Source: Macrostomum lignano (taxonomy: Eukaryota). Taken from it: a stretch of 51,744 bases of DNA. Position 1 is the stretch's first letter, and each line of letters begins with the position of its first letter. Shown here piece by piece: positions 1-51,744 of the stretch. The stretch is taken from positions 1-51,744 of the forward strand of contig NIVC01000802.1 of assembly GCA_002269645.1 (NCBI GenBank). Reading direction: 5' to 3'. A program made the position numbers and the translations under genes. A model generated the notes under the pieces. The model had not been told where the DNA came from. It saw only the letters and a program-made list of their open reading frames with translations, and searched no databases.

Positions 1-32
1 GCAGCTCAGTTAGGTAATCTTCTTGTTGCCAA

Positions 33-425
33 AGCTGAATCCATTTCTGAAGCCTGAATCCATTCCTGAAGCCTGAATCCGTTCCGAAGCCTGAATCCAT
101 TCCTGAAGCCTGAATCCATTCCTGAAGCCTGAATCCGTTCTCGAAGCCTGAATCCATTCATGAAGCCTGAATCCATTCATGAAGCCTGAATCCGTTCCGA
201 AGCCTGAATCCGTTCCCGAAGCCTGAATCCGTTCCTGAAGCCTGAATCCGTTCCTGAAGCCTGAATCCATTCCTGAAGCCTGAATCCATTCCTGAAGCCT
301 GAATCCGTTCTCGAAGCCTGAATCCATTCATGAAGCCTGAATCCGTTCCCGAAGCCTGAATCCATTCCCGAAGCCTGAATCCATTCCTGAAGCCTGAATC
401 CGTTCCCGAAGCCTGAATCCATTCA
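33..425. repeat. Minisatellite, ~19-bp unit GAAGCCTGAATCC(A/G)TTCCT
   Basis: About 20 tandem copies with 18-20 bp length variants. It explains the three overlapping repetitive minus-strand ORFs. Confidence 0.95.
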
Positions 426-2632
426 GGGGCAATACTCTCTATATTTATGCAAGTTGTACTAGCGATGTACATAGAGAGCAAACGTACATTAAAGCGATAC
501 CATTGCTAGCAAAGTAGCAAAGTAGCAAAGTCGCAAAATCTGCGTAATAGTTCAATAACTGCCAATAAGGCAAGGCATAAAACAATTCTACACTCTCGAA
601 GTTTTAATTCCAAAAGTCAGCAAGCGGACCAATCTTCGGGAACCCGTTCTGGTCGACATTCTGGGCTCGGTGTTGCCGGCTGTGCAGGAAAGGCTCTGTA
701 GAAGTCAGGCTTGTCTCACCCATAAGCTACAAAAACATTATCACTGACTAATATTCCCAAGTGCCGCACCCAACTCAAAGCACTGCATAGCTGAGTTTCC
801 AAATGCGCAGTTGCCAGATTTTGTTGCCTTAAAAAAATTCTTTCAACTTTTGGCTTCAAGTGCTACACTCCACGCTCTGATATCAATGCAATTCCCTAAT
901 TTCCTAACCTAAACCTAAGTCCTATTCCTAATTGTTCCTACGATAGTCCCTAAATGACAGTTGATTATCATCCTTATACATCTTCATCTTCACCATGAGT
1001 GAGTTGCCAGAGCTGCGATATTTGGTGAGTGGGCTATACTGGTTGTCGCGGTGCTGGTGAAAAGTCTCAAGCGTCTCGCAGGGTGAGCTGCGAAGTTGGA
1101 GTACAACGGAATGGCGCTGGAATGGTTTCTGTCAGTAGCTGGGCTCCCGGATTGCGGCCGATTGTCGGCGATGCCGATAGGCAGAGGACCCTTTCTAATC
1201 CTTCAGCATGCCTTTTTTAGAACTAATTAGCACATTTCACGGCTCCTGCACCGATATCTATTCTTTGAGGGTTCACGTCACGTCTCTTATTTACAGGGGA
1301 GATTTCCCAGTGCAGGATTTCAGTTATAAAACTATGCAAATCGGTTAAAGCAGTCTGATTTTTCGATGATCAGCGCAATAAGTGACAATATTGTGATGAT
1401 AAACAAGCTTTATCAAAGAGGATGCAGAATAACAAGCAACTGGGGGGGGGCTGCTGAGGAGCCTCAGGGTACGACAAACTAGCCGAAACCAATTTTTTGT
1501 TTGAAAAATTGTTAGAATCATAAGAGAATGACTTTGAAAACAATGATAAAAACAGGATACTTCACTGATAGGTAAAATCCATATCAAAATCAAAAGCAGA
1601 AACGGCCCACTCTTAGAAAGAGTTAGATAAACATCAGCCATTGTGAAGCGTTTGTTGAGAGTCAGGGCCAGTTGGGGTATGTTGGGGTCAGAGAGTACTC
1701 ACTGAACAACTTTGAAGGACCAATTAACGCGAATAATCTTACAAAACAAAAGGGAAGCAGAGGTAACGTTCTGTAGTGTACCTTTAATATAAAGTTACCG
1801 AGGGTGTTCCGTCATTATAGACCAATACACAACCAAAATTAGAAAATAACTTGTTTCGTCCGGGTGGATTGAAAATACGGAAACCTTTCAAAGTTGGTCT
1901 CTAAACTAACATCGAATCCTCAACAGAACAGAGCAAAATGTATTTGAACAGAACAATGAATGAAACTCAAACTTTTGGAAATGAAGATATTGGAATAATC
2001 ACAGGTAATAAAATATACACAAAATGACCCCATTAAATAAAAAATCCAGATCCTGGATTCCGGATTCCAGATGGATTTCCACTCCAGCTTGCTCTGTTAA
2101 AGACTCCTTGACAGTAAGGCTGCGGTAGAATAGCTGCGGGTACATGAAGTATGTGCTGCAACTGCCTTTAAAGGGATGTCAGCAGCGTAAGCGCTGGAAT
2201 GGAACCCAAAGCACGGCAGCGGACCAGAGCGTCTGGAATAGATATCTGGCTTAGCTGACCGGACCAGTCGACTAGGAACGCCGAGACATCCCAGTCTAAC
2301 CGCCTGCTTAGTGTGAACCGACTTGGCGTTCATCTTAGCATGTTTTTAACTGAATGAATTGCAGTTCTAAGCAAAATAGGGAATAAAGCTCAAAAGCTGG
2401 GTAGGATGGCTCGGCGTTTCTAGTCAACTTGTTTGACCGGCTATTGATTCCAGTTGGTTTGGTCGGATAAAAATATCTACGTGGAAATATTCATAAGCAT
2501 CTCTTGTTCAAAAAAATTATTGAAAAATGAATGATTCAAAGTTGTAAAACGATGGAATTTTGCAGCTGTTCAAACTCGCAGGATTACTCGGTCGTAGCAC
2601 CAAGCAATTCTTGCTAGGAAACCCAACACCGG

Positions 2633-5600
2633 TCAGTTTAGAAAACGTTTGTATTTTTCTTCAAGCCATGGCGGTACGTCACCCAGTACCTTGGAACTTC
2701 TTCTCCGCAACATCCTCAGCAGTTGCAGATCTTCGCAACTCTCCACAGCCACAACCAGCTCCTGTTCATCAGCATCTTCTCTTTCCGCAACATCTCGAAT
2801 CCAGTCTCGGGTGATCGCGTCCATCGGCTCTTCTAGCTCTAGTCGGAGAGCATGGAACAGGGCTTCAAAGTTCATGTACTGTAAGCCGATGTAATGCTTA
2901 ACAACTAGAGGAAATACATTGGCAATATTTTTATTTCTAAAAGGAAAAATCGGACGCCGATTAGTGCGAAAGCAAAGCTTCAAAACAGAGTCTTGACTCT
3001 TCAGGTGCTGCAAAACGAACTCCACAGTCGCTTCGCTGGCTGATCTTTCAGCCGGCCAATCAATGCCTCTACTTGCGCTGAAGCCCTTGAGACTTTTCAA
3101 AATATCCGCTGCAGCGTCTCTTTTACCCAACTGAAGGCAAATAATTGCTCTGACAGACTCTCGCGCTGATCGAGCACAGTCTGGGAGCTTGTCAATCAAA
3201 TCCATGAGAGACTCTGCATTGCCGTCCACAGCTGGCAGACGACGCATGGCTTCCAACAGCACGTCATAAATCTCATGGTACTCGCACTTGGTGGCGCTTG
3301 AAACACGCGTGCTATGATGAGCTGGAAGTAGCGAAAGAATTAGGAATGGATTGAAGTAAAATCGACCGAATTCATTGATTGGTTGCAGACTGTCCTTGAA
3401 ATAAATTAGCAGCTCAGGCAGCCTAGCGACAATGTCCTTCGCTGCACTTGATGCTTGGTGCAGTGATTCCCGCACACTGTCGGCTGAGTTTGGGTCCGCG
3501 CCTTTTAGGTAGACAGCTGCATCGCTCAAGAAGAAGTGGTCCATAATCCGACAATCCAAATAGCCTGACCTACAGGCGTTCTCAACACTGTCAATCAAAA
3601 TCTGCAGCGAACGTCTCGTGAGATTCACCAGGTTCTCTGATTTCCACTGATCAGGTGGCGTCTCTTCTAGCATACGGAACGTGATTGTCTTTGCATGATA
3701 CGTCCTGAAGCCATTGTGGCAGATTGCCTTTTTGAGTAGCCACTTCAGAATGACAAACATTTGACCCTGTAGAGTGGTCAGATTTCGTAACAGCCGCCTC
3801 TCAAGGAAGCTGGTGCTCACTCGAAGCTGCTCACCGGCCTTACCAGGGGGAGCTGCGTGCACTATGTGACAGGGTGACGAGGCTGAAGTAACATCGCGCT
3901 GGATCGACTGCAGCACGGCTGGGAAGATGTTGGACTTCGCAACTCTGTCTGGCTGCAGTGGAGCAATAGGCGGGTAGCGGCAGAGGCGATGCGCCGGCAC
4001 CTCGTCCAAAGTCGGCCTCTGGTTGAACCCCAGATATGAGCGGGCTGGATTCGACGCTGAAATTTTTGGATTGTACTGCTTAGGTATGTATGCTTGTATG
4101 TATGCTTGTCTGATTAATGCTCTATTTCAAAACAATGTAGTAGCGGAGAAAGTGACATCAGCACTCTTACCAAATCCAGAGCACAAAATGTGCCCCTTGC
4201 AGTACTCTACTGTCCGCTCACTTCTGTCAGCGCACTCGCAAAAGTCTTTCAGGTGAAAGGGTTTTCCATGAGTGAGCCACATCACATCAACGTCAGAGTC
4301 GAAGTCAGTTCTGCCATCCAGAGTGACCAGGCTGTTGCCCCAGCCTTCAGCGAAGCTGCCTACGACAAAGTACTCGTCCGTATGATATCTTTTAAAAAGA
4401 ATATCTTGAAGAAAATCTGCGGTCGAGCTTTGAAAAACAGCACGGGATTGCACGAAACCCGATTTAGACAGGGCTAAGTGAAGCAGCTGGCTTAGTTCCT
4501 CATCACTGTGCGTCTGTCTGTAGGATGAAAGCAGTGGTAATATATGTTTCACATGCGCTCGAAAATCGGGCGTTAAGATAAAGAATTTTAAGTCAGTAGC
4601 TCGTAGATGACATGCAGTTTGCACATCGACAAACATCCAGCGAGGGGAAAGTAACTATGGACGTTCCTCGGACGGCACCTAAGCACGAGCACGCGCGAAT
4701 ATGTACTCAGGCACACACGCAGAGCTGTATATCTGCTCTCAGCATCGTCTGTATGTGTATTCTGAAGCTTGAGGGTCGGTCCACATGAGTGAAAATCGCA
4801 CGAGCCTTCAGGCCAGCACCTGAGTCCTGAACCTGCGTAATATGGCCCATGCTGCGTGATGTAACCCAAGAAGTGAGCGCGAGGGTTGGATTCATTCTCC
4901 CTCCCAGCTACCCAAAAGTGATCAAATTAGCTATCGAAAATGCAGCACTTACTTTTCAACGTTTATTCCAGAGTCATCCAGTGACGTGGCAGCATGAAAC
5001 AGTTCCACAACACGGTCATTCTCAAACTCTTCGGCACATCTCAGACCCTGTTTTAAATAGCTGGCTTGAATGCCATTACGAATGCAGAACTCGATAATTA
5101 ACTTGACAGTCTGATAGTGATTGTTTTGTGAAGCAATATCTAAAGGTGTCTTTCCTGCGCCATTTGCACTGGTGACATCGGCTTGGGCTTTCAAGAGAGA
5201 CTCGACTACTTGGTAATGCCCTTGCTGACACGCTGCGAATATCGGTGAGCAGCCTTTAGAATCTTGAAGATTTACGTCAGCTTTTCCTCTGATTAGTGAG
5301 TTCACCACCTTTAGATAACCCTGCTCTGAAGCGATGTATAGGGGCGAAAACCCATCAAAATCCTGAAGGTCGACATCAGCTTGTGCTTTAATGAGCAATT
5401 CTACTGCTTGATACCGATCCTCAAGCGAGGCAACGTACAGTGGCGTGGAGCCGATCACTGTTTGAAGATTTACTTCAGCTTGCGCTCTGACTAGCGACTC
5501 AATAACCTTGCAATGACCCTCCTGCGCCGCCATGTAAAGAGGAGAACAATAGGCAAGATCAATATCGGCTTGGGCTTTTATGAGAAGCTTAGCCACTTGA

Positions 5601-5976
5601 TGATGACCGTGCTGCGATGCTGCAAAAAGAGATGATTTTCCCTCACGTGTTTGAAGATTGACATCGACTTGTGCATGAATTAGTAGCTCGACAATTGAAA
5701 AAAAGCCTTGGTATGAAGCTAGATACAAAGCTGAGATGCCGTCGCTGTTTTGCCTATCCAAATCCACCTTTGCTTCAATTAATATGATGAGGAGATCTGT
5801 CCTTTCTAAGTCGCATGCAATCATTGCCGGCGTAAAATGTTTACCTTTATACACAATAAATGGTCAACACATTTTCCGCCAGAAATAATACTTTGAACAG
5901 CGCCCGAGTTGTTAGAGGCCAGAGCTGAAATCAACTCATCTTCCGTGGGCTCTGCCGAAGGTTCGTTGCCCGGCAT
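2633..5976 (-). CDS. Ankyrin-repeat + Mab-21/cGAS-like nucleotidyltransferase (cGLR-type), 3 exons
   Basis: Exon 1 is 5976/5824..4953 (about 8 ANK repeats of the GxSPLYxAxxxGHxxVVxxLI type), with donor GTAAGT at 4952. Exon 2 is 4517..4171 (acceptor ctacag; VVGSFAEG...DFDSDVDVM NTase motif), with donor GTAAG at 4170. Exon 3 is 4056..2633 (acceptor tttcag; TLDEVPA third acid, QLRVSTSFLERRLL, TYHAKTITF and HFF Mab-21 motifs). Splice phases 2 and 1 join in frame. The product is 880 aa from ATG 5824, or 931 aa from ATG 5976 if a 1-nt frameshift near 5860 is corrected. Confidence 0.88.
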
Positions 5977-6553
5977 TTCAGCGGGTCACAGGTGTATGTA
6001 TGGTTGCGGAGAGCTGCTATCTCGACGTTAAGTAACCATTGAGCTCTGGATTCTCTACTCCTGTCCGTATATTTATCATATTTATATCCACCTACTGAAG
6101 CATGGGTACGAACAACTGCTAGCTACAAAAGGCAGTGATGCGAAAACAACAATAAGTGTGCAGCAGCCCAAACCGCCTGGGGTAGAAAGACCGAGACGAG
6201 AGTCATTAGAGAAGTGCATACAAGCTATCAGCCAGCGTTTAATAATGTTTTGCAACCGTTTGTGTGTCGGTGAGCCTCAACAACTACAATTGGGTGTTGA
6301 ACTGCCCCACTCACATGCTGCCATAAACTGCCATATACTCGCGTACGCTTGCACTGACATAAAATGCGACTCCTTAAGAGACTCTACTTTGGTATGCTAA
6401 CTTATGGCCATTTCCATTATTCACCCAAGAAATCGTCATGCCTTCCAAAAAACCTAAAATTTAAATTCTTCAGAATGAGGAACGCAGAGTCCTTGTGAGA
6501 CTTAATACTCCTAAAGGTATAAGTTGCTCAGCGCAATAGTAAGCGGTTCAATA

Positions 6554-7002
6554 AGTGAGGGGCTCAGCGCGGTAGTGAGGGGCTCAGCGCGGTAGTGAGG
6601 GCTCAGCGCGGTAGTGAGGACTCAGCGCGGTAGTGAGGGGCTCAGTGCGGTAGTGAGGGGCTCAGTGCGGTAGTGAGGGGCTCAGTGCGGTAGTGAGGGG
6701 CTCAGTGCGGTAGTGAGTCGCTCAGCGCGGTAGTGAGGGGCTCAGTGCGGTAGTGAGGGGCTCAGCGCGGTAGTGAGGGGCTCAGCGCGGTAGTGAGGGG
6801 CTCAGTGCGGTAGTGAGGGGCTCAGCGCGGTAGTGAGGGGCTCAGTGCGGTAGTGAGGGGCTCAGCGCGGTAGTGAGGGGCTCAGTGCGGTAGTGAGGGG
6901 CTCAGCGCGGTAGTGAGGGGCTCAGTGCGGTAGTGAGTCGCTCAGCGCGGTAGTGAAGGGCTCAGTGCGGTAGTGAGGACTCAGCGCGGTAGTGAGGGCT
7001 CA
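6554..7002. repeat. Minisatellite, 20-bp unit GCTCAG(C/T)GCGGTAGTGAGGG
   Basis: About 22 head-to-tail copies with no unique spacers. Confidence 0.95.
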
Positions 7003-8074
7003 AATTTCATGGAACTCAGCTCGATAGTGTCAGTCGTGTCGTGAACAGAGATTTGGAGCTCATCAACAGTAGAACTATACCAAGGGTGTCACCTGGCTAA
7101 GGTGCTTACGGCGTCGAGGTGGTGAACGCTTGAGAGATTAGCTGAGGATGTCCAGCAGTTGATGTTTGCTCACCGCCGAGGCTTGATCAGAAAAACTGGA
7201 GAAATTCGCAACAGGGTGTCCATAGCCACCTAGTGCCACTTTTGAATGTCCAAAAGCTCCGCGTGGGTGAAGGCCAGTGACCAACAAAGCCAGATACTAG
7301 GAGAACGTGGTCGACGCGCTGATGAAAGTTGAAGGCTTGTTAAGGCCGCACTGAGACGCAGTGCTGATTGCCGCACAGGGGTGTACTAAATACACTAATC
7401 CGACCTCCTGGCAGAACTTTGGATTATCTCGATGGTCTGCATTCTTGTGTCAGAAGGTGTGCAACAAAATTCAGCCCATGTTCTTGAAGTTCATGTGCCT
7501 GCGTTGCTTTGTGTTGCTTATTTTACGCTGTCTTTATCCAAGGATAATAGAATTTTGCATCAAGTAGCAGCAACAATGTTTCAGATGTTCCTCAGGCGGT
7601 GTTCACGAGTATTATTATTTTAATTTCATTGTTAGCAACCGCATCAAGGTCTTGTACGGGCTGATAGCAAAATAATTGTAACAGCTATTGCAACAGCTTC
7701 ACGTGTGTCGATTTTCTGCCCAACACCAAGGACTACTCTAGTGGACTACATTAGTAGTCCTTGTCCAAAAGACGGCTACGAATCATTTAAAATTGATTGA
7801 TATTTCTTTGTAGAAATTCAAAAAGCACTGCTAAAATCGTGCTGCGTACTTTCAGTGTATTCAGATATTGACCCGTTTTATCAAACTGTTTCATTTTGTC
7901 CATTGTTAACAAGCGAAAACATCCTAAAAACATCTTATCGCATAAATATAACTAAAGTAGGAACAAACAGATCCGTACTAGAGGAATACAGAATGGTAAC
8001 AATATGCTCTAGTACGTGTTAAACATCACAACAGGTCCTCGACATCAGCAAGCCACTAGCAGTTTATAGTTCAC

Positions 8075-9271
8075 TCAGTCTTTTATACTGCCAATTTGCC
8101 AAAGATACCAAACCCTGCACAGGCCGCAGATGCCTCTCAGCAGCAGGTGGTGAGCGTGCTGCAGGCGAGCCAGTCCGATGTACCGAGCCCTCAGAAACAT
8201 GATACCGAAATTCCCCGACACGAATCGCAGGTTGTCGGCGCCCAGCCGATCTGCCCGCATGATGAAGAGGCGACGGTAGAAAACCTGCAGCGATTCCAGA
8301 GCCTGCACACTGGCCTCGCTGGCCATAATTGGAGCCTTCACGCTTAGAGCCGAATTCGTATCCCAAATCACGCACCGTCAGTTGGAATCTCATTTGGCGG
8401 GCTCTGGGGTAAGCAATACTGACCGTCCGAGCTGGTTAGCAAATTCTTGTCGCACTTTTTCACACAAATATGTTCCGTTTGCAGACGCCATCAAGCGCAC
8501 GCCGCGGCAAGCGGAGCAAGCCTCGGGCCTGCCGGAGCAGCCGCCTACGCACTGGCTATCGCAGCACTCCTCCCTACCCGTGTCCGGATCGCGGTAGCAG
8601 CTGCTGCACTGGAACCGCTCAAGGCAGCCATGAAAGCTCTGGCAGCCATTGGGCCCGCCTAAACCAACACAGCTTCTTTTCCGAGGCCTGCGGGCTGCAG
8701 TTGGCATGTCAGCTGGCCACCGACGAGCAGGCGGTGTTGACCGCATCAAGGTGACCTGCCCGTCGCCGATGGTTAAAACGGAGGTCTGATCGATAAATTT
8801 ATGCTTAAATTTGCCGCAACTCAGCAGCAAGTTGGCCCAGTCGATCGAGCGCCGACAGATAGCAGTACAGGCTGGCGCTCAGCTGAGCAGCTCCAGCCGA
8901 GTCGGATACATTGGCTGCATCACCTGTAGAACGTAGAACTAGCCTCTTGTCTCCAGGTTTTTGCCCTGAATGATGCGCAGACTCCGCAGGCTGATGCGCT
9001 GCAAGTTGACCCGCCTGATCACCAGCTGGCCGCTGATCTCCTCGACAGAGTCCAGGAAGTCAGTGCGCAGCTTGATGATGACGTTGACCAGCGGTGCTTC
9101 GGTAATCGGGTTGACGCCAAAGTTCTCGACAACGAGGTCGCCGAGCACGTACTGGCAGCCGGCTACGGTGCTTGACAACCGGGCGTGCAGGCTGCTGACA
9201 TAGATGCTGTGAACCAGTGGGACAAAGTTGGAGGGTGTCTGAAGTACTGCGATGAGCGACCTCACCCTCAA
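8075..9271 (-). pseudogene. Disrupted EGFR/insulin-receptor-like ectodomain (receptor L domain + furin-like Cys-rich + partial second L domain)
   Basis: Visible motifs are GCQYVLGDLVV...DFLDSVEEISGQLVIRRVNLQRISLRSLRIIQG (L domain), SIDWANLL, and CSSCYRDPDTGREECCDSQCVGGCSGRPEACSAC (furin-like). A TGA at 8711-8709 lies where Cys is expected (ACSSVAS*HANC), and several frame changes are needed to join the motifs. No TM or kinase domain is seen nearby. Confidence 0.7.
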
Positions 9272-10163
9272 AGCAGTGTATATTTGGGTGCAGCTATGAA
9301 ACTATGCGATCATTTCTATGGTAAAGCCTAGTTAGTGCGGCTTTATAAAAACTGCAGAATTCACTTGAAAGAAAATTTGTACACTCGCACTGAAATCGAA
9401 TATCTATGGCAGAGAATGGAAGGATTCTTGAACACTAACGAGTGCGAGACTTTGTCCATGGTAAAAATTCACTTAAGTAACATTAGCTAATCTTAAAGGA
9501 ACGAGTTTTTCATTCCTGCACGACCAGACAAATTTATTTTTAGACACAACATATTAACATGAAAGAAGATAAACATCAAAGCGACGAGACAAACGAAGAG
9601 CAAACAGTTAATGAGTCTACACTCAAATCATTCTCAAACTCCACTCGAAAATGAACTGCACAGCATTTGGTTTCGTCAAGCGTGCACATGGTTTCCGGAT
9701 CCGAGCTGACAAGTTACTCTAATTCTTAGTCAAACATGAAATCCACAACCGATCCAGCCTTCATCGCTCGCCTTCTCAAATTTGCTTTAAGCAGCTTCGA
9801 TAAACAATTCTTCTTCACTAGATCCACACACTGTTGCGTTGCGCATATCAATTAGTGGAGGACTCTGAGACAAGTCGATTACAGATGCGATCGTTGAAGC
9901 TAAGTTGAGCTTTATAACATTGCCTATAGACTGTCCGTGGTCAAAAGACAATGATCTTTGGCAAACCGTGCGTCTATGACAAAATGCACTCGTTTTTCGT
10001 GCGCAGGATTGTGGGATTGCGCAACTGTCCATGGTTTAAAGAAATGAAAAGAGTACAGAGAAAACGTCAATGATGTCGATGCACTGCCTTCAATTGCATT
10101 ATATTTCAATTATTCGTATATAGCCATACCAGAACTTACATTGAAAACTAACAGAAACAACAT

Positions 10164-10523
10164 GGGGCCGTAGCCCAGTGGTCAAGTGTGGTGCTCTGAT
10201 GTGCCAGCGGCCCAGGCTCGATTCCAAGTGCAGTCACATTAATTTGGGGCTAAATTGGAATCTCGGCTTGGGTCAGCTCATGCAATTAACGCACGACGCC
10301 CCCAAGCTCCAAGGCACAGTGAATGAAGTGTACATTCCTAATGATAAAAAAGTTAGGGCCGCTGTACACTCCTATGTGAGTGTGTGCCTGTGCATATCCG
10401 CACGCTTGTGTGCCTGCTCAGGGGAGTCAGCGGAATGGGCAGCAATGCCGCTCGCCGGTTGGGTGACAATGTCGCTTAAAGTGCGCCAGGGTGCACACAG
10501 CCCCCAGCCTTTAACTAAAACAA
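10164..10523 (+). mobile_element. tRNA-derived SINE, copy 1
   Basis: Pol III A box TAGCCCAGTGG (10171-10181), B box GGCTCGATTCC (10215-10225) and an A-rich tail. Flanking direct repeat AAACAACAT at 10155-10163 and 10524-10532. A homologous copy lies at 33223-33581. Confidence 0.85.
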
Positions 10524-11348
10524 AAACAACATAAAATTCGGCTCAGTAGTCGGTTCTCAAAATTAGAAAAATTAATTTGTTAAAAATGCTCTACCAACAC
10601 AGCACAGCGGAACGCGGCGTTGCATATGATTAAAATACCTGATAGGAGCTCAGTAGTAGAAAAATGGTACGGTCTGCCGCACGTCGCTGATTGGCTGGGG
10701 CAGGCCGCAGGTGGGGTGGGGTAGGCCAGAGGCGGGGTGCGGCAGGATAGAGGGGGTCGAGCAGGCTGGGGGTGAGGTGAGGTAGGATGGAAGAAGGATG
10801 GGGCAGCCCAGAGGTGGGGTTGGACAGGAGGGGTGGGGAAAGCCAGAGGAGGGGTCAGGCAGGTGAGTGTCTGGAAGTGGGTGAGTGTCCATGGGTTGAG
10901 TGTCATTCACCCGTGTGTGGTGAGGGGTTTCAATGTGGTTTCAATGTGATTGGTCGGAAAGGGGCATGTGGTTCGCAACTGCATAGAGGTGCCGATGACT
11001 TGGAATTTCCGAGTAGTGGAAGGGCCTACGGAAGGGTTCGATTTCTGAGTAGAGAGGGGTTTCTATTGGTTGGCAGGCTTTGGTATCAGGGGTTCGGAGT
11101 CGGACCCAACGCGGAAGGGCTCTATATAAACAAAGTACCCGAGGCTCCTTGTGTTCATACAATTTTTTTGATAAAATCATGCGTTTAGCAAACAGTGGAA
11201 TGTCTGTCTTGCAACGAAAGGATTGCCAACAGCAATCACTTTATGCTGACCGAACCCTCTCGTCCGACCTGGGGTTTACCGAAGTGAAGACAGTGCCACA
11301 GCGGTATGGCAACCAGTCAGCTAAATTATAATCAAGCGCAGGCCGCGG

Positions 11349-12704
11349 TTGCTGTTCCGCCCGAACTTCACCCAGTACTCGGGCTACCTGACCTCCAGCA
11401 GCGGCAGCGGCGGCAGCCGGCGCCTCTTCTACTGGCTGGTCGAGAGCTCCCACGTGGACGCCTCGACGGCTCCTCTCGTGCTGTGGATGAACGGCTCCTC
11501 GGTCGGCGGCCTGCTCATGACGAACGGGCCGTTCCTGGCGAACGACCGCGCCGAGCTGGAGCGCAACGACTTCGCGTGGAACCGGCTGGCCAACGTGCTG
11601 TACATCGACTCGCCCAGCGGTGTCGGCCTGAGCGAGCCCGGACCCACCGACCCGACCGAGCTCAACGATAACGCGACCACGCGGCTGAACCTGGGAGCGC
11701 TGCTCCACTTCTACAGCCTGTTCCCCGAGTACCGAGGCCGGGCCTTCTACATCGCGGGAGAGAGCTACGCGGGATCTACATCCCGCTGCTGGCCAGCGCC
11801 ATCATCGACGGCGGGCACCGTCCCGGCCTCATCAACCTGAAGGGCATCGCCGTGGGCAACGGCCTGCACATGCCGTACAATGACTCGGTCTTTGAATCGC
11901 ACCGCAGAGCCCTGACGGACGCAATGGGCATCAGCTACTCGTACAGAGGGTCCAGTGTCATGAAGACGGTATCAAAGTTTCTATCATCTGTTCAAATTTG
12001 TTTGCATGCTTCAGAACAAACAGCGCACCATGCCGCAATATACATGTATTCTCCTGAAGGACTCCCGCCGAGTGAACCCGTACAACATCGCCCAGCGGTG
12101 CTACAGCGACGGGCAGCTGGACAACTATCTCTACCTAAACTCCACGGGTCTCACGAGCTTCTTGAACGACGCTGACGCTCGAGTAGCTCTTGGCGTCAAC
12201 GAAAATTTTGCTGTGAATTTTACCATCTGCAACGACACATTGTTTAGTGAGTATATCCAGTCTGTGCGAGACGTCCTGGGTGAGTTTCAGAGCCTAGCGA
12301 ATCACAACGTGCCGGTGCTGTTGTACACCGGAGTCCTGGACTACATGCTGCCCGTGGGGTTGACGCTGCAGCTGCTGGAGCGGCTGCCCCCGGACCCAGT
12401 CAGCCGTCAGGACCCCTGGTTCTGGTGTCTGAGAAAGCCGGGCTACGGACTGCAGATCGGAGGCATCCAGAGGTCCTACCTGGGTGGCCGAATCAGGTAC
12501 CGGACGATGATTGGCACCGGACACTTCGTGGCGACGGACCGGCCGGAGATCGGGCTGCAGCTGGTGCAGGACCTGCTGACTGCGGGACTTGGGCACTCGA
12601 CAACTGAGAGCTGCATTGCCACCGCTGCTTCAGTTGACTGGGACTCAAATTTGGGTTGGCGATTTGCCGGGTTAAATTTTTACGATTGTTCTGCTGCCTG
12701 TTAG
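11349..12704 (+). pseudogene. Serine carboxypeptidase (peptidase S10, cathepsin A/CPVL-like), frameshifted
   Basis: Motifs PNFTQYSGYL, PLVLWMNG, FAWNRLANVLYIDSPSGVGLS, GESYAG (Ser), GVLDYM (Asp) and GTGHFV (His). A 1-nt deletion at 11771-11773 interrupts GESYAG-IYIPLLASAI...INLKGIAVGNG. A 46-bp intron at 11969-12014 is phase 0. The true 5' end was not located, and the gene could be intact if the indel is an assembly error. Confidence 0.8.
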
Positions 12705-13299
12705 TTTTAAATTAGGGAGAGCCTTAAAATTACACGTACGAAAAAGTTGTTGTCAAGCCTCGTAAACCGCGTTTACTGCGCTCAATTCAGTCGAAACCAA
12801 TACTTGATTCTGTCAGTAGCTTTTTTTGTAAGAAACGATTACTGTACTGTCATTTTGACCCACGGAAGTGGCGAAAAGTTTTGCTGCAAAAATGTAAATT
12901 GCATCTGCGGCCATCACAGGTTTCTACGAATCCGAGGCTCATCAAACGCTTTGTAGCAGGATGCAACGGCAGATTGCGAGCTCATCGTGTGTTCAAAAGT
13001 ATTTCAGCTGATGCGGAACCGTTCAATCCTGGACTTGGCTTTTGATTTCCAATTGGGATCTGGATGCTGAGTGATAAAAACACCAGGATGAATCTGGGGG
13101 CCAGAGGGATCGGGAGAAGTACCCAGCCAATCCCACGGGTGCCCTGGGGAGTTTTCGGATTCCCAGGCACATCTATGAATATCTAAACAGAACACTTTTG
13201 CTGACAGCTCCTTGCCAAGCCAAACCGAGCTCTGTCCCGCTGGCTGCACTTCTTCAGGCAGAAACCGAATACACCAAGGGCTGAAGAGACGACTAGGAA

Positions 13300-15783
13300 A
13301 TGTCGGCCGGGAAGGCCATGGCGGCGGCCATCGCTGACAGCAGCGCGCACGGCATCAGCCGGGCTGTGGGCGCCCGCTCGACGACTTTGAAGGTGATGTG
13401 GACAGTCCTGTTCCTGCTGTTCCTCGCCCTGTGCTGCAAGAGCGCCTCCACGCTCATCAGCAGGCTCATCAACATCACCGTGGTGCGGACTTACGAGTCT
13501 GACAAGGTGCCGTTCGAGTTTCCGGACATCTACTTCTGCCCGAGCCTCATCTACTCTGGCAGCATACCCTACACTCTCAAGGAGGCCGAGGCCAAGGTGG
13601 TTAATGATGAAGTTGAGAGGCTGAGCCGGCTATATGACAGGCTGTACTGCAGCAAGAGCGCGGAATTCTGCACCCACGGAGAGAAGGCCACATTTCGCCG
13701 GGTGTCCCGGATCCAGCTGTCCATGCCGGTGCACATCCTCAACCGCTACCTGCTGCAGCAGGAGAACCAGTCCTTCCTCACCTGGCCCTACGTTCGCTAC
13801 CAGTCTTACAGCACCAGCAGCAGGTACGCCGCCAGGACTGTCTTCATCCACCCCGACAACCGGATCTGCTACAAGATCTCGGTGTCCGCGGAGAGCCTGG
13901 AGAGCCTCAGCTACAAGCGATCCGTCCTGCTCTCCTGGCTTCTTGTCGATCCGCACTATTCCGATTTCACCTTCACCGGAGTGGAGGTAAAGCCCATTGT
14001 GAACCGGTTCCTCAACAAGAGCGTCCCGTTCCAGAACTGGCAGTCCATAGACGGCTACCACAGCATCACCAGCCTGGGTTACACCCTGCAGGTGGTGCCC
14101 AGAGGCACTTATCCATCTCTGATGCACGAAGCCAAGCTGGGCCTGGCCGCCGGCAGGTCCTACCACGTCTCCATCGACATGGAGGAGACAGTCCACAGCC
14201 ACGAGCTCAACGGCAAGTACTGCAACCCCAAGCAGGAAGTTGCTATCTTTCAGAACCAGCTAACCGGCGAAAGGCAGGAGTTCAAGAGCAGCCCAGCGTC
14301 TTGCTTCTACACTCAGATGAACCTCCTGCTGCAGAAGGAGTTCCAATTTGTGTTCTCTCTGTACCCGAAGCCGTGGAGCCAGAGAGACGTGCCCAGGTTT
14401 GAGAACATGACGGAGATCGAGATGACGAAGGCCGCCATCGAGAATGTCTCCCTGTACGACGTGAGGAAGTTCATCGACATCCACACTCAGCACATCACCG
14501 ACTATTGCAAGAAGGAACAGCCGTGTGAGTTCACTGAGTACAGCGCGACCTCGACGTCTGTGAAGTGGCCACGGGCGAGCAGAGCTCTGGCCGACTTCCT
14601 TGTCAACGAATACCCCGACTGGTACACCGACATGGGCCGGCCCGCCACCCGCAGGCTGGTGGATCTGTCGAGGCAAATCCAGTCCGGTGAGTTGTGCTCA
14701 TGCTCTAGACTGAGGCAAATCCAGTTCGGTGAGTTGTTCTCATGCTCTAGACTAAGGCAAATCCAGTCCGGTGAGTTGTTCTCATGCTCTAGACTGAGGC
14801 AAATCCAGTCTGGTGAGTTGTGCTCATGCTATAGATTGAGGCAAATCCAGTCCGGTGAGTTGTGCTCATGCTCTAGACTGAGGCAAATCCAGTCCGGTGA
14901 GTTGTTCTCATGCTCTAGACTGAGGCAAATCCAGTTCGGTAAGTTGTTCTCATGCTCTAGACTGAGGCAAATCCAGTTCGGTGAGTTGTTCTCATGCTCT
15001 AGACTGAGGCAAATCCAGTTCGGTGAGTTGTGCTCATGCTCTAGACTGAGGCAAATCCAGTTCGGTGAGTTGTTCTCATGCTCTAGACTGAGGCAAATCC
15101 AGTTCGGTGAGTTGTTCTCATGCTCTAGACTGAGGCAAATCCAGTTCGGTGAGTTGTGCTCATGCTCTAGACTGAGGCAAATCCAGTTCGGTGAGTTGTT
15201 CTCATGCTCTAGACTGAGGCAAATCCAGTTCGGTGAGTTGTTCTCATGCTCTAGACTGAGGCAAATCCAGTTCGGTGAGTTGTTCTCATGCTCTAGACTG
15301 AGGCAAATCAAGACTACCATCAAGGCATCTCTAGGCTCCTGAATCTCTCAGATTGAGTCAGTTTCGTCAGCTTAAGAGCACAACTCAGAGAGTAGGTTCA
15401 CCCTGAGCAGCCGTTGCTTTGCTTTAACCGCAGATAATCACTCCAGCCACACCGAGTCAATGTTCCGGCACTACGTCACCGAGGCCATGATCGAGGTGTA
15501 CATCTCCGTGAAGAGCCATCGGTCATCGAGGATTGTCATCGCCTACTCCTACTCGTGGGTGGCCTTCCTGGCTGACATCGGCGGCCTCCTTGGCCTGTAC
15601 ATCGGCTGCAGCCTGCTGACCCTGTGCGAGCTGCTGGAGCTGGCCTACCACCTGGTGAACGGCGCGGTGGCAGCGCGAAGGACCGCCAAAAGCCGGAGAT
15701 GCAACTCTGTGGAGATCCCGGAGGGCCGGCAGCGGCAGGCGGAAAGCGCGGCCCCGGATGTGGGAGCGGCTGAACGCGTTTGA
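13300..15783 (+). CDS. DEG/ENaC (amiloride-sensitive sodium channel family) subunit, 2 exons
   Basis: Exon 1 (13300..14686) has the pre-TM1 HG motif (SSAHGI), TM1 VMWTVLFLLFLALCC and FPDIYFCP. Intron 14687..15433 is GTGAGT...ccgcag, phase 1. Exon 2 (15434..15783) has TM2 FLADIGGLLGLYIGCSLLTLCELLE with the GxS filter. Confidence 0.9.
14670..15309. repeat. 42-bp tandem array spanning the DEG/ENaC exon-intron junction
   Basis: Unit GAGGCAAATCCAGT(C/T)CG|GTGAGTTGT(G/T)CTCATGCTCTAGACT, 15 full copies plus one partial. Confidence 0.95.
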
Positions 15784-16225
15784 TGAGGCCGCATCGATTC
15801 AATGACAGCTTCTAATGAGTAAAACAGTTCTCATTTCATGCTGGAAAATTTTAGTTAATCAGTAGCAAACAGACTGCTTAGTGGTCCTTGACTGCATGGC
15901 ATATCCGATCTCAGAGTATTACACAACCTACGTGATTCTCGCTTTTTAAATCAGCTCTCATGCTACGAGCAAGATTATCTCCCTAATCCTGAGCACGTGA
16001 TCTCCGCTGCCGGAGACAGAGTGCTCGGAGTCTCCAAAAAATCGCTTTACTGAAACCTCAGCTCTCAGAGTTCCCGGAGGTATGCAGATTTAATCTCGCA
16101 TAGGATTCCCTCATCTCGGTGTGCTGCTGCTTGCATTAATTAATAAAGACATTGTCAAGCATCGCACACTCGGCAGACTTCTCTTGGAGCTCTATTTTTC
16201 CTGCTCAAACACTGGCTGTTGCGAC

Positions 16226-16357
16226 AGAGGGACAGGCAGACAGACAGACAGACAGGCAGACAGACAGACAGACAGACGAACACCAAGACAGCCAGACAGA
16301 CACTAAGACAGGCAGACAAACAGACAGACAAACACCAAGACAGCCAGACAGACACTA

Positions 16358-16392
<35 letters not shown>

Positions 16393-16445
16393 CACCAAGA
16401 CAGGCAGACAGACATACAGACACTAAGACAGACAGACAGACACTA

Positions 16446-16511
<66 letters not shown>

Positions 16512-16513
16512 GC

Positions 16514-16571
<58 letters not shown>

Positions 16572-16573
16572 GC

Positions 16574-16638
<65 letters not shown>

Positions 16639-16641
16639 GCC

Positions 16642-16697
<56 letters not shown>
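16226..16697. repeat. (AGAC)n microsatellite
   Basis: Long AGAC tetranucleotide run with interruptions. Confidence 0.97.
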
Positions 16698-16700
<3 letters not shown>

Positions 16701-17549
16701 TTTGCCATACGCAAACTGAGTTATTAAAAGTACAAATTGTTCGATCTTGCGCGATTGCACTCCGGCACTCATCTGCAGACTAAATAAACAAGAAGGCCTT
16801 GCAACATCAACAGGTAGGCAACAGCAGCGAGGATCAGCAACTTTTCTGTGCTACAGAAAAAACAATTTTATACAGAGTTGATGCAGCTTTCGGCTTTAAT
16901 TATTAGAATTTATTCAACTCGCCAAGGACAGCTAAAGTACAACGCCACGCTGCGTTTCGCTGGAGGCCGGGTTTTGAATGCAAAATACATTAGCGAGATC
17001 GCACTAAATCCCTTTATACGAGTATCTACCTTTTGCATTTCAAAATCGCAAACGAGGCAAGCGCGAGTTCCGTCTAAGCTGCAGTCGCAATTCATTCTTT
17101 TCCTGAAACGCTATATACTACTGGACACGGGCATGCAAGCAAAGTCACAGCGAAATTTCTGCTGCTCCTGTCTCTTCAGTGTATTTTCTAGTGCGGATTT
17201 CCTCGACCGATTTTGTCTATGGCAAAACCCCACCCGGCGCCGTGAATCGAAGCAATGGTAGATTGTATAGTATGCAACTGAGTTGAATAATGGCCAAAAC
17301 TCGAGTGCGCGTAGCGCACGAGTGTCTATGGCCATTATTCAACGAAGTTGCATACTATACAAGTGCATTGTATTTATACTTTCACTCAGCGCTCAGTCAT
17401 TATTCCACACTTTTGCGGCCATTATTCCACACTTTTGTCGCTGTCATTATTCCACACTTTTTATCATGCTTCAATTGGCTGTTTTAAGAGTTGTTTTACC
17501 CATAGACGACTGAGTTGTGTGGCTTAGTTTGACCATAGACAACACTGTG

Positions 17550-18070
17550 ATGAGTGCTGATTTTGCTTGCGTCTTGCAAGAAATCAGGAAAGCGAGTAGT
17601 GCGAGAAAAAGCTATTTGTCTTGTCAAACAACCATGGCTGGTGCATCTCGTCAAACAGCCGCGCTTATTAATTGAAAAAATCTTCCTGTCGACGACTGAA
17701 CGAACCGTGCGGCGCTACCTAGGAAGAAAACGCGACCATGCAGTCATCAACGCCTCGACGGCTATAAGCGATGTCTCAAAGCGGCCAATCGATTCAGTCG
17801 AGCAGCCGACAGTCCCAAAGAATCCCAGCTTGGATACTGCGGTACCAAAGAAGCTCATCAGACGAAGCTCATCAGTCGCATGCCAACTAAACCAAGTCGT
17901 GCATCTTTCAAATGGTAAGTTCGGCACCTGTATTTCTCTTTCATAGAAAACATTCAACATAGACCAACTCCTTTTGCAGTGCCAAATCATCAGGCTAGAG
18001 TGTCGAGCATCTTTGGAAACTGCGGCTTTGAGAACTGTGTATGTTTCACTTTGGGTGACAAATTGATTTT
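17550..18070 (+). mobile_element. Degenerate tyrosine-recombinase (Crypton-like) C-terminal fragment
   Basis: The frame from 17550 reads SSARKSYLS...AGASRQTAALIN*, resembling the HSxR...AG...I..GH box. After a frameshift comes TERTVRRY (putative catalytic Tyr). A 65-bp phase-1 intron (17915-17979) then leads to SIFGNCGFENCVCF. Motif recognition is by eye only. Confidence 0.5.
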
Positions 18071-18321
18071 TACATTGTCAAATTTTGACTATAAACTGAT
18101 AAACTGCACTAGCTGTGACATTTATTATGAACTCTTTTCGTGTAGCTGGTACTTTAGTTTTAATGATTTTCCTTTTTGTTCATTTACTTCTTGTTGTTCT
18201 GTATTTATTAACAAAAATACTGAGCGATGGATTTTTTCAATCCAAATGTCTATGGTACACATCAAAACTGTGGAATAATGGCCAAAATATTTTTTCATTG
18301 CATCTGGGTAAAAGTATAATT

Positions 18322-19019
18322 CAAGGACGACTTAAGTAGAAGGACGGGAAACCTCGTTTCTTAGAAAATTTTTGAAGGCACTTTTTCCCGAAAAAATACA
18401 CTACGGAGATAGGAAATTTTCATTTTTTCAGCACAAAAATTGCTATTACTTTTGATAGGAGGCAGATCCAGTGCTCATCTTTTGATATGTTGTGCCTTTT
18501 TTATTGCTCTATCGATATTTATAAAGCTTTTCGTTCAGAAAATTAGGATTCTATGTCAATTTTTTATTCTACGTACATTTCCTGTATCTGAAAATCACAA
18601 AAATGCATGACACAGCTCCAATATTTGCTTTTATGAATCTATTTTATCATCTCTGTTACGAATATTTGCTAAACAGTCAGTTAAGAATGATAAAATAGAC
18701 TTCTAAAACCAAAGAGCCGAGCCGTGGCATTCTAATGTATTTCAATCACAAGACACGTGAAAATATACGGAGAATAAAAACTTTACATAGAATCCTAATT
18801 TTCTGAACGAAAAGCTTTATAAATATCGATAGAGCAATAAAAAAGGCACAACATATCAAAAGATGAGCACTGGATCTGCCTCCTATCAAAAGTAATAGCA
18901 ATTTTTGTGCTGAAAAAATGAAAATTTCCTATCTCCGTAGTGTATTTTTTCGGGAAAAAGTGCCTTCAAAACTTTTCTAAGAAACGAGGTTTCCCGTCCT
19001 TCTACTTAAGTCGTCCTTG
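18322..19019. mobile_element. Non-autonomous foldback/MITE DNA transposon with ~250-bp TIRs and 8-bp TSD
   Basis: Starts CAAGGACGACTTAAGTAGAAGG and ends in its exact reverse complement. TSD GTATAATT at 18314-18321 and 19020-19027. CA...TG ends with an 8-bp TSD fit P-element or hAT-type superfamilies. Confidence 0.9.
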
Positions 19020-19203
19020 GTATAATTACAATGCTTTTATTAAACCATTTCTCGACAAAACTCTCGAAGTTCCAGGAGAACTTTAAGAAGAAATTCATCA
19101 AGTGGGATGTTGGGAATTCAGTGCTTAAGAAACTGGTCTCCGCAATGCAGACAGTACAAAAACTTCTAGGAAAGTAGAAGTTCAATTAGACTCAATAGGT
19201 GGC

Positions 19204-19695
19204 TCAGTCAGGCAGGCCGAACCGCTTGAGCTTCTCCAACTCGCGATCAACTTCGATCTCCCAGTCTTCCTTCACCACCGGCAGCGGCACCACCGGAACC
19301 CTGCTGACCGCAGGTGGCGCCACTACCGGAGCTGCAGGTGGCGCCAGTACCGGAGCTGCATGTGGCGCCACTACCGGAGCCACAGGTGGCGCCTCGGCCT
19401 GAACAGATTGAGCTGCAGGTGATACGGCAGGTTTCGCCGCATCATTCGAATTCCTTAGTGACGCCGACTCTTTGTCCGGCTTTGAAGCGGCGCTCCGATC
19501 AGCTGCAGCCTGCAGTTTGCCGCTATTTGCCTCTGGCTGCTTCCTCGACGCTTCTTTTGGAGCCGCGCTGGCCGCAGACTTTGCCGCCGCAGCCGCCTTC
19601 CTGCGCCTCTCGTCGTCCAAAATTCTGGCCAGCACGTCCAGCATCTTGCCGTTGCCCTTGGCTGGCGGAGGCGCCGCCTTCTGATGCCGCGACAT
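19204..19695 (-). CDS. Hypothetical Ala/Pro/Lys-rich protein (163 aa from ATG 19695)
   Basis: GC-rich open frame with an acceptor-like atcgcag just upstream of the ATG and C-terminus EDWEIEVDRELEKLKRFGLPD. No domain recognised. Confidence 0.5.
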   Translation of the reverse strand: MSRHQKAAPPPAKGNGKMLDVLARILDDERRRKAAAAAKSAASAAPKEASRKQPEANSGKLQAAADRSAASKPDKESASLRNSNDAAKPAVSPAAQSVQAEAPPVAPVVAPHAAPVLAPPAAPVVAPPAVSRVPVVPLPVVKEDWEIEVDRELEKLKRFGLPD

Positions 19696-19983
19696 GCCAG
19701 AAGCTGCGATTCCAGTGTTAGAAATCCGCGGTTCAAAAGGCAGTTGCGGAGGGAATTTGCTGGGAATGTACTGTCGGCTGCTGCTCAAGCTTGAGTCAGA
19801 AAAGCATGCCAGAGTGGCACTAGTGTAGTGTATATAGCTGACATGCGGGCCGCACAATGCAGGGGTGAGTGCATTTCGGAATACTAATGATTAAAAACAA
19901 GCAGCAGAGCCGCGCGAGGCAGATGAGAATCGACTTGCTTCGCTAATCAGAATCCCGGCTGCTTTCATGGCAGTGAATGAATT

Positions 19984-20370
19984 AGTGAGTGAGTGGGCTA
20001 GTGTGTGAGTGAGTGAGCGAGTGAGTAATTGTGTGTGAGTGAGTGGGTGAGTGAATGAATGAGTGAGCGTGAGTGAGTGAGCGAGTGGGTGAGTGAATGA
20101 ATGAGTGAGCGTGAGTGAGCGAGTGGGTGAGTGAATGAATGAGTGAGCGTGAGTGAGCGAGTTGGTGAGTGAATGAATGAGTGAGCGTGAGTGAGCGAGT
20201 GGGTGAGTGAATGAATGAGTGAGCGTGAGTGAGCGAGTTGGTGAGTGAATGAATGAGTGAGCGTGAGTGAGTGAGCGAGTGGGTGAGTGAATTAATGAGT
20301 GAGCGTGAGTGAGCGAGTTGGTGAGTGAATGAATGAGTGAGCGTGAGTGAGTGAGCGAGTGCGTGAGTGA
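19984..20370. repeat. (GAGT)n/(GAAT)n compound microsatellite
   Basis: Visible tetranucleotide run. Confidence 0.95.
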
Positions 20371-20707
20371 ATGGGTGGATGCTTTGAGCGAATAGACAGG
20401 CGCAAAGCAAATAAGCGAGGACTAAAGGAGCCTCCCGCACAGCATGGGCAGCAGAAAGTTGATCCCCGCAACAAAGACCTGGCAGGGGGAACTGCGGAGC
20501 GGACAAGACGGCAGTCAAGTTAACAATATCATCAGCAATATGTATTTCTAGTATTTGGTGACTTGCGCGACCAAGCTACGAAAAACAGCAGGTGGATTAA
20601 AAAGCAGAGCTGTGAGACAAGCGGGAGGCGGAAGCAGGGCCTGCTAAAAATCGGAGAACAATGCGGATAAACGCTGCGTTGGGGCCTTCGAGTAAGACTA
20701 GGTAAGC

Positions 20708-21658
20708 TGGTAGCTTCTGGTAACTTACTAGTAAACTGGTCGCTTGAAGTAACTAGTAAACTGGTAGCTTTGGGTAACTAGTAAACTGGTAGCTTTGGGT
20801 AACTAGTAAACTGGTGGCTTTGAGTAACTAGTAAACTGGTGGCTTTGAGTAACTAGTAAACTGGTGGCTTTGAGTAACTAGTAATCTATTAGCTTTGAGT
20901 AACTAGTAAACTATTAGCTTTGAGTAACTAGTAAACTATTAATCTAAAGTTAACTAGTTAGTAATCTATTAGCTTTGAGTAACTAGTAAACTGGTAGCTT
21001 TGAGTAACTAGTAAACTGGTAGCTTTGGGTAACTAGTAATCTATTAGCTTTGAGTAACTAGTAATCTATTAGCTTTGAGTAACTAGTAATCTATTAGCTT
21101 TGAGTAACTAGTAATCTATTAGCTTTGAGTAACTAGTAAACTATTAGCTTTGAGTAACTAGTAAACTATTAGCTTTGAGTAACTAGTAAACTATTAGCTT
21201 TGAGTAACTAGTAAACTGGTAGCGGTAGCTTTGAGTAACTAGTAAACTATTAGCTTTGAGTAACTAGTAAACTATTAGCTTTGAGTAACTAGTAAACTAT
21301 TAGCTTTGAGTAACTATTAAACTGGTAGCTTTGAGTAACTAGTAATCTATTAGCTTTGAGTAACTAGTAAACTATTAGCTTTGAGTAACTAGTAAACTAT
21401 CAGCTTGGAGTAACTAGTAATCTATTAGCTTTGAGTAACTAGTAATCTATTAGCTTTGAGTAACTAGTAATCTATTAGCTTTGAGTAACTAGTACACTAT
21501 TAGCTTTGAGTAACTAGTAAACTATCAGCTTGGAGTAACTAGTAAACTATTAGCTTTGAGTAACTAGTAAACTGGTAGCGGTAGCTTTGAGTAACTAGTA
21601 AACCGGTAGCGGTAGCTTTGAGTAACTAGTAAACTATTAGCTTGGAGTAACAAGTAAA
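20708..21658. repeat. Minisatellite, 25-bp unit TAGCTTTGAGTAACTAGTAAACTAT
   Basis: Over 30 tandem copies with variant subtypes (CTGG vs CTAT). Confidence 0.95.
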
Positions 21659-22189
21659 CTGGCATCAGCCAAGCCGCCAGCTGCCAATAAATCATAGCGT
21701 GGCAGAGACGCGGACAAAACCAAGACAGCAAGCACTGAGAAACCCGGGCTAGCCGGATAGAAGCGAAATTCAATGCAATCGGAAAAAAACAAAAAGAAAA
21801 TTTAAAAGCAAATTCGCGGGTTCGAGCCCGTCAGTCTCAACTACTGCTAATATACTACTAATAAACAGCATAAACTACCAAAACTAATAAGGTAACACAA
21901 CGGAAACGCGGTAGGAGGTCGCGCTACAGAAAAGCTGCGCGAATAAAAATGATCGCAAAGTATTCCACTGCCCATCAGAAAGTTTATCAATGTACATTAT
22001 GAGATTAATATAATTAACATTTGCCAAACCCGCCCAGTCTGAAACTTGTCAAAAATGCCAACATATGCAGGTCATGTTATATGTACAACTCATTGCTGAT
22101 CAAGCAGGCTCTCAGGGAATGAGAATGTCATGTTGGGGAAGTCAGTGATTCGATGTTGGGGGGATGAGAGCAGGTCCCGGACAGGCCGG

Positions 22190-25100
22190 TCAGCTGGCCG
22201 ACCCGCCGGCCTCGTCAGGATGCGCGGAGGCAGCGGCGGCCTCCTTGCAGAACTCGGCCAGCACGGAGTCCAGGCTGAACTTGGACCGGTACTGGGCGAA
22301 GAAGTAGCGCACGTGCTGCTCATTCTTGGTGCCCACCAGCTGGGCGATGGCGCGAAAGTCTTTGCCGTATCGGCGGACGCCCTGCACAGCCAGCAGCAGC
22401 TCGTCCTCGGTCCACTTGCACGAGATCGGCGCCTCCGTGCGCGGCTCCTGGCGTTGAGAGTGGGGCGATGAGGTGTACGCAACCAACACTACTGCTGGTT
22501 CGTAGTGCAGAGCTGGAATTACTCGCGATTGGCTTGAATGACTGAATTTGATGTTAAATTTTATACGAGGGGTGTCCAAAAAGTAGTGATACTTTTAACC
22601 GAAGCTCTCGTTCTATAGCTTCCTGTGATTTAAAATTTTATGAACTGATAGCGGCAAATCTCTTCTACAGACTGCTTTTTGAATTTTTAAAATTGATACC
22701 AGAGAACAAAAGTTATACCCATGAAAGTAACAGTACCTGTACCATAGAGTTACACAAATTATAGGCTGAGCTTCACGAGATCCATGCCGAGGAAGCTTCG
22801 ATGAATTGTTGATTTCGGCTTGTCCAACCTGTCAGCGATCTCTCTAATGGTCAAGAAGATCCAGAATGGAGTCCGCCAGTACATCAGGTCGATGAACGTA
22901 TGGCCGCCCCGTCCAATGCTGATCTGCCAAGTCAGTCCTTCCCTCGCTGAACTGCTCCATCCATCAATAAACTGTCATTTTGCTGACCGCAGAGGATCCG
23001 TGCGCAGAGCAAAGTTTTGCGTGAATTTCTGAGGCACCATGGCTAGCGCCCCAAAGAGTGAAGATGGTACTTTGCTGAGCAACAACTGAGTGCACATTCA
23101 TGTGTGTTGTTGAGTATGGGCAATGAAATCATGAACGAATCGCAAAATGCAAGCTCCTCTGTTTGCAAGTAAAGTAATGCATTTAATGCTTCATTTTTTG
23201 CGCCTGATCCCGTCCATAGATAAATTTCAGTCAGTCACAGTGAGCATCATTTTGCAATTGGGCTTTGGTATTGCTTAAACAAGACATTTATCGATGCCTT
23301 CTTAATGAATGAGTGCAGAAGTCGACTATTATAAATGTCGATATAATTTGTGTAACTCTATGGTACAGGTACTGTTACTTTCGTGGGTATAACTTTTGTT
23401 CTCTGGTATCAATTTTAAAAATTCAAAAAGCAGTCTGTAGAAGAGATTTGCCGCTATCAGTTCATAAAATTTAAATCACAGGAAGCTACAGAACGAGAGC
23501 TACGGTTAAAAGTATCACTACTTTTTGGACACCCCTCGTAGAATCCCTTTGAGATTTCCTAGAACCGCTTTCAGATTTCTAAGAATCCCTTTAAGATTTC
23601 CTAGAATTGATCGGATTTCCTAGAATCGCTTTCAGATTTCCTAGAACCGCTTTCAGATTTCTAAGAATCCCTTTGAGATTTCCTAGAATTGATCGGATTT
23701 CCTAGAATCGCTTTCAGATTTCCTAGAATCGCTTTCGGATTTCCTATAATCGCTTTCGGATTTCCTAAAATCGCTTACGGATTTCCTAAAATCGCTTTCA
23801 GATTTCCTATAATCGCTTTCAGATTTCCTAGAATCGCTTTCGGATTTCCTAGAATCGCTTTCGGATTTACTAGAATCGCTGTCATATTTCCTAGAATCAC
23901 TCTCCGATCTCGTTAATTTCATTATTATATTTCATTTTATTGCATTTTGCTAGAATCTTCAAGACGCACAATGCGAGAATCAATTTTGATTTTATTGGCC
24001 TACTGCAAGTATACAACCAGACTTTACAGTTCTGACAACCGAAAAACCGGCAAGCCGGCACAGCAAAATAAATTCTTTCGCACCTGAAACGCCTCAGCCT
24101 CAGCGACTAGGCTGCTCCAACGCTGGGCGAGCTCGGCTCGATTGCGCTGCACCTGCGTGCGCGCCGTCACCAGCCGGTTGTCAAGGGCCGTCACAATCGC
24201 CTCGTTCTGCGAGCCGGGAGGCCGGGAGCCATGGAGATCATTTTAAAATTTGGTTAGTATGTCAATGCTGCCAGCATACTACTGACGGTAGCTTACAGTG
24301 GGTGCTGTAGATAATTCTAACAAACTACTGACAGTAGCTAACAGTGGGTGCTGCAGATAATTCCAACAAACTACTGACAGTAGCTTACAGTGGGTGCTGC
24401 AGATGATTCCAGCATACTACTGACAGTAGCTTACAGTGGGTGCTGCAGATGATTCCAGCATACTACTGACAGTAGCTTACAGTGGGTGCTGCAGATGATT
24501 CCAGCATACTACTGACAGTAGGCAAGGCTCACCTCGGCCAGACTCTGCTGCGACATGGTCAGCAGGGCTTCATAGTCCAGGAAAATGGCGTGCGGAATGC
24601 GCCGCCTCCGAGTCGGGCGATGAGGCGCCCGAGGCTGGGCGGCCTTGGGCGGAGACGAGCGCCGCCGCTGCTGGGACGGCGGCTGCTTCGCCCGAACTCG
24701 GCCGCAGCCGGGCGGCAGTCGGGGCAGCTCCGAGTCGGACAGGCTCGACTCCGAGTCGCTGTCGCCTCCCCGGCCGCCGACGCCGCCTTCTCCGCGGCTG
24801 GCGCGCCGCTTGTCCAGCGCTGTGGACTTGGAGCGCGACTTCTTCCACTGGTAATAGTACTTGACCAGGTGCGGCACCGACTTGTCCGGCAGGGCGTGCG
24901 CGATCTTGCTGAACTGCTTGCCCTGCCGGCGGCGGGGTCGGGCAATAAGGGGTCAATTGGGGTCATGGTTTCTCTGATGATCTCTATTGAGGTCAGGTGG
25001 GGTCAAGAGCCCAAGCCTGGGGCTTCGGTTTCTCTGATGATCTCTATTGAGGTCAGGTGGGGTCAAGAGCTCAAGCCTGGGGCTTCGGTTTCTCTGATGA

Positions 25101-28100
25101 TCTCTATTGAGGTCAGGTGGGGTCAAGAGATCAAGTAAAGTGTTGGGGTTTCGGCTTCAACAATTATCGCAGAGATGGCTTATCTTAAGGAGCACAAAGC
25201 ACTAACTTATAGTCTCTGGGATATATTCGAAATCCCCGTGTTGAAGCAAACCTGAAAATTGAAAGCCTGCTCAAACACCAGCTTCTCCTCGTGAGTCCAC
25301 TCGTCGGGGAATGGAACAAAGTTGGGCAGATCGGCGGTGGCCAGCTCGATGTTGTGCTTGTGCCAGTAGAGCATGGCCAGCGCCTGCTCAGCTGAGTAGC
25401 CGTAGCGATCTCTGGCGAGGTCAACGAATGCCGTCAGCTGCGCCTCCGTGGCTGCAGAGCTCGGTGGCGGCGACCAAACGCAGAAAGCGCCGTCTGGGGA
25501 GTCGCAGCGGCTGCCTGGTTGGCCAAGGAGTGCAGGTGGCGTCGCCTGGTAGTCCCTGCCGACCCGCATCTTGGCATCTGGTGTGGAAGGGAGCGGTGGT
25601 GGGAGCTGAGGCCAGGTAATAGGTGATGGCATGGGCTGGGGCCAGGTAATAGGTGATGGCATGGGGCTGAGGCCAGGTAATAGGTGATGGCTTTAGGGCT
25701 GCAGACAGATCTTTTATGCTACAGTCATTATCTTTTTGTCTATGGCACAAGATGCTGCTAGATTGTAAAGTGGAAAAAATATATATTGAGACATTTTAGT
25801 ACTTTATTATATACAAGGTGATGTTAATATTCTGAGCTAGACAAAATATTTTAATCTAGGAACTTGAAAAACTACTTATATTACACATAGACTATATCTA
25901 AGGAAAAAGCATAAAAACAGTATAAATTGTATAAACAGTATAAACAGTATAAACAGTATAACTTTGTTATACATTTGTTAAGTTGGTATCAATCTTAGAA
26001 AAACAAGGTATCAATTTGATATCAATGGTCCAAATCTAAGATGCCAAAATCCAAAACCCATAGGCCTAGTAGTATATTGGCCTCAGCCCTTAGGTGCCTA
26101 GCTTAAGTTGGGAACCAATTAATTCGGCGACAGGTTGACTTGGCAATAGTCAATTTGGCGACAAGTCAATTTGGCAACATGCTTTTTGTCAGTTTTGAAT
26201 GTCAAATGTACTTGAGTAAAGCAAATGTTGAGATACAAATACAAGAATGTCTCTCTTGGAAAGCTGCCAGCAAAATGCTGAGGCGGGCAATTGGAAGCAA
26301 CATTTTAGCAATTTTTTTTCTTGACAATCAAGGTGTGGGATAACTAGACAAATGTTAAAACATATCTGAATAAATAATTATCACCTCTAGGAATGGACTA
26401 CATATAAATACAAGTTGCCTTATTGGTTGTCCTTGAACTTTTGGTACTTTGTTTTGATATACCTACGTGACCTAACTAACACTGTAAAAATTATGATATT
26501 AACCTTCAATGGTATATGTGTATAATAAATATAATATATATTAATAATCCTAAATAATCATCATAGTATAAGTCTAGAATATTAGGTTAGTTGGGAAAAT
26601 GGTATACATGGCACTATGCCCCCTAGCATATGCCAGGCCAGTGCCTTTGTCTGTGGAAAGAATAATTAAATATTAGAATTTTTTTAAATGTTTTGATTAA
26701 AAGTTTTTCTATAATTTGAATGCAAGGGGCCAATGATAATATATAGATATTTAAAATTCAACAAGTTGTAATAGCTTAATTCTTTAGCCTTTAGCATTCG
26801 CCAAATTGGCTGTTGCCAAACTGACTTGTCATTGAATCAGTTGTTGCCAAATTGGCTTATTGCTGAATTGACTGGAAGCCCCTAGGTCCATAGTCTGGAT
26901 CATGCTGGATGCATGCCCAAATAAAAATTGAATAGTTACAAATGCATGCCAAAAAAAATTTTGTGTATGCCACCATTTTTCAAAAAAATATGCCAGTGTT
27001 GTGACAATAAATGACCTTTTTTACATTTTAACAATAAATTATCTTCTTTTAATTGTGTAATAGACCCCTACTAACAGATAATTTAGTTGATTTTTATGCT
27101 TTTTTGGTGATATTATTCATAGCAGAAAATAAATTACATGCAAAGATTTGTTGAAATGCTTATTTACCCACACTCAGGAAGGTGTACATTATGGCGGAAA
27201 ATTCCAGCGCACATCAACGAAAAATATGCGCGAAGTGGCACACACAGTGCACAACAAAGGCTTAGCAGAAGTTTTTAGCACACAGTGGCACATAGCAAAA
27301 CCTGATCAGAAAAATTTAGCTCACATTGGGTCACCTAAATGTATAATCTACACATGCAGTGCATAAAATATGCTTTAAGATTATGATTTTTCCAAGCATA
27401 TCAATAAAAAAATTGTTTCTTGGTAAGTAAAACGAATAATAAAATTCAAAATTGGATTTTAAGGTAAAGTTAGAGCTATTTCTTTTGAAAATTCTCTACA
27501 TAAGCTAAAATAAAGCAAAAGTTTTAAGTTGAAAAAAAGCCTACATAATATACGAAAATTTATCCATTTTTTTAGTTTTGTTTTAATTGGACTTTTACCG
27601 AGTTTTTAGTGCTACAGCGCATTAGTACTCTAGCTATGTATTTGTCAATAAACGAATGTAGACCTTGGCACAAAAATTCATATTTTAGCTTCGCGCACAG
27701 TGCATACTCCAAAAATATGCTAAAATATATTCCCGCGCACAAGTGACACCTTCCTAAGTGTGGTTATTTACAAGCTTGAAAAAACCGGAAAGTTTGAAAT
27801 TTATGCTTGAAATGTAACTTTTTTTTCAGTTTTTTCTACTTCCTAATAACTTTTACATGTGACAATTTTCTGGGCATATACTACATGATCCGGAGTGTGG
27901 CCCTAGGTTAACATACTTTAATTTGTCTCATTATATATCATATAAGTTCTTTGTTTTTTGTTTATATTTGTAGCACATTTGCCAAAAGTATAAAAATCTT
28001 AATAAGGTCCACATAAACATGACAATAGGCCTATAGCCAAGTATGAAATGTTTTTAAAATAAATAATATAATTAAATTACAAAGTAGCTCTAAGCTATTT

Positions 28101-28371
28101 AAATTAACTTTACAACATACCTATGGTAAAATAAAAATAGCTCACCTGCATATGCCCCTCTTTGAATTATTTCGTCGGAATCAGAATCATCAGATGTTGA
28201 AAAGGTGGGTGTGTTGCTCATGTAAACATCAAGCGAGGCTTTTGGATCTTTAAAGACATCTTCAGACAATTTGCCACGCAAATAGTTCACTTTATGACTA
28301 TGTGGAAACAGTGAGCTAGAATTCGATGCAGACCTAACACTATCCTTGTCTTTTTCAGAACATAGATTCAT
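22190..28371 (-). CDS. RCOR: REST corepressor (CoREST; ELM2-SANT-SANT), 5 exons, ~440 aa
   Basis: Exons are 28371..28146 (inferred first exon ending SDDSDSDEIIQRGAYA, phase-1 donor GTGAG), 25577..25252 (ELM2: AKMRVGRDYQA...EQALAMLYWHKHNI...FPDEWTHEEKLVFEQAF), 24922..24533 (SANT1 GKQFSKIAHALPDKSVPHLVKYYYQWKK), 24206..24084 (coiled-coil linker) and 22447..22190 (SANT2 KWTEDELLLAVQGVRRYGKDFRAIA). All junctions are GT-AG and in phase, totalling 1323 nt. Exon 1 is less certain than the rest. Confidence 0.9.
22566..23538 (-). mobile_element. Internally deleted Tc1/mariner element in RCOR intron 4
   Basis: ~198-bp TIRs (CGAGGGGTGTCCAAAAAGTAGTG...) at 22566-22763 and 23342-23538, with TA TSD on both sides. 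The internal minus-strand remnant resembles the mariner HTH region (F.EG.TDL.D...GRP...KSTIH). Confidence 0.9.
23541..23900. repeat. Minisatellite, 21-bp unit GATTTCCTAGAATCGCTTTCA
   Basis: About 17 copies directly abutting the mariner end. It produces the spurious SESDSRK ORF. Confidence 0.93.
24272..24520. repeat. 46-bp tandem repeat in RCOR intron 3
   Basis: Unit CTACTGACAGTAGCTTACAGTGGGTGCTGCAGATGATTCCAGCATA, about 5 copies. Confidence 0.9.
24967..25134. repeat. 60-bp tandem repeat in RCOR intron 2
   Basis: GGTTTCTCTGATGATCTCTATTGAGGTCAGGTGGGGTCAAGAG..., about 3 copies. Confidence 0.9.
25605..25690. repeat. ~30-bp tandem repeat at the 3' end of RCOR intron 1
   Basis: GGCCAGGTAATAGGTGATGGCATGGGCT, 3 copies. 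Confidence 0.85.
27168..27763. mobile_element. MITE with CCACACT(C/T)AGGAAGGTGT TIRs and 8-bp TSD
   Basis: Inverted termini, with TSD TTATTTAC at 27160-27167 and 27764-27771. Confidence 0.8.
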
Positions 28372-28871
28372 TCTTTTTTAGCTTCTATATATAACTCTAG
28401 TCTAGTAGACGGCTAGCTAGGCCCTATTTCGTTTGCAAATATGAATCTGATAGTAGTGATAGAGATATACAAATATTGATAAAACAGCTGAAATTTAAAA
28501 AGCAAGAAATGTGCCCAGCATAGCAGTGGTTATACACAAGTTCTATTTTTCGATGTAGCTCTTTACTTAAAAAAAGATAATTTGAGACTTGCAGCACTTG
28601 CACTTACTGCCCAATCAGTTGGTTTCTATGAACGCTTTGTTTTCTATGAATATTGTTTTCAAAATAATAATATTCAACTGAATGCTGAAACCCAGTAAAA
28701 CAATTGTTTTTATTATTTTTGGGTGTTAAACATGAAAAATTTAAAAATTAGTTAATACAGTAAATATGTTTGCGTTAGTGCTTTGTAGAACTAACTGAAC
28801 ATGATAAATAGGTCTAGGGATGATTTTGTTAAATTTGGATTCTCAGTCGATCTCGATCGGTTAATCCTATA

Positions 28872-29140
28872 GGGCCTTTTCATATTGCTTGCTCTGGTTC
28901 CAGAACCAGAACCAATTTTTGAAGTATAACTTTTTGTCTCCATAACTAGAGGGAGATACGTGCTATAAAGTTTTTATTATTGATTGACAATCGTCAAGAA
29001 GAAAGTGAAAAATTGTGCTAAGTTAGGTTGTTAAGGCAGTCAAATATTAACAGAGTTTAATAGTTACGAGCGTATACTGCTGTTTTTCTTGGAATTCCGA
29101 ACCGATTCTGGTTCTGGAATTGGTAATATGAAAAGGCCCC
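28872..29140. mobile_element. Small MITE, TA-flanked
   Basis: GGGCCTTTTCATATT...TTCCAGAACCAGAA is mirrored at the right end, with TA on each side. Confidence 0.6.
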
Positions 29141-29346
29141 TAGTCATTTCGTCATCTGCCATTTCATCATCTGGGTGTCTGGGGTGCTCACCTCGACTAT
29201 GGTCACTTCGTCATCTTAATTAGCATGCATGCACTACCTAAAGAGAGTCATTTTATCATCCACCAATCATATTATTTCCAACTTCAATTGAATTAACGTG
29301 GCAATCAACATATTTACTTGGAATCCAAATGATCCCAGTCCTTTTG

Positions 29347-29648
29347 GGTAATGGCTAGAGTTCCGGCACCGGAACCCGTTTTTAACAGCTAGGGATCCGG
29401 CAGTGCCATATAGAAGCATATAAAGACTGCTAAAAACATATCTTAAGAAGTCTGAATAGGCCTATTAGAAGCATCTCATCCCAAATCTTATCATATCGTC
29501 TTAAATTTTAATCTAGAACAAAATCTCAATATCAGCCACCTGTAGAAAGAAAAATATAATGTTCCATCTATATTATAATGACACTGCTGGATCCGTAGCC
29601 ATTAGGGCCTAGAAAATGGGTTCCGGTGCCAGAACTCTAGCCATTGCC
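29347..29648. mobile_element. Small MITE-like inverted-repeat element
   Basis: ~36-bp inverted termini GG(T/C)AATGGCTAGAGTT(C/T)CGGCACCGGAACCC-type. No clear TSD. Confidence 0.6.
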
Positions 29649-32600
29649 ATGATTTTGTCATCTCGATTGATAAAACCTGTCAATCAATTGCCAATTGGTT
29701 CTGCTTGCTGCAGCTTTATATAGTTAATAAAAACAAAATATTGTGGTTTAGGCCCTACACTAACTCAAATCTCACATAGATTAATTGGTTAATGAAGAAG
29801 TATCCAGCATAACTAAATATTTGGTAACTTTGTCATATTATTTTTCAAGCTACTTTGCTTCTGGTCACTTCGTTATCCGATATGACGAAATGGAATATGA
29901 CGATCTGACCAGTAACCAGTCAATCAGCAGCAGAAATATTAGGCCTTATCAAAATAAAATCAACCCTGCAGACTATAAGAGAAGAAAATAGGTAGATTTT
30001 TTATTAGTAAAACTTGTAAATAATTTTTTCCAAGCTTTTAAGCTTTAAATAACTGAGTAATTATGAGAAACAATAGCCGTGGCCTGTGTCTTAGTGAGTC
30101 TATAATGTTATGCTTATAGCTTAGCTTATAGGCAGGTACTATACATTTTGGTTGCAAGTCATTTTTATAACAGACGTTTCAGTGACAAATAGTTGTTTTG
30201 GTGACAAATTGCTTTTATGATAGATATACTTCATTTTTTCTATTTTTTCTTGTTAGGCCTATACTAAAATGACCTTTGATTGTTACCAAAATGACTGTAA
30301 TCCTTATAGGCACGTTTGTTATGTAAGCACAATAATAATGATGACATAGCTACTGGCTATGTATAGACTTCTGTAGGGCTGTCTTGGGGGACATAGTGGG
30401 AAGGCGCGAACACCCATTCCACTACTGCACAGACTTCATTGAAATAGCCGCTGTCTCTAGCATGAGCCACATTCAATATTGTATGGCCTATATCCATAGC
30501 CACCATGTGACCCATGACTATAAGCTTAAATATTATAGGCCTAGACATGGCAGCCTAGCTATGTTAGAACTAATTAGCATTATTAAATATATGCCCACCA
30601 TTTCTATATATAAGTTTTTGTATTATAGACACAATTGCCATGTTTCTAAGTATGGCATTTAGATAACTGGTTATTCATTTTGCTTTTGCCTTTGGTCCTT
30701 TGCTTACTTATGGATAGACCAGTTTGGTTGTGTGAATTGCCAATGCCTAGGCAGCAGTTAGGGCTATTAAATTATTAATATATACATACTCTATATACTC
30801 TTTGTACTCTTTGCAATGTCTATATGTCTTAGTGCAAGGTGCTAGAATTAGCAAACTTTTTTTAGAACAGGCTTAATTGGAAGACTGGGCTAAAGTGGCA
30901 GGCCAGAATAAAAATATGTAACAAATTAAGGCTATAAATGACAATTTTAAATGATTGGACCAAATATAACCAACAACTCCTATCCCCTACCCCACAGTTA
31001 AAACTAATATAAAAAGTGATATAGGTTATAAAGAAAGCTGATTTTACTTTTAAAGTTGAATATTTTAATATAAAATTGATTTATAGGCCTCTTTTACATT
31101 GTTTGATTAGCAAGGCCCAATGCCAAAGCAATCACAATTGCAACCGCAAGCAAATGCAAAGTGGTATGCAGATTAATCTAATGAATTTTGGTGCTAAAAA
31201 GTCATTTTTTACCTGAAAAGAACATTAAATGGTGTTGAAACTCAAGAAATATGTTAAATTAACTATATGGAACACTGTGCATTGGTTTCAGTGCAAATTC
31301 CTTACATTTCCAGTTTAAATAGCCCCAGAACTAACATAAGAGTAAAAAAATCAAGTTTTCAGTTTTTTATTGATAATGTTTTACCCAATGAACCAAATCT
31401 CTAGAAATTGCACACAAATATGCCTCGTTTTGTGGGAAATCAGCTGTCATAAAAATAATGCTGTCCTATTGCGTTTTTGCCTGATTTCAAGCAAAATATT
31501 AAAAAGTCACTACTTTGATCAATTTCCAATCACTTTTGACACATGAGCATTTGGTGCAGCCACTCAAAAACTTGGTCAATTTTAGCCAGACATTAGTACA
31601 ACTTGCTGCAGCATCTGCCTTTGATCTACCATTCTTTTAAAGTTTTAATCATCTATTTTTTGGGCATCTAATTAGCCAAAAATCACAAATTATTGATTTC
31701 TGATCAATTTTTAAACCTGAAAGCAACAAAATTAGACAGTGGCAATTTAAACCAATATAGTACAGCAACTATGCTATAGAAAATCAAAATTTGTTTATGT
31801 ACACCATGTTTTCAAAATTATAATGAGCAATAGTGCAAAAGTTGTGTGATTTTTTTAAAAAGCAATTTTGTTGATTTTCTTAGCACTGCAGAATCGTAGG
31901 AAAACAAAACTTTAGACACTTGTAGATTTTTGCATTGCATATCCAATTGCACTAATTTGAATCCCAAACTCAAAAAGCTTTCTAGGAAAAAGTTGCAAAA
32001 TAATAAAATGAGGGTCATTTTTACACAAAAAACAAAACTGCATAAAGATGCCAAAATAAATTAAAGTGCCATATACCATTTTGTAGGAAATTTAGTTCGA
32101 CAACTTTGATCTGTAGATGTCAAAGCCGTATCTTATAAAGTGTACTAGAATTTTGAAATCCCCTAGAAGCACTTTTGAAAAAAATTGTCTTTCTAGTTAA
32201 TTTACAGCTTAGAATAAAAATCTCTGCACTTAAAAGTATATTCATTCAATAGATTTAAAAGTTTTCTATCAATCAACACCTCACTTAACTCAATTTAGTG
32301 CAGGTTGCAAAACAAGAGCTCTTTTTTGGCAAAAAAATGTGAAATTTCAAAATGCATTGCAATCTAACTTATTTACTTGTAAATACTTTCTAGCCCATGT
32401 TGGCCTTTGGCTGCCATGGGTAGAAATTATTCACTTGCCCTCGGCCCCTAGCTCTCTGCTCTGCTTGACGGCGTCTTTGGCGGCGCTGGGCTTGGCTCAT
32501 TCACTGGTGGAACTAGAAAAGCCTAAGATAGAAAATAGACTAGGCCTATAATTTGCCTAGCCTAGGATACCATGTTAAATATCAACTAGAAAAATATTAA

Positions 32601-33222
32601 TTTATTATTTATCCCTTGCATAGCCAAAAAATAGCCCCTAGTGCTAAAGCCTCTGGTGCAAAAGCCCATTGTGCTAAAGCCCCTTGTGTTGAAGCCCCTT
32701 GTATTCATTTAAAATTTAATTAGTAATAATATTATTAAATTAGTACTACTAATATTTTTATGATACTTGGCCTAATATATGACCAATAATTATTTTGATG
32801 CATTTTGAAGGTTGTATATCACTGATTTGTCCAAAAACTTTTGTTAGAAGGTCATTATGTATAGCTTTGATTGCCTAGCTAATGCTAATACCTATTTTAT
32901 TAAAGATTTAAATGTCTTACCTAAAAACAAATTGATCTAGTCTAATTCCAAGTAGGATTAGAATCCATAGTTATAAATCATAGTCTAGAAGGTGGCCTTT
33001 ATGCCAGAAAATAATGGTTAAATATAGATTGTAAATGTAAGCATTGGAGTTGGCTTAAATGTCTATTGCAAAGAAATGACACATTTTAACTTATATGTTT
33101 TAACTGCAGTTTGTATAATATACTTGAAGAGTTTTTGACTATTTTAAGGATTGTATTAATAATAACAGGGGTAACACTAGTGATATATATAAGGGGTCTA
33201 TCAACTTAAGCTTATATGCCTA

Positions 33223-33581
33223 TTTTTTTTATTAGAGGCAGGGGGTTGTGTGCACCCTGGCGCACTTTAAGCGACATAGGCACACAACCAGTGAGAGGCA
33301 TTACTGCCCATTCCGCCGACTCCCCTGAGCAGGCATAAAGCGCGTGGATACATACTCAGGCACACACACACAGGAGTGTACAGCGGCCCTAACTTTATAT
33401 TATTGTTAGGCATGTACACTTCACTGCGCCTTGGGGGGTTGGCTCTCAAGGCCGTTAATTGCACGAGCAGAGCCAAGCCGAGATTCCAATTCAGCCCCAA
33501 ATTAATGTGACTGCACTTGGAATCGAGCCTGGGTCGCTGGCACACCAGAGCAGCTGCGCTACGGCTGGGCTACAGCCCCCT
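33223..33581 (-). mobile_element. tRNA-derived SINE, copy 2
   Basis: Reverse-strand homolog of 10164-10523 with B box GGCTCGATTCC and poly(A) tail. Perfect 13-bp TSD GCTTATATGCCTA at 33210-33222 and 33582-33594. Confidence 0.9.
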
Positions 33582-33680
33582 GCTTATATGCCTAGGATAC
33601 TTAAAAAATTATTGATGCCTTATTTTGCAGGTTAATTTAAACTTAGTTCTAATAAATTAAGCCATGCAATAGCATTTCTC

Positions 33681-36151
33681 ATGGCAAGATTATATGATTT
33701 AATAAATCAGCACCTGCCCAGTAACCAGAACTATACAAAGATCATAGGTTTTGCCCACTGCGACCCTACCATTCATGTCATGAATGGCAAGGATACAGTT
33801 GATCGGGGCAAGTCGAAAACCCTTGGCCCGATGAAGCTGTCAGAGTCTGGATCGGCTGCAGGGCCAAATAGCCAGCAGCAGCTGTCCCAGGTGGGCGCCT
33901 CATCATCGGCCTACCTGACTCAGGATAATGTAAATCTGGAGGCCACACAAAAGTACATCAAGATCCTGGAGGACAAGATTCGCGAGTACAGGCGCAACCT
34001 GGTGGATGAGCAGATGCACAGGGAGTCACAGACCTCCAAGGCCATTGAGGAGTTGAATAAGTTCGGCCAGGACTCAACCAAGCAGGAGCAGACGAAGCGG
34101 CGGCTGCAGCGGGAGCAGGGCGAGTTCACCACCAGGACGCAGAACATTCAGAAGAATATCCAGAAACTCGAGTTCAAGCTCAACGAGCTGAAGGCTCACG
34201 GAATTCCAAAGCAGGTGTGTGATTTACTGGCCTGGCTGAGGTAGCCAGTTTGAGTAAATTTAGTTGCTTGGGACAGGCTGAGAGTCAAGTACTTTGAGTT
34301 GTTGGGTTTTGAGTAGTTTAAGCTGTTGGGATTCGAGTAGTTTGAGTTGCTAGCTAAGGAAAGGCTGGGATTCGAGTAGTTTGAGTTGCTAGGGAAAGAC
34401 TGGGATTCGAGTAGTTTGAGTTGCTAAGGAAAGGCTGGGATTCGAGTAGTTTGAGTTGCTAAGGAAAGGCTGGGATTCGAGTAATTGAAGATTTTCAGCT
34501 CATCACCTCCGCCGCACCCGCCAGGTGGTGCCAGACGACTACGTGCGCCAGCTGAAGAAAAAAGACGCCAAGAAGCACCGCCTGCTGCAAATGCCCAACC
34601 TGCTGAAGGCCAAGACGGCCTCATCCGGCGACCTGCTGGTTGGCGGCGCGGCGGCGGCCAGCGTTCCAGCAGGCGGCGGCAGCGGCGGGCCCGGCAGCGT
34701 CAGCAGGGTCGGCATCGAGCGGCCGAGCGTCGGCAGCCCACAGAAGAAGTCTCAGTCGCTGGAGCACGGAGCCGCTCCGCCGCCGCCGCTTTTCTCGCAG
34801 CAGCAGCAGCAGCAGTCGGGGGCGGAGTCGGTGCTCACCGTGTCCTCGTCGGAGGTGCCGAACACTGGCAAGAAGACCAGCCTGTCTGACGAAGAGGCCA
34901 GCCGGCTCGGGCAGAAGGCCGGCGGCAGCGGCCCGCCAGTCACCTTCGGCCTGGGCGTCACCGGCGGCGGCGGTCCCCGGTCCACCACCAGCCGCTCCTA
35001 CCGGCCGCCCAAGAGCCGCGCCTCGTCCTCCGTCAGCAGCGAGTCCGCCCGCTTCTTGTCGGCCAGCGAGGCGGCCGCTGCGGCTGCTGCTGCCGCCGCG
35101 TCCACGTCTCCCGCTGCCCCGGCTGTCAGCTGCGATCAAACCGAGTCCTTGCGCGAGCACTTCGAGCACCTGCTGCAGGAGCAGCGGCGGGCCCTCACCG
35201 AGGAGCTGGACGTTGTGCGCAACCGACTGCAGGATGAAGCTGGCGATATTCACAAGCTGGTGGACTCGGAAATCCATAAGCTGAGATATGACCAGCAGGT
35301 AATTGGTCGGCCCAGCCAGTGAATGAAATGACTGAGTCAGTGAATCAGATGAATGAGTCAGAAAATAGGATGACTTAGTCAGTGAATGTGTTGAAGGAGT
35401 CGGTGAGTGCAGTGCAAGCACCCCTTGCCCACACGCCATACATGCGCAACCTTGGGAATCACTCGGCCGTTTCTATTGGCAACACACACATGTAAGTCGC
35501 TATTGGACGCAGCCTGGACGCAGCCAATAGCGACTTACATGTGTGTGGTGCCAATAGAAACGGCCGGGTGAGTCTCTAGGTTGCGCCCAAGCATGCACGC
35601 CCCCCCCCCCAATCCAGGAGCTGTCGGCCAGCCTGGACGACAACCAAAAGGAGCTGGAGAAGATGAAGGTGTTCCTCACCAACCTGTCCAAGGAGTTCAA
35701 CAAGCTGATGCTGGTCGACCAGCAGATTGACGACATCAACAACAAGATCGCCGTGCTGTCCCGCGACCTCCAAGGCCCCGGCGCCTGCCCGCACGGCCGG
35801 CCGGACTCGGCCGCCACCACCGGCACTCGGATGCTGAACCTGCTGGTGGCGCTGCTGTCCTACGGCTTCGTTGCAGCCTCTTGCCTCATCAACCTGCTGC
35901 TGTGGCTGCTGGGCTTCCTACGCAGCCGGCCGTTCGTCATCGTCTGCGTTGCCGCGCTGCTGCTGGCGCTGCTGGCGCTGCTGTTCCGCCAGTGGCCCGC
36001 GCTGGCGCCTCTGCTAACGCCCGACGGTCTGGCGGCCGCCGTAGCGCGCGGCTCGCCGCAGGCTGTGCGCCGATTTTTGTCAGATTTGGCGCTGGCGCTG
36101 AATAAACACGACGAGGCTGCGGCGACCGCAGCTACCGCGGATGCGGGCTGA
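33681..36151 (+). CDS. TMCC: Transmembrane and coiled-coil domain protein (TMCC/TEX28 family), 3 exons, ~613 aa
   Basis: Exons 33681..34214, 34525..35298 and 35618..36151, all phase-0 GT-AG. The N-terminal coiled coil (KYIKILEDKIREY...IQKLEFKLNELKAHG) resembles the TMCC coiled coil, followed by a second coiled coil and two C-terminal hydrophobic helices. Confidence 0.75.
34290..34482. repeat. ~35-bp tandem repeat in TMCC intron 1
   Basis: AAAGGCTGGGATTCGAGTAGTTTGAGTTGCTAAGG, about 5 degenerate copies. Confidence 0.85.
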
Positions 36152-36277
36152 AGGACTGCGCGGTGCCGGATCGCCGCGCTTTACTGCTGCGGGATCGGGC
36201 ATGGGGAACTGATGGATTGCTAGTCTGCTTCGCGTCTGAGGTGTATTGGTAGTCTGCTCCATAGTTATAATAATTAT

Positions 36278-37360
36278 TGGATTGCTAATCTATTCAATAA
36301 GCCAGAGAATAGAATGGATGGCTAATCTATTCAGTAAGTCAGAATAGAATGGATTGCTAATCTATTCAGTAAGTCAGAATAGAATGGATTGCTAATCTAT
36401 TCAATAAGCCAGAAAATAGAATGGATTGCTAATCTATTCAGTAAGTCAGAATAGAATGGATTGCTAATCTATTCAGTAAGTCAGAATAGAATGGATTGCT
36501 AATCTATTCAGTAAGTCAGAATAGAATGGATTGCTAATCTATTCAATAAGCCAGAGAATAGAATGGATTGCTAATCTATTCAGTAAGTCAGAATAGAATG
36601 GATTGCTAATCTATTCAATAAGCCAGAGAATAGAATGGATTGCTAATCTATTCAGTAAGTCAGAATAGAATGGATTGCTAATCTATTCAGTAAGTCAGAA
36701 TAGAATGGATTGCTAATCTATTCAGTAAGTCAGAATAGAATGGATTGCTAATCTATTCAGTAAGTCAGAATAGAATGGATTGCTAATCTATTCAATAAGC
36801 CAGAGAATAGAATGGATTGCTAATCTATTCAGTAAGTCAGAATAGAATGGATTGCTAATCTATTCAGTAAGTCAGAATAGAATGGATTGCTAATCTATTC
36901 AATAAGCCAGAGAATAGAATGGATTGCTAATCTATTCAGTAAGTCAGAATAGAATGGATTGCTAATCTATTCAATAAGCCAGAGAATAGAATGGATTGCT
37001 AATCTATTCAGTAAGTCAGAATAGAATGGATTGCTAATCTATTCAGTAAGTCAGAATAGAATGGATTGCTAATCTATTCAGTAAGTCAGGATAGAATGGA
37101 TTGCTAATCTATTCAGTAAGTCAGAATAGAATGGATTGCTAATCTATTCAGTAAGTCAGGATAGAATGGATTGCTAATCTATTCAGTAAGTCAGAATAGA
37201 ATGGATTGCTAATCTATTCAGTAAGTCAGGATAGAATGGATTGCTAATCTATTCAGTAAGTCAGAATAGAATGGATTGCTAATCTATTCAGTAAGTCAGA
37301 ATAGAATGGATTGCTAATCTATTCAGTAAGTCAGAATAGAATGGATTGCTAATCTATTCA
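36278..37360. repeat. 35/37-bp minisatellite downstream of TMCC
   Basis: AATAGAATGGATTGCTAATCTATTCAGTAAGTCAG and its variant ...TTCAATAAGCCAGAG, about 30 copies with no spacers. Confidence 0.95.
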
Positions 37361-38280
37361 ATAAAGATCTGGTGGTAGATCATGCGCCTCTCTGACAGTC
37401 ATTCTGTTCACACCAATGCTGCTAGATCGGCAGTATTTAAAGCTACTCGAATGATTCGGCCTTCGCCACTTCCTCTGACCCCCCTGCCTGTCCCCCATTT
37501 CGATCGCGTCTCCACATCTTTCATCTCCTAGAGACTCCTCACGTTTTAATTGTTATTTTTCTGTTTTAAAGTTTTAACCCTCACCAGTAGGAGCACCGGT
37601 CCAGCCAGCCACCTGCATGTCTGCTTCTGTCCGTTTCTTTCTGTCTTCTGTTTTCATTTATTTTTCGCTTAATGCTGCTGCACACATCGTCAGTGACAGA
37701 GAACTGTTGATTGCATGCTGTGCGACTGCGGCAGTAGAATCAAATATTACTAACAGTAGTTATCGATATTTTTCTCTGCCTTACTCGGACGTGGTTAAAC
37801 CGCCAAGTCTGACCGCCTCGCTGCCTGCCGCTCATCCAGAGTTTCACCGACTGCTTCATCCTATAATTATAGATAGACCTAATTAAGTTAATCCTGATCC
37901 CGCTTCCGTTGATTGCTGTTCGGACCTGCCAGACCCGCTACTCACTGTGCTCGCCTCTGCTAATTGTATATCCGCTTATAATTTGGGTTTAGCCTTGTTC
38001 GCCATCATGACACTGATAAGGAGACTGTTCTGTACAAATTCCATACTGTTAAGTGGCATTGTACATTGTACAAATCGGCTTCCGCCTGCCTATCGTGTGC
38101 ACCATGTTTTACCGCCGTCTGTAACAATTAAATCAGTTTCAGATTCTGTCTGAGTAAATCTAATATGCTTTATTGCATCATACATCATTGAATTTGAAAT
38201 TTGCGCAAAGTTTATTGTGTACTTAATTAATGTTGCATGTAGGCTTTCTTGGAGTTCATTTGAGGCGAGGTGTGGGGTCA

Positions 38281-38640
38281 GGGAGATTGAGAGGGGAATC
38301 AGGAAGATTGATAGGGAAATCAGAAAATTGAGAAGGGAATAATGGATATTGAGAGGGGAATCCAGAAGTTGAGAAGGGAATAATGGAGATTGAGAGGGGA
38401 ATCCAGAAGTTGAGAAGGGAATAATGGAGATTGAGAGGGGAATCCAGAAGTTGAGAAGGGAATAATGGAGATTGAGAGGGGAATCAAGAAGTTGAGAAGG
38501 GAATAATGGAGATTGAGAGGGGAATCCAGAAGTTGAGAAGGGAATAATGGAGATTGAGAAGGAAATCAGGAAAGATTTGGAGGAGAACCAAGGAGATTGA
38601 GGGGGGAATCAGGGAGATTAATAGGGGAGTCAGGGAGAGA
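38281..38640. repeat. Purine-rich ~41-bp tandem repeat
   Basis: GAGAAGGGAATAATGGAGATTGAGAGGGGAATCCAGAAGTT copies with degenerate flanks. Confidence 0.88.
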
Positions 38641-40185
38641 GCCAGGGGAATCAGGAAGAGAGAGATACATGTACACATTGTAAAGTGTATGGGAGTAATA
38701 AACAGAAACCTGGGAGTCAGGAAGAAGAAAAGATGGTAGATGTGGGAGCAAGACTGAAAGAATCCGGAAGAGACACCAGAAGAGATTCAGACAGTCCATA
38801 TCGGACATCTCAGGCAGTTTGCCAGGCCATTGGAGTGCACGAGTCCATACTGTGCGGAGTGAGTGAGCACTTTTGCTACCCCCGGTGCACTTAGCAGCTA
38901 TGCTGGGCGGCTCTGACATTTAACTTTATTTAACTGCCAAGTTCAGACAGCTGGCTGGAAGGAATGGATTGCGGCCGGCCTGTGTTCGGTGCAGCCCAGT
39001 CACGCCATGCTGAGTTTAGTGCTCAGCTGTGCTGCGCCGCACAATATGCTGCAGTTTTATCGGCCTTTTTGTTATTAAAATAGCGGTCAAGGAATTATCT
39101 CTGCTCATAGTAGTGTAGTGAGAATTATGTTTTCATTTTATTTGTTATTTGTCTGGAATTGAAGCGGATACATTGCTTCGGAGGAGCATGCCATAATATC
39201 GATCCGGTTATTGTAATTTGCACCTGAAGATTGCCTCCTCCACTAGCTTGGATTCATTTACAAATACAGCACAGATGTAAAAGACGCAACACTTAAAAAT
39301 CGTGTAGATTTTGTCGAAGGTTAAAATGAGGCATCTCGGCTCCAGATTCAAGGCAGGTGTTACTCATAAAAGCATCGTTTTTGCAGCAGGGTGCTTAGAA
39401 AATTTTATTCTCAAGGATCGCATCCAAGAATATGTAAAAAGCACTTACAGGTAAGTAGTCCGAGCTGTCTTAAGGACGTTTGTCATCTTAACTACTTGAC
39501 TAGAGGGCATCACGAGAGGAGGCAGAGCTGAGGGGACCGTCCGACCCTTGGCAACCAAACTCTTCCAGCATGATCTCCCATGAGAAAATGGCGCGCTCTC
39601 CCAATCGCCCCGACAAAAGAAATATGAGAAGCAACCAAGCTCGACGAATGACAGCAGCTCAACTTCTGCCACAACCTGCACTATTAATGTTCATCGCGAG
39701 CTTATTTAATCTATACAGACGCGCGCACTCACAAAGCAGTTGCTGAAGCATTTCGTTACATTCTAACTTAACTATCAGAGTTGACGTGATTCATCACACA
39801 CTTTGCATTGCTATCTGACAGTCGAGCGATGCAGATTATCCTTGCTTTTCTTATAGACTCAAGTTGGGATAAATGCAGTCAAAGTACATGTACTATTCCG
39901 TAATTTTCTCATTATTTGACATTTCTACGAGCGCAATTATTGGTTATCGAAATAGTCTGTCTCGCACACTTAAGCTCGAACAGAATGGAAACTCCAGTCG
40001 AATTCCAGTATCGGCTGCAGGCCAATCAGCAGTCAGCAGACTCGCATGCAGGTCCCGTCTCGTCACAGCAAATCAAAAGCCGGGAAAGCTGTTTAAAACA
40101 AAACTGACGCGTACCTACATGTAAAAGACGGGACCAGCCAAATCGCGAACATAGAATTAACCCCTGAGTTGTCCAAAGCAGCTGA

Positions 40186-41219
40186 ATGCATCCAATCGCT
40201 GCGCTCTTCATCTTGGCTTTCTCAGTCTCTCTGGCAGAAGCCCAGAGCAGCCAGCAGCTGTGCCACACAGCCTTCAGGGAGGTCAGCAGCGGCTCCCTGT
40301 GCATCCGCAGCGCCTTCACCCGCACGCTGCCCGGCATCGCATCGGAGCTGCGGTGCTCCATCGAGTGCGGCGGAGAGCCGAGCTGCCAGGCCTTCACCAT
40401 GGCCGACGGTCCGTGCCAGCTGTTCGTGTTTGACAGGTGCAGCAAGTCGGTGCGGGACTGCGGCTGCTCCCGGAGAGGCCGCCTGTTCGTGAAGCGGCAG
40501 CCGGGACTCGAGCCGGGCGCGCTGTGCCCGCCTGGCTACGCAGACGAGCTGTGCGGAGTGAAGTACCGCCTGATCAACAGCACCGCCACCTGGTCAGCCC
40601 AGAAGCTCAGGTGCGTGGCTGGAATGGGTTGGGCTGAAATGGCACCGCTTCCGTGCGGGTTCGATTCCGCGGTATGGCGGCCTTATCAGTTCGGGGTTCT
40701 CGTAGAATGTTGGCCTGAATTATGTGCAATTGCCACTCATTAGTAAGAGCCAACCCCAAGACGCACAGTGAGCACACTGCCGGAGGATGAAACTCAGGGC
40801 AGAGTTAGACTCGGAGGGTGTTTCCGTGTCCGTATCCATGTGTCAAATGGTAGCAGAAACGTCTCACGGCCTGAACTGCCTGAACTGACAGGTGCGAGTC
40901 GGATTCTGGCCTGGCGATGCTGGCCGATGTCACTAACTCGTCTGAGATGAGCCACGTTGAAGCCATGTACACCGCGCTCAGCCCGGGAGTCGCTGTCTAC
41001 CTGGGCGGCTACCGCGTGTTTCCTGGTGCCGCTCAGACGGACGGCTGGCTCTGGACGGCCTGCAACATCACGGTGGACGATACGCTCTGGGGCTCTGGCG
41101 AGCCCAATTCGTTTGGGGAGAAGGCCACGGCTCGGTACCCGACAGTGCCGAAGCTGGTGGACATCACGGATTCGGGAGCCTACGGCGCCCTCTGCGAGTG
41201 CGTGTCGCCGTTTGATTGA
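40186..41219 (+). CDS. Secreted PAN/apple + C-type lectin domain protein, 2 exons
   Basis: Signal peptide MHPIAALFILAFSVSLAEA and PAN-like CSIECGGEPSCQAF...C. Exon 1 is 40186..40610, the intron is 40611..40891 (phase 2) and exon 2 is 40892..41219. CTL motifs are TWSAQKLRC, VYLGG, WLW, WGSGEPN and ALCEC. Confidence 0.88.
40616..40888 (+). mobile_element. SINE-like element (second family) forming essentially the whole lectin intron
   Basis: A-box-like TGGCTGGAATGG, B box GGTTCGATTCC (40658-40668) and a short tandem 3' tail CTGAACTGCCTGAACTGA. Flanked by direct repeat CAGGTGCG at 40608-40615 and 40889-40896. Confidence 0.7.
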
Positions 41220-41749
41220 TCGAGCTGGACAAGCACGCGAAGGGCAATATTGAAAACAGTTTAACAGCGATCTGGAATTGAGGTTACCTGATACTGAAGC
41301 AAGGTTTGAATGCCTCTGTTTAACTGTGAATTGCAACTCCTTTGGTATATCGAGTCTTGCTTGGCGTTTTTGATGGAGCCATGGAAATCTTAATACGCTC
41401 GTATAGAAAGCTACACTAAAATCCAGTTTTTTTGCCGCAAAATGCTTTAGCGTGATGGGAAAGTTAAATTTACAGCATCTCACCCTCTGCTCGTCCGAAA
41501 TGCAAACAAATCGGTTTTTTGTCTGAGGTGGCTTCAAAAGTTTGTCGAGAGAAAGGATTAAAAAGTGCTATAGGAGTCGCAATACACAGTAGGGTTTTTA
41601 ACTGGATTTCTCAAAGATTTGCAATTTTGCGTGGCGATAGATTGGGGTTCTCCAAATGCAAATTAAATCAAGAAAAATCATATCAGAAAAATACACAAAG
41701 GAGACAGGAAGAACAGATTTTCTACTACTGTTTGCTTTTTGGTCTCTGG

Positions 41750-42756
41750 TAACATTCCGGGAAAAGATTGTGATGGCCTGAGCTGTGGATCCCTCCGCAG
41801 CCTTGGCCAAGAGTCTGCTTGCTCCCATTGACTACGGCACCCTGTTTGTTCCCCTCACTTTTCTCTTCACCCAATCTAAACAACTCCCCCATGCTATGCA
41901 TGCACCGCCTGCACGCTTTTCTTTTCGTACCACAGCTAAGGCTAAGTTGGGGCCCAGGAGCCCACAAATGTAAAACTGGACACTCGACTTATGGTCACGC
42001 CTCATTGTCCGTCTGCCACTCGATGACCACTTCCCAGTTAAAGTGCTCGCAAAGACTCACCATCGGACTTCGTTTTGAGTTATCATAACGGCGAAGAGTT
42101 CAGCTTGTAGGCGCGTTCCGGAACTGTCCAAGGACTCCGACTTCGAAGTCTACGCTAAGAATACAGAGGACACCGCTAAGATGGCCACACAGCACCGCCA
42201 TGCTCATAGGAGAAGAAGCCTACACAGTACTTCAAAACTTGCCAGCCAGAAAAGGTGGCTGGAAAGTCTTACGACGACCTCAAGAAAATCTTGCAGGATC
42301 GCCATGCCCTACTCCCTCCGAAATTGCGGCTCAGTCCAGGTTACATCAAAAAGGGTGCAGCTGGCCGGAAGAAGCCTTCGCTACTTTACTGGAGTTCAGA
42401 CCGACAGCCGTGAACTTTTTAATAATCGACGAAGAGGTCGGCTCGGCTCTGACTGCCAAGGTCATTGCACAGTCTCGAAGCTTCTCTACATGACCGAGAG
42501 AAACAAGCTCTCAATGAACAGGGCTGCTTGCTGTGGGGATTCAGGATCGTCGTTCCGCCCGCACTCCGTCCGAATGCACACGTTCGTGCAGCTGCAAGTA
42601 CGTACGTGTGGTCGCAAGTACAAGGACGTGGAGAACTCCGTCAAGTCATGCAAAACCTCCGTCAGGGCCAGGCTCAACCAGACGAATCCGTCCAAAGCGT
42701 CAGTGCACCCATCGCCCTTTCGATCGCAGCCGTGGTCCAGACTGCATGTCGATTGA
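41750..42756 (+). mobile_element. Degenerate Ty3/Gypsy pol fragment (RT/RNase H end and integrase zinc-finger region)
   Basis: Frameshifted motifs GCLLWGFRIVVPPALRP, YVW, DVENSVKSC and PSKASVHP...QPWSRLHVD are typical of Gypsy integrase N-termini. The 5' boundary is approximate. Confidence 0.8.
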
Positions 42757-44599
42757 AAGATTCCTAATTCCGTAATGAATTTTGTAGCAAACTGCTGCCT
42801 CCAAAGAAGCCTCCAGCATGATTTGCAAGTTTAGCCTCCTCTTACATGTACTTTACTTGTCCGTTGGGGAAAAATCAGTATCTGCAAGCATCGGTTTTTG
42901 TCAGGACTTTCAGTCTCGCCTCTATGCTGTTTTTGTGGGTGAAGAAACGGCTCAGTCATTTGACAAAGTGATCTCCTTATCTCGTAAATAAAGCGAACAG
43001 TTTAAGTTCTGGATAAAACCGGCGTGTATCCACTGTGTGACATTGTGGCGATATGCTAGTGTATTTTTATTATTGCAATATTATGCTTTGTGCATTCTTA
43101 GTTAGTTAGTATTGCGTGCGCGCTGATTGGCTAGTGTGTTTCAGTGCATGTGCACTGCGTCGGGTTGTTTGCGTTTTACGCGTGGCTAGCATGGTGGGGT
43201 CTGGGCAGTCAGGCCAACCACCCTCTTTAGTCCTAGGGTTGATGAATAAGAATAAACAAGTCATATAAGAGCCCAGTTGTGTGTACTGGCTCTCCACGTT
43301 TAACTTTCCTACGCATTCACTACCAGCCTTTAGCTTCAATTTATTACACACTGCATTATGTGTATTGCCGTGAAATCCATGATAGCTCGTACTTCGAAAA
43401 TTGTGTCTAAAATTAGCCTATAGCTAGATTAGGCCGCAGAATGTCAATGCATTACCAATCCATTAGGAATTTGCAATCGTGTTCAGCTGCAGGTTATTCA
43501 TCAGGTTTGGGCACCGTGTCATCGATTTTTTATTGTAAGAATGCAAGGACAAATTTGGAACTCAGCACTCCTTGCTCGAGTCGTCCTTGACTAAAATTTT
43601 TCAGGAAAATGGCAGGATAAAGGGAAGAAAAAATTTGCATTTGTAGCTTCCGTCAGGGTTGGATCTCCAACACAACAGGAAATTTCAAACCCAGATGCTG
43701 CAGGGAGCCAGGCCATCTTCATCTTTTCAGCTCCTGCTGGAAAAGCGGTTAGAATTGTGAGAGAACACAATATGGCGGCTTGAATAGAATGCTGGCTGGC
43801 TTTACGGCCTCAACTCATTGTTTTGTCCAACAACAGAAACCGCTTAGGCTAGGCCAATAATACTTTCCTGGACCCAAACCTGTAATAATATTCTAAGATG
43901 CTACCTGCGATTTTTTAAGCTGCTAAGCTGGCTAACTACTCAATATATTCTGATGCTGAGGGGCATATGTAAGGACGGGAAAGTTTGTTTCTTGGAAAAT
44001 ATTTATGTAGAAAATACGATATAACTCAGATAAGGTATGAGATTCAGTGATTGGGTTTGTTCAACACTGGTGGAGATAAGAGCTTCATAGATTTTCGGTC
44101 ACAGAAATCGTGATATATTTAGACATATTTGATACATATCGATCAAATATTCATCTTTTAGTAGCGTGTCAGCTTTATTGTAAAGCTTCATAGTTCGAAT
44201 ACATGTTTAACAGTATTGTCACAGGGGAGATCTTTCTTTCATCCCACCGCTGTCACCAAAGTTGTTCTATAGGGGCTTCCCCTGTCTCGTATAAATTTCT
44301 ACTGCTGATGTACAGCAGTTCTTTGTAGCAGTCTGATTATCGTTGTACTTTCATAAAGTTATATATAATACATAAAGTTATAGAGGGTAGAGTTTTTACT
44401 ATTCGAGCTAGGCTGAACAACTATCCTTCATTTACCACCGCTTCACCTATTTATTAGGACGGAAGGCCTCTCGACTTGTCGGAGATAAAACAATAAATAA
44501 CACAACTTTGGCTATATGTCGATGAAGACTCTAATCCCGCATATGGATTTCGCCCGCCGAGACTTTATATCAACATCCACATCGACCCAGGCGATGGGA

Positions 44600-44940
44600 T
44601 AGGATCGCCTCCTCACTGTCAACATCAGAAGGGGTTTCCAGACAGCCAGGGCTTCCCTGCTCCACTGACGGCTCGCTGTTTAACGGCCGCGCTGGAGCGG
44701 GTATCGTCATCTTCACAAGGGTAAGAAGCTCTTTCAGGAAAGTCTACACCTTGGTGAGAATATCTCGGTTTTCCAAACCTAAATTTTTGCCATTGAGCAG
44801 TGTGTCCAGCACCTGCTCCAGCAGGTGAATTTCAGAACTTTCAATATTCATTTTTACACTGATAGCCAAGCCGCTATCAAGGCCTTAAACAGGCCAAAAT
44901 TCCGCTGAAACAGCTAGCTAGTATCTCAATGCCGCGGCTG
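44600..44940 (+). mobile_element. Non-LTR retrotransposon RNase H remnant
   Basis: TDGSLFNGRAGAGIVIF...SVFQT*IFAI...[14 protein letters not shown] with stops and frameshifts. It matches the RNase HI of RNase-H-bearing LINE clades. Confidence 0.82.
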
Positions 44941-46048
44941 TGTGCAATCTCTCTCAGTCCTTAAAAGGATTAGAATTATCTGGACACCCCAGTCAAAACA
45001 ATATCCTGGGCAACGAAGCCCGCGGATTATCTCTCCAGACGGTAACTACTGTTATCACTGTTAGACAGCGACCTAGGTACATTGATATGCCTAGGTCGCA
45101 AACCACCCGCCATTTTAACAGGTGGCCAGCAACACCAGCAACACCTGCAGCTCCACTCGATCACCGACTACAGACCCGCTCTGCAATGCCTAACTTGAAC
45201 ACGAAAGTGTCTGAATATCTGATTTCACTGAACAAACCAAAAATGGGTTCAAATTAAAAAAATACAAATTAATTAAAATGTTGCGTATTAAAACCAATTA
45301 TTTATCGTAGTAAAATAAATAGCGCGCGGATTCAATTGGAAAAAAGGTTTACTTTTTTAATACCATAATCTGAAAAAGGGAAAGCCTTCCACAATATTCA
45401 ATATAAGTCTAGTAACAGGGCTAGATTTTAACTGTTCTGTCTTCTTGGAACTATCCCACCGGTTAGCCACCAAAGTTGTCCCAGGGCTTTCTCTTCCTTT
45501 TCTCTGGGATAATCTTATTTGCTGCCACCAAGTTGTGCTATGGTGATACCTATGTTCTCCTATTCATAGTTAATATGTACTTTTGCATGTACTTTTACTT
45601 ATTTCTACTGGTAGCGCCTGTATGTACGAGTACGAGTAGCTCGTACCTTCTGGCCTAAGCGGTCTAATGGCACTACCTACTCTATTCTTACTTATTCACT
45701 CTTATAGAGGTTTTTCTCTCTCAGTCCTGGGCGTTCCCGGGATCAGAGGGTCACAGCCTTTTTGTGCTTCTTCCTGCCCTGAGGCGACTTTCCTCGGTTC
45801 TCGCTTCCAGCGGACTTCTGATATTCTAAGGGAAATGGCTAACCCGTTGAAAAATTATGGAAACATTTACAGGAACTTTTGCCTATGAAAGTTACCAAAA
45901 AGTTACCATTCTCGCAGCCAATCGGAAGGCGTACGCGTTAGGAAACATTTACACACATAGCCAATCAGAGGGCCGGAATATGGTAACTTTTGGCAGAAAA
46001 GTTACCAAAAGTTACCATTTCAAATTTACACGTACGGGGATAGGGAGT

Positions 46049-46350
46049 TCCCAAAAGTTCCCAAAAGTTGCCATTGATGTTTCCATTCGCTTCTGGTGAG
46101 AAGCTCCCAAAAGTTACCAAAAGTTGCCATTGATGTTTCCATTCGTTTCTGTTGAGAAGCTCCCATAAGTTCCCAAAAGTTGCCATTGATGTTTCCATTC
46201 GCTTCTGGTGAGAAGCTCCCAAAAGTTACCAAAAGTTGCCATTGATGTTTCCATTCGTTTCTGTTGAGAAGCTCCCATAAGTTCCCAAAAGTTGCCATTG
46301 ATGTTTCCATTCGCTTCTGGTGAGAAGCTCCCAAAAGTTACCAAAAGTTA
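46049..46350. repeat. 56-bp tandem repeat
   Basis: CCAAAAGTTGCCATTGATGTTTCCATTCG...AAGCTCCC..AAGTT, about 5 copies with two alternating variants. Confidence 0.92.
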
Positions 46351-46967
46351 CAATTGATGGTTTAATTTGCCTATTGTAAGAAAATTGCTTAGGCTGACAA
46401 TTTCCGATTGTAATAATTATTCACTTCTGATTAAAAGCAAATAGAAGTTAAGGTAAAATTCTCTCAAGAGTTTTGAGTTTGGTAGTGGATCTGGGTAACA
46501 AAATGGGAGAAACAGTTTGTTAGGTGTGTATTTATAACACTGTAAATGCAAAAAATGCTGATTGGCTAGTAGTTTATAGCAGTGAAAAAAGAAGGAAACA
46601 GCAGTATGAGAATGCAATATAACGACTTAACGTAACAATGAAAAACATAAAAAGATTACCAAAAGCACACTATACATAGTAAATGCAGTGTGAGTATTGA
46701 TGAAGAGAAAGAACAACAATGTTAAATTAAATTCAAACAAAAGTTAACGTGGAGCAAAAAATGTAAGGCAAAGGTAATCTAGTTGAATTTAAACAGTTTC
46801 AACAATGGAACAGCAATTCATTTAACAATTAAAAAAATATTTTGATTCCCGTACACTAATCCCGGCACATGTTTGACGCAGTTGCAATTAGTCGAAAACG
46901 AATAGCCGTAAAGCTTATTAGCAGCAGCATACGAGTACACGGACTGGGGAATATTACAAAAAACTGT

Positions 46968-48569
46968 CTAGGTTTCGCGAACATTTCTCTTTGATCTCTT
47001 TGAGCTCCGAGAAGGTTGCTGCTTTGTTCGCTTCTCCCCTTTTTTTATTGTCCCGCCGCCACTTAGCGCACTCGTCTTGGTTGAGGAGGACTGATCGGTC
47101 CCGCCGCTTCTTAGCGCACTCGTCTCGGTTGAGGAGGACTGATCGGTCCCGCCGCTTCTTAGCGCACTCGTCTCGGTTGAGGAGGACTGATTGGTCCCGC
47201 CGCTTCTTAACGCACTCGTCTCGGTTGAGGAGGACTGATCGGTCCCGCCGCTTCTTAGCGCACTCGTCTCGGTTGAGGAGGACTGATCGGTCCCGCCGCC
47301 ACTTAGCGCACTCGTCTCGGTTGAGGAGGACTGATCGGTCCCGCCGCCACTTAGCGCACTCGTCTTGGTTGAGGAGGACTGATCGGTCCCGCCGCTTCTT
47401 AGCGCACTCGTCTCGGTTGAGGAGGACTGATCGGTCCCGCCGCTTCTTAACGCACTCGTCTCGGTTGAGGAGGACTGATCGGTCCCGCCGCTTCTTAGCG
47501 CACTCGTCTCGGTTGAGGAGGACTGATCGGTCCCGCCGCTTCTTAGCGCACTAGAATCGATCCTTTTCTTTTTCCGGCGGGCATCCAACGAGCAATATTT
47601 GAATGAATTGCGGAAAAGACCGTGTGGTAGAGGATTAGGAGAAGCAGCTGTGAGGAACTGAGTAATTGTCCTCACAATATGACAATTCGCTGGCATACGA
47701 ATTTGCTGCTTCTTGGCCATGCCAGACACGGTAGTCACGCACAATTCCGAGGTCGAAAAAAGGGAACGAATGAGGAGTCTGGTGAGCTTTCGCAACTGCT
47801 TGTCACCCGGCTCGCGACGGAGTTCAGCAACCGCATGCTCAATAGCTGCCTTCTGCTCTCTTGTAATAGTCACGTTCGGGGCGGACGCCAGAAGCGGCAC
47901 TCGTTGGTCTTCTCCCAGAATCTCGGATATGACCTCGATCGATGGGGAAGCGTGAATAGCAGGAGCTACCAAAGCTGGGGTTTGGCTTGTTGCAAGGCTT
48001 TGAGCGGCAAAGTCTTGCATAATCCGAATAACGTTGGATTGAAATTCGGATGATTCGCCAGTCGTTCTGAGACGATCAATTTCTTGGCGCAGGTCATCCA
48101 TCTCAGCATTAGCCACCTCCAAGCGCCTCTGCGTCGACTTGTGCGCATCCACCTCCTTCAGTAGCAAGTCGCGCCTTTCAGATGCTGCCGCTTTGGCGCT
48201 TTGAAGCTCGTTTTTGAGCCTGTCCATCTGCTCCTCGACAACGGCCATCTTTCGGTGCAGCACGCTGCAACTATCGCAATCCAAGTCGATGCAATAAGTT
48301 TCGTCTGGCAATTGACAACACTGCATAGCGCGAGACGCAGCCTCCTTGTTATCGAACGGGCCCTTTAATAGTTCCGCCTGTAGCAGCTGAGGCTTTGTGT
48401 GTCGTGTGTTGTGGGACGATAAGTTCACCAACACTTTCGCGAATTGCTGTGTAGGCGCTGGTGACGGTTTCACAATTCTCCTTACAGATATTGCATAGCA
48501 TTGTCTATTGTTAGTTTCTGTGCCTTGAACTACCCAGAATGGTGGGTTTTCGTAAGACAAGCTTGCCAT
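46968..48569 (-). CDS. Intronless coiled-coil + BEN-like domain protein with 16-aa repeat tail (533 aa)
   Basis: Uninterrupted 1.6-kb ORF with a CxxC followed by a coiled coil (EEQMDRLKNELQ...LRQEIDRLR). The segment LTRLLIRSLFSTSELCVTTVSG...IVRTITQF...KYCSLDARRK resembles a BEN domain. About 10 copies of ALRSGGTDQSSSTETS follow, then a basic C-terminus. Confidence 0.7.
   Translation of the reverse strand: MASLSYENPPFWVVQGTETNNRQCYAISVRRIVKPSPAPTQQFAKVLVNLSSHNTRHTKPQLLQAELLKGPFDNKEAASRAMQCCQLPDETYCIDLDCDSCSVLHRKMAVVEEQMDRLKNELQSAKAAASERRDLLLKEVDAHKSTQRRLEVANAEMDDLRQEIDRLRTTGESSEFQSNVIRIMQDFAAQSLATSQTPALVAPAIHASPSIEVISEILGEDQRVPLLASAPNVTITREQKAAIEHAVAELRREPGDKQLRKLTRLLIRSLFSTSELCVTTVSGMAKKQQIRMPANCHIVRTITQFLTAASPNPLPHGLFRNSFKYCSLDARRKKKRIDSSALRSGGTDQSSSTETSALRSGGTDQSSSTETSALRSGGTDQSSSTETSALRSGGTDQSSSTKTSALSGGGTDQSSSTETSALSGGGTDQSSSTETSALRSGGTDQSSSTETSALRSGGTNQSSSTETSALRSGGTDQSSSTETSALRSGGTDQSSSTKTSALSGGGTIKKGEKRTKQQPSRSSKRSKRNVRET
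47052..47552. repeat. 48-bp coding tandem repeat
   Basis: About 10.4 in-frame copies within the 533-aa ORF. Confidence 0.95.
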
Positions 48570-51309
48570 AACTAGTGTTTTAGTGGGTCTTGGTTAATCT
48601 CGGTTGACATAGGGAGAACGGCCTCTTGGCGCTCTAACAACTGTAGAGCGTAGTCGTCGGTCGATGTGGCCCTCGAATTTGGTAATCTGCAATCTGGAAT
48701 GGTAGATTATGAATAATATTGATGTGGCAGCATTGATATAAAATCGAGTAACATTGATAAGGTAATCCTGCAAATGTTGTAGTGAGTGCATGAGTTGCAC
48801 AGAAGTTTAACTAAAGGAATTACTAACGCAGACAATCCATGCATTTTTAATGGGATATTAGCTGGGCCAGAATTTGAAAATTAATACTTTATTATTATGG
48901 CGGTGTGGAGTGATGAGGTCTGAGAAATGGACATTTTGCATGCTAAATAATGGATGCCATACAAAGACTAATTTAATAAAATCCATCTTTTCACTTGTGC
49001 ATCTCCAGAACATCATAAAGTAACCCAGGATAACTGGTTAAATGGTGTTGACTTTAAAGAAAAATTATTATCTTCTCTTAACTAAATATATAAAACACAA
49101 AACTCTGTCCATGTGTCTGTGTGTGTGTGTGTGTGCGCGTCTGTGTGTGTGTGTGTGTGCGCGTCTGTGTAGCCGCTTTATTTATTTTTAAAGTGGCTAC
49201 ACAGATTATTATTCACACAGATTACACAGATTATTATTCCCATATTGGTACAGTAGAGCATGTGCTGGCAACCTAATAACCAGAGTAAACTTCTATCTAA
49301 TTAGGGATAAATCTGAAATATTCAATATCTTAGAAACCTTTTCTTGGTTTACCTTCAAATTTTCAGTGGAGTCTAGTTATATTATGACATATATTTGACA
49401 ATATATATAATATATAAAGTCAATACATATAATTTCTTGCGTATTAATACAAAAATGTGATTCTGATTTTCAGATAAATAAGTAGACCAATTTTGGATTT
49501 GCTCCAACAAGGTAAAATTAAATTATCTAAGACTGAAAATGTGTAAGTACAGAAGCAACTTCATAATGTAACCTATAGACTAATATCATTCTTTACCATT
49601 GTACAATTAAATCCAGTCATAAAATAATACCAAATTTTATATGTAAAGGCTACAACAGGCAGACTACTATTATTTTATACAAAATTAACTGTATATAATC
49701 TTAGAATTATGAGTCTAGATTATTGTAAAAAGTCTTTATGCATAAATATAAAAATAAATAGGATAAAATATCAGTACTTCAAGAATCCTAGGATCATTTT
49801 AAAACATATTTAAATTTCATAACAATGCAAATCATATTTCATGAAGACAATTATTGTATACAATTAAATACTAATTCTTGCTTTACTAGAACTAAAGCTT
49901 CTTTCATAATATTTCTATCTAGAGCTTTAATAAGTCTGGTTTTACCAATTCAAATCAGAGTTTTAATTGATAAAGACCTTTGTTTCATGACCTTCATACT
50001 CACATGACCATCTTAATCACATATATACATTTGACCATCACATGGAATTGTCCAGGTATTATATAGTTTTAGCAGGCTAACAAGTAATGGCTGATCAAAC
50101 TAGCTTAAAATTATATATGCATATATACTAGAAAGTATCATAAAAATTGCATTTAACTACTATAGTGATATAGTACAAAGGACATACTTAGTGGCAATGC
50201 CAAAAATATTGTAGTTATAATTTTTTGAATATAATGCCATGCAAATACGAAATTAAAAAATTAAAGTTAAAATTAGTATTTATTCCTATAACCTGTTTGG
50301 TTCAGCTTGTTTTGGTTAATGCAACAAAAAGATACAAATTTAATGCATTAATATAGTGCTTCTGCTTAATTTCTGCTTAATTTTGACTGATTAAAATAAC
50401 CTCAGTTGAAATATATTTTCATAGGCCTAGGCCCCTACTCATTAAGTTCTAATACTTAATTTCCAAAATTGCAAATTGGCATATGAATGCACATTTTTTA
50501 ATAAAAAGTTACTTAGCTATTTCTACTGATACATGCAGTTCATTCATATCAGTCTAATTTAGTTTAAATTTTTACAAAACATCTTTTCTGAGTGTGTAAT
50601 AGAAAACATAGATTGTCGTACCTGGTTAATATGACATTATGATCAGGAATTGTGTACTTGAAAAATAAGAAATATTACCACTATGTCTAGTTCCTAGTTC
50701 ATGCCTACAATTATCAACCTACTTTTGCATAATTTACCTTAGCAAACAAGCAAAACTAGACGCTAATTTCTTTAAAATAAAAAACGACTATGTGATGCTA
50801 TCTAAACACTATCACGTATTAACATACATTGTATGTACCCTGGATGTTCGTTAATAAAAAGTAAGATTTCATATAGGCCTAGCTAAAATTAACACCTGCA
50901 TACAAACTCTACGGAAGTTCCATCTGTAAATTCGATTATGATCTATAGAAAACGATTTAGTATATGTGGATTTATGAGAGTCACGAGAGTCTGGAGATAT
51001 TACACAAAGATAACATCATAATGTAACACATTAAGTAAATTATCTTCCCAGGTTGCCTAAGATGTCTGATGATAAGCGCAATATCAGAATATAGCTAGTA
51101 GTATGGCCGCTGATGGTGCACGCCATGACTGGCGCATCAGTCATTTAAAATAGATCGATATATTGGGCAGATAAATTTAACTTTAACAAATACCATCATC
51201 GGCATGATACTTATTAAACATAGTTCCGACCTTTAAAGTTGCTTTCGAGAACTTCTACTGCATTCATAATTAAATTAACATTGTACTTGTTCTTTCCGAG
51301 GCACACCTC

Positions 51310-51710
51310 ATATGAAAATTACCAGATGTTACCAATTTATTAGAAAAGTTCCCAAAAGTTTCCGTACGTAATGAGTCATGCAGGGCGCCCGCCACTCATG
51401 AGGCCACTGATAAGTTACCATAAGTTGCCGAAAATTCCCAAAAACTCACCAAAAAGTGCTAAAAGTTACCAAAAGTTTCCTAAATGTTGCCATTTTTTTA
51501 CCTCTCCAAAAAGTTACCAAAAGTTCCCATTCGCCGCGCTCAATGTTCCTAAAAGTTGCCAAACAGATAGCCAATCAGCGCACGCCACGGTGGCGCCCAC
51601 CTCTTAAACTTGAAAAGTAACCACAAGTTACCAAAATTTACCACTATTTAGCCATAAATTGCCATAAGCTACCAAATGTTCCACAAATTGTTCCATAATT
51701 TTCAACGGAA
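51310..51710. repeat. Degenerate AAAAGTT(A/C/G)CC-rich repeat related to 45860-46350
   Basis: Multiple CCAAAAGTTACC/AAGTTGCC motifs and AGCCAATCAG in the same orientation as the 46-kb block. Confidence 0.6.
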
Positions 51711-51744
51711 GTCTTTCAAACTCCAAATAGCGATTTAATAATAA

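Follow-up and report, generated by a model that had tools for sequence, protein, structure and literature searches.

New introns in Daphnia are reported to be flanked by short direct repeats and to recur at nearby sites. Introners of one published class take both of their splice sites from a target-site duplication or the neighbouring exon, without changing the mRNA (PMC9860276, PMC12130899). About 5% of the classified introner families derive from non-LTR retroelements (PMC9860276, PMC12130899). For the flatworm Macrostomum lignano, the survey of Gozashti et al. 2022 gives ie = 0 (entry Macrostomum_lignano in Supplementary Table 4 of PMC9860276). Mammalian SINEs such as Alu, B2, and MIR, on the other hand, are found as passengers in introns.

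Here we consider the only intron in the coding region of a lectin gene of M. lignano. The gene lies in a window of 51,744 nucleotides (contig NIVC01000802.1 of GenBank assembly GCA_002269645.1), and all coordinates refer to this window unless another contig is named. In its geometry, the intron matches the published class of introners that recruit both splice sites. But introners are families with many intron-coincident copies, whereas here none of the five other copies of the element coincides with an intron (0/5), and in the lectin copy the family's 3' end is missing and its 5' end is not recognisable. The element's family is like the mammalian passenger SINEs in its boxes, its A tail, its variable duplications, and the presence of sense copies in the introns of several genes; old M. 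lignano copies are likewise truncated and about 35% diverged. Unlike what would be expected of a passenger, the lectin copy takes up almost all of its intron, and an exact in-register repeat of 8 bp (CAGGTGCG) brackets that intron. With the Daphnia introns that are attributed to double-strand-break repair, the lectin intron shares a short in-register repeat and foreign filler, and here too a related gene has another intron just a few nucleotides off. Overall, we give roughly an even chance to the reading that this is an ordinary spliceosomal intron, that the SINE within it is a passenger, and that the 8-bp repeat is coincidental. That the intron was made by an insertion, by whatever route, seems to us possible but doubtful.

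The gene is on the forward strand and, judging from its open reading frame and translation, encodes a secreted PAN-like/C-type-lectin-like protein. Exon 1 (40186-40610) encodes a signal peptide and the Cys-rich N-terminal half and ends in ...CTC AG. Exon 2 (40892-41219) carries the lectin-domain part from a conserved Cys up to the stop codon TGA (41217-41219). Between them is the intron (40611-40891; 281 nt; GTGCGT...CTGACAG), a GT-AG intron in phase 2 that falls within an AGG codon, with ...AQKLR|CESDSG... as the product at the splice junction. Reading through the intron leads to stop codons, while splicing restores an ORF of 250 amino acids, and over 232 amino acids the product matches UniRef A0A1I8HHC9 from M. 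lignano with 100% identity. Exon 1 also contains an alternative donor in frame, at 40436. In a sequence alignment of the spliced lectin with homologues whose ORFs are uninterrupted there, the junction aligns without gaps or indels, and the Cys and the acidic residue at the junction are conserved across homologues. An intronless copy would be expected to read ...CTCAGGTGCGAG... at this site. The first-pass annotation of the window had argued that splicing yields CTC AGG TGC GAG, the sequence expected before an insertion, and the absence of any indel relative to the uninterrupted homologues bears this out.

Several simple origins for the intron can be set aside. A MITE or hairpin origin is ruled out: we found no terminal inverted repeats in the intron, and its predicted RNA fold is not more stable than those of shuffled sequences (z = 0.10). 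We also considered a tandem duplication of an AGGT-containing exon segment. Both intron ends do carry AGGT, but the intron does not repeat the exon beside it, and blastn found no similarity between intron and exon. A six-frame translation of the intron had no match among 5.8 billion proteins, and exact-word scans of metagenome contigs had no match either.

The two copies of CAGGTGCG are at 40608-40615 and 40889-40896, both on the forward strand. The first covers the donor and the second covers the acceptor, each as CAG|GTGCG, and in the second copy GTGCG codes for part of Arg-Cys-Glu. The pair is perfect and is exactly 8 bp long (the bases outside it differ at both flanks), which agrees with the direct repeat that was originally reported to bracket the intron. 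By itself, this 8-mer pair is unremarkable. The window contains 29 AGGT-containing direct repeats of at least 8 bp within 1.5 kb on the forward strand and 21 on the reverse strand, and the 701 bp surrounding the intron contain four further perfect 8-mers and one 10-mer. For example, a 10-bp repeat, TGACAGGTGC, has one copy within exon 1 (at 40431) and the other at the acceptor (at 40886); it cannot be a duplication, since its copies are separated by conserved coding sequence. The unusual feature of CAGGTGCG is its register with both splice sites, which, as estimated from splice-site frequencies, would be expected in about 1-5 per 1000 introns. A crude scan covered about 130 GT-AG pseudo-introns linking long ORFs and turned up two with in-register repeats of at least 8, namely the lectin intron and one in a tandem array. 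Shorter examples are nearby: an intron of the neighbouring gene (34215-34524) has an in-register CAGGTG|CAGGTG (6 bp), and the intron at 35299-35617 has an in-register CAGG.

We defined the SINE family from two full-length copies in the window, at 10164-10523 on the forward strand and at 33222-33579 on the reverse strand. Both have A and B boxes and an A-rich tail. In the copy at 10164-10523, the A box TAGCCCAGTGG is at position 8 and the B box is at position 52, and the family as a whole is about 358 nt long, with the A box at position 8, the B box GGCTCGATTCC at 51/52, and an A-rich 3' tail. Each of these intact copies is flanked by its own target-site duplication: 9 bp (AAACAACAT, at 10155-10163 and 10524-10532) for the first, and 12 bp (AGGCATATAAGC, at 33582-33593 and 33210-33221) for the second. 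Both were inserted into A-rich, non-coding sequence. Rfam had no match for the intact copy at E <= 10, and ARAGORN reported a cloverleaf there only at the relaxed setting of -ps80; "tRNA-derived", as applied to this family, refers to box positions only.

Besides the two intact copies and the lectin copy, we found three other members of the family. An old copy at 4587-4897 on the reverse strand is 67.5% identical to the reference over positions 12-318 and has a TTAAAA-type end. It lies within a candidate intron of 435 nt (4518-4952, reverse strand) that follows an ankyrin-repeat ORF, about 36 nt from the candidate donor and about 70 nt from the candidate acceptor. The copy at 5677-6023 of contig L003 is in an intron of 600 nt, 229 nt from the donor, and is young, sharing 91% identity with the copy at 33222-33579 of the window. 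The copy at 15320-15464 of contig L004 is in an intron of a Ras-like gene. Thus, three of the five copies outside of the lectin gene are inside larger introns (one of them a candidate), and the other two are in non-coding sequence with their own duplications. If the lectin copy is included, there are at least 6 copies per 87 kb, where 87 kb is the sequence surveyed out of a genome of about 760 Mb. The first-pass annotation had raised the possibility of an intron-generating family. That none of the five other copies in these 87 kb coincides with intron boundaries, along with ie = 0 in the published survey, speaks against it.

The lectin intron contains an old and degenerate copy of this SINE in sense orientation (40656-40868, forward strand), which corresponds to family positions of about 49-295 out of 358. 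It is about 64% identical to the family, with several indels that include a gap of about 26 nt, and it makes up about three-quarters of the intron. A plain blastn comparison of the intron to the window missed all of the other copies, and only profile methods recovered them. With nhmmer, the lectin copy matches two other copies at E = 3.5e-7 and 3.8e-7. A family HMM that was built without the lectin copy scores 33.4 bits over 40656-40838, while shuffled queries reach at most 4.8 bits; this match was reported on a 501-nt region but not over whole sequences, which we took to be a windowing quirk. The local alignment of the intron with the L003 copy scores 238, as compared to 102.5 +/- 14.4 for shuffled sequences (z of about 9.4). 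The B box of the lectin copy, GGTTCGATTCC (40658-40668, forward strand), is homologous to the family B box GGCTCGATTCC, and GGTTCGANNCC occurs 2 times in the window as compared to an expectation of 0.18. Together, these sequence comparisons support a retroposon origin for the inside of the lectin intron. The sequence is also not single-copy, as the first-pass annotation had proposed checking: there are two full-length copies in the same window.

The ends of the element are another matter. The putative A box that had been noted at 40616 (TGGCTGGAATGG) does not fit TRGYNNANNNGG. The first 45 nt of the intron (40611-40655, forward strand) are close in length to the absent 48-nt head of the SINE, but the comparison of these bases to SINE heads gave p = 0.18-0.5, in a test with low power, as 45-nt windows of the proven body were mostly non-significant too. 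We also tried to extend the head into exon 1, where AGCCCAG resembles an A box, but this added just 5 points to the score in conserved coding sequence, and we attribute it to chance. Searches for a tRNA do not help here. ARAGORN found none at its default setting and made a call only at -ps70, which is noise level (206 calls per 51.7 kb), and Rfam had no match, whether at its gathering threshold or relaxed to E <= 10; because the intact SINE head fails the same tests, these results are uninformative as to the identity of the element.

At the 3' end of the intron, a tandem repeat of GCCTGAACT (2.1 units; 40869-40887, forward strand; TRF score of 38) is unique in the window, and it was originally read as the tail of the retroposon. 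This does not hold up: the tail of the family is A-rich, and the copy at 4587-4897, which is just as old, still extends into it. The last 23 nt of the intron have no similarity to SINE positions 296-345 (p = 0.7) and contain no A run, and the SINE's CCAGGGTGC (position 320) does not show significant microhomology to the acceptor copy of CAGGTGCG (p = 0.7). The lectin copy lacks the 3' region and the A-rich tail, and is short by at least 42 nt at its 3' end. In other words, of the retroposon that was proposed to fill the space between the repeats, the SINE homology and the B box stand, the tandem tail does not, and the A-box-like motif finds no support in the low-power comparison to SINE heads. 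The proposal that the insertion of this SINE created the intron is likewise borne out for the SINE content and the in-register repeat but not for the placement of the element's termini at the repeat boundaries, since canonical copies extend past them, an outcome that the first-pass annotation had itself listed as refuting. These copies continue for about 63 nt past the last aligned position (295/358), where the lectin intron has 23 nt, and they have about 9 nt more before the B box than the spacing from the first CAGGTGCG to the B box of the lectin intron. Whereas the intact copies are flanked by AAACAACAT and AGGCATATAAGC, CAGGTGCG flanks a copy without the family's termini.

Other members of the lectin gene family give some indication of the intron's history. 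The paralog P0010, which is 34% identical to the lectin, has an intron 5 nt upstream of the lectin intron site, and this intron carries a young SINE copy. Each of the two genes has a single coding intron, and the 5 nt that separate these introns are in an ungapped stretch of the alignment (W-x6-C). The non-SINE parts of the two introns show no similarity to each other. We had considered that the introns might share ancestry, with similarity at the level of synonymous sites, but we dropped this idea because the L003 copy is young and the non-SINE flanks are unlike each other. The close paralogs in M. lignano include A0A1I8HBZ5 (84% identical), A0A1I8HTM9, and A0A1I8GTV8. Two family members that are nearer to the lectin gene than P0010 is, P0004 on contig L001 (51% identical) and P0007 on contig L002 (43% identical), have uninterrupted ORFs at the site, on contigs from the runs SRR24204725 and SRR31628392 that may be DNA or RNA. 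A conserved promoter would have proved that L001 is genomic, but no significant alignment was obtained for the upstream sequence. Should both contigs be genomic, then the lectin intron would be lineage-specific and a mechanism of gain would be needed. The distant paralog P0075, which is genomic and 29% identical, has no intron at the lectin site. Overall, the family has four intron layouts: an intron near the N-terminus, at the lectin site, 5 nt away from it, or none.

In the reading that we prefer, we infer that the intron is older than the arrival of the SINE. A SINE, or a 5'-truncated copy of one, would have landed in a short existing intron of about 70 nt, later deletions would have taken its 3' end and its A tail, and CAGGTGCG at the splice sites would be a coincidence instead of a target-site duplication. 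In general, in-register repeats arise easily here, and we consider the coincidence to be likelier because both sides have the CAG|GT consensus and the site has the codon pair AGG-TGC (Arg-Cys). Retroposition by target-primed reverse transcription starts at the 3' tail and does not produce 3'-truncated insertions. It follows that the 3' copy of CAGGTGCG did not abut the end of the element at insertion, unless a later deletion removed that end. The homology to the SINE is real but partial, and the equally diverged copy at 4587-4897 reaches position 318. The supposed target in the lectin gene is GC-rich, in contrast to the A-rich targets and the 9/12-bp duplications of the intact copies, and the other genic copies (on L003, on L004, and the candidate at 4587-4897) are passengers. 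If the SINE is subtracted, 45 + 23 nt are left, which is the size of short introns elsewhere in the window (about 70 nt in the carboxypeptidase gene, for example). With its intron nearby, P0010 shows that the lectin copy is not alone in having one in this region, and M. lignano had no introner family in the genome-wide survey. On the other side, the estimate and the pseudo-intron scan agree that a perfect in-register 8 bp is rare. Also, a full-length head would begin within about 4 nt of the donor, as an insertion into an exon predicts, and both the uninterrupted P0004, P0007, and P0075 and the lack of non-SINE similarity to the P0010 intron argue against a passenger in an older intron.

If the insertion did make the intron, then the SINE may have been retroposed into a continuous exon at CTC AGG TGC GAG, where the duplication of CAGGTGCG would have provided both the AG|GT donor and the CAG|G acceptor, followed by the loss of the 3' end and the erasure of the head. 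The exact in-register CAGGTGCG and the exact restoration of the reading frame fit this account, as do the sense orientation of the SINE, its lack of any TTTT run, and the absence of an intron here from P0004, P0007, and P0075. The B box is 48 nt from the first base of the intron, which is close to the 51-52 nt head of the intact copies, and an 8-bp duplication is plausible for a family with duplications of 9-12 bp. Most of CAGGTGCG is under coding or splicing constraint, so the pair could have survived for a long time. Non-LTR retrotransposon-derived introners, and the recruitment of splice sites from duplications, are documented elsewhere (PMC9860276, PMC12130899). But this account must assume a deletion of at least 42 nt that stopped just short of the essential CAG, the head is unrecognisable, the GC-rich target is unlike those of both intact insertions, and no other copy coincides with intron boundaries. 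Furthermore, a divergence of about 36% implies an old event, in which case many paralogs should share the intron, and M. lignano was introner-negative in the survey. We consider this route to be unlikely. A staggered double-strand break in the exon, with a fragment of SINE DNA or cDNA without its ends as filler and the fill-in of 8-nt overhangs as the source of CAGGTGCG (and of AGGT by chance), seems less probable still. It would explain the in-register repeat together with a piece of SINE that is truncated at both ends, it requires neither an A tail nor an A-rich target, and a local hotspot would agree with the intron of P0010 at a distance of 5 nt. M. lignano shows no independent sign of events of this kind, however; at a single locus the pattern is the same as for a passenger SINE; and the two ends of the intron, of 45 nt and 23 nt, are left unexplained.

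The intron could also be ancestral to the lectin gene and P0010, in which case one lineage would have shifted it by 5 nt (from phase 0 to phase 2) and each would later have gained a SINE passenger of its own, which we view as the most improbable of these accounts. Its appeal is that both genes have single introns just 5 nt apart, as independent introns would be this close in about 1.4% of cases by chance. But CTCAG, with which exon 1 ends, does not resemble the former start of an intron, and the non-SINE parts of the two introns are dissimilar. A slide of 5 nt with a change of phase amounts to two coordinated shifts, and slides with a phase change are considered rare. The closer relatives P0004 and P0007 show no intron here, which counts against an ancestral intron if their contigs are genomic.

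If an insertion made this intron, it would be a rare animal example of coding sequence becoming an intron through a SINE, with both splice sites provided by a duplication, and a flatworm whose genome was scored as introner-negative would have gained an intron from a retroposon. The SINE-bearing intron of P0010, 5 nt away, would in that case point to a local hotspot of parallel gain, and the lectin family, with its four intron layouts, would lend itself well to studies of intron turnover. If instead the SINE is a passenger, as we think likelier, then the locus is ordinary, and it is a caution that the protosplice consensus together with AGG-TGC codons can mimic an AGGT duplication. Either way, these copies define a SINE family of about 358 nt that is dense in M. 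lignano.

The window is genomic DNA from Macrostomum lignano, and its lectin gene (40186-41219, plus strand) encodes a spliced product that is 100% identical to UniRef A0A1I8HHC9 over 232 amino acids and differs by one residue from A0A1I8J208. Both entries are named C-type lectin domain-containing protein from M. lignano, and a Pfam search of the protein found no family at E <= 1. Exon 1 (40186-40610) ends with CTC AG, the 281-nt intron (40611-40891) runs GTGCGT...CTGACAG, and exon 2 starts with G TGC GAG and ends with the stop codon TGA at 41217-41219. This only intron is in phase 2 and precedes a conserved Cys. Unspliced reading runs into stop codons, while splicing gives a 250-aa protein. 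The first-pass annotation proposed that insertion of a SINE-like element created the intron, with an 8-bp target-site duplication providing both splice sites. The repeat itself, CAGGTGCG, does bracket the intron (40608-40615 and 40889-40896; exact and non-extendable), and splicing restores the reading frame exactly, as the annotation had stated: the protein is colinear, with no indel, with homologues whose ORF is uninterrupted at the junction. At least one frameshift disrupts a conserved gene in the window assembly, so single-base details need care. At about 11765-11775, a serine carboxypeptidase (Pfam Peptidase_S10) has a one-base frame shift within the conserved motif GESYAG(I)YIP, which is either a long-read assembly indel error or a sign of a pseudogene.

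ARAGORN and blastn (against the window) reported nothing for the lectin intron, and neither did Rfam, whether cut at the gathering threshold or at E <= 10. An exhaustive profile search for lectin homologues yielded, among others, PAA63283.1 (34% identical), a gene annotated in the public assembly (GCA_002269645.1) whose locus, from NIVC01001858.1, is called L003 here. Local alignment of its single intron (L003 5448-6047) with the window intron scored 238 (shuffles, 102.5 +/- 14.4). A sequence-only model built from these two introns identified copies at 33293-33536 (minus strand, 195 bits), 10208-10455 (plus strand, 153 bits), and 4664-4866 (minus strand, 32 bits) in the window and at 15320-15467 of L004 (minus strand, 36.5 bits), a contig that carries another lectin paralog. 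A family HMM that left out the lectin copy still matched the lectin intron (33.4 bits; HMM positions 49-252 correspond to 40656-40838), so calling the interior "SINE-like" was correct. Scored against the other copies, the real intron reached 25.0 bits and shuffled versions 4.8 bits at most. The B box noticed earlier (GGTTCGATTCC, 40658-40668, plus strand) is that of the family; GGTTCGANNCC occurs twice in the window versus 0.18 times expected. The proposed A box departs from the consensus, and the proposed 3' tail is a tandem 9-mer (GCCTGAACT, 2.1 copies) that is unique in the window and differs from the family tail. Another B-box-like motif, GGTTCGAGCCC at 21819-21829, follows an A-rich stretch and has a short flanking stem. 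It shares no similarity with the SINE family, and its appearance is that of an orphan tRNA 3' fragment.

Aligned with their flanks, the copies have the build of a textbook SINE. The full-length copy at 10164-10523 (plus strand) starts with GGGGCCGTAGCCCAGTGG, carries its A box (a perfect one) at position 8 and its B box (GGCTCGATTCC) at 52, and ends in an A-rich 3' tail; it is flanked by the duplication AAACAACAT (10155-10163 and 10524-10532). The copy at 33222-33579 (minus strand) is built alike and flanked by AGGCATATAAGC. These two intact copies are 87.7% identical, roughly 358 nt long, and A-tailed, with the A box TAGCCCAGTGG at position 8, the B box at 51/52, and no TTTT run in either. 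The copy in the PAA63283.1 intron (L003 5677-6023) spans positions 20-358, is 91.4% identical to 33222-33579 and hence young, and has the same orientation as in the window lectin intron. The resemblance between these two introns is thus that of a common repeat family, not of common intron ancestry; their non-SINE parts are unrelated.

The annotation also implied that the ends of the element coincide with the repeat. At the 3' end they do not. The lectin copy (about 64% identity to the references) is colinear with positions from about 49 to 295 of 358. Intact copies continue for about 63 nt beyond position 295 to the A-rich tail, versus the 23 nt that remain in the lectin intron, which lack an A run and show no significant similarity to the SINE 3' region (p = 0.7). 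The copy at 4587-4897, just as diverged (67.5% identity), extends to position 318 and a TTAAAA-type end, so old members shared the family 3' end. It is established for non-LTR retroposition that target-primed reverse transcription starts at the 3' tail, and fresh insertions are not known to be 3'-truncated. Barring a subsequent deletion of 42 nt or more that ended just before the acceptor, the element end therefore was not next to the downstream CAGGTGCG at insertion. For the 5' end, a comparison of low power gave no significant match between SINE heads and the 45 nt upstream of the B-box region (p = 0.18-0.5); most 45-nt windows of proven SINE body are not significant either. Measured from the first intron base, the B box lies at 48 nt, versus 51-52 nt in intact copies, which fits insertion into an exon with a full-length head beginning at the donor.

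Direct repeats of this kind are common here. Those of at least 8 bp that contain AGGT and lie within 1.5 kb of each other number 29 and 21 on the two strands of the window. CAGGTGC occurs three times in the lectin gene because AGG-TGC encodes Arg-Cys twice. A 10-bp repeat, TGACAGGTGC, joins the interior of exon 1 (40431-40440, Asp-Arg-Cys codons) with the acceptor (40886-40895), and it is not a duplication because 58 conserved codons separate the copies. (The GT at 40437, as a hypothetical donor, would remove 58 codons in frame.) In the neighboring gene, two introns predicted from ORF continuity have in-register repeats of 6 bp (CAGGTG, 34215-34524) and 4 bp (CAGG, 35299-35617). Within the latter intron, a near-perfect inverted repeat at 35455-35575 (arms of about 45 bp, ccgtttctattggcaacacacacatgtaagtcgctattgg ... 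ccaatagcgacttacatgtgtgtggtgccaatagaaacgg) looks like a hairpin or MITE. From splice-site frequencies here and general knowledge, we estimate that an in-register 8-mer occurs in about 1-5 per 1,000 introns. This is rare per intron, yet with some 250,000 introns in M. lignano (from gene and intron numbers) it amounts to hundreds of cases genome-wide.

Nor did the suggestion of an intron-generating family find support. In the 87 kb of M. lignano DNA searched (the window, L003, and L004), other copies do not coincide with introns. Inside its 600-nt intron, the L003 copy is 229 nt away from the donor, and the L004 copy is within an intron of a Ras-like gene, adjoining a minisatellite. The old copy at 4587-4897 is in sense orientation inside a candidate 435-nt intron (4518-4952, minus strand, GTAAGT...CTACAG), predicted from ORF continuity alone, that links an ankyrin-repeat ORF (4949-5854) to a downstream ORF (4127-4636). 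Both intact copies are in non-coding sequence, each with its own duplication. In a survey for introners (intron-creating transposable elements), M. lignano had an introner value of ie = 0 (Gozashti et al. 2022, PMC9860276). Minisatellite arrays are very dense in the window (19-60-nt units, up to 37 copies; for example, 36278-37364, 20727-21660, 14670-15309, 47050-47552, and 16223-16698), and those at 14670-15309 and 47050-47552 lie within long ORFs and translate as in-frame peptide repeats.

Intron structure varies among members of the lectin family. A 29%-identical paralog (P0075) carries a single intron, which follows the signal peptide, and lacks one at the window gene's site. In a 51%-identical homologue (on contig L001) the ORF is continuous throughout, and in a 43%-identical one (on L002) it is continuous at the intron site. 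The latter ORF lacks a start codon and signal peptide; stops and an acceptor-like motif (ttgccctgctgcgcag) precede it (L002 1-45, Logan SRR31628392), and the sequence suggests that L002 may be genomic DNA that includes an intron upstream (compare PAA58610.1). The first intron of PAA58610.1 (L004 10098-11583) has a roughly 30-nt, TGTGTGACTGATGCCTGTCACAGCAGCAGT-like minisatellite at both ends. A conserved promoter, sought as proof that L001 is genomic, was not demonstrated. If both contigs are genomic, then the intron is lineage-specific and creation by insertion gains in odds.

We give about an even chance to the reading that the SINE, an old copy, came as a passenger into a short intron already present and that the repeat is coincidental. 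The annotation's model of retroposition into the exon, plus a later deletion, seems unlikely. The repeat in register with the splice sites, the exact frame, the B-box spacing, and the intronless homologues argue for creation by insertion; against it are the absence of the 3' end and of the A tail, the unrecognizable head, the GC-rich target, the passenger-like state of every other copy, the negative genome-wide survey, and how readily CAG|GT-type repeats arise in this window. Very unlikely, in our judgment, is an intron that arose from a SINE fragment captured at a staggered break. An ancestral intron shared with PAA63283.1 and since shifted is more doubtful still. The PAA63283.1 intron (GTGAGT...CTGCAG, phase 0, without an in-register repeat) lies just 5 nt upstream, a closeness expected by chance about 1.4% of the time, but a 5-nt slide presents a mechanistic difficulty: the final five bases of exon 1 are unlike a former intron start.

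Published repeat annotation assigns 0.39% of the M. lignano genome to SINEs. Partial copies included, the family has at least six copies in the 87 kb, which suggests that it is more common than this figure implies.
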